Shown here piece after piece: positions 1-51,483 of a stretch of DNA of 51,483 nucleotides. A model generated the notes under the pieces. The model ran no database searches, was not told the DNA's origin, and saw only the letters and a list, made by a program, of their open reading frames with translations. The position numbers and the translations under genes were made by a program. How positions within the stretch are numbered: position 1 is the first letter of the stretch; each line of letters begins with the position of its first letter. Source of the DNA: Nanobdellota archaeon (GTDB taxonomy: Archaea > Nanobdellota > Nanobdellia > Woesearchaeales > WJIZ01); the NCBI GenBank assembly GCA_023140175.1, contig JAGLMD010000020.1, positions 1 through 51,483 of the forward strand. Reading direction: 5' to 3'.

Positions 1-76
1 TACATATCTTATATTAATTTTTTTCTTACAGAGTATTAAAAAATACTATTTTTTCTTACAGAATAAGTAAAAAAAC

Positions 77-91
77 AAAAAAGTTTAAATA
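77..91 (+). promoter_or_regulatory. BRE/TATA-like promoter (AAAAAAGTTTAAATA) for the 148..708 gene
   Basis: A-rich BRE-like run followed by TTTAAATA at 84-91, about 55 nt upstream of the ATG at 148. It matches the archaeal BRE+TATA pattern seen repeatedly in this window. Confidence 0.45.
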
Positions 92-147
92 GGGCAAACA
101 AGCAAAACAATTCAATAATCATATTTCAGTCAAAAAAAGAGGGCAAA

Positions 148-708
148 ATGAATGATAAAAATAGAATGATACATATCAATACTGAGGAGGAAATAAACTT
201 AGTAGATTCTCTTATAAAAAGGATAATCGAAAAAAATGATGTTTCTTTCTCCTCGGTTGTTGACCTGTTGAAAAAGAGGAGGAAAGAAGATAAGGCCATA
301 ACATTTCCATCTTCCATTCTAAAGAATAGGTCATTAGGTGTCTTAGAGGCTGTGACCAAGTATCTGAAAGAAGAACTGAATCTTAGTTACCATGATATGG
401 CCTCTTTATTGAACAGGAATGACAGGCCAATCTGGATTACCTACAACAAGGCAAAGCAGAAATTTCCAGAAAGGCTCATTACAGACAGGTCATCCGTTCA
501 GATACCTATCTCCATCTTTACTGACAGAAATCTGGGTTTGCTTGAAAATCTGACTAAATATCTAAGAGAAAATCTTAATCTTAAAAACAGGGAAATTGCG
601 AAAATGTTAGACAGGGACAATAGGACTATCTGGACATGCTATGACAGAGCTATAAGAAAAGATAGGATAAAGAACAATAGCTCAAAAATCCCAAAGAAAC
701 GTAAATGA
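148..708 (+). CDS. Tandem helix-turn-helix protein (two sigma-70 region 4 / LuxR-like HTH repeats), putative transcription regulator
   Basis: 186-aa ORF. The translation shows an internal duplication: FPSSILKNRSLGVLEAVTKYLKEELNLSYHDMASLLNRNDRPIWITYNKAKQK versus IPISIFTDRNLGLLENLTKYLRENLNLKNREIAKMLDRDNRTIWTCYDRAIRK. The IAxxLxRxxRTIWTxYxRAxxK half looks like an HTH recognition unit. Family call is by pattern only. Confidence 0.45.
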   Translation: MNDKNRMIHINTEEEINLVDSLIKRIIEKNDVSFSSVVDLLKKRRKEDKAITFPSSILKNRSLGVLEAVTKYLKEELNLSYHDMASLLNRNDRPIWITYNKAKQKFPERLITDRSSVQIPISIFTDRNLGLLENLTKYLRENLNLKNREIAKMLDRDNRTIWTCYDRAIRKDRIKNNSSKIPKKRK

Positions 709-730
709 AAAATATTCAAATAGAACATAA

Positions 731-3700
731 ATGAAAGCGCATAAAAAAGAGACAAAAAGCAAGAAAGCAGTCTTATCAATAGTGTTACTTATATCCTTAC
801 TAACTATCTCAACCATAGATTTTACAGCTAAAGCTTTCGATGAAAACATCAGCAGCTCATTAAACAGCCTAAATAATAGCCCCCATATTACCTTAACAGA
901 TAATATACAAACCACAACAATCTGCTATGGAACTCCAAAATCCTGCTATAAAATTAAGCTAAAGCCTGTTTTAAAAGACAAGGATAAAGCAATTTATCAG
1001 ATATATGAAAAATATGCATATAACATTACTGAAGAAAACATAAGCAGCAGCATAGATAATGACAAAAATCTGGGTATAATAGATATCCCAGACAACACAG
1101 ATAGTCCAATTGAAGAAAATACCAATGAAGAAGACAATAATAAAGAAGATATAACAAAAGGCCAAAACCTAACTCCAGAATCAGATGAATGCTGCTCTGG
1201 CTTGAATGTTACAAATGGCCTAATACATTCAATACAAATACCTTTAACCATTAATAATATCAGCAATAATATATCAGCTTCATTAGATAAAGATACTATA
1301 GAGAATAAAACACAAGTAAGCCGCACAAAAGAAGAAAACATTACACAGCTATCTGCAGAGATTGATAAGCCGGTAAGATGGATTAAAAGAATAACAGTAG
1401 AAAATAAAGAGAATAAAACAAGAAAAGTAAATATTTCTCTGAAAATACCTATTGAAGCCAGGAATATAGCTATTGAGAGGATAGGATTACAAAAAAAGAT
1501 ACTGGCAGAAAGAAACAAAACACAAAAAAGAATTTTGCAGGCAAAAGTATCAACTGATGCATATTTTGAGATAAAAGACAAGCAAAGAAATGAAAAATTA
1601 CTAGAAATAAACGACAATATTAACAAAAGCAAGATAGATTATGAAATTATATTTGAAACAGAGCCGCCAAAAAAACAAGAGATTGAAAAAGGAAATGGTG
1701 TAAAACAAGTAAGAGTCTATTCAAATTCTTCCTTACATTATAAAGATGTCAAAGCATCCTCTACAATACCAGAGCACCATATAACCCCCAAAATATACCA
1801 TATCATAAACAACAATAAAATAGATGTCACAAACAACCCTGACTATGATGTAAAATATATAGATACTAATAATAATAGCTTATCTGACAGGATAGAATGG
1901 ATTGTCCCGCAGCTTTCTGAACAATTGTTTGAAATTGGCTTAGCAGCTATAAACACAAAAAAATCAATATACCATCCGAATGAAACAGCAGAAATCATAA
2001 TAGTTGTCCTGGATAATAGTGGAAAACTGGTTAGTGATGCAGATGTCACAACAGAGATCACAAACCCGGATAATACAAAATACCTCTACTCAACAAGACT
2101 GGGATCTATAATAGAAACAAAAAAAGGAATATATGAACTGAATTACTCAAACACAAGACTAGAAGGTAATTATTCAATGGCTGTCTATGCCATTGGAGAT
2201 AATGTAAATAACACAATGCTTTCTTATTTCACAGTAAAAGAATATTACGAGTTTGATATTCTAAGGCAGACACCCATAACAACAGATCCCTGGCAGGGAG
2301 AATTTACATCTTCAATAAGGATTATCTCATTTACTAATACAACAAGTTTTGATTTTAGTGAGATATTACCTATAGATTTTGTAATAATAGATAAAGGAGG
2401 ATCAACCGAATCAATAGTAAACAATAAAAAGATATTAATCTGGCAGAATCTGAAAAATGATTCTATTATCAGCTACTCTGTCTTGCCCCTTTTAATTAGT
2501 CCGGCTCTTTATGAAATAGGCCAATCACAAATTCATTATGGCTCAAAAACATTTACAGAATCAAGGCCCTGGTATTTAGCAGTTGATCCCTCTCCCGAAA
2601 CACTTTATATGGAAAGCGGACAATGGAGTCCGCCAACAGGAAGCACCCTGACAGACACTGAGCTTGGTGATTTGAATGATAGTGATGCAAACGGCCTATA
2701 TTTAGATGCAAATGGAGTAGATGATTTTGGTGGAACAATCCAGAACACAAAGCCAGTAGTGCAGATAGACACAATAAGCCAGGTACATATTATTGTAGAC
2801 TGGGTAAATCTTGGAATTGACTCAGGTGAATTAACTATACAGGGCAGAGATAGTACTTCTGGTGGAACACTATGGTGCAGTGGAACAGATAGCGGAAGTT
2901 CTCCAACAACAATTGACTGCGATGCATCTCATCCTTTTAGTGCAGCAGACTTAGACAACCTTTATGTGTGGGTAATTAATACAGGCACAGGAAATGATGA
3001 TGCAAGAATAACTTATCTAAGAGTAGAAGTTGTATATACAGAAATAGACAATCCTCCAATTTGGTCAGATAACCAGTCAAATATAACTGCTATTTATTCT
3101 CCCACATCAGCAAGTGAGTTTAATATCACATGGAATGATACATTTGGAGTTGATACTGCCTGGTTTGAAAGTAATTATTCTGGCTCAGCAATTAACTATA
3201 GCATGAATGGAATCAGTGGAAACCAGTATAAGGATGTATATAATTATTCTGCTGTTCTGCCAGCCGGCACTTATTATTGGATGTCTCATGCTAATGATAC
3301 AGCAAAACAGTGGAATAATACAGACAAATTTCTATTTACTATCGCAAGAGCAACTCCTTTATTAAACCTGACTATAAATGGCTCTAATAATAATTTAACA
3401 ATGCCGGAAGATAATTCAATATTGCTTAACGGAACAATAATAAGTGGAGATAATCAAAATCTACAGATGTATCTAAATGGCACATTAATCAACAATAACA
3501 CATCTCCAATATCCAACAATACTTTATTCTCTAATCCTGGTTATTATAACATGACTTTAATTTATGAACAAAGCAAGAATTACACAGGTACGTTTGTGAC
3601 AAATTATGTAAATGTTACCGATGCCACCCCTCCAAATATAACACTGGTTGGTCCTGAAAACAACAGCTTCACAAATAATGCAAATGTTACTTTCTTCTTT

Positions 3701-6700
3701 AATGTTTCTGACTATTCGGAGATTGCAAATTGTACCCTGGACCTAAAAGGAGGTGCATTGACAAAAAATAAAAGTGCTATTGATAGAACAATAATTAATA
3801 ATATTAGTATAGGAGATGAATTGCCGGCAACCTCATTAAATTGGACTATAGAGTGCATAGATCTCTCACCAGATAGATTAATAAGCTATTCAGAAGCCTG
3901 GATAGTAACGATTGATATTACAATCCCAAGCGCAAACTACATAAGACCAAAAACACCATATAACAACGAGTACTTAAATGATTCAATTATAACAATTAAC
4001 GTATCGCATTCAGACGATTATCCTGACACAATATGGCTATATCTAAATGATACTATAAATCAAACTAGATCATATTCCGGCAGTTACACTAATTTTACTC
4101 TCAATCTAAGTGACGGTGCATGGAGATTCAATGTCACTTTAAATGATTCAGCTGGCAATACCAGAAACCTATCAACAGTCAATATTATAGTTGACACAGA
4201 AAAGCCAACTATAGATTTCATAGGCCCTACACCTGATAACAATACCAACCAAAGCTCCACAGATATAACAATTAATGTGACCCATATCGAAACCAATCCG
4301 CATACTATATCACTTTATTTAAATGGAATCATGAATCAAAGCAAATCTTATACTGGTCCATATACTAATTTTTCTTTAAATAATCTAAATGATGGTGTTT
4401 ATACATACTATGTATGGCTAAATGACTCTGCTGGTAACACCAATCAAACTAAAGTACAAACAATCAAGATCGATAGCACCCCTCCAAATTTATTTTTAAT
4501 ATCCCCGCAAAATAATATATGGGTAAATAATGCAACAAACACTGTTTTATTTGAATATAATGTGACAGATGAAACATCAGAAATTTCAGAATGCAGCTTA
4601 AAAATAAATCTGAGCAGCAATATTAGCAACGGAGATCTTAGTGGAAGTTATGATAGTACCGGAGGAAATTATACAAACTTAACTTATGACGATGATTCTT
4701 ATTGGTATATGGGGAGTGATGCACCTTTCGCAGTAATAGATGCTTTTAGCAGCATAGTCTTTAATCTAAGTTCGTTAATAATAAATGAGAACGATGTTTC
4801 TGGCTTAAATATTTCTTTAACATATTGTCATAGCAGAGAAACTATTTGTGACGGGAATAATGCAACTGGGAATGCAGAAATCGACCAAAATGTTTCATTT
4901 TACAATTATTCTTCTGGAAAATGGATAACTTTAGGGCATCTTAATTTTGGTAATGGGGGGAATGAAACTAATTCATCTTATTCTGCAAAAGGAGCTATGA
5001 GTGATTTTATCAATGACAGCAGTAATGAAGTTAAGGCTAGATTTAGAGTGCAGTTTGCAAATCTAAATCCGGGTTCTGCCAGCTTCCTGGTCATGGACTT
5101 TGTTAGATTTGATGTTACACTCGGAAACATAAGTATGGATGTATCAGAAGGCATAACTCAGAATTTCAGTTTTACATTAAAAAGCGGCTATTATAATTGG
5201 AAAATCACTTGTCTGGATGAATTAAACCATGAAAACAGTTCAGAAAACAAGCTAATAAAATCCGATTTAACTTTCCCGGCAATAACTAATATGAATGCAA
5301 ATCAGACTAATATTACAGTCAATTCATACATATGCTTAAATGTCACAGTCAGCGATACTTTTTCTGATGTAAATACAACATGGGCAAAGATTAGAGACCC
5401 GGACAACCTTGAATTGAATGTATTCCTATATGATAATCATACAACCTCTTGCGACAGCCAAATTAATGATGGTACCTACTCCAGAGAATGGGAAGTCACA
5501 AAACAGGGCCTGTATAATTGGACAATAACATATGCAAACGATACTGCTGGCAATCTAAATTCTTCAGCCACAAACCTGGTATGGAATAGTACTTCAACAG
5601 GCAGCTTAAATGTGAATCTCTTAGCACCGGCAGCTAATATTAAAATAAATGAATCTGAACCAATAATCAACTATACATACAACCATATTTGCTATGTAGA
5701 GTGTATCAGCTCATCAGATAATTGCACTGATGTAAACATATATGCACAATATAACTTTAGCGGAATTAGTGATATATCTACCTCATCAACATATTTAGTA
5801 AACCTTGAAGACTCTTATTCATGCAGTAATTTATCTCCGGGCCAGGAATGCAATCACACATTCACAATAAGAAGCGACTATACTGGTGGAGCTACTATAT
5901 GGAACATATTGTGTAAAGCATCTTCTGCTAACTTTGGAGATTATTCCTCTACTAATAGCATCAATATAACAATCAACGATCATCCCATTGCACAATTTAG
6001 TTTTCCAACCAATGGAACATGGCTCAATAACATAGAGACATTGAATGCATCATCATCAACCGATGATTCAAACATAACAAAATACATCTTTGAAATAGAC
6101 AATAATACTAATTTTGATAGTTCTGCAATCTTATGCAATAGTGCAGATATAAACTGCACATTTAACACCTCAAGCCAATCAGAATGTGATGAAGATACAT
6201 TTAATTGTTATATCAGATTAAACGTGACTGACTCTGATGGCCTGGAGAACAGTACTTATATCTCCATTCAGATTGACAATACAAAACCAAGAGCAAGCCT
6301 AAATTCACCTTTAAACAATACCTGGGACAGTGATGGAACCATAGATTTCACATACACACCATATGACACCAACATACATACATGTATCTTATATCATAAT
6401 GCTTCAGGCTTATTTATTGCAAATAAAACCAATAACACAGTTGTAAATGGCACTCAAGATGTATTCTCAATCAATTTAAGTGATGGAAATTATATATGGA
6501 ATATATGGTGTAATGATAGTGCAGGTAACTCTGCTTTCAATAATACGAATTACAGCATAAATGTAGATACAACATATCCAAAAATAAACTTTGCTGGGGG
6601 AACAGCAGATAACAATTCATATTTTAACAGAGACTGGATATATGTTAACATAACAGCAAATGATGATAACGAAGCAAACATTACATTCTACCTATTTAAC

Positions 6701-9700
6701 TCCAGCAAAGAAGAGATTAATGTGACTACATTACCAGCAGGTACTAGGGGTGTTAATTTCACTGAATTAAGAGATACCAATGAAGTATATTATTACAATG
6801 TTACAATAGAAGACTATGCCAATAATAAGAACAGTACAGAAACAAGAAAAATCACATTAGACACCAAATACCCTTCTATAGATTTTGCCGGAGGAACAGC
6901 AGGCAATGATTCATATTTTAACAGAGATTGGATTTATGTTAATGTATCAATCATGGATGATAACACAAACATAACTATATTCTATCTATATAATTCAAGC
7001 TCTAACTTGATAAACAGCACCAACTTTACAGATGGCACAACCTACATAAACTTTACAGGATTGACAGACACTAATGAAGTGTATTATTATAATGTTACTC
7101 ATATAGATAAAGCGGGTTTTGAGAATTCAACTGAAACTAGAAATATTACCCTAGATTCCATAAATCCATTAATAGGGCTAAACGAGCCAGACAATAATAC
7201 CTTAACAAATAATAACAATCTACAATTCAATTATACTCCAGTAGATACTTACCTAAAGAATTGCTCTTTATGGGGAAATTTTTCAGGCAATTGGCAATTA
7301 AATCAAACAAACACAAGTCCAACAAATGGTTCTAAAAACAGCTTTAACTCAATAACACTAGAAGATGGAAGCTACGTCTGGAATGTTGAATGTTATGATA
7401 AAGCAGGAAACAGTGCCTTTAATAGCAGTAATTATACTCTAGAGATTGATACAACCCCCCCTGCGCAGTTTAATTTAGTTTATCCTCCAAACAATACATA
7501 TTCAACTGACACAACTCCTTTCTTCAACTGGTCAGAGCCAAGTGAAAGTAATTTCGATAATTATACAATAATATTCGACGATAATAGTGACTTTAGTTCT
7601 CCTGACAAAAATTACAGTACTATTGGAAATATCTCTAACTCAAGCTTCACTATTCCCCCCTATAATTCTCTCGATAATAACACAATATATTATTGGAAAG
7701 TTATAGCATATGATACATTAGGATATAGCAAAGACTCAACCCAGGTATTTATTTACGGGACAGATAATATTTTGCCTATTATCAATTTAGAAAGCCCGCA
7801 AAATAACTCAGAAGAAGCAGCTAGTTCAATTATAAATTTCCAGTTTAATGTTACAGACGCAAATGATATCTCAAATTGTTCGCTTGTGATAAACGGCGCT
7901 ATTGATCCAGATGACATAACATCAAATCCGACAAGAAACACAACAATTACTATAAGCAGAGTGCTAAGTAACGGTTTTTATAATTGGAGCATCAACTGTA
8001 CAGATATTGCAGGAAACACAAATAAGTCAAAAACAAGAAACCTATCAATAAATGTTCAAATCCCGGGAGAGATATTCTTTGAAACATATTCTTCTAATGC
8101 CGCCTCAATTTATTTGAACAGGACAGAAGAAGGCACAGGATACTCAAACTCAGCTACATGTCGTAGAGATCAATCAATTGAAGTGATTGAAGCAGTCACA
8201 ACTCAAGGCATAGGAAAAAATGGGTTCCTGATAAAGGGTTTGCAGCCAATAAACTTTACAGGCCATTTCGTAAATGACAAAGCACCAATCATCACATGGA
8301 GACTATATCATGATTATGACAACGGAAGCGGGTGGGTACAACTAGCACAAGACGGCAATGACGCTAGTGGAGGAACAGGAACTGATGTGAACGACATTGC
8401 CTCTAGTGTAAAAAATTCCACACCAGCAGGAGATATATACCTAAATAGCAGCGGCAGATTAAGGTTAACTGCAAATATCTGGTATACTACTGGAGGAACC
8501 TCATATACATGCTACCATTACTATGATAATGGAAATTCTTTTGTGAAGTTGTTCGGTTATGTATTGGGATTTTTAGATGCTAATATAAGCAGCCCCCTGG
8601 CAGACCCAGAACTGATAGAAGGCTCTAATTTCAATGTTTCATGCGATATCAGATGTGATGATGGCTGGTGCATGAATACAAAAGTCTATGTTCAATATAA
8701 AACACCATCAACATCATGGACTGATATTAGCACAACCGGAAACTTAGTTCTTGCTGATGGTGAAACAAACCCCCAAGTTATCGGAGATATTAATCTGACT
8801 CAAAAAATAAACTTCAGCATTAAAGCCAATACCATATCAAGAAATAATGCAATAAGGTGCAGAGCTGAATCCACATATTCGAATTCAACCGGAGCAGTAA
8901 ACACTACTATAACTATAAGAGATGCAACATACCCAACAGTTTCATTAAATAACCCCCAAAATAATAGCTGGGAAAGTGATGGAAATGTAACATTCTATTA
9001 TACACCAGACGATAATCATAATGTTTCTAATTGCTCTTTAATCATTAATAATAAAATAAATCAGACAAATACAACTATCCAAAACCATGGTTCAAATAAT
9101 TTCACATTAACTAGCCTAAATGAAGGAAGTTATAATTGGAGTATTAATTGTACAGACTCATTTGATAACACTAATAGTTCAGAAACATGGATATTTAATA
9201 TTGACACTACTTATCCTAAGATTTTTTTCGGTAATGGCACAGAAGACAATAACACATATTTTAACAGGGATTGGATTTATGTTAATGTATCAATCATAGA
9301 TGATAATACAAACATAACTATATTCTATCTATATAATTCAAGCTTTAATCTGATAAACAGCACCAATTTTACAGATGGCACAACTTACATAAACTTTACA
9401 GGATTGACAGATATTAATGAAGAGTATTATTATAATGTTACCCATATAGATAAAGCAGGGAATATTAATACAACTGAAACAAGGAAAATAACTCTTGACA
9501 CAAATAATCCAGAAATTGACTTTGCCGGGGAAACAGAAGATAACAATTCGTACTTTAACAGAGACTGGATATACATCAACATAAGTGCCAGTGATGATAA
9601 CGAAGCAAACATTACATTCTACCTATTTAACTCCAGCAAAGAAGAGATTAATGTGACAACATTACCAGCAGGCACTAGAAGCGTTAATTTCACTGAATTG

Positions 9701-12700
9701 ACTGATACCAATGAAGTGTATTATTATAATGTTACAATTATTGACAAGGCTAATAATATTAACTCGACAGAAACAAGAAAAATCACATTAGATACTAAAT
9801 ACCCATCTATAGATTTTGCCGGAGGAACAGCAGACAACAACACATACTTTAACAGGGATTGGGTTTATGTTAATGTCTCTATTACAGATGATAACACAAA
9901 TATAACTATATTCTATCTATATAATTCAAGCTTTAATCTGATAAACAGCACCAATTTTACAGACGGAACAACCCATATAAACTTTACAGGATTGACAGAT
10001 ACTAATGAAGTGTATTATTATAATGTTACAATTTTTGATAAGGCAAATAATATTAATTCCACTATAACCAGAAAGATTACTTTAGATGATACTAATCCAA
10101 GAGCAAGCTTAAATTCACCTTTAAACAACACATGGGACAGTGATGGAACAATAGATTTCACTTATACACCATATGACACTAACATACATACATGTATCTT
10201 ATATCATAATGCTTCCAGCTTATTTATTGCAAATGAGACTAATGATACAGTTATTACCAGCACTCAAGATGTATTCTCAATCAGTTTAAGCGACGGAAAT
10301 TATGTGTGGAATATATGGTGTAATGATAGTGCAGGTAACTCTGCTTTCAATAATACGAATTACAGCATAAATGTAGACACAACATACCCGGAAATTGACT
10401 TTGCCGGCGGAACAGCAGACAATGATTCATACTTCAACAGGGGCTGGATATACATTAATGTAACAGCAGATGATGATAACGAAGCAAACATTACATTCTA
10501 TCTATTTAACTCCAGCAAAGAAGAGATTAATGTGACAACATTACCAGCAGGCACTAGAAGCGTTAATTTCACTGAATTGACTGATACCAATGAAGTGTAT
10601 TATTATAATGTTACAATAGAAGACTATGCCAATAATAAGAACAGTACAGAAACAAGAAAAATCACATTAGATACAAGTAATCCGCAAATTGGCTTTGCTG
10701 GAGGAACAGCAGACAACAATTCATACTTCAATAGAAACTGGATATATGTCAATGTATCAATCATAGATGATAACACAAATATAACTATATTCTATCTATA
10801 TAATTCAAGCTTTAATCTGATAAACAGCACTAATTTTACAGATGGCACAACTTACATAAACTTTACAGGATTGACAGACACTAATGAAGTGTATTATTAT
10901 AATGTTACAATTTTTGATAAAGCAAATAATATTAATTCTACTGTAACCAGAAAGATTACTTTAGACACAACTTACCCAGCTATAGAATTTACAGACCCAA
11001 CACAACCTAACAACACCAACCAAAGCTCGGTAAATATAATAATTAATGTAACTCACACAGAAGAGAATCCTAATACAATCATATTATATGTAAACGAAAG
11101 CCATAACCAAAGCAGGCAATACTCTGGCACTTATACAAATTTCACTTTGACTAATTTAAATGACGGAACATATACTTACTATGTATGGCTGAATGACTCT
11201 GCCGCTAATACAAACAGAACAGAAACAAGAACAATAACAATAGATACAACCCCCCCAGTTATTAACCTAATAAATCCTGAAAATAATACATGGAGAAATA
11301 ATGAAAGTAAGCAGGTCTTATTTGAATATAATGCCTCAGATAGTTTATTGGAAATTGCTAATTGCTCATTGATATTAAACAATCAAATAAATCAAACAAA
11401 TTATACATTGCAAAAGGATAAAACACTGAATTTCACAGAATCTCTGGCTAATGGCAATCATACTTGGAGCATAAATTGCTCTGATACTGTTGGTAATATA
11501 AATAATTCAGAACAATGGCTAATAAAAGTAGATTTGACATTCCCAAGAATCGCGAACATAAATGTAAATGTTACTAATGCATCTACAACAACATATATTT
11601 GCTTAAATGCAACAATAACAGACACAGGCTCTGGTGTAAATTGGACTAAAGTATATATTCTGCCCCCAAGTGGAAAAAGTGAACCAGTATTCCTGTACAA
11701 CAATATAACCACATCCTGCGACCAGAGTGATACAGATAATGTTTATTCTGCAGAGTACAGGCTTGCAGAAGTAGGAGAATATAACTGGACAACAATAGAA
11801 GCAAATGATACTGCAGGCAACCTAAATTCTACAGTTGTCGGATTAATCTGGGACAGTACAACAATAGGTACAATGACAGTGAATATGACTTCTCCAACAA
11901 CAAACTTGGAAATAAATGAATCAGACCAGGGAATTAATTATACATATAACCAGACATGTGCAGTCATTTGTGATGACACTCCCCAAAATTGCACAAACGT
12001 TTATTTATATGCACAATACAATCTAAGTGGAGCAGCTGATATTACTAATACAACCAAATACTTAGAAAATTATGCTGATAATTACTTCTGTGGAAATCTT
12101 ACAGCAGGCAATACAACCCCATGCAGCTATACATTTACTATACGCTCCACATTAGATGGTGGTGCAAGGTTATGGAATGTCTGGTGCAGGGCAGACTCTG
12201 ATCTAGTTGGCAGCTATCTTTCAGATGAAAATGTAAATATAAGCGTGAATGATCATCCAACAGCAGCAATCACCTATCCAGCTAATGCCGCTTGGCTGCA
12301 CAGCATTGAAAGACTAAATGCAGCTGCTAGCTCTGATGACCAAAGTATAATAAATTATACTTTCTTTTTAGATAATAATTCTAATTTCTCCTCTCCTTCA
12401 TTAATTTGCTCATCCAGCCAGGAAAACTGCAGTTTTGATACATTAACACAAACTCAATGCGCAAATAATAGCATGAGTTGTTATTTACAGCTAAATGTGA
12501 CAGATTCTGATGGACTGAAAAACAGCACATATATTACAATAGCAATAGACAATGATGGCCCAGCAGCAGCATTAGATATGCCGTCAAACTGGACTAATAT
12601 TACAGCCAATTCTTACAAGCTAAATGCTACAATAAATGATACTGGCATTGGTGTAAATGTGACTATTTTCTTATACAGAGAGAATGATACAGAGACATGG

Positions 12701-15700
12701 AAAAATGCATGTAGTGATACAGAGGGCATTAGTCCATTTAATTGCAGCTGGAACCTGGCCATATTACCAGACGGAAATTACTATCAGATTCGGGTTTATG
12801 CAAATGACAGCTTAGGCAATATAGGAAACAATTATACAACCCACAATATAACAATAGATAGAAAGCCCCCTATTATTTATCTTGAAAGCCCGCAAAACAA
12901 CACATGGAGCAGGGAGAATGTAACATTCTACTACAATGTCTCAGACAAAACATCAAATATTGCCAATTGCAGCTTAATAATCAACGGAATAATAAACCAA
13001 ACAAATATCTCACTAAGTGAAGACATAAGTTTAAACTTCACCATAAATAGCTTTAATGACGGAAACTATAATTGGAGCATAAATTGTACCGATGCTTTAG
13101 GTAATCAAAACAATTCAGAGACAAGAATAATAAAAATAGATAACACCCCGCCAAATGTTATTTTAGACAACCCCAAAAACTTCACAAATATTTCTGCTGC
13201 CAGCTATACTATCAATGCTTCAGCAGCAGACTCAGGCATAGGTGTTAATGCAACGGTATTTTATTATAGAGAGAACAGCACTGCCCAGTGGAATTTAATA
13301 TGTACCAATGAAACCTTGCCTTATAGATGCTCATGGGACACCGGCTCTTTGACAGAAGGCAATAATTATCAAGTTAAAGTTCATGCAAATGACAGCTTAG
13401 GCAATGTAGGTTTAAATGATACCCATTATAATATAACAATTGATAGAACTCCGCCGACAATAAACTTATTTGAGCCAGCTAATGATGAGCAGGATACTGA
13501 TGGAACTATTATTTTCAAATATAACGCAACAGATACACTTTTAGGAATAACCAACTGCAGCTTAATAATTAATGATACTATTAATCGAACCAACCACACA
13601 ATTACAGAAGGTATTAGTCAAAACTTTACATTAACCAATGTAGCAAATGGTGATTATACATGGAACATTAATTGCACAGATTCAGCAGGAAATCAAGATA
13701 GCTCAGAAATAAGAAACCTGACAGTAAACCCTGACACAGACCCCCCAATTATTAATTTAACTTCTCCAAAAGATGCACTTACTCTGTCTTATAATGATAT
13801 AACTTTCAGCTTTAATGTAAGTGATGCTTTATCTGGTATTGCAAATTGCAGTTTGATTATCAATGGCACAGTAAACCAGACTAATCAAACTGCAATTACT
13901 AAAGATCAAATAAATAGTATTTTTACTATTGATGATATGCCAGACGGCGATTATTTATGGAACATAACATGTACAGATACAGCCTCAACCCCAAATATTG
14001 GATATAGTAAAACATTCGAACTGACCATACAGGAAGCAACTACCCTAATAGTTAACCTAAGCTTAGACAGGTCTTCTTATGAAAGCACAGCCACATCTGG
14101 AGAACTGGCAAACATATCTACATCAACAGAAGATCAATTCGGCAACACCAGAATTACTAATATCACAGTAAGCATAATTAAAGCAAACACAACAATTCCC
14201 TGGTGGAACTCCAGTTATCATTACAGGCGAATTATAAACATATCTAATAACTATAATGGAACCCTGGAAACTGATTATACTATAAACCATACCATAGATA
14301 CTCAAATTCTCATAAATGACAGTAAGATTCAGGCAAGTGGCTCTGATTTAAGGATAGCATTCTGGAACAATGGAACAAATAGCTGGCAAGAGCTTGACAG
14401 AATAGTATCCGGCATTAACACAACCAACACAAGTATATTATTCAAGACCCAAAAAAATATCTCCACGAACACATCAGACTCAAGCTATTATGTCTACTAT
14501 GGCAATTTAAGTGTAACAAGCCCGCCAGAAAATAAATCAAAAGTATATTTCTATTATGACAGTTTTGACGATGACACAAGAAGCAGATATAATACAACAC
14601 TAGCATTTGATGATCCATTTAATACTCTTCAGGCCGCTGATGAAGATGATGATTCGACCATAACACACAATGCAACAGGAGGAAATATCAGATATACTGG
14701 GACAGGAGGAAGAGGAAAATCTATAAGAGTAGAAACATTATCTATAAAAGACCTTATCATTGAAGTTGAACAGAATTTTGATTATTATCCAGATGGCTTA
14801 ACTGTATTTTTCCAGTTAGGTGCCAGGATAACCGGAACTAGCTATTATTTCTTTAATATTCCAAATGAAGATCTCTATGATGAAGAAACACAGATCGCAA
14901 GATATAATGACGGGATAAAGTCTAGTCTATTTAATAAAAAGTTGCAGCAATACTCAGATGATACATACTATAAATTCAAGTTCATGGTATATGATATAAA
15001 TTCCAGCACTACAGCATTAAGAGTCTTTATGGATGATACAGAAGTCTTGAGCCATAATGATTCTGCTGCTAATAGGATCACAGATCCTGGCAGTTTTGGT
15101 ACAGGCAGTGTTCAATTTGTAGGAAACTGGGATAATCTAACAGTCAAAAGATACATCTTAGATGAACCAACATCTGCATCAGGCAGTGAAGAAGAAAGGA
15201 TTGAAATAAGAAACAGCGAAACAGATTCTGATGGAATATATCAATTTTTCTTTAATACAACAAACAAAACTTATGCAAACTATAGTGTCATATCCTTAGC
15301 TGCTAAACCCCCTTACTATAGTAATGGCATCGGCGTTAAATTCTTCGAGATAAGATCAGATACAACACACCCAACTATTACCCTAAATTACCCAACAATC
15401 TTCTTAAATCTGACAGATATGTCAATAAATTTCAACTGGACAGCAGATGACAGGATTGATAGAAACATAACATGTAATTTAACCATCAACGGTAAAGTCA
15501 ATATATCAGATATAGATAGCCTGGACGAGACACCAATAAATTATACTATAAACAACATAGCTGAAGGAACGCATTATTGGAACATAACTTGTATAGACGA
15601 CCATAATAACACAAATACCAGTTTAACTTACTCCCTTACCATTATTGATGAGCCAAAGAATCTAAATGCCAGTTTATCATCAGATAATGTGAGTATAATA

Positions 15701-16531
15701 ATAAACTGGACAGGTAAAACCTACTCAGCCACTTACAACATACATATAGTTGATGATTATACTACCCCATTCTCAACAACACCAAATGTAACAGGAATAA
15801 CTGGCTTGAATTGGACAGACAAAAATGCTAATCAATCTACAAAAAGATTCTACAAAGTCACAACTATTAGGGGAAATGCCAATAAAACCACCTCAAAAAC
15901 AGTAGGAAAGTATGAAGTTGAACTATTAAATAATTCAGAATCTGGCACAGACTGGAACTTAATAAGCATACCATTTAAACTAAATAAATGGGAATTAAAT
16001 AATGGAACTAACAATGGTTATGATTTTCCTGTCAAACCGGCAAGATGCATAATTACCCTATGGAGATACAACGATTCTATAGGTTGGGAAAGGACAAATT
16101 ATGATAATGGAAACTGGAGTCCTGCAACAGAAAGCGATAATTTTACAAGATTAGAGCAGGGAAAAGGCTATTGGGTTGAGGTTAATAAATCATGCAACCT
16201 TACTTTTATTGGAGAAGTACCGACAGAAGATACCAACTTTAGCTTGTTATCGGGATGGAACATGGTAGGTTGGTACTCAACAAACTCTTCTAACCTGCTG
16301 ATAGTAGGAGAGCCGCCATATTATCCAATAATTGTGGATCCTATAAACTCTGTTGATACAATAGATAAGTACAATACAATTACAGATTCTTTTGAAGTTA
16401 CATTCCATCATAATGGGTGGGGCTGGTGGCCATCCGACGATAATCAAGATTTCACAACAATAAATCCCACAATAGGCTATTATTTCGATGTAAATCAGGC
16501 TGCTTCATGGCAGCACGACCCAAATACATAG
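731..16531 (+). CDS. Giant secreted/cell-surface protein (5,266 aa), multi-module beta-sandwich adhesin-like protein with DUF2341-like and LamG/ConA-like region near the C-terminus
   Basis: Single uninterrupted 15.8-kb ORF. The N-terminus has a basic stretch plus a hydrophobic segment (KKAVLSIVLLISLLTISTIDFTAKAF), i.e. a signal peptide or signal anchor. About 15 or more copies occur of a ~90-100-aa module ending ...NCSLIINGxINQTN...NFT...DGNYNWSINCTDxxGNxxNSExRxIxID. N-x-S/T sequons are extremely dense. WWNSSYHYRRIINISNN...GSDLRIAFWNNGTNSWQELDRIV (about nt 14200-14420) resembles DUF2341 and is followed by a lectin-like stretch. No C-terminal TM helix. Confidence 0.9.
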   Translation: MKAHKKETKSKKAVLSIVLLISLLTISTIDFTAKAFDENISSSLNSLNNSPHITLTDNIQTTTICYGTPKSCYKIKLKPVLKDKDKAIYQIYEKYAYNITEENISSSIDNDKNLGIIDIPDNTDSPIEENTNEEDNNKEDITKGQNLTPESDECCSGLNVTNGLIHSIQIPLTINNISNNISASLDKDTIENKTQVSRTKEENITQLSAEIDKPVRWIKRITVENKENKTRKVNISLKIPIEARNIAIERIGLQKKILAERNKTQKRILQAKVSTDAYFEIKDKQRNEKLLEINDNINKSKIDYEIIFETEPPKKQEIEKGNGVKQVRVYSNSSLHYKDVKASSTIPEHHITPKIYHIINNNKIDVTNNPDYDVKYIDTNNNSLSDRIEWIVPQLSEQLFEIGLAAINTKKSIYHPNETAEIIIVVLDNSGKLVSDADVTTEITNPDNTKYLYSTRLGSIIETKKGIYELNYSNTRLEGNYSMAVYAIGDNVNNTMLSYFTVKEYYEFDILRQTPITTDPWQGEFTSSIRIISFTNTTSFDFSEILPIDFVIIDKGGSTESIVNNKKILIWQNLKNDSIISYSVLPLLISPALYEIGQSQIHYGSKTFTESRPWYLAVDPSPETLYMESGQWSPPTGSTLTDTELGDLNDSDANGLYLDANGVDDFGGTIQNTKPVVQIDTISQVHIIVDWVNLGIDSGELTIQGRDSTSGGTLWCSGTDSGSSPTTIDCDASHPFSAADLDNLYVWVINTGTGNDDARITYLRVEVVYTEIDNPPIWSDNQSNITAIYSPTSASEFNITWNDTFGVDTAWFESNYSGSAINYSMNGISGNQYKDVYNYSAVLPAGTYYWMSHANDTAKQWNNTDKFLFTIARATPLLNLTINGSNNNLTMPEDNSILLNGTIISGDNQNLQMYLNGTLINNNTSPISNNTLFSNPGYYNMTLIYEQSKNYTGTFVTNYVNVTDATPPNITLVGPENNSFTNNANVTFFFNVSDYSEIANCTLDLKGGALTKNKSAIDRTIINNISIGDELPATSLNWTIECIDLSPDRLISYSEAWIVTIDITIPSANYIRPKTPYNNEYLNDSIITINVSHSDDYPDTIWLYLNDTINQTRSYSGSYTNFTLNLSDGAWRFNVTLNDSAGNTRNLSTVNIIVDTEKPTIDFIGPTPDNNTNQSSTDITINVTHIETNPHTISLYLNGIMNQSKSYTGPYTNFSLNNLNDGVYTYYVWLNDSAGNTNQTKVQTIKIDSTPPNLFLISPQNNIWVNNATNTVLFEYNVTDETSEISECSLKINLSSNISNGDLSGSYDSTGGNYTNLTYDDDSYWYMGSDAPFAVIDAFSSIVFNLSSLIINENDVSGLNISLTYCHSRETICDGNNATGNAEIDQNVSFYNYSSGKWITLGHLNFGNGGNETNSSYSAKGAMSDFINDSSNEVKARFRVQFANLNPGSASFLVMDFVRFDVTLGNISMDVSEGITQNFSFTLKSGYYNWKITCLDELNHENSSENKLIKSDLTFPAITNMNANQTNITVNSYICLNVTVSDTFSDVNTTWAKIRDPDNLELNVFLYDNHTTSCDSQINDGTYSREWEVTKQGLYNWTITYANDTAGNLNSSATNLVWNSTSTGSLNVNLLAPAANIKINESEPIINYTYNHICYVECISSSDNCTDVNIYAQYNFSGISDISTSSTYLVNLEDSYSCSNLSPGQECNHTFTIRSDYTGGATIWNILCKASSANFGDYSSTNSINITINDHPIAQFSFPTNGTWLNNIETLNASSSTDDSNITKYIFEIDNNTNFDSSAILCNSADINCTFNTSSQSECDEDTFNCYIRLNVTDSDGLENSTYISIQIDNTKPRASLNSPLNNTWDSDGTIDFTYTPYDTNIHTCILYHNASGLFIANKTNNTVVNGTQDVFSINLSDGNYIWNIWCNDSAGNSAFNNTNYSINVDTTYPKINFAGGTADNNSYFNRDWIYVNITANDDNEANITFYLFNSSKEEINVTTLPAGTRGVNFTELRDTNEVYYYNVTIEDYANNKNSTETRKITLDTKYPSIDFAGGTAGNDSYFNRDWIYVNVSIMDDNTNITIFYLYNSSSNLINSTNFTDGTTYINFTGLTDTNEVYYYNVTHIDKAGFENSTETRNITLDSINPLIGLNEPDNNTLTNNNNLQFNYTPVDTYLKNCSLWGNFSGNWQLNQTNTSPTNGSKNSFNSITLEDGSYVWNVECYDKAGNSAFNSSNYTLEIDTTPPAQFNLVYPPNNTYSTDTTPFFNWSEPSESNFDNYTIIFDDNSDFSSPDKNYSTIGNISNSSFTIPPYNSLDNNTIYYWKVIAYDTLGYSKDSTQVFIYGTDNILPIINLESPQNNSEEAASSIINFQFNVTDANDISNCSLVINGAIDPDDITSNPTRNTTITISRVLSNGFYNWSINCTDIAGNTNKSKTRNLSINVQIPGEIFFETYSSNAASIYLNRTEEGTGYSNSATCRRDQSIEVIEAVTTQGIGKNGFLIKGLQPINFTGHFVNDKAPIITWRLYHDYDNGSGWVQLAQDGNDASGGTGTDVNDIASSVKNSTPAGDIYLNSSGRLRLTANIWYTTGGTSYTCYHYYDNGNSFVKLFGYVLGFLDANISSPLADPELIEGSNFNVSCDIRCDDGWCMNTKVYVQYKTPSTSWTDISTTGNLVLADGETNPQVIGDINLTQKINFSIKANTISRNNAIRCRAESTYSNSTGAVNTTITIRDATYPTVSLNNPQNNSWESDGNVTFYYTPDDNHNVSNCSLIINNKINQTNTTIQNHGSNNFTLTSLNEGSYNWSINCTDSFDNTNSSETWIFNIDTTYPKIFFGNGTEDNNTYFNRDWIYVNVSIIDDNTNITIFYLYNSSFNLINSTNFTDGTTYINFTGLTDINEEYYYNVTHIDKAGNINTTETRKITLDTNNPEIDFAGETEDNNSYFNRDWIYINISASDDNEANITFYLFNSSKEEINVTTLPAGTRSVNFTELTDTNEVYYYNVTIIDKANNINSTETRKITLDTKYPSIDFAGGTADNNTYFNRDWVYVNVSITDDNTNITIFYLYNSSFNLINSTNFTDGTTHINFTGLTDTNEVYYYNVTIFDKANNINSTITRKITLDDTNPRASLNSPLNNTWDSDGTIDFTYTPYDTNIHTCILYHNASSLFIANETNDTVITSTQDVFSISLSDGNYVWNIWCNDSAGNSAFNNTNYSINVDTTYPEIDFAGGTADNDSYFNRGWIYINVTADDDNEANITFYLFNSSKEEINVTTLPAGTRSVNFTELTDTNEVYYYNVTIEDYANNKNSTETRKITLDTSNPQIGFAGGTADNNSYFNRNWIYVNVSIIDDNTNITIFYLYNSSFNLINSTNFTDGTTYINFTGLTDTNEVYYYNVTIFDKANNINSTVTRKITLDTTYPAIEFTDPTQPNNTNQSSVNIIINVTHTEENPNTIILYVNESHNQSRQYSGTYTNFTLTNLNDGTYTYYVWLNDSAANTNRTETRTITIDTTPPVINLINPENNTWRNNESKQVLFEYNASDSLLEIANCSLILNNQINQTNYTLQKDKTLNFTESLANGNHTWSINCSDTVGNINNSEQWLIKVDLTFPRIANINVNVTNASTTTYICLNATITDTGSGVNWTKVYILPPSGKSEPVFLYNNITTSCDQSDTDNVYSAEYRLAEVGEYNWTTIEANDTAGNLNSTVVGLIWDSTTIGTMTVNMTSPTTNLEINESDQGINYTYNQTCAVICDDTPQNCTNVYLYAQYNLSGAADITNTTKYLENYADNYFCGNLTAGNTTPCSYTFTIRSTLDGGARLWNVWCRADSDLVGSYLSDENVNISVNDHPTAAITYPANAAWLHSIERLNAAASSDDQSIINYTFFLDNNSNFSSPSLICSSSQENCSFDTLTQTQCANNSMSCYLQLNVTDSDGLKNSTYITIAIDNDGPAAALDMPSNWTNITANSYKLNATINDTGIGVNVTIFLYRENDTETWKNACSDTEGISPFNCSWNLAILPDGNYYQIRVYANDSLGNIGNNYTTHNITIDRKPPIIYLESPQNNTWSRENVTFYYNVSDKTSNIANCSLIINGIINQTNISLSEDISLNFTINSFNDGNYNWSINCTDALGNQNNSETRIIKIDNTPPNVILDNPKNFTNISAASYTINASAADSGIGVNATVFYYRENSTAQWNLICTNETLPYRCSWDTGSLTEGNNYQVKVHANDSLGNVGLNDTHYNITIDRTPPTINLFEPANDEQDTDGTIIFKYNATDTLLGITNCSLIINDTINRTNHTITEGISQNFTLTNVANGDYTWNINCTDSAGNQDSSEIRNLTVNPDTDPPIINLTSPKDALTLSYNDITFSFNVSDALSGIANCSLIINGTVNQTNQTAITKDQINSIFTIDDMPDGDYLWNITCTDTASTPNIGYSKTFELTIQEATTLIVNLSLDRSSYESTATSGELANISTSTEDQFGNTRITNITVSIIKANTTIPWWNSSYHYRRIINISNNYNGTLETDYTINHTIDTQILINDSKIQASGSDLRIAFWNNGTNSWQELDRIVSGINTTNTSILFKTQKNISTNTSDSSYYVYYGNLSVTSPPENKSKVYFYYDSFDDDTRSRYNTTLAFDDPFNTLQAADEDDDSTITHNATGGNIRYTGTGGRGKSIRVETLSIKDLIIEVEQNFDYYPDGLTVFFQLGARITGTSYYFFNIPNEDLYDEETQIARYNDGIKSSLFNKKLQQYSDDTYYKFKFMVYDINSSTTALRVFMDDTEVLSHNDSAANRITDPGSFGTGSVQFVGNWDNLTVKRYILDEPTSASGSEEERIEIRNSETDSDGIYQFFFNTTNKTYANYSVISLAAKPPYYSNGIGVKFFEIRSDTTHPTITLNYPTIFLNLTDMSINFNWTADDRIDRNITCNLTINGKVNISDIDSLDETPINYTINNIAEGTHYWNITCIDDHNNTNTSLTYSLTIIDEPKNLNASLSSDNVSIIINWTGKTYSATYNIHIVDDYTTPFSTTPNVTGITGLNWTDKNANQSTKRFYKVTTIRGNANKTTSKTVGKYEVELLNNSESGTDWNLISIPFKLNKWELNNGTNNGYDFPVKPARCIITLWRYNDSIGWERTNYDNGNWSPATESDNFTRLEQGKGYWVEVNKSCNLTFIGEVPTEDTNFSLLSGWNMVGWYSTNSSNLLIVGEPPYYPIIVDPINSVDTIDKYNTITDSFEVTFHHNGWGWWPSDDNQDFTTINPTIGYYFDVNQAASWQHDPNT
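6275..7153 (+). repeat. Intragenic segmental duplication copy 1: PRAS-type module plus two 294-bp modules (type A 6566-6859, type B 6860-7153)
   Basis: Aligns in frame with 10088-10963. For example, 6521-6570 (taatgatagtgcaggtaactctgctttcaataatacgaattacagcataaatgtagatac) is almost identical to 10321-10380. Type A translates as DTTYPKINFAGGTADNNSYFNRDWIYVNITANDDNEANITFYLFNSSKEEINVTTLPAGTR... Confidence 0.9.
9203..10084 (+). repeat. Intragenic tandem array of three 294-bp (98-aa) modules in order B-A-B
   Basis: Three consecutive in-frame 98-codon units begin DTTYPKIFFGNG..., DTNNPEIDFAGE... and DTKYPSIDFAGG.... Long nucleotide runs are identical to the modules at 6566-7153 and 10376-10963. Confidence 0.9.
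10088..10963 (+). repeat. Intragenic segmental duplication copy 2: PRAS-type module plus type A (10376-10669) and type B (10670-10963) modules
   Basis: In-frame paralog of 6275-7153, offset 3813 nt with one codon of indel. DTNPRASLNSPLNNTWDSDGTIDFTYTPYDTNIHTCILYHNAS... is repeated almost verbatim. Confidence 0.9.
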
Positions 16532-16589
16532 TATGAACATAGTACAATAGAGAGTACAAAACAACAAGATGTAATAAAAACATAAAAAA

Positions 16590-19103
16590 ATGAATAACAC
16601 AAATAAGAAAGAAAGAAACACAATCAATTATACTGCATATATATTGCTAATTATATTGCTAATATTAATAGTATCAGCAATAACATATTCAATGCCAGTA
16701 CCGCATGGTATTGATGGCAATATCTACGAATTAGATAGTCTGACTCCAGTAGGAAATAATATCGACTTCAGTATCCATGACATAACAACAGGAGAGTTCA
16801 TCCAGGGAAAAACAAAAAACAATGGATACTATTCAGCTGCATTGAATGGTAATAATGGAAACACAATAATAATCAAGACATGGAATAAACATCATTCCTC
16901 AAACAGAACAATCATCCTAAACAGTGTAATGCATAATGTAGATCTATTGCTTAATATGACAATGCCTCAGTTCCCGCCAAATATTACTTCCATCCCTATA
17001 ACAGAAGCAATAGAAGACATGCCCTATACATACCAAATAAAAGCAGAGGATGAAAATAATGATATTTTGACATACTCATTGCTAATCTATCCATATGGAA
17101 TGTATATTAACTCTAACACAGGCCTTATAGAATGGCTGCCAGAAAATGATGATGTAGGTATGCATAATATAATAGTGCAAGTTAGTGATAATATCTATAC
17201 AATAAACCACTCATTCAATATTGATGTTATAAATGTAAATGATCCTCCGGAAATAATTTCAGGAGAAATCATCTCTGCTATTGAGGATCAATTATACAAA
17301 TATGATGTAGAAGCTATTGATGTTGATAATGAGATATTATACTATTATTTAGATGAAAAACCAGATGGAATGAGCATCAATTTAACAACAGGCCTTATAG
17401 AATGGCTGCCAGAAAATGATGATGTGGGTGATAACAACATAACAATAAGAGTAAGTGACGGCAATTTGGACGCAATAAAATCATTCACTATCGAGGTTAT
17501 GAATACAAACGACGAATTTATAATTAATTCTACACCAATAACAACTGCATTAGAAGATGGACTATATACTTATGATGTTGACGCATATGATATTGACAAA
17601 GAGGATATATTAGAATACTCATTAATTGTCTCTCCATTCGGAATGGATATCAACACTTCAACAGGATTAATTAAATGGATTCCTTCAAACGAGCAAGTGG
17701 GTAATAATAGTGTTGTTATACAAATCTCTGACAACACTATATCACAAAATCAATCATTCATTATTAATGTCTTAAATGTTAATGACGCCCCGGATATAAC
17801 CTCACAGCCAATAAGAACAGCATATGTTTCAACAATGTACATATACGATGTAGATGCCTCTGATCCGGATAAGGATATATTAGAATATTCTTTATTAGAA
17901 AAACCAATAAACATGAATATTAATAAACATACTGGCATAATAAAGTGGGTTCCACAAAAAAGCCATATCGGAAATAACACTATAATAATAGAAGTAACTG
18001 ATAAAAATTTGGGCTCTACCCAAATATTCAATATTATTGTATATGATGACGAACAACCCACTATCAAAACTGGAAGCAGTAGAAATAAGCAAACAAAAGA
18101 CAAAGCACCAAAAAATAAGACTTGGGATATAATAGGAATACCAGAAGAACTTTCAACAGAAAAAACCATAATAAGAACCATAAAAAATCCAAGCGAAATG
18201 ATAGAGAGAATCGATATAAAAGGTAAAATAAAACAAGACATTAAAATAAATGTGAAAGAATTGGCAAGAAGGCCCATTAATACAAAAAACTTAGATAAAA
18301 AAGTTTACAGATATATAGAGATGCTTTTTGATTCTGGGAATTCTCAAGCCAAAACAAAAGAAGAAATAGTATATGTAGAGAGCATAAATATACAATTTAA
18401 AGTAGAGAAAGGTTGGTTAGAAGAAAATAAAGCTGAATTCTCAGACATAATATTAAACAGGTATGTAGATAATCAATGGAAAGAGTTGGTAGCTAAATAT
18501 ATAGGAACTAAAAACAATCATATTTACTTTGAGGCAAAAACCCCGGGTTTCAGTTATTTTGCAATATCGCTAAAAGACATAATAAAACCAGATAAAGTGA
18601 CAATAACAGGGCCAAAAGAGCCCCACATTGTATCAGGAATTATATTTAAAAACAATAGAAATGTACAAGTCGGAAATGGAACAGAGATCATAATCACTAA
18701 TAAAGACACCGGCCAGATCTTTAAAGGAAAAACAGGCATCAGCTTAAACTCAGGCCAATATTATCTGATAATTAACGGAAATAAGGGAGATATGATATAT
18801 ATTGAGATAAAAAAATGGGGTAGATCTTTCAAAACACAGTTTACTTTAGAAAGTGATATGAAAGAAGTTGATTTAATACTAACTGATAAAGGCCTATTCC
18901 CAATAACAGGGTATAGCACTATTTATAGTATCTCACCATTAAATCACTTAACCAACAATAGCCCTGCAATTAACTCTATAATTATACTGGCTCTTTTAAC
19001 TATACTTTATTCAATATATATTGCTTATAAAAGAAAAACATTAAAAAAGAAAAACCATCAGGAAAAGAAAGAACAAGACACAAAAAAAGAGGATTTAATA
19101 TGA
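16590..19103 (+). CDS. Surface protein with four cadherin-like / putative-Ig (He_PIG-like) repeats and a PGF-pre-PGF-like domain, C-terminal TM anchor
   Basis: 837 aa with an N-terminal hydrophobic segment (YILLIILLILIVSAITYS). A ~95-aa unit repeats four times (...YTYQIKAEDENNDILTYSLL..P.GM.IN..TGLIEWLPENDDVG.HNI.V.VSD......F.I.V.NVNDPPEI). The FKVEKGWLEENKAEFSDIILNRYVDNQWKELVAKY...FEAKTPGFSYFAI pattern resembles the archaeal PGF-pre-PGF domain. The C-terminus is a TM helix plus a K-rich tail. ATGA start/stop overlap with the next gene. Confidence 0.85.
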   Translation: MNNTNKKERNTINYTAYILLIILLILIVSAITYSMPVPHGIDGNIYELDSLTPVGNNIDFSIHDITTGEFIQGKTKNNGYYSAALNGNNGNTIIIKTWNKHHSSNRTIILNSVMHNVDLLLNMTMPQFPPNITSIPITEAIEDMPYTYQIKAEDENNDILTYSLLIYPYGMYINSNTGLIEWLPENDDVGMHNIIVQVSDNIYTINHSFNIDVINVNDPPEIISGEIISAIEDQLYKYDVEAIDVDNEILYYYLDEKPDGMSINLTTGLIEWLPENDDVGDNNITIRVSDGNLDAIKSFTIEVMNTNDEFIINSTPITTALEDGLYTYDVDAYDIDKEDILEYSLIVSPFGMDINTSTGLIKWIPSNEQVGNNSVVIQISDNTISQNQSFIINVLNVNDAPDITSQPIRTAYVSTMYIYDVDASDPDKDILEYSLLEKPINMNINKHTGIIKWVPQKSHIGNNTIIIEVTDKNLGSTQIFNIIVYDDEQPTIKTGSSRNKQTKDKAPKNKTWDIIGIPEELSTEKTIIRTIKNPSEMIERIDIKGKIKQDIKINVKELARRPINTKNLDKKVYRYIEMLFDSGNSQAKTKEEIVYVESINIQFKVEKGWLEENKAEFSDIILNRYVDNQWKELVAKYIGTKNNHIYFEAKTPGFSYFAISLKDIIKPDKVTITGPKEPHIVSGIIFKNNRNVQVGNGTEIIITNKDTGQIFKGKTGISLNSGQYYLIINGNKGDMIYIEIKKWGRSFKTQFTLESDMKEVDLILTDKGLFPITGYSTIYSISPLNHLTNNSPAINSIIILALLTILYSIYIAYKRKTLKKKNHQEKKEQDTKKEDLI

Positions 19104-20872
19104 ATAAAAATTATTTAATGTTATTTATCAGTATTATATGCCTCATCCTAATATCTCATATTATTAACGCTCCAGACCTGCCGCATAATGTAAAAGGAAG
19201 GGTATTCCATTCAGACGGCATTACTGGAGTAGATGACGGAATAATTGTTATGATCAACAACACAAATAATAACAACTATGTCACAACCCAGGTTTATTCC
19301 CCCCCATTCGAAAAGGGCTGGTATGGTACTACCATAGAAGGCACTGATTATGATACAATAATTGTAATGGCTTGGAACACTACAGCATATGGCATAAACA
19401 CAACAACACTTGCACCGACCACAACCTCTGCTAACATCGTACTAAATACAACTCGCCCAAGTGAAACAAATGTAACAATAATAATCCCTTCCGACCATAC
19501 TATGTTTAATATAACAAATTATTTTAATGTCACTGTTAAGGTTGGTGTTATTGGAGGAACTGATGGAGGAGATTGTACTGCAACCATAAGTTTTAGCAAC
19601 AGTGATGTATTAAAGCTTGCACCTTCTGAATCTGCAGCTCATGATATAGGGCCAATAAGTCTGGGAGATACTAAAGAAACTAATTGGAATATAAGCGGAA
19701 ATTTAACTGGCAGCCCGAATATTACTATCATTGCTAATTGTACAAATGACGGATTAAATTTTGATAATTTAAACAGCTATACCGCATATAATATAACAAT
19801 ACAGGACGATGAAGCACCGGCAGTAGAACTCATATATCCGGGAAATAACTCAAAAATAACAGCATCTAATTCCCAAATAGTCTTCAAATATAATGTATCT
19901 GATAATTCAAATATCGCAAATTGTTCACTAATAATAAACGGAAAAATAAATCATACAAATCATACCATTTCAAAAGAAATAACACAAAATTTTACTCTGC
20001 TGCTAACCAACAATACATATAATTGGAGTATTAATTGTACTGAGGATAGTACAGGCCGCAATACAGGCTCTTCTCCTATCTTCAATTTGACTATCATTAC
20101 TAATACTGCACCCACAGTAACTGACATTGATGTTGATGATCCAATTGATTTAACAGTGGGCTCAACAACTATTATATATTGCAATGCGACAATAACCGAT
20201 GAAAATGGCGTTGATGATATACGAAGTGTTAATTCGACACTTTATTATACTCCTGTTGGCGTTTTATCAGATGATGATAATAATGACCATTATACAAACA
20301 ATACCTGTGAGAATATATCAAGTACTGCAAATACCATAGATTATGTCTGTTCCTTTAATGTCTATTACTATGCAGACAATGGAATTTGGACATGTAACAT
20401 AAGTGCATTTGACAATATCAGCAATATTGGCAGCGATGCAATAGGAACAACAGTAAGTGAATTATTAGCTATAGATGTCTCCCCCTATATTATTGATTAT
20501 GGAGAAATAGGGCCTGGCGAGAACTCATCAGACGATTTTAAGCTAAACATAACAAATTTTGGAAATATAGACTTTAATGTAACAGTAGATGGTTTTGCCA
20601 GGGAAGATGAAGATAATCTGTCAATGAACTGCACAAGAGGGAACATATCAATCGAATATCAAAAATATTCAATACATGAAAATCAGCTTTATTATGAGAT
20701 GAACAATCTATCTGATTTACCCGCTTTAATTAGTAATTTCACATTACCACAGAGAACTAACGACACAACATATAAAAGGGATAAAAACCATACATACTGG
20801 AAGATGGGTTTACCCTATGGAATTCAAGGAAATTGTGCTGGTTTTGTTGTAGTTACAGGAATTAAAAGTTGA
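19100..20872 (+). CDS. Secreted/surface beta-sandwich protein sharing modules with the giant protein and with the 25686..26642 protein
   Basis: 590 aa with an N-terminal hydrophobic segment. It contains the module ...FKYNVSDNSNIANCSLIINGKINHTNHTISKEITQNFTLLLTNNTYNWSINCTED found in the giant ORF. The C-terminal ~260 aa (from TNTAPTVTDIDVDDPIDLTVGST..., about nt 20099) aligns with the 25686..26642 product. Sequon-rich. Confidence 0.85.
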   Translation: MNKNYLMLFISIICLILISHIINAPDLPHNVKGRVFHSDGITGVDDGIIVMINNTNNNNYVTTQVYSPPFEKGWYGTTIEGTDYDTIIVMAWNTTAYGINTTTLAPTTTSANIVLNTTRPSETNVTIIIPSDHTMFNITNYFNVTVKVGVIGGTDGGDCTATISFSNSDVLKLAPSESAAHDIGPISLGDTKETNWNISGNLTGSPNITIIANCTNDGLNFDNLNSYTAYNITIQDDEAPAVELIYPGNNSKITASNSQIVFKYNVSDNSNIANCSLIINGKINHTNHTISKEITQNFTLLLTNNTYNWSINCTEDSTGRNTGSSPIFNLTIITNTAPTVTDIDVDDPIDLTVGSTTIIYCNATITDENGVDDIRSVNSTLYYTPVGVLSDDDNNDHYTNNTCENISSTANTIDYVCSFNVYYYADNGIWTCNISAFDNISNIGSDAIGTTVSELLAIDVSPYIIDYGEIGPGENSSDDFKLNITNFGNIDFNVTVDGFAREDEDNLSMNCTRGNISIEYQKYSIHENQLYYEMNNLSDLPALISNFTLPQRTNDTTYKRDKNHTYWKMGLPYGIQGNCAGFVVVTGIKS

Positions 20873-20877
20873 ACAAA

Positions 20878-22017
20878 ATGAAACAGCCTAATTTAAAAAA
20901 ACATATCCGGTTTTTGGCTATTATCCTTCTCATCCTATTGAGCTTTCTTCTGTTAAATATAGTCACTGTAAAAGCTGATTTTTACGAATTAATCTACAAG
21001 TGTGAAAATAATCAGTGTGTAGAAGGGGATATTGCAGAATGGAATATAAAAATTAATAATGAAGGCGATAGCAAGATTGAAGTCAAAACTATCGAAATAA
21101 GAGACAGCATAAACAATAGCATTATAGCTATCTTTGATACAGACTATTATCCGCTAATGGACTATAGGGGGGACCTATTTGTAATACAGGCCAAACAAGA
21201 AAGAACAAAGACAATAAGAGCAGAAATACCAAAAGCTAACAATGGCACCAGCCTAATATATCACCTATGTTTTACAAATGCTGTTAACGAACCATATCTA
21301 TCAAGAGATGAGATCTATACTGTTGAACACTGTTATAGTGATAGAAACGAGATTATGCCAATTCTAAAATGTGCCTCGAACTCTTCCTGTAATAATGATG
21401 AATACTGCCTAGACAACGAATGTGTAAAGCTTGAATGTGGCTATTGCCAGTATATATCCTTCCATAGGTGTGCTAATTTCGAATGTTGTGATTCTAATAA
21501 ATGTGAAGAAGACGAGGCTTGTAAAAAGAGAAGATGCATCAAGCTTGACTGCATGGAGAACGAATACCTATCTGAACATATATGCATACCACTAAACTGC
21601 TCCTCAAATGAATTTATTTTTAATCATAGTTGTGTAGGAATAAACTGTGGGGAGGATGAATTTATTCTTAATCGCAGCTGTGTAAGGCTGAATTGCAGCG
21701 AAGATGAATTTATTCTTAATCGCAGCTGTGTAAGGCTGAATTGCAGCGAAGATGAATTTATTCTTAATCGCAGCTGTGTAAGGCTGAACTGTATGTTTAA
21801 TGAAACAGCAATAAGCCATAAATGTCAGGCTCTAAAATGTTATTTCTTCCAAAAAATAGCAAACAACAGATGCATAAACAACAAGCCATTAATATTCAAA
21901 CTAAGCATAGAATTTATTATTGTTTCAACTATTATTGCTATCCTTATAATAGATATAAAAAGATATAAATCAACTATTACAAAAAAAGAAAAGAGTTTAA
22001 AAATAGAAGAAAAGTAG
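20878..22017 (+). CDS. Cysteine-rich repeat surface protein with C-terminal TM anchor
   Basis: The ORF track starts at a TTG (20869) that overlaps the upstream stop. The first ATG is at 20878 (MKQPNLKKHIRFLAIILLILLSFLLLNIV = signal/TM). The central part is a regular Cys pattern with 16-aa repeats LNCSEDEFILNRSCVR. The C-terminus is a TM helix plus a basic tail (IIVSTIIAILIIDIKRYK...). Confidence 0.8.
   Translation: MKQPNLKKHIRFLAIILLILLSFLLLNIVTVKADFYELIYKCENNQCVEGDIAEWNIKINNEGDSKIEVKTIEIRDSINNSIIAIFDTDYYPLMDYRGDLFVIQAKQERTKTIRAEIPKANNGTSLIYHLCFTNAVNEPYLSRDEIYTVEHCYSDRNEIMPILKCASNSSCNNDEYCLDNECVKLECGYCQYISFHRCANFECCDSNKCEEDEACKKRRCIKLDCMENEYLSEHICIPLNCSSNEFIFNHSCVGINCGEDEFILNRSCVRLNCSEDEFILNRSCVRLNCSEDEFILNRSCVRLNCMFNETAISHKCQALKCYFFQKIANNRCINNKPLIFKLSIEFIIVSTIIAILIIDIKRYKSTITKKEKSLKIEEK
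21592..21831 (+). repeat. In-frame 48-bp (16-codon) tandem repeat, 5 units, two of them nucleotide-identical
   Basis: Units start at 21592, 21640, 21688, 21736 and 21784. Units 21688-21735 and 21736-21783 are identical (ctgaattgcagcgaagatgaatttattcttaatcgcagctgtgtaagg). Unit 21640 differs only in its first codons, and the flanking units are degenerate. Confidence 0.9.
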
Positions 22018-22026
22018 GTTAAACTA

Positions 22027-23211
22027 ATGAGACTAAAATTAGTAACATTCCTATTGCTGGCATGTTTATTGAATAGTATAGGCTATGCTATAAGCATAGG
22101 TGTAAGCCCGGGAAGAGTAACATTCGGCAATTTACTAAAAGAAGGCTATGCAGAAAGAACAATAAGAATAACTACAAACAGCCCTGAAGATATCACAGCC
22201 CATTTTACACCCAGCGGAGAAATTGTGCCTTGGATAAAATTCGAGCCAAATAACACAGTATTTAGCATGTCTTCAACTAACCCCCACATACTAAAGATTA
22301 TAATTATTCCACCAAATGATACAAGGAGTGATAGCTACTCCGGCAAAATAGATTTTGTTACAGACCGCTTTGGTAGTCCCACTGGAAGAGCAGGCGGACT
22401 TGTCAAGGCAGCAGTAACAATGACATTACTTGCAACAGTCTCAGACATAGAAACAATAGCATGTAGGGCAGGTGCCTTTTCACTCAAAGATATTGAGATA
22501 GGGTTCCCAATAGAACTCTCATACACAGTAAATAATGATGGAAATGTCAGAATAAAACCAAAAGTAGAGTTCGACATATGGGATCAGCTGCAAGAAAACC
22601 TGATATTAACCGAAGAATTCACAAGTGAAGAAATATTGCCGACAGTAGAAAAGAAGTTTGTAAAACAGATCTTTCCAGAAGGCTTAGAAATAGGCCAGTA
22701 TTGGGTAAATATTGATATAGATGAATGCAAAGCAGGAACTTTGACAAGTTTTAGTGTTGTAGAAAAGGGAGGAATAATAGATAATGGCTTACTAGAAAAA
22801 GTAAGTAACAAAGTATGGGCTTATGTAAGAGAACCGATTGAGATAATAGCCACATTCAAGAATACCGGACCGCGAACAGCCTCAGCTAAATTCAAAGGCA
22901 ATATTAAGCTGGAAGACAAAATTGTAGAAGTAATTGAGACTGAAGAAGTTGATGTAGAAAGCGGTGAAACTATTGGCCTAAAAACATTTTTTGAGCCCTC
23001 AGAGCCTGGAAGATATGTTATCAGCGGAAGAATAATCTACAATAGAAAGATGACATTCGAGAAAGGCAGTATTTTGAATGTAAGACCTGCTCCAGAAAAA
23101 CAACAAGAAGGAAAAACCACATATGTCCTGCTAGTGATATATCTCGTTATATTAATTTCAATATTATTTATGATAAGAAAGATTATTAAAGCAAAGAAAA
23201 AGAGAAAATAG
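22027..23211 (+). CDS. Surface protein, beta-sandwich repeats, C-terminal TM anchor with polybasic tail
   Basis: 394 aa. Signal peptide MRLKLVTFLLLACLLNSIGYA. Two similar halves have a pattern like a CARDB or PapD/MSP-type sandwich (ISIGVSPGRVTFGNLLKEGYAERTIRITTNSPEDI...). The C-terminal end is YVLLVIYLVILISILFMIRKIIKAKKKRK. Confidence 0.8.
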   Translation: MRLKLVTFLLLACLLNSIGYAISIGVSPGRVTFGNLLKEGYAERTIRITTNSPEDITAHFTPSGEIVPWIKFEPNNTVFSMSSTNPHILKIIIIPPNDTRSDSYSGKIDFVTDRFGSPTGRAGGLVKAAVTMTLLATVSDIETIACRAGAFSLKDIEIGFPIELSYTVNNDGNVRIKPKVEFDIWDQLQENLILTEEFTSEEILPTVEKKFVKQIFPEGLEIGQYWVNIDIDECKAGTLTSFSVVEKGGIIDNGLLEKVSNKVWAYVREPIEIIATFKNTGPRTASAKFKGNIKLEDKIVEVIETEEVDVESGETIGLKTFFEPSEPGRYVISGRIIYNRKMTFEKGSILNVRPAPEKQQEGKTTYVLLVIYLVILISILFMIRKIIKAKKKRK

Positions 23212-23490
23212 CCTTTTTAGTAACAATATCCAGTTACATTTCCAACCAATAATTATATTCATTTCACATCCTATTCTCTTACTACGGAACATATATCATA
23301 CAAAGCAGTAGTAATACTTATGAACATGCCCTAAAACAAGAAGAGTCTTACTATCATAAGACAATTATAGGTATAAGACTTTCTTGTCTTATAAGGTATA
23401 AGTATGATTATGAATTCTATAATTTATATACAACAAGCAAAAAGTAAATTTCTAAGATATAACCAATCAAATGCATTAATTTTACTATAC

Positions 23491-23514
23491 TAATTAAGTA
23501 ATTGGTTAATTACT
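23491..23514. promoter_or_regulatory. AT-rich palindromic module, copy A (TAATTAAGTAATTGGTTAATTACT)
   Basis: Matches copy D (30430-30453) at 21 of 24 positions. Inverted halves are AGTAAT...ATTACT. It starts exactly 130 nt upstream of the TTTATATA box at 23621. More TTAATTAATTAAC-type sequence follows to about 23556. Confidence 0.5.
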
Positions 23515-23613
23515 ATAATAGATTAATTAATTAACTACTATAAATAAATAATTATTGTATATTCTTAAGCATAGTCATAAAGAAAATACAGCAGTACAGT
23601 ATTTAATTAAAAA

Positions 23614-23628
23614 TCGAAACATTTATAT
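23614..23628 (+). promoter_or_regulatory. BRE/TATA promoter (CGAAACATTTATATA) of the first ArsR-like gene
   Basis: CGAAA BRE-like element plus a TTTATATA box about 70 nt upstream of the ATG at 23695. It is 14/15 identical to the element at 26895-26909. Confidence 0.6.
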
Positions 23629-23694
23629 ATGAGCATAGTTTAGATTATAATAAGATACCTTTTCCAATACTGATTTGGAATTTTAAAGACAAAA

Positions 23695-24354
23695 ATGGAG
23701 ATAACAACACTATTTGCCGAACAAAAATGGAATATCATTAAATCGCTCTCCAAAGACAAATTCTCCCCATTACAGCTTGCTGAAAGATCAGACACCACGA
23801 TAGCCAATATAAGCCAGCAATTGAGGCTCTTAGAAGCAGCCGAATTAGTTAAAAAAGAAAAGATTAAAAATAGGGAAAGGGGCAAGCCCAGAACACTATT
23901 CTCATTATCTAATGATTATGTTTTTCTTGTTTCTGCTATGAAAAATTTTGCTAAAAAAAGGCTGTTAGTATTATCAGATTATCATAAAGTCATCCTAAGG
24001 ATACTATTCCTGGAAAATACAGACCTTCATTATTATCTTGCGAAGTTTTACTGGAAAATAGAGGAATACCTTGACAGCATAAAAGCAATAATAGTCCTTC
24101 CTGATGGAAATGAAATAAAGGTCGTGATTGTAGCAGATAAAGCAAAAGAAATTGAAAGGAAAATAAGCCCCGTAGAGATAAAAAAGCCGAATAAGGAATC
24201 TAAATCAATCAAGATCCGGGGTATTACTCAAGATGAACTGGTAAAACTGGTAAAACAAGGAAAACATCCATTTTCTTCTGTAGAAGATTTGCAGGTTATT
24301 TACGATCCTGAAGGGATTATATCAGATTTAGAAAAACAAGGAGGAAACAGCTAA
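23695..24354 (+). CDS. ArsR/SmtB-like winged-HTH transcription regulator with ~130-aa C-terminal extension (paralog 1)
   Basis: 219 aa. The N-terminus WNIIKSLSKDKFSPLQLAERSDTTIANISQQLRLLEAAELVKKEKIKNRERGKPRTLFSL has the ArsR-type HTH-plus-wing pattern. It is a paralog of 26986..27624 (shared ...SDYH..IL...F.E.T.LHYYL.KFYWKIEE.L..IK...). Confidence 0.7.
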   Translation: MEITTLFAEQKWNIIKSLSKDKFSPLQLAERSDTTIANISQQLRLLEAAELVKKEKIKNRERGKPRTLFSLSNDYVFLVSAMKNFAKKRLLVLSDYHKVILRILFLENTDLHYYLAKFYWKIEEYLDSIKAIIVLPDGNEIKVVIVADKAKEIERKISPVEIKKPNKESKSIKIRGITQDELVKLVKQGKHPFSSVEDLQVIYDPEGIISDLEKQGGNS

Positions 24355-24360
24355 GAAAAC

Positions 24361-24475
24361 AGCAGGTAATATTTGAAAAAATTCAAGGCAAAAAAAGAAT
24401 AAGGCAAATCATGATCAACACCTAAAACACCTCGTGGTTATTTTTTTACCTTATATCTGGTTTGCCCTGGATTTT
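24361..24475. repeat. Intergenic direct repeat, copy 1 (103-nt perfect core 24373-24475)
   Basis: ttgaaaaaattcaaggcaaaaaaagaataaggcaaatcatgatcaacacctaaaacacctcgtggttatttttttaccttatatctggtttgccctggatttt recurs identically at 25523-25625, an offset of 1150 nt. No ORF. It contains a T7 tract and imperfect self-complementarity (aaggcaaaaaaa / tttttttacctt; ggcaaa / tttgcc). Confidence 0.9.
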
Positions 24476-24663
24476 CATTGTTCAGAAAATATTCAAAAAA
24501 ACAAAAATCCGTTTTTGAAAAACGGTGGTGGTGCCTATAAAAGTCATAATATGAAATAACACACATATATCATATTCACGATAATTGTGAACGTAAATGT
24601 AAATGTTTGAATGTGAATGTAAATGAAAATGCAATTGTATAACTAAGAGGAGGTTAAACGAAA

Positions 24664-25413
24664 ATGAAAATGAAAGTACAAACAGTTAAAACAATTCTGG
24701 CCCTGATTATAATAAGCATGATGGCCGCCATGGCAATGGCTGCCCCGACCGGTCCGGCAAATATCATAAGGGGGACAGACGGCAGAAGAACATCATTTGG
24801 TGAAACAGACCCCACAACAATTCAGGCTCAGGGAGGTAATGTAACCCAGCTGACAATTAACATAACCACAGGAACAGATAAATGGCAGGGTTATTACGGA
24901 AATATAAGCGGCACAATAACACTGGATGATGGAGACGGCAACACATTATATGATTGGTACGATGAAACAATATCTGTAGTGGGGGAGATATATGCAGCTA
25001 ACCAAAGCGGAATTACCTGGTCTGATGTTATCTGCGTAAACCTAACTGGAAATGGTACCTTAGGGCATGAGGGTATTAATCAGACAATATTAGAAGATAT
25101 GTATGGTATAGCCCATTCTGCTAAAGATGGCTTTGATGAAACATTCGATACTACAATAGATATTGAAATAAGTGGATCTAGCATAGGCACCTGTCCAGGC
25201 ACACGCCTATATGTAGATAACTCATCTCAAACAGAAAGATGGAATGAAACACTATTGACAGAGAATGCCACAGGAGCAGTAATCTTTGCAGTAGCTGTCG
25301 AAGAGAATGATCCGGGATTCAATGGCAAACAATGGGATTTCCAGATGATTGTCGCTGAAGACGACGCAACTGCAGGAGCAACACCTTATAGCTTCTACAT
25401 AGAATTGACATAA
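24664..25413 (+). CDS. Secreted protein of unknown function (WQGYYGNISG motif family), paralog 1
   Basis: 249 aa. Sec-type signal peptide with an A-x-A site (IIISMMAAMAMA|AP) and no other TM helix. SD-like AGGAGGT lies 8 nt upstream of the start. About 80 percent identical to the 27713..28465 product by eye. Confidence 0.85.
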   Translation: MKMKVQTVKTILALIIISMMAAMAMAAPTGPANIIRGTDGRRTSFGETDPTTIQAQGGNVTQLTINITTGTDKWQGYYGNISGTITLDDGDGNTLYDWYDETISVVGEIYAANQSGITWSDVICVNLTGNGTLGHEGINQTILEDMYGIAHSAKDGFDETFDTTIDIEISGSSIGTCPGTRLYVDNSSQTERWNETLLTENATGAVIFAVAVEENDPGFNGKQWDFQMIVAEDDATAGATPYSFYIELT

Positions 25414-25430
25414 GGTTTTGTTTTTTTATG

Positions 25431-25457
25431 TATAGAAATCAACTGCTGATTTCTATA
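25431..25457 (+). terminator. Hairpin (11-bp perfect stem, tatagaaatca/tgatttctata) flanked by T-tracts, downstream of 24664..25413
   Basis: Stem 25431-25441 and 25447-25457 with loop actgc. It is preceded by gttttgttttttt and followed by atttttagattttt. Oligo-T tracts are the usual archaeal termination signal. Confidence 0.5.
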
Positions 25458-25510
25458 ATTTTTAGATTTTTATTATTTTCAAGAAAGCAAAGAAGAAACA
25501 ACCAAGAAAG

Positions 25511-25625
25511 CAGAAGTAATACTTGAAAAAATTCAAGGCAAAAAAAGAATAAGGCAAATCATGATCAACACCTAAAACACCTCGTGGTTATTTTTTTACC
25601 TTATATCTGGTTTGCCCTGGATTTT
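25511..25625. repeat. Intergenic direct repeat, copy 2 (103-nt perfect core 25523-25625)
   Basis: Identical to 24373-24475. The ~15 nt upstream are also similar (cagaagtaatactt versus agcaggtaatattt). The preceding gaaagcagaag resembles the 3-prime end context of the ArsR-like gene (gaaaacagcagg). Confidence 0.9.
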
Positions 25626-25685
25626 ATTTTAATCATAAGCATAATGTAAAAGCGTAAACGTAAAAATAAGAAAGAGTAAACGAAA

Positions 25686-26642
25686 ATGAAATTTTATAAC
25701 CGAACAGCATCTGAAAATAAAGAAGTAGTTTTATTCGCTGCGCTGGGAATACTAACTATCTTGGGGATAACCATAGGACTAACTCTGGTATCTACTGAAG
25801 TTACCGGGGTAAATAACGAGACTGTAATTACAAAATTAAATGTAACAAACACAGCCCCGAGCTTATATAGGGTAACTGTCACCCCAATATCAGTTGACTT
25901 AACACCGGGAGGCACAAAACTAGTAAATTGCACAGGGGATATATATGATGCTAATGGCTACTCAGATATTAGTAATGTGAGCGGATCCATATATGATAGT
26001 GCAATAGGTGATGTTAATATAATTGACAAGAATTACCGTTACTACAATAGCTCTTGTGAATGTACACAAATAGCTGGCTCACCAACAAATGCCTCTTGCA
26101 GTTGTTTATTCTATGTAGAATATTATGCCAATAACGGCACATGGCAATGCAACATGACTGTTAATGATACATGGGGATTAAGAGATACAGCTAATTCCAG
26201 CCTATTTACAATAAATGATGTTGTTGGAATAGAGGTTATAAATGAAATAGATTATGGCAATCTATCCATTAGCGAAACATCCAATACTATACCTGTAAAT
26301 ATAAGTAATTACGGTAATCTCCCGATCAATATAAGCGTAAGGGCATGGGGAGGTACAACAGAATATAATGCAGGCCTCAATTCTACATGCATGATATGTG
26401 AGTCAGGCAACATTAGCATAGATAGTGAAAGATATACTACAGAAAGCACTGTCGACTACGCTGATATGACAAACATAACAAACACATCAACAAACATAGT
26501 AGGATTTTATCTGCCTGTAAGAAATAATGACACTAATTATGGTAATGATACCAATACGACATATTGGGCAATAAGAATCCCCACACAAGTGTCTGGATTC
26601 TGTAATGGAAGTATAGAATTTACTGGTATTTCGAGAGCATAG
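25686..26642 (+). CDS. N-terminally membrane-anchored, Cys-containing beta-rich extracellular protein (shares domain with C-terminus of 19100..20872)
   Basis: 318 aa with one TM helix (VVLFAALGILTILGITIGLTLV). TAPSLYRVTVTPISVDLTPGGTKLVNCTGDIYDANGYSDISNV ... YVEYYANNGTWQCNMTVND ... NISNYGNLPINISVRAWGG ... TYWAIRIPTQVSGFCNGSIEFTG aligns with TAPTVTDIDVDDPIDLTVGSTTIIYCNATITDENGVDDIRSV ... NVYYYADNGIWTCNISAFD ... NITNFGNIDFNVTVDGFA ... TYWKMGLPYGIQGNCAGFVVVTG. Confidence 0.85.
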   Translation: MKFYNRTASENKEVVLFAALGILTILGITIGLTLVSTEVTGVNNETVITKLNVTNTAPSLYRVTVTPISVDLTPGGTKLVNCTGDIYDANGYSDISNVSGSIYDSAIGDVNIIDKNYRYYNSSCECTQIAGSPTNASCSCLFYVEYYANNGTWQCNMTVNDTWGLRDTANSSLFTINDVVGIEVINEIDYGNLSISETSNTIPVNISNYGNLPINISVRAWGGTTEYNAGLNSTCMICESGNISIDSERYTTESTVDYADMTNITNTSTNIVGFYLPVRNNDTNYGNDTNTTYWAIRIPTQVSGFCNGSIEFTGISRA

Positions 26643-26795
26643 AAATAAAACTTTAGTTCTAAAAGAATCAGACCTGCATAATATCATTTTCTATTAATTT
26701 CTATCAGTTTATGTCAATTCCCTGCCAAAATAGTCAAATTCTGCCGCAAATAGATCTATTTTTCTAGATTATATCGACGATATAATATTTTTTAT

Positions 26796-26850
26796 TAATT
26801 AAGTAAGTAATTAAGTAGTTAAGTTAAGAAATTAATTAATTATTATAAAA
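26796..26850. promoter_or_regulatory. AT-rich TAATTAAGTAA-type module, copy B
   Basis: taattaagtaagtaattaagtagttaagttaagaaattaattaattattataaaa starts 106 nt upstream of the TTTATATA box at 26902. It shares TAATTAAGTAA and TTAATTAATTA blocks with copies A, C and D. Confidence 0.4.
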
Positions 26851-26894
26851 TATATCTTGTAATCTGATATCTTGTGCAATACTTAACCAAATAT

Positions 26895-26909
26895 CGAAAT
26901 ATTTATATA
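26895..26909 (+). promoter_or_regulatory. BRE/TATA promoter (CGAAATATTTATATA) of the second ArsR-like gene
   Basis: Near-identical to 23614-23628. It lies about 80 nt upstream of the ATG at 26986. Confidence 0.6.
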
Positions 26910-26985
26910 CTAGTATCAATATTAGTATATTAATCTAAGAAATAAGGAAATTTGTATAGCAGTATAAACATTCGAGGTGTTTTAG

Positions 26986-27624
26986 ATGAATATTGAAGAG
27001 GTGTTTAGTAATAGTAAATGGGACATTATAAAAGACCTCTCAGAAAAGAAATTCTCTCCATTGCAGCTTGCCCATAAATATAATACCACAATAGGAAATG
27101 TGGGGCATCAATTAAGGCTTCTGGAAGCATACGGGCTGGTTAAAAAAGAGAAAATCATAAACAGGGACAAAGGCAAACCCAGAAGCTTATTCTCATTAGC
27201 CTATGATTGTGGATATATAGTATCTGCTACTAGCGGCTTTGCTGAAAAAAAGTTCCTTAAGCTCTCAGATTATCACAACACTATCCTAAAGATGTGGTTT
27301 ATTGAAGACACAAGATTGCATTATTATCTAGAAAAATTCTACTGGAAAATTGAAGAACATCTTAGAGATATAAAAGGCATAGCTGTTAAGGTTGCTGACA
27401 GCAGCAGCATAGAAATAACAATCCTGACTAATCTGAAAAAAGACATTATGAAAAAAATCAATCCTAAGATGTTAATTAAGAATATGGAATCTGATGAAAT
27501 AACATTCAATATCAAATTTTTGAATGAAGATGATCTGAAAAGATTTGACTCAATCAGAGAGTGCTATATTATATATGATCCCAATGAAGTATTATCATGC
27601 TATAAGAAATCTTTCAAATTGTAA
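26986..27624 (+). CDS. ArsR/SmtB-like winged-HTH transcription regulator with C-terminal extension (paralog 2)
   Basis: 212 aa. WDIIKDLSEKKFSPLQLAHKYNTTIGNVGHQLRLLEAYGLVKKEKIINRDKGKPRSLFSL. It has the same architecture as 23695..24354 but is clearly more diverged than the adjacent secreted-protein paralogs. Confidence 0.7.
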   Translation: MNIEEVFSNSKWDIIKDLSEKKFSPLQLAHKYNTTIGNVGHQLRLLEAYGLVKKEKIINRDKGKPRSLFSLAYDCGYIVSATSGFAEKKFLKLSDYHNTILKMWFIEDTRLHYYLEKFYWKIEEHLRDIKGIAVKVADSSSIEITILTNLKKDIMKKINPKMLIKNMESDEITFNIKFLNEDDLKRFDSIRECYIIYDPNEVLSCYKKSFKL

Positions 27625-27712
27625 ATATGAATATAAAGGCGTGAATGTCATCGGAAATACTATCTATTTCTGGTGTAAATGAAAACGTAATTGTAAACCA
27701 AACTGAGGTTGA

Positions 27713-28465
27713 ATGAAAATGAAAATGAAAGTACAAACAATTAAAGCAATTCTAGCTCTAATTATATTAAGCATGATGGTTACTATAGCAATAGCTACAC
27801 CCTATGGGCCTGATAACATTAAAAGGGGGATAGACGAAAGGGGCAACATTACAGGGACTGATCCCAAGACAATACAAGCACAAGGAGGAAACGTTACCCA
27901 ATTAACAATCAATACAACATCATTAACAGCAAATTGGCAGGGTTATTATGGAAATATTAGCGGCATAATAACATTAGATGATGGAGACGGCAATACACTA
28001 TATGATTGGTACGATGAAACAATATCTTTAGTAGGAGAGATATATGCAGCTAACCAAAGTGGAATTACCTGGTCTGATGTTATTTGTGTAAACCTAACTG
28101 GAAATGGTACAACAGGCTATTCAGGTATTAATCAGACAGTATTAGAAGATATGTATGATATATCCCATTCTGCTAAAGATGGCTTTGATGAAACATTCGA
28201 CTCTGAAATAAACATTACAATAGGCTCAACTGGTTTGGGTGCCTGTCCAGGCACACACCTATATGTAGATAACTCATCTCAAACAGAAAGATGGAATGAA
28301 ACACTATTGACAGAAAATGCCACAGGCGCAGTAATCTTTGCAGTAGCTGTCGAAGAGAATGATCCGGGATTCAATGGCAAACAATGGGATTTCCAGATGA
28401 TTGTCGCTGAAGATGGCAGCAGTGCTGGATCTACACCCTATAGCTTCTACATAGAATTAGTATAA
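27713..28465 (+). CDS. Secreted protein of unknown function (WQGYYGNISG motif family), paralog 2
   Basis: 250 aa. Signal peptide ...LIILSMMVTIAIA|TP. Three in-frame ATGs open the ORF (MKMKMK), so the exact start is uncertain. The C-terminal third is almost nucleotide-identical to paralog 1. Confidence 0.85.
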   Translation: MKMKMKVQTIKAILALIILSMMVTIAIATPYGPDNIKRGIDERGNITGTDPKTIQAQGGNVTQLTINTTSLTANWQGYYGNISGIITLDDGDGNTLYDWYDETISLVGEIYAANQSGITWSDVICVNLTGNGTTGYSGINQTVLEDMYDISHSAKDGFDETFDSEINITIGSTGLGACPGTHLYVDNSSQTERWNETLLTENATGAVIFAVAVEENDPGFNGKQWDFQMIVAEDGSSAGSTPYSFYIELV

Positions 28466-28495
28466 GGCCTTATTTTTTTATTTTGAGTTTTCTAA

Positions 28496-28709
28496 ATGGA
28501 AGAGAAAAATGCATTTAGAGTAGAGGGAATACCGATTATATGAAAGATATGCAGGGGGCTTGATACTAAATTCATCCGAAGTTAACAGAGCAATTAATAT
28601 CACAATCACAAAAGTAAACATAGGAAATACAGAGCCCAACATAACAAGTGTTGTAGTGGCTCCAGCACCCATAGATCTCACCCCCGGCAGCAATAAGTGG
28701 AAAATGTAA
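28496..28709 (+). pseudogene. Decayed, truncated remnant of a 25686..26642-type gene
   Basis: ATG at 28496 gives MEEKNAFRVEGIPII and then a stop. After a frame change, SSEVNRAINITITKVNIGNTEPNITSVVVAPAPIDLTPGSNKWKM-stop aligns with STEVTGVNNETVITKLNVTNTAPSLYRVTVTPISVDLTPGGTKLVNC of the intact gene. The TM segment is missing and no homologous sequence follows 28709. The position matches the third gene of cassette 1. Confidence 0.7.
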
Positions 28710-28860
28710 TGGTACTTTGCTGTTTAGCGCAAAAGAAATCTGACCACAATTCTAACTATATAAAAAAGTGACTGTAACCCCTATAACCCGTTTCTTATAT
28801 TAACTAAATTTATTCACACACACCAATAGTAAACTTTACTGATTTATTAAGTTTAATAGT

Positions 28861-28880
28861 TAAGTAATTAATTAACTAGT
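28861..28880. promoter_or_regulatory. AT-rich TAAGTAATTAATTAAC module, copy C
   Basis: taagtaattaattaactagt is near-palindromic (AGTAATTAATTAACT). It lies about 110 nt upstream of a BRE/TATA-like aaaacttttaaagg (about 28966-28980) that precedes the 29046 gene. Confidence 0.4.
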
Positions 28881-29045
28881 ATAATTTATCAATTTAACTA
28901 AAAAATTAATTATAAAAACATAATCAAATATTGGAATTAAAAAAGAAAAACATTTGCTAATTTCAATAAAACTTTTAAAGGATAATGCCGCAAAAAAATA
29001 GTTCAGGAGTTATTTATCATATTACGCTAAGGCATAATACACAAA

Positions 29046-29342
29046 ATGAAGAGCATAAAAGTTAAAGATTATATAATATGGGGGACAATTGCGGCACTAG
29101 TCATCCTAGTTATTCTTGTTTTAATCATCCCGGGAAAAGAGAAATCATTTGAAATAAAAGATAGATGCGGCCCGATTATGAACCTTATATCCCACACGAT
29201 AGCAGATGAACCAAGATGCCAGACACAGTGTAAAGCAAAGTGTAAAACACTTGATCTCGAATTTAGCAGAATAGAATTCGAAAAAAAAGAAGCAGGCTGC
29301 CATACTTGCATTTGCTTCTGTAAAGAAGATTTATTTGGATAA
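29046..29342 (+). CDS. Small membrane-anchored cysteine-rich protein
   Basis: 98 aa. One TM helix (IIWGTIAALVILVILVLII) is followed by a domain with 8 Cys (CGP...CQTQCKAKCKT...CHTCICFC). Confidence 0.6.
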   Translation: MKSIKVKDYIIWGTIAALVILVILVLIIPGKEKSFEIKDRCGPIMNLISHTIADEPRCQTQCKAKCKTLDLEFSRIEFEKKEAGCHTCICFCKEDLFG

Positions 29343-29346
29343 TAAA

Positions 29347-29625
29347 ATGGATTTAGAAGAGCTGGATATATGGTATGAAGAGCAAAAAGAAAAGATTTTT
29401 GATGAATACGTAAAAGCTGCTGAAAACAGGGAAAATAAGCAGGAAGCAGAAGAGAAGTATAAAGAAAACATGAAAAATGTCAGGGAAAAATATACTCAAC
29501 TATATGAAAAGACCAGAAAACATACCCTCAAAAAAAAATATTCAGCAAAGATTAAAGATCTTAAAGAAAAGATAAAAATCTCCGAAATTATTAAAATACC
29601 TGGGATTAAATTCGGAAAAAAGTAA
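29347..29625 (+). CDS. Small lysine/glutamate-rich coiled-coil protein
   Basis: The ORF track starts at a TTG (29335) inside the previous stop region. The first ATG is at 29347 (MDLEELDIWYEEQKEKIFDEYVKAAENRENKQEAEEKYKENMKNVREKY...). Low-complexity helical, with no recognisable family. Confidence 0.5.
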   Translation: MDLEELDIWYEEQKEKIFDEYVKAAENRENKQEAEEKYKENMKNVREKYTQLYEKTRKHTLKKKYSAKIKDLKEKIKISEIIKIPGIKFGKK

Positions 29626-29723
29626 GGTAGGATTTTCTTAAAATATTTTTGCAATGCCCATAATTAAGAAAATTTATATAATATATTTCTCTGTAACTAA
29701 TATAAGTAAAGTCAATCTGTAAA

Positions 29724-30398
29724 ATGGAAGATATAAAACCTGAACAGGAAGTAAAGAGATCTGGACGGAAAAAAATATTCCTGTGGATCGCAATAATTCT
29801 GATAATCCATCTTCTCTTAACTATCATCAATGTTTCAATACCCATAAAAGAACAATATACTGAAAATGTACCTTATGAATCAATAGAAACATATGTTAGT
29901 AAAGAACAGGCAGAAAAATGTGAAAACATTCCATATAACTGGACCCATCAATGGGAAGAATGGCAGCCAGAGGTGAATGGATATATCTCCCCAACAACAA
30001 GACTGACCAATCTGGAAAACAGGGGTGGTGTTTTCACAGTATACTTTGCATTCTTTGATGAATCCATATACAAATATAATGCCTACAAAGATAGGATACA
30101 TACCAGGGTTAAAGACAAACTGCCGTGGGAAGCTGCCTCCATGTTCAGCCAAAAAATTACTCTCAATCTGAATCCATATGAGGACGAAATAATAACCATA
30201 TATACAAAAAAGGAATATCCCAATGGCATTTATTGGGCTTATACTGATGTTGAAGCACCAAACTATACTATATGTGAATCTGGAGATTACCAAGACATTC
30301 TAAGAAACAGAAACATTACTAAGTATAGGACAGAAAATAAAACCAAAACAAGAATAGAACATATAAGCATGTTAGAGTATCTTCTGAGTTTAATTTGA
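29724..30398 (+). CDS. Single-pass membrane protein with extracellular domain, unknown function
   Basis: 224 aa. Basic N-terminus, then a TM helix (IFLWIAIILIIHLLLTIINVSI), then a ~170-aa W/Y-rich domain. Confidence 0.6.
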   Translation: MEDIKPEQEVKRSGRKKIFLWIAIILIIHLLLTIINVSIPIKEQYTENVPYESIETYVSKEQAEKCENIPYNWTHQWEEWQPEVNGYISPTTRLTNLENRGGVFTVYFAFFDESIYKYNAYKDRIHTRVKDKLPWEAASMFSQKITLNLNPYEDEIITIYTKKEYPNGIYWAYTDVEAPNYTICESGDYQDILRNRNITKYRTENKTKTRIEHISMLEYLLSLI

Positions 30399-30429
30399 AT
30401 CCTAAGAATATATTTAATTTTTTAGATTA

Positions 30430-30453
30430 TAATTAAGTAATCAATTAATTACT
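30430..30453. promoter_or_regulatory. AT-rich palindromic module, copy D (TAATTAAGTAATCAATTAATTACT)
   Basis: Matches copy A at 21/24 positions. It starts exactly 130 nt upstream of the TTTATATA box at 30560, the same spacing as copy A to its TATA box. Confidence 0.5.
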
Positions 30454-30556
30454 GAAATATTAAACTTAATCAATCAATTAATCTAAAATCCGACAAAAAC
30501 AAAAGGTTTAAATACACGATAACTACATAAAACACACAATAATCATAAATAGGTAT

Positions 30557-30567
30557 ACATTTATATA
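30557..30567 (+). promoter_or_regulatory. TATA box (ACATTTATATA) of the RHH-RHH-envelope protein-ATPase operon
   Basis: TTTATATA lies at 30560-30567, about 80 nt upstream of the ATG at 30645. It has the same ACATTTATATA core as the promoter at 23619-23628. Confidence 0.55.
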
Positions 30568-30600
30568 TAATAATTAATCAACAACTTCAGATTAAAGTGA

Positions 30601-30639
30601 ATACATAAAGAATACAATACACATACATAAAGAATACAA
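30601..30639 (+). promoter_or_regulatory. Two perfect 17-nt direct repeats (ATACATAAAGAATACAA) in the operon leader, candidate operator
   Basis: Copies lie at 30601-30617 and 30623-30639, a 22-nt period of about two helical turns. They sit between the TATA box and the first RHH start codon. Confidence 0.5.
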
Positions 30640-30644
30640 ATACA

Positions 30645-30797
30645 ATGATAATACAGACATTAAATGTAAGAATTCCTAAAGAGACAGTTCTATGGTTGGA
30701 CTCATTAATCAATAGAGGAATCTATAAAAGCAGATCTGAAGCTATTCGGGACTATGTTAGAAAGTATATAGAAAAAGAAGGCAAAACAAATGAATGA
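30645..30797 (+). CDS. Ribbon-helix-helix (CopG/Arc/MetJ-type) DNA-binding protein, 50 aa (not in ORF track)
   Basis: ATG at 30645. MIIQTLNVRIPKETVLWLDSLINRGIYKSRSEAIRDYVRKYIEKEGKTNE-stop. A beta-strand (LNVRIP) followed by two helices with the SEAIRxxVR pattern is typical of RHH proteins. It overlaps the next ORF by 8 nt. Confidence 0.65.
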   Translation: MIIQTLNVRIPKETVLWLDSLINRGIYKSRSEAIRDYVRKYIEKEGKTNE

Positions 30798-31074
30798 TGT
30801 TATAGTTTCAATCAGGATCCCCAAACCGTTATTGTCAGAGATAAAAAGGCTGGTAGAAAAAGGATATTATATGGATACAAGTGAAGGAATAAGGAGTATT
30901 GTAAGAGACTCATGGACAAAATTCGAGAACCCAGAACTGGAAGAACTAAAAAAATTGAGAGAAGATATTAAAAAAGAGCTAAAGAAAAAAACAGAGAAGA
31001 TTATAAGAAGAGAAGTGATAGAAGAACTCGAAAAAATAAAAGAGATGATAAAAGAAGAGAGCTTATCAAAATGA
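30790..31074 (+). CDS. Ribbon-helix-helix (CopG-type) protein with K/E-rich C-terminal helix
   Basis: 94 aa. VIVSIRIPKPLLSEIKRLVEKGYYMDTSEGIRSIVRDSW repeats the RHH pattern of the upstream ORF, and a charged helical tail follows. ATGA overlap with the next gene. Confidence 0.6.
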   Translation: MNDVIVSIRIPKPLLSEIKRLVEKGYYMDTSEGIRSIVRDSWTKFENPELEELKKLREDIKKELKKKTEKIIRREVIEELEKIKEMIKEESLSK

Positions 31075-34000
31075 ATAAAAAAACATTCATATTCATAACT
31101 TTACTGGCCTTTATCTTACTACCCCAAATAGGAAAATCAGATTTATCAAAAACAATTTCAATAGAGTTAGAATATAAATCAAGTACTAATTGGGATCTTG
31201 ACAATAATGGCATCGAATCTAATAAGGCTGCAATTGACTTTACTGTAGAAGACACAAAATTCAGCTGGGATGCAGATGAAAGCAAGCTTTGCACAAGATG
31301 GGAGATTTATTCCATAGAAAACGAACAGTCTGGCCTAATATGTTATGGAAACAAAAAATGCTGCAATTTTATTGATTTAGAGCCAGAAATGCCAAACTGG
31401 AATAACATTCTTTACATACCATATCAAAAATATGGCACATCCAGAAATAACAAAGTAAGTGCAACAGTCATATATGTAGATTATAGCCTTGACCCGAATA
31501 ACCTCTATTCGGATATTTATTACTCTGAATTAGACTATTTATATGCTGTATATCTTGAAGAAAATCTGGAAGAATCAATACCAAAAAAATGGATAGTAAT
31601 AAAAACATCATCAGAAAACAGCCCCAAAATAAATTTCACAATAATCTCGCCTAATAACAAGACCAGCCTTATAAAAGGAGAAGATGTATATCTAAATTTC
31701 ACACTAAATATAACAGTAATGGCTAGTTACTCATTAAATTCTGGAAATTATGTTCCATTAGGCCTTAATAATTCTTTTTCATCAAAATTAAATGGTTCAT
31801 TGCCCTTCGATGTTATAGGGAATGGCAGGCACAATTTAACAATATACTTGATGGATAATCTCTCTGATATTATTAATTATACATATAGTTTTACTGTAAA
31901 CGATACATTAGCACCAGATATTTATGTTAATGTTGATGGAATCGAACTAAACAATTCAATAGTTAATAGAGAAAACCACACTATTGTAATAAATATAATA
32001 TCTGATGAATATAGTTCTATAAGCTATAAATTGAATGATGATGAATACCAAAACACAAATCTGGATGAAAATAAATCAGTCAGCATCAATGCTGAATTAC
32101 AGGACGGAAAAAACAACCTGACAATAAACATAAATGATATGCAGGGAAACAGTAGATTGCTTGAATATGGCTTCAATTTCGAGCTCTTGCCCACCTGCAC
32201 AGATGGTGTGCAGAACGGAGATGAAACCAGCATAGACTGCGGGGGAAGTTGTGAGGAATGCATACCATTTGACGTCAGCTTAGAAAAATATACATTCGAT
32301 CTGGGTGAAACTGTAGAAGTGACCATCCTGGCAAGAGCAAACTCTGCTGTTGACTTAAAGGTACTTTTCAACGGAAATGTGATAGATAGTGAATATATCC
32401 CAAGCTATTCTCCTGATTTCCCCATATATATAACTAAAACAATCAACAACATAGATGAAGAAGGAAATTACGAGATACAGGCGGCAATGTATTATATGAA
32501 CACAAGCGAAAATAAAGTCCTTTCTTTCTATGTTAATGATCCCGCGCCCCAAAACCCATTAAGTGTGAGCATCAAAGCAAACACAACTAGTATTAAAGAA
32601 GGTGAAGCAATAGAGTTCGGCGCTGCTATATCCGGGAATACAAGTGCTGCATCATTTAACTGGAGATTCGATGATGGCAGCACATCTACCCAAACAAACC
32701 CCAAACATACCTATAACCAAAATAAAACATATACAGTAAACCTTACAATTACCTGGAACGGATGGACAAAAACAGACAAGGAGACAATAACAGTAAAAGA
32801 GCCCTTTAAAATCATCATTGAAGTAGAAAATGAAGATGGCCGGGATATAGAAAATGCTGAAGTTGAATTTGATGATATCAAAAAAAATACAAGCAGTGAT
32901 GGCAAAGCATCATTTATAATCGCTGCTGGAACATATGATTTCACTGTCTCAAAAGAAAATTACATAGAATACTCAAACTCCACAAAAATAACAGAAAATA
33001 AAACAATTAGAGTAAAGTTAACAGAATACGAAACATATTATGGATATGATAATAAAGAACCCGCCATAACCTTATCAGGACCGGCAGATAATGAAAAAAT
33101 CAATCAGGAGAAAGTCACAATAAACTATAAAGTTCTGGATAGTTCTGCAGTAAACTGTACATTATACATAAATATAGATGAAGGCTGGTGGGTAGAAAAG
33201 GCATATGAAAAAAATATAACAGAAGACTCTGAAATTTCATTTGTAATAGATGATTTAGAAAATAAGCATTATCAATGGAAGATTGAATGTGTAGATAAAT
33301 ATGGAAATTCTCAAGTAAGTGAAACAAGAAACTTTAATGTAAGCAATACTAATATTATAACAACAAATCAAGGTATATCAATAGATGAAGCAATTAATAA
33401 GATTGGAATCTCAATATCTAATCTTGTATACTTAGAAAGAAATGAAAAAGAAGCAAGTGATGCCTTAAAGTTGAAAGAACTGCTGGAAAAATCCATAAAA
33501 AACCTGGAAAGGGCAAAAAGGGATTTAAACAATATTAAATGGAGAAAACTAAACGAGACTAAAACAGAAGAACTAAGACTTTCAATAATAGACAGGATAG
33601 AGAATATAAAGAGATCAACACCCAATACTATAAAAGTAATTGAAACAAAAGAATTTGTCGGTTATCCAGACAAAGAAGACGTAAGAAATATATCATTGCA
33701 TGTGCTGGAATCAGAAAATAAGAAATACAAAAAAAGAGAAAAAGAGGAATATGTCAGCTACAACCAGGAATTGCAAAACTTAATCAGCATAACAACGAAA
33801 TCAAAAGCCATAGAGGTGGGATATATTTCAGGAGAAACAGGAAGAATTACCCTGATAGAAAAAGAGATCAATATAAAAGAAAGTTCTGAAGATTTGAGCT
33901 TAGTAGAATCAATACCAAAGGCCATCGCAGCCAATACAAGCTGCATTAATGCCTTATTTGATTATGCAGTTATTCTTGAAGATCCTATGATAAGGCTGAA

Positions 34001-34640
34001 TATGCCAATGGAAAAATATGTTTATTATGTTAACAAAGAAATACCTTTAGACAAAATTAAAGAAATAAAATCAGTTTTAATAGCAAATGATATTGACGAA
34101 AAAACCATGATAACGGGTTTCGCTGTTTTTGGAGGCCTGCCGGGAAATCTAGTTCAGACAAGCAATATGAGGTTGATCATAGAGATTCTGATAATCATCA
34201 TATTGATTATTATCTACGTTGCATTTACAAGTGATTTAAGGAAATTAAAATATTTTATAACTGACAGAACAACATTAAAGAACATAAAAGAAGTAAATCA
34301 AACTGTTGATAAAGCACTAGTTGATTTACAGAACAACCAATATGAGAAAGCAAAAGCGCTTTATAAGAACACCAATACAACATTCAAGCAGCTGCCAGAA
34401 GATATGAGAAAAGACGCGTATAAAAAGATAACACATCTATCTGGTAAATTAAATGTTTTCCACATCAATAAGTTGATTGATAAGGCTTTCTTCAGCCTGG
34501 AAAACCACCAGGTCGCAGCAGCATCTTCAGCATACAAACATGTTAACAAAATCTATAAAGTTATAGCTCCAAGGTATAAATCCAATGTTTTGGAGAGATG
34601 TAATGAATTATATAAAAAATTAAATGAGCAGAAAAAATAA
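31071..34640 (+). CDS. Large bitopic envelope protein: signal peptide, beta-sandwich and PKD domains outside, TM helix, ~130-aa helical cytoplasmic tail
   Basis: 1,189 aa. Signal peptide FIFITLLAFILLPQIGKS. Cys-rich motif CTDGVQNGDETSIDCGGSCEEC. PKD-like stretch FNWRFDDGSTSTQTNPKHTYNQNKTYTVNLTITWNG. CarboxypepD_reg-like stretch IIIEVENEDGRDIENAEVEFDD...GTYDFTVSKENYIEY. TM helix MRLIIEILIIIILIIIYVAF lies near residue ~1030 and is followed by a helical tail. Confidence 0.85.
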   Translation: MNKKTFIFITLLAFILLPQIGKSDLSKTISIELEYKSSTNWDLDNNGIESNKAAIDFTVEDTKFSWDADESKLCTRWEIYSIENEQSGLICYGNKKCCNFIDLEPEMPNWNNILYIPYQKYGTSRNNKVSATVIYVDYSLDPNNLYSDIYYSELDYLYAVYLEENLEESIPKKWIVIKTSSENSPKINFTIISPNNKTSLIKGEDVYLNFTLNITVMASYSLNSGNYVPLGLNNSFSSKLNGSLPFDVIGNGRHNLTIYLMDNLSDIINYTYSFTVNDTLAPDIYVNVDGIELNNSIVNRENHTIVINIISDEYSSISYKLNDDEYQNTNLDENKSVSINAELQDGKNNLTININDMQGNSRLLEYGFNFELLPTCTDGVQNGDETSIDCGGSCEECIPFDVSLEKYTFDLGETVEVTILARANSAVDLKVLFNGNVIDSEYIPSYSPDFPIYITKTINNIDEEGNYEIQAAMYYMNTSENKVLSFYVNDPAPQNPLSVSIKANTTSIKEGEAIEFGAAISGNTSAASFNWRFDDGSTSTQTNPKHTYNQNKTYTVNLTITWNGWTKTDKETITVKEPFKIIIEVENEDGRDIENAEVEFDDIKKNTSSDGKASFIIAAGTYDFTVSKENYIEYSNSTKITENKTIRVKLTEYETYYGYDNKEPAITLSGPADNEKINQEKVTINYKVLDSSAVNCTLYINIDEGWWVEKAYEKNITEDSEISFVIDDLENKHYQWKIECVDKYGNSQVSETRNFNVSNTNIITTNQGISIDEAINKIGISISNLVYLERNEKEASDALKLKELLEKSIKNLERAKRDLNNIKWRKLNETKTEELRLSIIDRIENIKRSTPNTIKVIETKEFVGYPDKEDVRNISLHVLESENKKYKKREKEEYVSYNQELQNLISITTKSKAIEVGYISGETGRITLIEKEINIKESSEDLSLVESIPKAIAANTSCINALFDYAVILEDPMIRLNMPMEKYVYYVNKEIPLDKIKEIKSVLIANDIDEKTMITGFAVFGGLPGNLVQTSNMRLIIEILIIIILIIIYVAFTSDLRKLKYFITDRTTLKNIKEVNQTVDKALVDLQNNQYEKAKALYKNTNTTFKQLPEDMRKDAYKKITHLSGKLNVFHINKLIDKAFFSLENHQVAAASSAYKHVNKIYKVIAPRYKSNVLERCNELYKKLNEQKK

Positions 34641-42791: not shown

Positions 42792-42929
42792 ATGGCAGAA
42801 TATAAATGTCTTGAATGCAATAAAAAAGTTGCGACAGATTATCTAAGAAAAAAAGTAAGGTGCCCTTATTGTGGCAGCAAGATACTATTTAAGCCAAGAA
42901 CAATTTCCACAAAAATAAAGGCAAGATGA
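42792..42929 (+). CDS. rpoP: DNA-directed RNA polymerase subunit P (Rpo12), 45 aa (not in ORF track)
   Basis: MAEYKCLECNKKVATDYLRKKVRCPYCGSKILFKPRTISTKIKAR. It has a CxxC...CxxC zinc ribbon with the YxCxxC...RCPxCGxxILxKxR pattern. The rpl37ae-rpoP order is conserved in archaea. ATGA overlap with the next gene. Confidence 0.8.
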   Translation: MAEYKCLECNKKVATDYLRKKVRCPYCGSKILFKPRTISTKIKAR

Positions 42930-43156
42930 AATATAATCTTGTGTTGGCAGTTGATGCTGAAAACCCTGAAAAACTTTTTCAGATTATTCAGCCCGAAATC
43001 AATAAAAAAAAGAGATCGGAAATAAAGGTTAAGAAAGAAAAACAAAAAATTATATTAGAAGTTTCGGCTATTGATGCGATTGCTCTTAAAGCATCTACAA
43101 ACTTATTGTTGAAGATATTAGAAATTTATGAAAAAAGTAAAGAATTGATTGAATAA
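42926..43156 (+). CDS. pcc1: KEOPS complex subunit Pcc1-like protein
   Basis: 76 aa. ...IILEVSAIDAIALKASTNLLLKILEIYE matches the Pcc1/CTAG pattern (A.D..ALRA..N). It sits between rpoP and prefoldin beta, as in many archaea. Confidence 0.6.
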   Translation: MKYNLVLAVDAENPEKLFQIIQPEINKKKRSEIKVKKEKQKIILEVSAIDAIALKASTNLLLKILEIYEKSKELIE

Positions 43157-43164
43157 AATACAAA

Positions 43165-43545
43165 ATGGCGGAAGACAAAGAAAATTTGAACAAAGTTCAG
43201 GATTCATTAGGGCAGAGCTCCAATGAAACAGAACAAAAAATAAATCAGCTGCAATTATATGAACAAAGCCTGCAAAATATACTTCTTCAGAAACAGCAGT
43301 TCCAGGCACAGGCTACTGAAATAGATTCTGCCCTTAGCCAGCTCGAAGGCTCTTCAGTTTCCTATAAGATCATAGGTAATATCATGATTAAATCTAAAAA
43401 AGAAGAGTTAGAGAAGGACTTAAAAGAAAAGAAATCTATAGCACAATTAAGAATAAAAACATTCGAGAAACAGGAATCAGATATAAAGGAAAAAGTAAAA
43501 AGTCTGCAGGAAGAAGTGATGAAAAATATCCAGAATAAAGATTGA
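43165..43545 (+). CDS. pfdB: Prefoldin subunit beta
   Basis: 126 aa. Two coiled-coil arms flank a central beta hairpin (SVSYKIIGNIMIKSKKEELEKDL). The length and heptad pattern are typical of prefoldin beta. Confidence 0.8.
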   Translation: MAEDKENLNKVQDSLGQSSNETEQKINQLQLYEQSLQNILLQKQQFQAQATEIDSALSQLEGSSVSYKIIGNIMIKSKKEELEKDLKEKKSIAQLRIKTFEKQESDIKEKVKSLQEEVMKNIQNKD

Positions 43546-43548
43546 AAA

Positions 43549-43797
43549 ATGCCGCAAGAAGAAAAGCTTAGTGAGATTATAGAAACAATTCAGGAATTAT
43601 GTGATGATGCGACAGCTCCAAAAAACATTAAGTTAAAATTCCATGGAATAATTTCTTCATTGAACAGTTCCCAGGAATTATCAGTCAAGGTGAACAAAGC
43701 ATTGCATGATCTAGACGAGATAAGTGATGATACAAACCTTCAGACATATATAAGAACACAGATATGGAACATAGCTTCAATGTTAGAAAAACTTTAA
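43549..43797 (+). CDS. UPF0147-family small helical protein
   Basis: 82 aa. ...DDATAPKNIKLKFHGIISSLN...LSVKVNKALHDLDEISDDTNLQTYIRTQIWNIASMLE resembles the archaeal UPF0147 pattern (PrNIR ... LdeisnDpN.p...RT.iW...s.LE). Confidence 0.55.
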   Translation: MPQEEKLSEIIETIQELCDDATAPKNIKLKFHGIISSLNSSQELSVKVNKALHDLDEISDDTNLQTYIRTQIWNIASMLEKL

Positions 43798-44078
43798 CTA
43801 TTCCCTAAATCCCCTTCTCTCAGAATAACCTCTTCTTCATTAAGATATTCCTCCAAAGTCAGTTTATTGGTTATATATTTAATTTGAAGATCTTTCAGGG
43901 GATTATCAATCTCATCTATGCTTATTATAAGCATTGAAGAAGATAGTAGTTCCTTATCATCAGTATTATCATTGACATAATTTTTACTCAAACTCATAGT
44001 TGCTGTTCCTATGATTAGCGCAAATACAACTAAGAGGATAGTGGCAACTAACGGAGATAATGCTCTTTTATTAAGCAT
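43794..44078 (-). CDS. Archaeal type IV pilin-like protein (class III signal peptide, DUF1628-type N-terminus)
   Basis: 94 aa. MLNKRALSPLVATILLVVFALIIGTATMSL matches the KR-[GA]-x-SP-[VIL]-[VI]-AT-[VI]-LL prepilin/archaellin-type N-terminus. Confidence 0.7.
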   Translation of the reverse strand: MLNKRALSPLVATILLVVFALIIGTATMSLSKNYVNDNTDDKELLSSSMLIISIDEIDNPLKDLQIKYITNKLTLEEYLNEEEVILREGDLGNS

Positions 44079-44418
44079 TTTTCCTCTTATTTATTTTATC
44101 CCTATTATTCTTCTCTAAATATTCTCTTTGGATTAATAGGAAATAAATGAAGATAGTTATAATAATAAATTCAAATACGGCATTAATGATCCTCGGAACA
44201 ACAATTATGCCTGCAAATATAAAAACAGTCAATAGCTCTTCAACTATATAGACAGCTACTGCAAAAAACAATAATTTCCATGGAAGCAAAAATACCTTTT
44301 TATTGTGTATACTGAATAGCTTAAGAAACAGCACTAAGACTACCAAAACTAAAGTAAGGTTATAGTAAGGCGCTACTAGCCCCAGACATTCTCCAAAAGG
44401 TAAATTGTTACTTATCAT
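44071..44418 (-). CDS. Small polytopic membrane protein (3 predicted TM helices)
   Basis: 115 aa and hydrophobic throughout. It overlaps the downstream pilin-like gene by 8 nt and the upstream gene by 4 nt, which suggests an operon. Confidence 0.6.
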   Translation of the reverse strand: MISNNLPFGECLGLVAPYYNLTLVLVVLVLFLKLFSIHNKKVFLLPWKLLFFAVAVYIVEELLTVFIFAGIIVVPRIINAVFEFIIITIFIYFLLIQREYLEKNNRDKINKRKNA

Positions 44419-44708
44419 TTTTCAACAATATTTATGTGTATCTGTAATGCTAATGCATATATTAGCAAGCCCAAAATAATAGTAGGCACAATATGAGTTA
44501 GAAACGGAGATGAAAAAATGCCAAATGCCCTTAAGGCACCCAATATTCCCTGTATCATAAAAAATAGCAAAGCACCAGCCAATGCGCCCCAGGACATTAG
44601 CTTCTTTCTTCCGCGGCTCATGCTATAGAGCCCTATTGCAATATATCCTGCAATAATTGAAAGAACCACATTCGTGACCTTCAACATACCTTCAAAAAAA
44701 TCGATCAA
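44415..44708 (-). CDS. Small polytopic membrane protein (3 predicted TM helices)
   Basis: 97 aa and the first gene of a three-gene minus-strand operon. A BRE/TATA-like aaaagatttaaatac (reverse complement of about 44741-44755) lies upstream. Confidence 0.6.
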   Translation of the reverse strand: MIDFFEGMLKVTNVVLSIIAGYIAIGLYSMSRGRKKLMSWGALAGALLFFMIQGILGALRAFGIFSSPFLTHIVPTIILGLLIYALALQIHINIVEK

Positions 44709-44763
44709 GCTATCACCCTTAAAAATATCTCTTCCTTATGTATTTAAATCTTTTCCTTCCTAA

Positions 44764-44820
44764 ACTTTTGCGTTTTACTCATAAAAGCAAGACACTATTT
44801 CATATATAAAACGCAAAAGT
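44764..44820. repeat. Perfect 14-nt inverted repeat (ACTTTTGCGTTTTA / TAAAACGCAAAAGT) with 29-nt spacer in a divergent promoter region
   Basis: Arms lie at 44764-44777 and 44807-44820. The left arm starts ~10 nt upstream of the BRE of the minus-strand operon. It shares the 9-mer TTGCGTTTT/AAAACGCAA with the inverted repeat at 50321-50441. Confidence 0.8.
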
Positions 44821-44903
44821 CTAGCCTTCAGAACATTTGCCTAAAACCATATCCAGACCTAAGCAGGTATATCTATAATATACCCCCATATTATGTTTCC
44901 ATA

Positions 44904-45722
44904 ATGTATTATTTAGAATCCGCTAAAGAAATCATACATTTACTATTTATTAGTAGTCAAAATATAAAAAGATTTAAAAAGATACATTCATTACTAAGGC
45001 ATATGTTGGGGGTAAAACATACAAAACAAACTATAAGTAGGCATATCCTCCTTATTGTCTTTCTAATCGGGATTATATCGGGCCTATTAATAAGCTCAAT
45101 ACCAAACACAAAAAACAAAATCCAGGAATATCAGGAAATACCCAACTCCATTGATCCTATGCTGAGCTTGGACTTTCAATATAAAACAGATAGTACTGTA
45201 GATAGCCCGGGCCTCAACACAAAAATAAGCAATAATCCAGAAGAGATCAATATGCCAACAACAACCAATATTTATAGAAACAATATCTTGAACAATAACA
45301 ATATACCAATGCTAAATGACAAAAAGACTAACCAAAACATATTTATCTCAGAAAAAAACAGTTCACCATCTGACAGAATCACAGAAAAAGACATCAGAAT
45401 ATATAATAGAAGAGTCATAATAGATATAGGCAGCACAGTTCTGGCAAAATTTACAGATACAAGATCAATGGAGCCTGTAATAAATAAAGACTCAAATGCA
45501 ATTGAGATAGTGCCTGAAAGTATAGATGACATAAACATAGGTGACATCATATCTTATAAATCTGCATTTTCAGATGGAATCATAATTCATAGGGTAGTTG
45601 AAAAAAGGATAGATAGCAAAGGAACATACCTTAGAACAAAAGGAGACAACCTCAAAAACATAGACCCCGAAAAAATAAGAGAAGAACAGATAAAAAGGCT
45701 TGTAGTAGGAATCCTATACTAG
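44904..45722 (+). CDS. Signal peptidase I, archaeal/eukaryal (Sec11/S26B) type
   Basis: 272 aa. TM anchor HILLIVFLIGIISGLLISS. Catalytic Ser box DTRSMEPVI. GDIISYK. His box IIHRVVEK. TKGDNL (GDN box). An N/T/I-rich ~110-aa linker lies between the TM helix and the catalytic domain. The start could instead be the ATG at 45003. Confidence 0.75.
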   Translation: MYYLESAKEIIHLLFISSQNIKRFKKIHSLLRHMLGVKHTKQTISRHILLIVFLIGIISGLLISSIPNTKNKIQEYQEIPNSIDPMLSLDFQYKTDSTVDSPGLNTKISNNPEEINMPTTTNIYRNNILNNNNIPMLNDKKTNQNIFISEKNSSPSDRITEKDIRIYNRRVIIDIGSTVLAKFTDTRSMEPVINKDSNAIEIVPESIDDINIGDIISYKSAFSDGIIIHRVVEKRIDSKGTYLRTKGDNLKNIDPEKIREEQIKRLVVGILY

Positions 45723-45851
45723 ATCGATTTAAACAACTCAAATCAACAGGAAAAAAGGAAAATATAAAAATATAAAGAAATAACTACATAGTAGCCGAAC
45801 ATAATCATAGTATAATATATATCAAATATGTAAATTTGGGAGTACAACAAA

Positions 45852-46193
45852 ATGAATAAAATGCTTAAACCGATGACTATCATGTCTATTTTATTGACAT
45901 CCATATTATTGACAGCCTGCAGCCAGACAACAGAAGAAGAGGCAATAAGGATAACACGGGATTTTGTGAACGAGAATGTCAAATTCTATGTTAATGAAGA
46001 TGAAGAAACACCAATAGTGCAAAGAGCGATGATCACTATAATGAACACAGAGAAAATAAATGATAACTGGAACATATACCTAAACATTAAATCCAACCAC
46101 ACAGGAGAACTAAAACAGACCAACCAAGTGATCACAGTAGACGGAAAAAATGGTGAAGTCATAGGCATGAAAAAGATAGAGATAAATAAGTAG
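45852..46193 (+). CDS. Small lipoprotein-like secreted protein (PepSY-like pattern, weak)
   Basis: 113 aa. Signal peptide with lipobox-like LTAC (MSILLTSILLTACSQ). The ending ...VITVDGKNGEVIGMKKIE is reminiscent of PepSY-type domains. Confidence 0.55.
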   Translation: MNKMLKPMTIMSILLTSILLTACSQTTEEEAIRITRDFVNENVKFYVNEDEETPIVQRAMITIMNTEKINDNWNIYLNIKSNHTGELKQTNQVITVDGKNGEVIGMKKIEINK

Positions 46194-46196
46194 TTT

Positions 46197-46384
46197 GTCT
46201 AAGGTCATAGGATATTGCACCCCAACCAGTTTTCTTCCTAAATATTGCTTTACCTCTTTATGTTTCCAGTTATTCTTGAAGTAAAAGATGCGCAACTTGT
46301 CTGTTATTAATGGGTTTCTCAGTTTCATGCCCCCCTTAAATCAAAATGATTTAAAGAGGGGTGCAATATCCAGTGAACCTAGAC
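46197..46384. mobile_element. 188-bp element bounded by ~27-nt imperfect terminal inverted repeats (MITE-like), internal hairpin
   Basis: The left end is gtctaaggtcataggatattgcacccc (46197-46223). The reverse complement of the right end (46358-46384) is gtctaggttcactggatattgcacccc, so the 14 inner nt are perfect. An internal hairpin is ccccttaaatca/tgatttaaagagggg (about 46331-46361). No transposase is present. Confidence 0.35.
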
Positions 46385-46445
46385 AAGATAAATAAGTAGT
46401 TACAAAAAACCAAATTTTAAATATTAGTGTATATAAATAAGTTAT

Positions 46446-47261
46446 ATGGTTCTCGAAAGCCTGATTAGCCCTATAAAAGCAGAAAAAAAGCCGTGGGAAA
46501 TGTTCTTTATTGGCATACTGTACAGTTCAATTGCTATCATAATATCAATATTTCTCTTCAGGGATTATGCCAGCTTAATTGCCATATTCTTTACTGTAAT
46601 GGCAAGCATCCCGATAATATATTGGACAATAAAGATGGAAGAAAAAAAGGATCTTTCAATACACGAAGAAAAAGTCCTTATAAAAGAGCATGGAAAAGCA
46701 CTCGCTTTCTTTGTTTTCTTATTTCTGGGTTTTGTTGTCTCTTTCTCTTTATGGTATGTCCTTTTGCCTGCAGATATATCATCAAAAGTTTTTGAGATAC
46801 AAACTAACACCATAAGCCAGATAAACAATCCATTGACAGGAAATGCATATAACCTTGCGGGCACATTTACTAAGATACTTTTTAATAACATAAAAGTCCT
46901 TTTATTCTGTCTTATATTCGCTTTTTTCTATGGCTTCGGTGCAATATTTATTTTGACATGGAATGCATCTATAATAGGCGTAGCTATAGGAGACTTCATG
47001 AAATCCCACATAGGGAATTATGCGGCAATAATGTCAATTGCACTGCTAAAATATCTTATCCATGGCATACCCGAAATATTAGCATACTTTATGGCAGGTT
47101 TGGCAGGAGGAATAATATCAATTGCAGTGATAAGGCACGACTTAAAATCAAATAAATTTAAACATATTCTCCTAGATTCTGCTGACTTGACATTTGGCGC
47201 TGTAGTTATGCTTGTGATAGCTGCCCTGTTAGAAGTATTTGTATCTCCATTGATTATTTAG
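46446..47261 (+). CDS. SpoIIM-like (DUF95) integral membrane protein
   Basis: 271 aa with ~6 TM helices. ...NNIKVLLFCLIFAFFYGFGAIFILTWNASIIGVAIG...HGIPEILAYFMAGLAGG matches the stage II sporulation protein M family pattern. Confidence 0.65.
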   Translation: MVLESLISPIKAEKKPWEMFFIGILYSSIAIIISIFLFRDYASLIAIFFTVMASIPIIYWTIKMEEKKDLSIHEEKVLIKEHGKALAFFVFLFLGFVVSFSLWYVLLPADISSKVFEIQTNTISQINNPLTGNAYNLAGTFTKILFNNIKVLLFCLIFAFFYGFGAIFILTWNASIIGVAIGDFMKSHIGNYAAIMSIALLKYLIHGIPEILAYFMAGLAGGIISIAVIRHDLKSNKFKHILLDSADLTFGAVVMLVIAALLEVFVSPLII

Positions 47262-49084
47262 TTGCTAGAATCAAATTCTTCTGCTAATTCAACAAAAAAA
47301 GCATTGCTCCATGCCTGGCTTAAGCAGCCCTGGCTGCTTTGCTTTGAAGCAGAACTTACTTCAGAATGGCATCCGATAAAACCGCTAAATAATATATCCT
47401 CGCTGCTGGCTTCTAAAATCTTATCTACATAAGGCTTAAACCGTTCATAATCAAGCCTATAAAGAACTAATGCTGCTAAATTATTCAACCAGAACCATGA
47501 ATCTCCCCTATGATAACTTACTGGACTTTCACCTGTGCTCTCACTATGGAAGTTGATATCTTCTTTATCCAATGTTGATAACCCACCCCATTCAAGCCAG
47601 AGCTTAGGAAGAACAGTTTCAAAGCACTGTACCCATTCCTCTCTGCTTAACAACTCAGGACAGATATATGCCGCTATAAAGAGATTGGGCCTTATTCTTG
47701 AATCGTTAAGGCCGTCATTAAGATAAGAGCCATTCCAGAATAATTCCTTGGTTTTCTTTAATAATTTCTCCTCTATGTCTTTGTATATCCTGCTGTCTGT
47801 AAGCCTATACAAAAAAGTATACATATGTATTCTCAATGCTTGAATCTCTATTCTGGCACCGCTTCTGCCATCTCCGTCTACTTTTGTATCCATCCATGTT
47901 TCCTGATCACCATTTATAGCCAAACAATCTGAAGTATATCTGCCAAATATTTTATTGATAGAATCCTGAAGCTTGTTTTTTATAAAAATAATTTCTGACC
48001 TCTTGAAATAGTTCTTTAATTCTCCCTCCTTTCGAAGTATCTCTATAAAATCAGCCCACCTTTTGAAATACCAGCCGATAGCATCGGCACATTTTGTGAT
48101 AGTGGACGGAAATCTGTTTGGCAGCAGCCCATCCTCTCCGATATTATGAAGAAAGCCCATAAGGATTCTTTTCACAGTATCATATTCCTTATCCAGCATC
48201 AATGCCTTTAAAGATATCAATATATCTCTGCTCCAGAATTGAAAAAACCATGGCAAACCCGCATAAAGGTTTACATCATCATTATCATAATGCACAAGCA
48301 GGCTGTCTAACGATTCCATAGCACACTTTGCAGCAATGTTTAATCTCTCATCCTTAATATCACCTATTGATACTTTAACATATTCTTTTTGCAAGGCCTT
48401 ATATTTATCAAGATGCCTCATTATATTATTGCATATGTTTACTGCTTCCTTTTTACTTTCAGAAAAAGAAAAGATAATTTTCCCTGGTTTTAATCTCAGG
48501 CATTTATAGGCATATCTATCTGAAGGATAAGATTCCCTTTCTTTATCAAAATAATAACTCTGATTTTCCCATTCATCCAGGATATCAACAAAAGAACTAT
48601 TATGATCTATCACAATAAAAACACTGTACTCCTTCTCTCCATGAGTATTATCTTCTCTATCATCCGTTGTCTTTGTAAACTCGACTATGACCTTATCATC
48701 CTCTTTCCATAACTTATAATTTCTTCCCCATACCCTATTATCATATGCTTTCTTCACATCAAATAATAATTCAACATCTCCTTCTCCTTTATGTTCATAA
48801 ACAAGCGCATCCTTTCCAAAAGGCATAAAAAAAGACTCACTCATCCTATTCCTATATCTAATAATGCTGGAAAAGTCATTTCTTATCTCCTTTATATCAT
48901 CTTTAACCCTTATTTCATCAAGTACCTTTATCACATCATCCCCTAATCTGAAGAACAGCCCCCTATATCTTGAAGAAACACCAAGATTGAAAAAACCTCC
49001 TTTTCTATTTGTTATAAGAAATCCTGCTTCTTTATCAGCTTCTTTAGAGATTTCTTTACCATTAAAATTATGAGTTATAAGCAA
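47258..49084 (-). CDS. Amylo-alpha-1,6-glucosidase family protein (archaeal-type glycogen debranching enzyme, GDE_C)
   Basis: 608 aa. GLPWFFQFWSRDILISL and SYHRGDSWFWLNN match the GDE_C family motifs (PWF..FGRD ; YH.G..W.W). The start is a TTG at 49082-49084 preceded by an SD-like aaggggtagataggt. The first in-frame ATG would remove the conserved N-terminal domain. It overlaps the convergent SpoIIM-like gene by 4 nt. Confidence 0.8.
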   Translation of the reverse strand: MLITHNFNGKEISKEADKEAGFLITNRKGGFFNLGVSSRYRGLFFRLGDDVIKVLDEIRVKDDIKEIRNDFSSIIRYRNRMSESFFMPFGKDALVYEHKGEGDVELLFDVKKAYDNRVWGRNYKLWKEDDKVIVEFTKTTDDREDNTHGEKEYSVFIVIDHNSSFVDILDEWENQSYYFDKERESYPSDRYAYKCLRLKPGKIIFSFSESKKEAVNICNNIMRHLDKYKALQKEYVKVSIGDIKDERLNIAAKCAMESLDSLLVHYDNDDVNLYAGLPWFFQFWSRDILISLKALMLDKEYDTVKRILMGFLHNIGEDGLLPNRFPSTITKCADAIGWYFKRWADFIEILRKEGELKNYFKRSEIIFIKNKLQDSINKIFGRYTSDCLAINGDQETWMDTKVDGDGRSGARIEIQALRIHMYTFLYRLTDSRIYKDIEEKLLKKTKELFWNGSYLNDGLNDSRIRPNLFIAAYICPELLSREEWVQCFETVLPKLWLEWGGLSTLDKEDINFHSESTGESPVSYHRGDSWFWLNNLAALVLYRLDYERFKPYVDKILEASSEDILFSGFIGCHSEVSSASKQSSQGCLSQAWSNAFFVELAEEFDSSN

Positions 49085-49115
49085 ACCTATCTACCCCTTT
49101 TTTAGTTTTAATATC

Positions 49116-49203
49116 GTGAATTGCGATGATTAGTGTATATTATTTAATGCAATTCACTAGATTGATAATTGCGCCTATTTTAACTAATTAGCGCAATTAT
49201 CAA
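49116..49203 (-). promoter_or_regulatory. Two adjacent inverted repeats sharing an AATTGCG core, in the predicted ~110-nt leader of the debranching-enzyme gene
   Basis: IR1 is GTGAATTGC (49116-49124) with GCAATTCAC (49149-49157). IR2 is TTGATAATTGCGC (49162-49174) with GCGCAATTATCAA (49191-49203), 13 bp perfect. A minus-strand BRE/TATA (gaaatgtttatata, TATA = reverse complement of 49218-49225) places the expected TSS near 49194, inside IR2. Confidence 0.5.
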
Positions 49204-49278
49204 TACAAAAAAAGAAATATATAAACATTTCTATTGAATGTCCTTAGTATTATGTATCCTTAAGAATAGCTGCTTAAT

Positions 49279-50274
49279 CTACTTGGTATTCAGCTTCTTT
49301 TTAGTGACTTTCACTGAAACTTTACGCATCATAGAATTGGATTCTTTCAACGTAAGAAGCTTATTCTTTGCTCCGTGATAAGATATGACTGATTCAGCAT
49401 TAGTGGTAGCAAGCTTCATAGCATAAGCTACATCATTTTCCTTTATTATTCCAGCAAGAAAAGACGAAGCAAAAGCATCTCCTGCACCAGTAGTCTCGAC
49501 TATTCTAATATTATGAATAGCTGCAAAATACAGATATCCATCATGGTAGCAATATGCTCCCCTTTTGCCATCCGTAATAACAACATACTTAGGCCCTAAT
49601 TCATTAAGCTTTTGACACAGATAAGGTATAGTATCCTTTCCGGCAATCAAACCAGCCTCTTCTTTATTCAATACCAATATCTCAGTTCTTGAAAGAATCT
49701 CCTTAAGAAATGTGCTTCCCTTCTCTGCTAAATAAGAACTAGGATTAAAAGCAATCTTTATTTTATTCTTCTCAGCATATTTAGCGAGCTGTTCCTGAGC
49801 CTTAAATGCCTTGCCAAGCATGGCTGAAAAATAAAACCATTTTGTCTTCAGCTTTTTCTTGTCTATATCCTTAAAAATCAGTTCATTATTAAGTCCTTTA
49901 TACGCAAGTATTGTTCTGTCATGCTCAATGCTGTCCAGGATTATTGAATAGCCTGTCTGCCCGTTTTTTCTTACAACTAAACTAGTATCAACCTTAAACT
50001 GATTTAATGCATTCAAAACTATTTCAGAATTCTCACATTTCCCCATACAACCCAAATATGCCGCTTTATGGCCCAATTTAGATAAAGACACAGCAACATT
50101 AGTCCCTCCTCCACCTGTAGTGAAATCGAGCTCATCAACAAGAATCTTAGAACCGACAGGGTATGATAGCAGATTTTCCTCCCCATTAATGTCTTTTATC
50201 TTTATAAGTTCAGAATACTTTGTCTTTACAAATACATCAACAGTAGAACTCCCGACACATATAACATCAAACAT
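49279..50274 (-). CDS. PfkB-family carbohydrate/nucleoside kinase (ribokinase-like)
   Basis: 331 aa. N-terminal TTGGGGTNVAV (GG motif) and C-terminal VETTGAGDAFASSFLAG (PfkB signature DTxGAGD). Confidence 0.85.
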   Translation of the reverse strand: MFDVICVGSSTVDVFVKTKYSELIKIKDINGEENLLSYPVGSKILVDELDFTTGGGGTNVAVSLSKLGHKAAYLGCMGKCENSEIVLNALNQFKVDTSLVVRKNGQTGYSIILDSIEHDRTILAYKGLNNELIFKDIDKKKLKTKWFYFSAMLGKAFKAQEQLAKYAEKNKIKIAFNPSSYLAEKGSTFLKEILSRTEILVLNKEEAGLIAGKDTIPYLCQKLNELGPKYVVITDGKRGAYCYHDGYLYFAAIHNIRIVETTGAGDAFASSFLAGIIKENDVAYAMKLATTNAESVISYHGAKNKLLTLKESNSMMRKVSVKVTKKKLNTK

Positions 50275-50296
50275 AGATTAAAACAGATTGAAGGGA

Positions 50297-50310
50297 TATA
50301 TAAAGTTTTT
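50297..50310 (-). promoter_or_regulatory. BRE/TATA promoter of the PfkB kinase gene (minus strand AAAAACTTTATATA), leaderless spacing
   Basis: The reverse complement of 50297-50310 reads aaaaactttatata. The TATA-proximal edge is 23 nt from the ATG at 50274. Confidence 0.6.
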
Positions 50311-50320
50311 TCTTTATTGA

Positions 50321-50441
50321 CTGGAGTCTTGCGTTTTTTAGTTCTCCTACAAGTGAATTACCAATTCAGTTTGAAATATGCCTCAAAATTTTGCCAATTT
50401 AAAGCTTAAAAAGAGCATCTTAAAAAAACGCAAGACACCAG
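50321..50441. repeat. ~20-nt inverted repeat (CTGGAGTCTTGCGTTTTTT / AAAAAAACGCAAGACACCAG) with ~80-nt spacer in a divergent promoter region
   Basis: The left arm is 50321-50339. The reverse complement of the right arm (50422-50441) is ctggtgtcttgcgttttttt, with one mismatch. The left arm begins ~10 nt upstream of the BRE of the PfkB promoter, the same geometry as 44764-44820. Confidence 0.8.
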
Positions 50442-50521
50442 TTAGAAAATGCAACATAAATATTCTCTTATATACTATAACACAACAAAGCTATTAAAAA
50501 GTAGATTGCTCTTATAATAAA

Positions 50522-51418
50522 ATGCAAACTATAGAAGTTACAGGCATGCAATATGCTCTTCCTACAGAAGAGATTGCTATCGATAACGATCCTCCCAACG
50601 ACGCATATTCTCTTATGGCAAAGATAATCACATCAAAAAGGCTTGGAAATCCACCTATGCTAATAGGGAGTAGCATTCAAATGGAGATACAATTAGACTC
50701 AAAAAAAAGAGAAAGAATGTTAAAAATTCATGAGGAATATCACAACGACCCTGAGAGGGTCAAAAAACTCATTGAGATGGGACCGCAGGAAAAAGATTAT
50801 GGCGATTTCTCAGATATAGTAGCTTTTTATGCTAATAATATTGATGAACCATTGGAGATTATCCTAAATGATTACGTTCCCAATAGGGTGGGTTTCGGGC
50901 TTGATAAGAACAAATATGTTATAACAAGAGGGAATCTTGGTAAGGACACAGTAGTGTGTAGCGAGGGAACAGTATATAGTGACGGCAATGTAGAAGAAAT
51001 AGGAAATTATTTCAGGGGGGTATGCTATATAAAAGGTAATCTGCAAAATATGATGTCAAACAACAAAGGTATTTTAATAGTGGCTGGAGAAATAAAAGAT
51101 ATTGATAAAGGCAAACAGGAGTTAGTACATATAGATACTCCATTTATATTCACCAAATCTGATCTCCCTGAAAAAGAAGGACTAGAACATATATCTGATC
51201 TTTATAGAAAGAAAGGAAAAGGTGCAGTAAAAGTAGACTCCTCAAAAATCGAAAACATAAAACCAGAAGAGCTTAGGGAAAAAGCAAGAGAATTAGTATT
51301 AGAAAGAATCGAGCAATTTAATGACATCTTCAAGATTCCTAAACAGATAAGATTAGCTGAATTTGATAATCCCTATGATATTTTAGAATATTTTTTCAGA
51401 AATGTGGGCTCGGACTAA
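50522..51418 (+). CDS. Hypothetical cytoplasmic protein
   Basis: 298-aa ORF with ordinary composition, no TM helix or signal peptide, and no motif I can recognise. Confidence 0.6.
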   Translation: MQTIEVTGMQYALPTEEIAIDNDPPNDAYSLMAKIITSKRLGNPPMLIGSSIQMEIQLDSKKRERMLKIHEEYHNDPERVKKLIEMGPQEKDYGDFSDIVAFYANNIDEPLEIILNDYVPNRVGFGLDKNKYVITRGNLGKDTVVCSEGTVYSDGNVEEIGNYFRGVCYIKGNLQNMMSNNKGILIVAGEIKDIDKGKQELVHIDTPFIFTKSDLPEKEGLEHISDLYRKKGKGAVKVDSSKIENIKPEELREKARELVLERIEQFNDIFKIPKQIRLAEFDNPYDILEYFFRNVGSD

Positions 51419-51483
51419 TTCAATACCCAATCCTATCCAGTATATCATGCGCATCAGTACTAGTAGCCTGACAATTTAAATTC

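Follow-up and report, generated by a model that had tools for sequence, protein, structure and literature searches.

The stretch of DNA analysed here (the window, 51,483 nt, from a Nanobdellota archaeon) carries one giant open reading frame, which is followed on the same strand by four genes for exported or tail-anchored proteins (Table 1). The first-pass annotation had described a frame of 5,266 codons free of stops, and this frame does run uninterrupted; an in-frame TAA at 728-730 lies directly 5' of its start. The stop codon of the preceding gene, whose 186-aa product has no Pfam match, is situated only 22 nt before the ATG of the giant, a spacing too short to hold a separate promoter. Downstream, the 58 nt between the giant's stop codon and the next gene show no T-run terminator.

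Table 1. Features of the giant gene and of its surroundings, in window positions.
Feature	Position (nt)	Strand	Remarks
Upstream gene	148..708	+	186 aa
Giant ORF	731..16531	+	5,266 aa; mature protein ~585 kDa, pI 4.3
Sec-type signal peptide	731..835	+	aa 1-35; K-rich n-region, 17-aa h-region, AKA/F site
N1	836..1930	+	aa 36-400; variable start, then K/E-rich; common only to closest relatives
N2	1931..2590	+	aa 401-620; weakly MG2/YtkA-like; best-conserved part
N3	2591..3040	+	aa 621-770; hypervariable, sequon-poor; between conserved RPWYLAVDP and first Ig module
Array of ~32 tandem Ig-like modules	3038..14020	+	Big_13/Big_7 type; iterated HMM, Pfam
Nested insert	4610..5140	+	aa 1294-1470 (~177 aa), inside one Ig module
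294-nt module repeats	6279..10960	+	98 aa each; copy number as assembled
Non-Ig mid region	8048..8908	+	aa 2440-2726; kept in 24 relatives, 33-44% identity
DUF2341-like domain	14201..14530	+	aa 4491-4600
Conserved region of ~270 aa	14531..15349	+	aa 4601-4873; earlier "lectin-like"; low sequon density
Last Ig-like module	15350..15631	+	aa 4874-4967
FN3 domain	15632..15907	+	aa 4968-5059; AF2 pLDDT 90.9
C-terminal domain (CTD)	15908..16528	+	aa 5060-5266; all-beta, 205-aa
Partner 1	16590..19103	+	837 aa; signal peptide, He_PIG/cadherin-like Ig repeats, C-terminal TM helix, basic tail
Partner 2	19100..20872	+	590 aa; exported, one Ig module, without anchor
Partner 3	20869..22017	+	382 aa; Cys-rich 16-aa repeats, C-terminal TM helix, basic tail
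Partner 4	22027..23211	+	394 aa; signal peptide, C-terminal TM helix, KKKRK tail
Membrane HerA/VirB4-like ATPase gene	34624-36930	+	18 kb downstream of giant

The last 6,031 nt of the giant gene are 100% identical in an independent assembly, GCA_030636085.1, whose contig ends at window position 10501. The 294-nt repeats at 6279-10960 are 63-91% identical at the nucleotide level, and the repeat zone includes a segmental duplication of ~880 nt (6279-7150 and 10089-10960). The frame might be chimeric, or its module number wrong, through collapse or mis-joining of these in-frame repeats, as is suggested by the second assembly breaking exactly within them, by the short fragments to which other assemblies are limited, and by several other giant genes of the genome that run off contig ends. 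Nevertheless, we regard such an artefact as very improbable. Two orthologues align with the giant as single HSPs with few gaps (P0019 with aa 1434-5003 over 3,600 columns, P0017 with aa 1471-5260 over 3,827 columns), so that module order and number are matched in other species; moreover, the identity of the last 6 kb between assemblies speaks against it, and with a divergence of at least 9% between repeat copies, short reads should suffice to assemble them. C7 tracts were rejected as a source of phase variation: three such tracts occur against 0.74 expected, a number reached in 4 of 100 shuffles, and the second assembly has them at the same lengths.

The giant begins with MKAHKKETKSKK-AVLSIVLLISLLTISTI-DFTAKA, followed by F at the cleavage site, which is a Sec-type signal. 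The N-terminal signal and the missing C-terminal anchor, both noted previously, agree with the hydrophobicity of the whole protein: the hydrophilic terminus (...AASWQHDPNT) contains neither a hydrophobic segment nor a TM tail anchor of the PGF-CTERM/archaeosortase type, and the sole hydrophobic window besides the signal lies at aa 1333, within a beta-rich insert. In full-length members of the family, the signal peptide is short, of the classical cleavable kind and has an AxA-type site, evidence against anchoring at the N-terminus. The giant's own h-region is long, at 17-19 aa, and might serve as an anchor without being cleaved.

Most of the protein is a shaft of repeated modules. Dozens of beta-sandwich-type modules had been proposed from the letters, and with an iterated HMM, 33 Ig-like modules of ~97 aa each reach significance (aa 770-4430 and 4874-4970); Pfam concurs, with Big_13 (PF19077) scoring 81.3 bits against a gathering threshold of 27, Big_7 (PF17957) 59.9 against 24.1, and Big_3_3 57.7 against 27. 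Degenerate Ig modules and one FN3 domain occur beyond the 33, and the chain as a whole has ~36 antibody-like modules. The nested insert is absent in orthologues and 79% identical to a stretch of a paralogue on contig C96, while the mid region has no family match. Homology among N3, the nested insert and the mid region was rejected at the sequence level (BLASTP E>=0.5).

The density of N-x-S/T sequons in the protein had been called extreme, with a 31-mer containing five of them quoted as an example; this 31-mer is present at aa 2861 and again at aa 3350. The giant contains 367 sequons (6.97 per 100 aa), compared with 145 +/- 9.7 in shuffled sequences (z=22.9, 2.54x), whereas the control motifs [ST]-x-N, N-x-x-[ST] and N-x-D are not enriched (0.92x, 0.69x and 0.46x, respectively). 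The excess persists in 21 modules that are mutually <50% identical (2.55x, z=15.4) and in the non-Ig parts of the protein (2.38x, z=10.3). Each Ig module carries 8.3 sequons at recurrent alignment columns, one of which is filled in 27 of the 33 modules. The excess is thus directional and positional and does not reflect richness in N, T and S, the explanation by which the earlier claim could have fallen. A comparison with other proteins of the same genome, also proposed in the first-pass annotation, gave 1.09x for cytoplasmic-class ORFs, 1.70x for the class with a signal peptide only and 2.52x for the giant, and 135 homologues of at least 1,000 aa show the same excess (median 2.66x). An AglB/STT3 oligosaccharyltransferase is encoded on contig C139 (STT3, 143 bits). 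The genome therefore has the capacity for AglB-dependent N-glycosylation, and the giant is probably an N-glycoprotein of this kind, with occupied sites predicted from its sequons. With its sequons recurring at set places in each module, the giant makes a clean natural case for studying AglB site selection and glycan shielding.

The three N-terminal regions differ strongly in conservation. N2 is 59-68% identical to orthologues and 33% identical to paralogues on contigs C1, C55 and C96, while N3, which holds a single sequon in 150 aa, shows only 4-24% identity among the closest orthologues, between flanks that are 50-76% identical. On this sequence pattern, N3 is a candidate specificity head. 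The N-terminal 765 aa have no match in PDB. A DGR was rejected as the source of the hypervariability of N3: no RVT_1 match occurs anywhere in the genome, and nt 2576-3100 have no second copy there that could serve as a template.

Near the C-terminus, a DUF2341-like and lectin-like region had been reported. As to the first half of this description, DUF2341 (PF10102) scores 18.9-19.4 bits in the giant (E=0.0015-0.002), below the gathering threshold of 23.4 bits, and matches in six of eight orthologous segments, with a best E of 9.3e-6. The lectin label relied on a pattern without support from any tool, as aa 4601-4873 (3.3 sequons per 100 aa) have no Pfam match at E<=1, either in the giant or in eight orthologues, and their profile finds nothing relevant in PDB. 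The pattern that ends this region, ...GFGTGS.QF.G.WDNLTVKRY, resembles LamG/ConA-like folds by eye.

The W/G/Y-rich domain said to close the protein is real and conserved. It is preceded by an FN3 domain, whose profile finds PDB entries at E=1.5e-6 and whose model matches 3mpc_A in Foldseek with probability 1.00 (TM 0.64, rmsd 2.0). The FN3+CTD unit ends 0-6 residues before the C-terminus in all 63 relatives compared. The CTD is predicted with confidence to be compact and all-beta (pLDDT 92.5); it contains the conserved motifs WNLIS, GxGYW and GWGWWP, conserved sequons, an invariant Cys at CTD position 96 and a near-invariant Cys at position 47. No Pfam family matches the CTD part of 17 family members, nor the giant's own CTD at E<=1, and no match was obtained in NCBIfam or, by sequence and profile, in PDB. 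Foldseek searches with the model gave at best E=0.03 (TM<=0.26) against PDB and E=0.009 (TM 0.17) against BFVD. As judged from its sequence and predicted model, the CTD is a newly found conserved domain without a match in Pfam, PDB or BFVD. Its identity to the closest orthologues is 57%, compared with ~50% for the shaft; it is thus not clearly more conserved, and conservation does not single it out as a docking end.

The order giant-837-590-382-394 aa is kept in three other genomes (L012, with 49-59% identity, L013 and L014). The repeat number of the 382-aa protein is not the same between assemblies, and the C-terminal half of the 590-aa protein recurs beside 394-aa homologues even where the CTD is missing. 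The 394-aa protein is found in 25 of the 27 genomes with a strong CTD match, compared with 37 of 273 others (Fisher p=2e-17, a statistic that ignores phylogenetic non-independence); the positives belong to ~21 families. The two genes lie at most 6 kb apart in eight genomes and at most 25 kb apart in four more, while in about half of the co-occurring genomes, some nearly closed ones included, they are on separate contigs. The separate contigs, and the 37 genomes with the 394-aa partner and no CTD, count against docking of the giant to its partners. When genome contigs were searched with a four-sequence FN3-CTD alignment, three loci were recovered; the same search with a single FN3-CTD protein found nothing. 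The cluster is absent from sampled genomes of the same genus and the same family. Horizontal transfer was nonetheless rejected, since CTD identity ranks genomes in the same order as a Pelota/eRF1-like housekeeping protein does (G043, G140, then G173 and G070), for which vertical descent with loss is sufficient.

We read the giant as a Sec-exported, glycan-coated structural fibre of adhesin-like architecture, docked through its C-terminus to tail-anchored partners and bearing a variable N-terminal head, and we give this reading an even chance of being correct. According to it, the signal peptide would be cleaved, and the AglB of this genome would glycosylate a large share of the sequons; their fixed positions in each Ig module would then produce a regular glycan coat along the shaft. 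The ~36 tandem beta-sandwich modules would form a rod of ~130-160 nm, as calculated with an assumed 3.5-4.5 nm per module. Since module number varies among relatives, whose length ranges from 0.9 to 7.3 kaa, shaft length appears to be an evolvable parameter. The FN3+CTD cassette would keep the fibre attached to the cell by docking non-covalently onto at least one co-encoded envelope protein, three of which (837, 382 and 394 aa) are predicted to be tail-anchored in the membrane, while the N-terminal end, with conserved N2 and hypervariable, almost sequon-free N3, would be distal and ligand-specific. How the protein is retained had been left between an N-terminal anchor and binding to neighbours. 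We infer that the latter is favoured, because family members have classical signal peptides, the CTD is obligately C-terminal, and it co-occurs with, and is frequently adjacent to, the gene of a tail-anchored neighbour.

The same architecture can be turned around. If the N-terminal signal anchor were retained, as the long h-region of the giant would allow, then the cassette formed by the DUF2341, 270-aa, Ig, FN3 and CTD domains would be a distal head that binds the host or glycans at the end of a glycosylated stalk. DUF2341 and LamG-type domains typically occur in ligand-binding regions, and one relative (P0009) has Pfam matches to both DUF2341 and Laminin_G; the cassette forms a conserved unit in its own right, borne on shafts of widely differing length; and the scarcity of sequons in the "lectin-like" domain is expected of an exposed binding face. 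We consider this orientation unlikely, as the signal peptides of other family members are short and cleavable, a host-specificity tip would not be expected to be as well conserved as the CTD or to bear conserved sequons as it does, the domain that is hypervariable and unshielded is N-terminal, and the co-occurrence of the CTD with its partner would be left without a reason.

The architecture of the giant has parallels in bacteria. LapA, SiiE, MpIBP and other RTX adhesins consist of a tandem-Ig extender rod with anchor and ligand-binding domains at opposite ends, and their length evolves through module duplication. They are exported by type I secretion, held by an outer-membrane retention module and built of BIg repeats rigidified by Ca2+, and have no N-glycan coat. 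The giant, in contrast, is archaeal and Sec-exported, and the Ca_tandemer repeat model (NF033510) reaches only 13.8 bits in it, against a cut-off of 50. A further comparison is with candidate S-layer and surface glycoproteins of cultivated DPANN archaea, such as MJ1_0160 of Nanobdella aerobiophila, which have ~1,000 aa and 13-52 sequons, a signal peptide, multiple Ig-like folds and lectin folds that are seen by structure prediction only; some of these candidates have no C-terminal TM helix and lie beside tail-anchored SlaB-like partners (bioRxiv 10.1101/2023.10.27.564410). Compared by description, the giant is five times longer and has 367 sequons against their 13-52.

The organism had been taken for an archaeon, in accordance with its Pelota/eRF1-like gene, its AglB and the names given to relatives of the giant; the genome contains no SSU rRNA. 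At 2.07 Mb, it is large for its group, in which related genomes have 0.6-1.8 Mb. It encodes at least eight other giant sequon-rich ORFs, one of which is longer than the present one (at least 5,508 aa, on contig C30), and 19 sequon-enriched ORFs make up 6.2% of it. Giant surface proteins are the usual suspects for host attachment in uncultivated DPANN archaea. With so many giants in one genome, it is not demonstrable that this protein is the main host-contact or glycan-shield protein, as had been proposed, and the earlier interpretation as a whole is partly supported.

This abundance of paralogous giants also suggests a bulk role at the surface or in a glycocalyx. Without a covalent or transmembrane anchor, the giant might belong to a shed or loosely associated glycan-rich coat or matrix that serves in protection, hydration or as a phage decoy, with the CTD used for self-association or S-layer binding. 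Halomucin of Haloquadratum walsbyi, a glycoprotein which is exported, mucin-like and sugar-binding and has no membrane anchor, is thought to coat the cell in this manner. Both are exported archaeal giants without a membrane anchor, but the giant differs from halomucin, as the latter is described, in being a tandem Ig array with a defined terminal cassette; halomucin has ~9,000 aa (cited in PMC6642349). We find a coat or matrix role quite unlikely, since a defined collinear architecture is kept across species over thousands of residues, and the hypervariable domain and dedicated operon point to specific assembly rather than bulk matrix.

To our knowledge, the only giant type described so far in DPANN archaea is that of Nanohaloarchaeota, in which an ATPase is fused to the shaft. 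These SPEARE/SVXNc_0300-type proteins have 4-9 kaa, a Sec signal peptide, a bulk of ~100-aa tandem Ig-like/FN3-like modules with laminin-G or lectin-type inserts, and a C-terminal TM helix with a cytoplasmic VirB4/TraG-like ATPase that was first read as a restriction enzyme; several occur per genome, taking a few percent of the coding capacity, and they are presumed to act in cell-cell contact (PMC6642349, PMC10266531). The giant shares with them its DPANN origin, the Sec signal peptide and an extended series of tandem Ig-like modules on the extracellular side, the sequence relationship being shown only at the level of generic Ig modules. Unlike them, it ends in an extracellular FN3-CTD cassette, without a TM helix and ATPase; Pfam and NCBIfam scans of the whole protein found no ATPase domain.

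A split version of such a machine is conceivable, in which the Ig shaft and the HerA/VirB4-like membrane ATPase encoded in the window on the same strand would together form a trans-envelope conduit, as the nanohaloarchaeal fusion of giant Ig shafts to a TM helix and a VirB4/TraG-like ATPase (PMC10266531) may suggest. Homologues of the ATPase occur within frames of 4,204 aa (G173) and 3,378 aa (G070), and the ATPase and CTD genes are 16-21 kb apart in G226, G264 and G207. This reading is nevertheless highly improbable: the ATPase is present in 19 of the 20 genomes tested, mostly on other contigs or 40-77 kb away, so that no specific or tight linkage to the giant was found, and the giant itself has neither of the two fused parts.

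The locus defines a second, widespread giant architecture in DPANN archaea, with more than 2,000 cluster representatives named Nanoarchaeota, Woesearchaeota or Pacearchaeota. What is new here is a large uncharacterised family, its obligate C-terminal FN3+CTD unit and the conserved order of the five genes. Handles for testing are the CTD, which can be expressed singly, the four conserved partner genes, and the hypervariable, sequon-poor N-terminal domain, a candidate determinant of host specificity.

Cohesin-dockerin, SLH and WxL (the last with DUF916/DUF3324 tail-anchored operon partners in Firmicutes) are non-covalent C-terminal surface-docking modules. As a working analogy, the CTD likewise occupies the very end of exported proteins that are otherwise diverse, is conserved among them and has genetic links to partners anchored in the membrane, but it shows no similarity in sequence or fold to these modules (Pfam, PDB, BFVD). 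Tentatively, and with more doubt than confidence, we propose that the CTD may be an undescribed fold and a dedicated DPANN envelope-docking module, which would fasten exported proteins, whatever their length (0.9-7 kaa), to tail-anchored receptors of the same operon; the five proteins would then constitute a surface organ with a glycan-coated shaft and a fast-evolving N-terminal head facing the host. With the CTD as a foot, the DUF2341 and "lectin-like" domains come to lie next to the cell, which is an odd place for ligand-binding modules.

The giant gene is a single open frame on the forward strand (window 731-16531, 5,266 codons), which occupies 30.7% of the 51.5-kb window and keeps a G+C content of about 33-35% throughout, matching the remainder of the window. 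Its ATG is immediately preceded by an in-frame TAA, and the stop codon of the upstream 186-aa gene lies 22 nt away. The N-terminus of the product (MKAHKKETKSKK / AVLSIVLLISLLTISTI / DFTAKA|F) is organised like a Sec signal peptide, with n-, h-, and c-regions, and no hydrophobic helix was found near the C-terminus. The first-pass annotation, which had described a giant sequon-rich ORF with an N-terminal signal and no C-terminal anchor, was correct on these points. In kind, the product is predicted to be a glycosylated surface protein built from tandem Ig modules; for a DPANN archaeon such a giant is expected rather than surprising, and this genome has many of them.

It is highly improbable that this frame is a serious assembly artefact. 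DAOVXO010000016.1 (GCA_030636085.1), a contig from the same species, matches window 10501-30872 without gaps at 99.95% identity over 20.4 kb, and its 11 differences all lie outside the giant gene, with zero mismatches inside it from 10501 on. Two orthologues align with the giant in single stretches (P0019, 6,837 aa, with aa 1434-5003 over 3,600 columns at 51% identity; P0017, 5,347 aa, with aa 1471-5260 over 3,827 columns at 43% identity); thus, the modules have one-to-one counterparts in other species, both in number and in order. On the other side, the contig of the second assembly ends at window 10501, within the giant gene's block of 294-nt repeats, and other assemblies contain the giant only as fragments of 141 and 247 aa, which indicates that the repeat zone is hard to assemble. 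The exact copy number in window 6279-10960 is provisional. Near-identical copies of the 590-aa neighbour exist in other assemblies. The copy number of a 48-nt (16-aa) Cys-rich repeat, EDEFILNRSCVRLNCS, in the 382-aa gene varies among three same-species assemblies, whose gene products have 382, 379, and 363 aa.

An HMM iterated on the giant itself delimits 33 significant modules of about 97 aa (aa 770-4430 and 4874-4970) and two degenerate ones, which Pfam assigns to Big_13, Big_7, and Big_3_3. Pairwise identity among the modules has a median of 24% and a maximum of 91%; in the DNA, the 294-nt unit is present seven times, and a segment of about 880 nt is duplicated. Within the C-terminal cassette, DUF2341, named as a likeness in the first-pass annotation, matches six of eight orthologues and falls below threshold in the giant itself; the label 'lectin-like', attached to the 270-aa domain, is backed by no match in Pfam or PDB; and the FN3 domain is confirmed by a structure model and a profile. 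Because the nested insert is missing at exactly that point in the orthologues P0153, P0027, P0017, and P0019, and is 79% identical to aa 1544-1714 of a paralogue on contig C96, it has the look of a domain transferred recently from one paralogue to another within the genome. Three C7 tracts were present on the coding strand (0.74 expected; 4 of 100 shuffles reach three), and the two within the giant gene fall at module boundaries, where they are translated as Pro-Pro. Phase variation is not indicated, the tracts at 11250 and 19299, both covered by the second assembly, being equal in length there.

Features of the giant, its neighbours, and related loci (G000, genome carrying the window; other G numbers, other genomes of the order; C numbers, contigs)
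Feature	Location	Description
N1	aa 36-400	non-Ig
N2	aa 401-620	non-Ig, weakly MG2/YtkA-like
N3	aa 621-770; window 2591-3040	non-Ig
Nested insert	aa 1294-1470; window 4610-5140	177 aa, inside one Ig module
Mid region	aa 2440-2726	287 aa, non-Ig
C-terminal cassette		DUF2341-like, conserved 270-aa domain, Ig, FN3, 205-aa C-terminal domain (CTD)
C7 tracts	window 7455-7461, 11250-11256, 19299-19305	coding strand
837-aa protein	after giant	He_PIG repeats, C-terminal TM helix, basic tail
590-aa protein	after giant	predicted exported, no anchor
382-aa protein	after giant	Cys-rich repeats, predicted tail-anchored
Cys-rich repeat	window 21608-21788	in 382-aa gene
394-aa protein	after giant	predicted tail-anchored
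HerA/VirB4-like ATPase	window 34624-36930	membrane ATPase
Further giants	C30:1-16525(-), C1:4727-19594(+), C55:694-11544(+), C96:94-13511(+), C50:66-7892(+), C51:243-6113(+), C128:248-7381(-)	G000; C30 at least 5,508 aa
Sequon-depleted ORFs	C174:7914-13964(-), C27:1724-7204(-), C135:29005-33759(+), C160:2440-6651(+)	G000
Giant of locus L017	G153:C6:5000-24900, 1809-14264(-)	4,152 aa
ATPase homologues in giant frames	G173:C21:35476-37449; G070:C96:1919-3859	frames of 4,204 and 3,378 aa
Pelota/eRF1-like gene	G201:C97:11095-13698	871-aa frame

The giant contains 367 N-x-S/T sequons (x not P), compared with 145 ± 9.7 in composition-preserving shuffles (z = 22.9). This excess is positional, as reversed and shifted control motifs are at or under expectation ([ST]-x-N 0.92x, N-x-x-[ST] 0.69x, N-x-D 0.46x, N-x-N 0.66x), and neither richness in N, S, and T nor beta-strand alternation accounts for it; the positional-bias test named in the first-pass annotation thus favours it. 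Inflation by duplicated modules was likewise rejected, since the excess persists in modules less than 50% identical to one another (2.55x, z = 15.4) and in the non-Ig parts (2.38x, z = 10.3). The proposed comparison within the genome gave 1.09x in ORFs without hydrophobic segments, 1.70x in signal-peptide-only ORFs, and 2.52x in the giant; homologues with a length of 1,000 aa or more (n = 135) have a median excess of 2.66x. The module alignment has fixed columns at which sequons keep reappearing (8.3 per module, with one column filled in 27 of 33 modules). Per 100 aa, sequons are scarcest in N3 (0.7), N2 (2.7), the 270-aa 'lectin-like' domain (3.3), and the mid region (3.8). A gene for the oligosaccharyltransferase AglB/STT3 is present in the genome.

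The CTD (aa 5060-5266) is strictly terminal: in all 63 homologues containing the FN3+CTD unit, the unit stops 0-6 residues from the C-terminus. Its alignment is marked by the motifs WNLISxPF, GxGYW, GWGWWP, and GYYF, by an invariant Cys at position 96 and a near-invariant one at position 47 (numbered from aa 5060), and by the conserved sequons NGT, NFT, and CNLT. AlphaFold2 confidently models FN3+CTD with a pLDDT of 90.9 and the CTD alone, as an all-beta structure of about 15 strands, with a pLDDT of 92.5 and a pTM of 0.88. Foldseek searches with this model returned nothing credible in PDB (best E = 0.03, TM at most 0.26) or BFVD, and no relatives were found in Pfam, NCBIfam, or PDB profile searches. 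Judged against PDB and BFVD, the modelled CTD is a candidate for a new fold, not a proven one.

The order of the four genes behind the giant is the same behind CTD-bearing giants at three other loci, L012 (49-59% identity), L013, and L014. A strong CTD match occurs in 27 of 300 genomes of the order, and a strong homologue of the 394-aa protein in 25 of these 27 versus 37 of the 273 others (Fisher p = 2e-17, a value that ignores kinship among genomes). The positives come from about 21 families. The distance between the two genes is at most 6 kb in eight genomes and at most 25 kb in four more; in the remaining co-occurring genomes they are on separate contigs or, in G264 only, 67 kb apart. Since the 394-aa gene adjoins a gene with a 590-like C-terminal half even in genomes without the CTD, the cluster seems to centre on the 590-like/394-aa pair, CTD giants being one class among its clients. 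At locus L017, in a CTD-less genome, the neighbour of the 394-aa gene is a giant that, in its C-terminal part, is similar to the 590-aa protein's C-terminal half, a different route by which a giant is linked to this cluster.

The signal peptides of full-length relatives are short and classical (e.g., ...VSA|S, ...VHS|Q, ...FAAA|E), which makes N-terminal anchoring unlikely for the family, though the giant's own h-region is long. N3 is hypervariable, with 4-24% identity to the closest orthologues, and nearly sequon-free between conserved flanks; between P0153 and P0027 it is 14-30% identical, while flanking windows reach 56-84%. N3 was rejected as a target of a diversity-generating retroelement, neither a reverse transcriptase nor a template repeat being found in the genome. 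Taken together, a variable, unshielded N3, a conserved CTD that is obligately terminal, and tail-anchored partners linked to it are indirect signs that would place the foot at the C-terminus and the head at the N-terminus. The reverse orientation, with the C-terminal end distal, is a serious rival, as ligand binding is the usual role of DUF2341 and LamG-type domains and conservation of the CTD is not markedly above that of the shaft.

The nanohaloarchaeal giants SPEARE and SVXNc_0300 come from the same group of organisms as the giant and resemble it in size, in having a signal peptide, and in their Ig shaft. At their C-terminus they carry a TM helix followed by a VirB4/TraG-like ATPase (PMC6642349, PMC10266531), both of which the giant lacks. 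A HerA/VirB4-like membrane ATPase gene lies 18 kb downstream; such genes are near-universal, present in 19 of 20 genomes tested, and have no specific linkage to CTD giants. Homologues are encoded in frames of 1,200-1,460 aa in many other genomes and inside giant frames in two, and the latter indicate at the sequence level that SPEARE-like shaft-ATPase fusions occur outside Nanohaloarchaeota. Bacterial RTX adhesins are analogues in function only. In cultivated Nanobdella, the surface proteins rich in Ig folds and sequons are much shorter than the giant and have partners with tail anchors (10.1101/2023.10.27.564410). What goes beyond known systems is the obligately C-terminal CTD without relatives, the conserved five-gene arrangement, and the hypervariable N-terminal domain, which open the questions of retention and specificity to experiment.

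The last 787 aa of the giant retrieve 2,046 cluster representatives at E<=1e-3, of which 249 reach E<=1e-30, and lengths of 3-7.7 kaa are common among them; named relatives are 'hypothetical', 'Ig-like', or 'CARDB domain-containing' proteins from MAGs of Nanoarchaeota, Woesearchaeota, or Pacearchaeota. The labels on the loci retrieved with the CTD are Nanoarchaeota, Aenigmatarchaeota, and, for one bin, 'Methanosarcinales'. The giant's genome measures 2.07 Mb (same-order genomes 0.6-1.8 Mb, a few larger) and carries no fewer than eight other giant ORFs (from 1,500 to more than 5,500 aa, several cut by contig ends) with the same 2.3-2.9x sequon excess; within this genome, the CTD is found in the giant only. 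In total, 19 sequon-enriched ORFs (Poisson p < 1e-6) account for 6.2% of the genome. Four large ORFs are strongly sequon-depleted, for example one with a single sequon where 23.8 would be expected (Poisson p = 1e-9); their N content is below that of the giants, three have an N-terminal hydrophobic segment, and they are possibly foreign genes or proteins selected to stay unglycosylated. The window also contains a Pelota/eRF1-like housekeeping gene, whose match in another genome of the order consists of two parts separated by about 1.5 kb, both inside one open frame, which suggests an in-frame insertion, possibly an intein.

Follow-up and report, generated by a model that had tools for sequence, protein, structure and literature searches.

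The two adjacent gene cassettes described here are old, diverged copies of one three-product operon that codes for a regulator (reg), a secreted protein (sec), and a third protein with an N-terminal hydrophobic helix (anch), and whose products probably build part of a cell-surface machinery. This function is predicted, and we tentatively favor, at somewhat less than even confidence, a reading in which the sec and Ig-domain (anch) proteins jointly provide a common glycosylated scaffold or docking module for a surface assembly specific to the lineage. The cassettes lie in a window of 51,483 nucleotides (positions 1 to 51,483 of contig JAGLMD010000020.1, assembly GCA_023140175.1, from a Nanobdellota archaeon), and all five of the cassette ORFs in a preliminary description of this DNA were recovered with the same coordinates (Table 1). 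The observation itself is confirmed, and its interpretation as a whole is partly supported.

Table 1. Features of the window bearing on the two cassettes
Feature	Coordinates	Strand	Description
p590, secreted surface protein, 590 aa	19100..20872	+	Last 260 residues form an anch-like module
AT-rich TAATTAA-type repeat array	23475..23554	.	Upstream border of cassette 1; TRF period 25/4
reg1 promoter, BRE/TATA-type, CGAAACATTTATATA	23615..23629	+	Exact motif match; 66 nt upstream of ATG
reg1	23695..24354	+	219 aa; ArsR-type winged helix (residues ~5-75) and unassigned ~140-aa C-terminal domain
147-nt intergenic repeat, copy 1	24333..24479	+	Contains T7 run and TATA-like TTATAT
TAAATG hexamer array and 29-nt leader motif	24582..24646	+	Upstream of sec1; TRF period 6, 9.3 copies
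sec1	24664..25413	+	249-aa ORF; predicted Sec-exported, N-glycosylated, beta-rich protein of ~225 aa; unclassified family, clade A
147-nt intergenic repeat, copy 2	25484..25628	+	Flanks sec1 with copy 1; 93% identical to copy 1
anch1	25686..26642	+	318 aa; N-terminal hydrophobic helix, then two Ig-like domains
AT-rich TAATTAA-type repeat array	26794..26842	.	Border between cassettes; TRF; repeat family D2
reg2 promoter, BRE/TATA-type, CGAAATATTTATATA	26895..26909	+	Exact motif match
reg2	26986..27624	+	212 aa; diverged reg1 paralogue (47% identity), own orthologue elsewhere
29-nt leader motif (D6)	27674..27702	+	Upstream of sec2; 83% identical to sec1 copy
sec2	27713..28465	+	250 aa; sec1 paralogue (81% aa identity), mosaic nucleotide identity
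anch2 pseudogene	28496..28737	+	N-terminal ~75 codons joined to last ~20 codons; DNA alignment, blastx
AT-rich TAATTAA-type repeat array	28829..28917	.	Downstream of cassette 2; TRF; repeat family D2
PKD protein (1189 aa), then membrane FtsK/HerA (DUF87) ATPase (768 aa, with ectodomain)	31071..36930	+	Pfam, NCBIfam; syntenic partners
p555, C-terminally anchored surface protein, 555 aa	37170..38837	-	Comes after anch in many genomes

Age of the duplication and gene decay

The regulators differ at about half of their residues (E 1e-67) with a saturated dS of about 2.4, and reg1 and reg2 each have a separate 66-69% orthologue in MAG177, another species in which the order anch>reg>sec is also found; the best reg2 orthologue (66%) is in locus L030, with gene order unchanged. 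The duplication is therefore ancient. The sec copies look younger (81% identity, E 9e-151, compared with 56% identity or less to any orthologue) because they have been homogenized by gene conversion, as indicated by nucleotide identities that range from 59 to 100% across windows and by an 86-nt identical tract, a length reached in 0 of 2,000 permutations. Both reg2 and sec2 have dN/dS values of 0.17 to 0.23 and are thus under purifying selection. Decay touches both cassettes, and the gene that bears a stop codon or is deleted in sister strains is sec1; in contig L011, reg1 is joined to anch1 across the 147-nt repeat, without sec1. The preliminary description had proposed that the module is now being duplicated and that the second copy is decaying, and while the close match of the sec proteins and the loss of the third gene of cassette 2 fit such a recent event, it is very improbable given the regulator divergence, the conserved orthologues, the conversion tract, the constraint on reg2 and sec2, the lesions in sec1, and an anch2 remnant that is no nearer to anch1 (50% identity) than it is to homologues of other origin (up to 64-67%).

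The remnant has an N-terminal piece (~28548-28700) in one frame that matches about residues 20-78, in which an in-frame stop breaks the former membrane segment, and its last ~20 codons (GKCNGTLLFSAKEI*) are in a different frame; blastx likewise places the two frames at residues ~20-78 and ~288-325 of family members. These two pieces imply the loss of about 200 internal codons together with a frameshift and, judged by its sequence, anch2 is a true pseudogene, frameshifted and truncated as first described, but larger and more damaged than the 28496-28709 interval then assigned to it. An assembly or sequencing error that conceals a full second cassette is extremely improbable. Repeats such as those present here can in principle lead an assembly astray, but no support for such an error was found, the remnant carries three independent lesions, and the same 5.7 kb recurs at 99.95 to 99.98% identity in two independent assemblies: positions 23400-29100 have 1 mismatch in 5,701 nt in NCBI GCA_030636085.1 and 3 mismatches in an ENA assembly of another sample, with the remnant included in both. 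Within the remnant there is one mismatch (28558) in L007 and none in L008.

Products of the operon

The N-terminal ~70 residues of reg are confirmed, at the profile level, as an ArsR-type winged helix-turn-helix (wHTH) like that of the ArsR/SmtB repressors: the family profile matched ArsR/CzrA structures at E 1e-5, and Pfam HTH_5 matches 47 of 49 family members, although the window proteins score under curated family cut-offs (e.g., NCBIfam HTH_metalloreg for reg1, 4.7e-7). The profile also matched an Lrs14-like structure (E 0.0055), a resemblance to archaeal Lrs14-type biofilm regulators. In contrast to ArsR/SmtB proteins, reg has an additional ~140-aa C-terminal domain for which no match was found, and because reg1 has no cysteine, it lacks the cysteine-based (CXC-type) metal site of ArsR-family sensors.

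The N-terminal hydrophobic stretches of sec1 and sec2 end in A-M-A|A and A-I-A|T and we found no second hydrophobic segment in either, in agreement with the Sec signal, A-x-A site, and absence of an anchor noted earlier. These exported proteins have 4 to 7 N-glycosylation sequons per 100 aa, compared with 0 to 0.7 in cytoplasmic proteins, and together with the signal peptides this density backs the predicted extracellular role. The sec1 protein carries 10 sequons as well as a conserved pair of Cys residues, and its family is large, with about 1,600 clusters at 50% identity. Two sequons, N59 and N80, are nearly invariant, and many aromatic and acidic residues are conserved (W74, Y77, W98, W119, D155, D225, F226, Y242, F244, and E247). 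No named-family match was found in Pfam, NCBIfam, PHROGs, PDB sequences, or by Foldseek against PDB and BFVD, and the protein remains outside all of the named families searched, as first reported. The AF2 model is confident (core pLDDT mostly >90) but has no Foldseek similarity to solved filament, S-layer, or pilin subunits (best E 0.67, TM <0.2), with the cannula protein CanA listed only at E 5; the weak, non-significant neighbors are drawn mostly from beta-jelly-roll glycan binders or capsid proteins, including GH131, PL7, CBM51, ConA-like, and polyomavirus VP1 folds. The highly conserved segment 46-69 (AQ(A/G)GNVTQL) is left unplaced in the monomer model and is a possible inter-subunit strand, although it is kept in fused forms and so may just be an intradomain strand. 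A search for expression or proteomic data on the system returned none.

The anch1 protein (22 sequons, 9 Cys; family of 62 clusters) has a single hydrophobic helix at residues 11-33, and its AF2 model (pLDDT 92) has two tandem Ig-like sandwiches. The best Foldseek matches are Vibrio cholerae RbmA, the BspA C-domain, and the CsuE/CfaE tip adhesins (E 2.6e-6 to 1e-4), but with TM-scores of only 0.2 to 0.36, identities of 8 to 12%, and Fabs scoring about equally, the match is to the fold class only; anch also differs from RbmA-type tandem Ig/FnIII proteins by its extra N-terminal membrane helix. The helix agrees with the N-anchored topology first proposed, but a conserved V-x-G-A motif that follows it could be a signal-peptidase site, and the anchor is therefore not certain. 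A domain shared with the C terminus of p590 had also been proposed, and anch1 matches residues 333-589 of that protein at 34% identity (E 2e-40).

Conservation, synteny, and domain fusions

Counts in relatives establish the three genes as a real module, as had been suggested. The 80 species-level loci contain 123 runs of sec genes, with reg directly upstream of 49, anch directly downstream of 48, and both flanking 26; the triad recurs across Woese- and Pacearchaeota genomes, and the operon has so far been seen only in these Nanoarchaeota, which are tiny, symbiotic archaea of the DPANN group. Several sec paralogues occur per genome. Clade A sec is the first gene after reg in 51 of 51 instances and clade B is usually just before anch, position-specific subfamilies that fit distinct partners in one complex. 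In some loci (L001/L015), however, four sec genes stand in tandem with no anch in the vicinity.

The triad is part of a larger surface locus with giant adhesin-like proteins, the PKD protein, and the membrane FtsK/HerA-type ATPase, the latter two being syntenic with reg-sec-anch in six loci (L001, L002, L017-L019, and L022), and the p555 gene often follows the module. A sec-like domain forms the extreme C terminus of surface proteins of 460 to 2,359 aa and is present in 82 of 90 long-form DUF87 ATPases (residues ~58-246), where it directly follows the N-terminal membrane helix and lies at the ectodomain's outer end; the p590 head is joined to an anch-like tail in the window, whereas in L031 the same head has a sec-like one. 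In several fused proteins, a match to the Nup98-type S59 autopeptidase, with an HF|S motif, lies upstream of the sec-like domain, and standalone cassettes adjoin such giants. The 768-aa ATPase has a TM-ectodomain-TM N terminus followed by a P-loop domain, as in TraD/VirD4, VirB4, and the archaeal Ced ATPase, and this domain matches DUF87, HerA_C, TrwB, TraD, VirB4, and CedD models, all far under family cut-offs. It differs from type IV coupling proteins, VirB4, and Ced in its large, beta-rich ectodomain, which in relatives begins with the sec-like domain, and no other conjugation or secretion components were recognized.

A predicted surface assembly

We propose that sec and anch serve as common structural or docking modules in a cell-surface assembly. 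Free sec subunits would be tethered through anch and supply the repeating or scaffold part, perhaps by polymerizing, large surface proteins ending in a sec-like or anch-like module may join through like-with-like contacts, the outer module of the ATPase ectodomain in many relatives could join likewise, and the adjacent reg would control expression of the whole set. The conserved module, the clade A and B positions, the domain fusions, the glycoprotein signature, the locus synteny, the possible 46-69 strand, and the ArsR-type regulator count in favor of this scaffold or docking role. Against it are the lack of Foldseek likeness of sec to filament, S-layer, or pilin subunits, the retention of segment 46-69 in fused forms, the four-sec loci, and the many paralogues per genome, which would also suit variable binding proteins.

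Such binding proteins are a possible but less probable explanation, in which sec is a non-polymerizing, lectin-like adhesin module for host or substrate glycans, which anch would present on the cell and which also occurs in giants and the ATPase ectodomain, with paralogues of different specificities. The conserved aromatic and acidic residues, the jelly-roll neighbors, the terminal position in large surface proteins, and the paralogue number are consistent with this, but no lectin or CBM family gives a significant match in structure or sequence, the ordered subfamilies suit fixed partners better than a specificity repertoire, and the most conserved residues are common to all paralogues, whereas binding sites are expected to vary. 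It is unlikely that sec is a released enzyme or membrane-active toxin acting on a host envelope, with the autopeptidase giants as delivery precursors. Their arrangement does resemble the 'releasing peptidase + C-terminal domain' architecture of polymorphic toxin systems (reviewed in PMC3482391), and standalone cassettes lie beside them, but the C-terminal domain shows conservation instead of polymorphism, an immunity-like gene is missing downstream of it, sec proteins encoded on their own come with signal peptides and nearly invariant sequons, sec matches no known toxin or enzyme fold, and a toxin on the outer end of a membrane ATPase that looks like a housekeeping protein is hard to explain.

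The scaffold reading invites comparison with donor-strand filaments (chaperone-usher pili, Sulfolobus threads, TasA/AbpA bundling pili, and Pyrodictium CanA cannulae), whose subunits are likewise Sec exported, beta-rich, and glycosylated (heavily so in archaeal filaments), with several paralogous genes per cluster and a conserved N-terminal strand, comparable to the sec segment unpacked in the monomer; the large adhesin-like proteins that end in a subunit-domain copy recall two-domain tip adhesins. In contrast, sec has no sequence or Foldseek similarity to these subunits, its polymerization is an inferred property, its strand-like segment is kept in fused forms, and usher, chaperone, and SipW-type peptidase genes are absent from the cluster. 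The Sulfolobales S-layer proteins SlaA and SlaB are also encoded by adjacent genes, one product being a glycosylated outer protein with no anchor and the other its beta-sandwich partner, which is anchored in the membrane. However, homology was not detected, SlaA is about five times the size of sec, anch has its anchor at the N terminus rather than at the C terminus as in SlaB and has no coiled coil, and the sec/anch system comes in many paralogues per genome, with a regulator of its own.

Promoters and repeats

The near-identical cassette promoters first noticed are borne out, since the CGAAA(C/T)ATTTATATA motif has zero-mismatch matches in the window at 23615 and 26895 only; it is an ordinary archaeal BRE/TATA element. 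Repeat family D2 has copies at 23488, 26793, 28829, and 28854, and the 110-nt core (D4) of the 147-nt repeat is 99% identical between its copies. The D6 leader motif is common to the sec1, anch1, and sec2 leaders.

Organization of the duplicated cassettes

Each cassette comprises a regulator (reg), a secreted protein (sec) and a third protein with an N-terminal helix and two Ig-like domains (anch), and the five open reading frames (ORFs) that the preliminary description assigned to the two cassettes are all present. Its view of these genes as paralogues is borne out for the regulators (47% identity over the full length, E 1e-67) and the secreted proteins (81%, E 9e-151), as is the domain that it saw as common to the third protein and the 590-aa surface protein (residues 333-589, 34% identity, E 2e-40). 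The proposed common promoter motif, CGAAA(C/T)ATTTATATA, occurs without mismatch at two positions only, 66 and 77 nt upstream of the start codons of reg1 and reg2, respectively, and is a standard archaeal BRE/TATA promoter. The DNA has a low GC content (~33% across the window).

Positions of genes, repeats and motifs in and around the cassettes
Feature	Position	Description
5,266-aa ORF	731-16531	
590-aa protein	19100-20872	
382-aa protein	20869-22017	Cys-rich
16-aa repeats of 382-aa protein	about 21600-21820	perfect tandem repeats (SEDEFILNRSCVRLNC)
394-aa protein	22027-23211	predicted surface protein
TAATTAA(C/G)TA-like arrays	23475-23554, 26794-26842, 28829-28917	5' of cassette 1, between the cassettes, after cassette 2
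Inverted CAGTATW pair	23597, 23666	on either side of reg1 promoter
Promoter motifs	23615, 26895	reg1, reg2
reg1	23695-24354	cassette 1
147-nt repeat	24333-24479, 25484-25628	on both sides of sec1
16-nt segment of 147-nt repeat	24419-24434, 25569-25584	CACCTAAAACACCTCG
TAAATG hexamer array	24582-24639	9 copies, 5' of sec1
29-nt motif (TGTAAATGAAAAYGYAATTGTAWAAC...)	24618-24646, 25675-25703, 27674-27702	leaders of sec1, anch1, sec2
sec1	24664-25413	cassette 1
anch1	25686-26642	cassette 1
Complement of 16-nt segment	26973-26988	reg2 ribosome-binding site and start codon
reg2	26986-27624	cassette 2
sec2	27713-28465	cassette 2
anch2 remnant	28496-28737	cassette 2
Ribbon-helix-helix genes	30645-31074	two small genes
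PKD protein	31071-34640	1189 aa
DUF87 ATPase	34624-36930	768 aa
555-aa protein	37170-38837	predicted surface protein, C-terminally anchored

Several repeats lie between the genes and are possible candidate cis elements, judged on sequence. The two copies of a 147-nt intergenic repeat are 93% identical overall and 99% identical over a 110-nt core; the repeat begins within the last codons of reg1 and carries a T7 run and a TATA-like TTATAT. A 29-nt motif is positioned just 5' of, or overlapping, the start codons of sec1, anch1 and sec2, and this motif and the TAAATG array may act as a leader or operator. The TAATTAA arrays mark the cassette borders and may act there as a boundary, UAS or recombination site. 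Rfam searches of 23200-29100 and a tRNA search yielded nothing usable.

Two further candidates were set aside. CAGTATW is found 33 times in the whole window against 19.8 expected (33 reached in 0 of 100 shuffles), and an inverted pair brackets the reg1 promoter; we dropped it as an operator because the enrichment is window-wide and no link with the cassettes was found. Pairing of the 147-nt repeat with the reg2 ribosome-binding site, over 16 nt with 15 complementary, is near the estimated chance level for 5.7 kb and is in part Shine-Dalgarno/anti-Shine-Dalgarno complementarity.

The protein families of the cassette

The secreted protein could not be placed in any named family in the preliminary description, and wider searches agree. 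Scans of Pfam, NCBIfam and PHROGs gave no match for sec or anch, nor for any of the 76 aligned sec members, and, among PDB sequences, the sec profile has no match and the anch profile no usable one. An AlphaFold2 model built on the 76 sec sequences has a confident core (residues 70-249, mostly pLDDT >90), and the strongly conserved segment 46-69 falls below pLDDT 50 in this monomer model. Foldseek searches of PDB and BFVD with the model returned nothing at E 1e-3 or better; its neighbors are of the jelly-roll type and non-significant (all E >0.01, TM <0.2). The signal is a hydrophobic stretch ending in A-M-A|A (sec1) or A-I-A|T (sec2), and hydropathy scans find hydrophobic windows only at the N termini of sec1, sec2 and anch1. 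Sec1 and sec2 have a conserved cysteine pair and 10 to 12 N-x-S/T sequons, two of them nearly invariant family-wide; sec, anch and the 590-aa protein carry 4 to 7 sequons per 100 residues, compared with 0 to 0.7 in the cytoplasmic proteins of the window. We note that the predicted 394-aa and 555-aa surface proteins have 2 and 0 sequons, so that sequon density splits sharply within one locus.

The sec family is large: a word-indexed search gives 108 clusters at 90% identity, and an exhaustive search by profile gives 1,589 at 50%. Its named members are from Woesearchaeota, Pacearchaeota or Nanoarchaeota. It divides into two old subfamilies with fixed gene positions: clade A, to which both sec1 and sec2 belong, is the gene directly after the regulator in 51/51 cases, and clade B usually lies directly before anch.

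In the anch model (pLDDT 92), a single helix at the N terminus (residues 11-33) precedes a pair of Ig-like sandwiches. All 203 Foldseek matches at E 1e-3 or better are tandem Ig/FnIII proteins, and they are generic ones, including RbmA, BspA, CsuE/CfaE and antibody Fabs, so that the two beta-sandwich domains place anch among tandem Ig-like/FnIII proteins at the level of fold class only. A conserved V-x-G-A motif follows the helix, which may thus be a cleaved signal instead of an anchor. Distant homology of sec and anch was considered, and we treat them as unrelated since hhalign gave a match of only 27 columns at 42% probability.

A profile of the 49-member reg family matches ArsR/CzrA structures (E 1e-5), and 47 of the 49 members match Pfam HTH_5 at 0.01 or better, with reg1 and reg2 themselves below curated family cut-offs. 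The ArsR match is confined to the first ~70 residues, and the remaining ~140-aa C-terminal domain matched nothing in family searches. The winged helix-turn-helix is present; the metal- or ligand-sensing site of ArsR/SmtB proteins (alpha3 or alpha5 residues), judged by cysteine content, and their compact ~100- to 120-aa dimer are not, as reg1 has no Cys and the regulators are 212 to 219 aa long. Reg is thus predicted to be a winged-helix protein of the ArsR type whose C-terminal domain is unassigned, and not a classical metal sensor. From synteny we infer that this adjacent protein controls sec and anch.

Gene order and domain fusions in related genomes

Scanning the genomes of species representatives turned up 287 encoding stretches. 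The best 80 of these are mostly labeled as Woese-, Pace- or Nanoarchaeota MAGs, several only as "archaeon," and ~20 as "uncultured Methanosarcinales" TPA, which we take to be an automatic mislabel. After ORFs had been called in the loci and labeled with window-protein profiles, sec genes were found to form 123 runs across 80 non-redundant loci; reg lies directly upstream on the same strand in 49, anch directly downstream in 48, and both neighbors are present in 26, so the three genes do co-occur outside this genome. The 555-aa protein is often next in these loci. The triad usually sits inside a larger conserved locus, and the window contains all of it: a giant protein, a He_PIG-domain protein, the 590-, 382- and 394-aa proteins, and a PKD protein encoded by a gene that overlaps the one for a membrane FtsK/HerA (DUF87) ATPase. 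Conserved synteny of the locus and its flanks (eRF1 and others) in many MAGs led us to reject the idea that the region is a mobile element or a provirus. In the closest relatives at species level (loci L003, L014 and L016), two conserved genes, for proteins of ~167 aa and ~480 aa, stand between anch and a 98-aa Cys-rich gene; within 28740-29045 of the window, neither of the two genes nor any tblastn trace of them was found. The ~480-aa family also adjoins sec genes in many distant loci.

Sec-like domains also form the extreme C terminus of proteins of 460 to 2,359 aa. Moreover, in 82 of the 90 clusters of long-form DUF87/HerA membrane ATPases of Pace- and Woesearchaeota (1,100 to 1,400 aa; P0314-P0403, and 3402-6758 of locus L066), a sec-like domain lies at residues ~58-246, right behind the first membrane helix; beyond it come CarboxypepD_reg-like repeats, another membrane helix and then the ATPase domain. 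Many relatives thus carry the sec module as a physical part of the ATPase ectodomain. The window ATPase is a short form without the sec-like domain: a signal/TM segment leads into a ~230-aa beta-rich ectodomain, and a second TM segment separates this from an FtsK/HerA P-loop domain with weak matches to TraD, VirB4, TrwB and CedD. There is a 17-nt overlap between the ATPase and PKD genes, and the two ribbon-helix-helix genes precede the pair. The "head" of the 590-aa protein ends in an anch-like tail in the window and in a sec-like one in locus L031 (46% identity across 340 residues), and these fusions indicate that larger surface proteins use sec-like and anch-like modules interchangeably at their ends. 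Diverged copies of the Ig-like domain of the 590-aa protein (residues ~200-370), at least seven in number, are present in the 5,266-aa ORF, which has no sec-like or anch-like end.

Possible functions of the sec and anch proteins

We rate the cluster as a Sec-exported archaeal surface-protein type built on an unclassified domain family. It most resembles pilus- and S-layer-type gene clusters in having subunits, an anchored partner and adhesins that share the subunit domain, but differs in that all membership tests run for those families were negative. Foldseek found no fold likeness of sec to donor-strand subunits (chaperone-usher pilins, TasA/AbpA, threads and CanA; E 5.1 for CanA), and the low pLDDT of segment 46-69 is at most a hint of a terminal strand that would complete the fold of a neighboring subunit. 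Neither sec nor anch has the class III signal peptide of archaeal type IV pilins and archaellins, the hydrophobic stretch of sec preceding an A-x-A site and anch having no [KR]-G/A motif before its helix. Known S-layer families are not matched by either protein in Pfam or NCBIfam, and no S-layer structure is among the Foldseek matches; in contrast to C-terminally anchored or sorted archaeal surface proteins, sec1, sec2 and anch1 have no PGF-CTERM or C-terminal TM segment.

We tentatively favor the reading in which sec, together with anch, acts as the shared module, structural or docking in role, of a surface assembly specific to the lineage. Distinct sec subfamilies hold a fixed gene order, the sec and anch modules both serve as tails of large surface proteins, a sec-like domain is fused to the ATPase ectodomain, the proteins have a glycoprotein signature, and the conserved sec segment is left unplaced by the monomer model. 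The unlikeness of sec to any solved filament or S-layer subunit weakens this reading, as do the loci with sec genes and no anch. That sec is instead a lectin-like binding module that does not polymerize seems to us rather unlikely. A released effector or enzyme is unlikely, being weakened both by the conservation of the sec domain and by its fusion to the ATPase. Five relatives of 600 to 785 aa with a C-terminal sec-like domain (P0215, P0274, P0276, P0291 and P0303) do match a Nup98-type S59 autopeptidase upstream of it, with a conserved HF|S motif, which suggests that self-cleavage might release the C-terminal part. This recalls polymorphic toxin systems, with their variable toxin domain, releasing peptidase and immunity gene, but the C-terminal domain here is conserved family-wide and no conserved small immunity-like gene follows it in the mapped loci.

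The structural or docking reading has a bolder extension, which we regard as improbable: sec, anch, the PKD protein and the membrane FtsK/HerA-type ATPase would form an undescribed, Nanoarchaeota-specific envelope-spanning apparatus, with sec as a new-fold subunit polymerizing on or docking to the ATPase ectodomain and the sec-tailed giants as distal adhesins. If true, these archaea could use it to attach to host cells or to exchange with them, and a real machine behind the ATPase link would raise interest beyond the cassette itself.

Woese- and Pacearchaeota are abundant, almost entirely uncultured, and thought to live attached to other cells, and the reduced-genome archaea of this group depend on host cells. 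To our knowledge, the molecules at their cell-attachment interface are unknown. What emerges here is a large family of exported glycoproteins that is specific to the lineage (~1,600 clusters at 50% identity) and has no detectable relative, along with its fixed partner genes. Synteny and domain fusion tie both to giant adhesin-like proteins and a membrane ATPase, which offers specific starting points for work on the DPANN cell surface by structure prediction, proteomics and imaging. No account of the sec or anch families turned up in the literature searched. In a comparative study, 51 families specific to Pace- and Woesearchaeota were noted as one module, often extracellular and for the most part without known function (PMC8204110).

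History of the duplication

The preliminary description regarded the cassette as now being duplicated and its second copy as decaying. The duplication is not recent, as the regulators are saturated at synonymous sites (dS ~2.4, dN/dS 0.17). The best orthologues of reg1 (69%) and reg2 (66%) are both in one other species, MAG177, where the gene order anch>reg>sec is that of the window, and the anch2 remnant is 50% identical to anch1 and up to 64 to 67% identical to family members from other sources. The sec genes look young (dS 0.51), with identity that is mosaic, about 60 to 100% across 45-nt windows, and a longest identical tract of 86 nt, a length reached in 0 of 2,000 permutations. We read this mosaic as the result of gene conversion between sec1 and sec2.

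The remnant of the third gene after sec2 is real, and it is more complex than first described, ending near 28737 rather than at 28709. One frame holds codons matching family residues ~20-78, with a stop inside the former membrane segment, and a second holds the last ~20 codons (GKCNGTLLFSAKEI*), which implies the loss of ~200 internal codons. The same 5.7-kb sequence recurs, with the remnant, in two other assemblies, one from NCBI (1 mismatch) and one from ENA that derives from a different sample (3 mismatches), and this recurrence rules out an assembly artifact that would have concealed a complete second cassette.

Thus anch2 is indeed a pseudogene, but decay is not confined to cassette 2, since sec1 is hit in sister strains. 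In ENA assembly ERZ23498485, from the same population (L008, ~6760; window position 24794), C>G changes sec1 codon 44 from TCA to TGA, the sole non-synonymous difference in 5.7 kb, so that sec1 is inactivated in that sample and sec2 is intact. In contig L011, from a sister strain (~99.3 to 99.5% identical), reg1 is joined to anch1 across a single copy of the 147-nt repeat and sec1 is therefore absent. Loss is complementary, anch2 being gone in all strains and sec1 in some, and the population seems to be reducing the two cassettes toward one working set. Within one natural population, the duplicated cassette thus illustrates, clearly and on a small scale, an ancient duplication, the concerted evolution of one of the cassette genes, and complementary loss.

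The gene for the 382-aa protein is 16 codons shorter in L008 (363 versus 379 aa), which points to copy-number variation of its repeats in the population.
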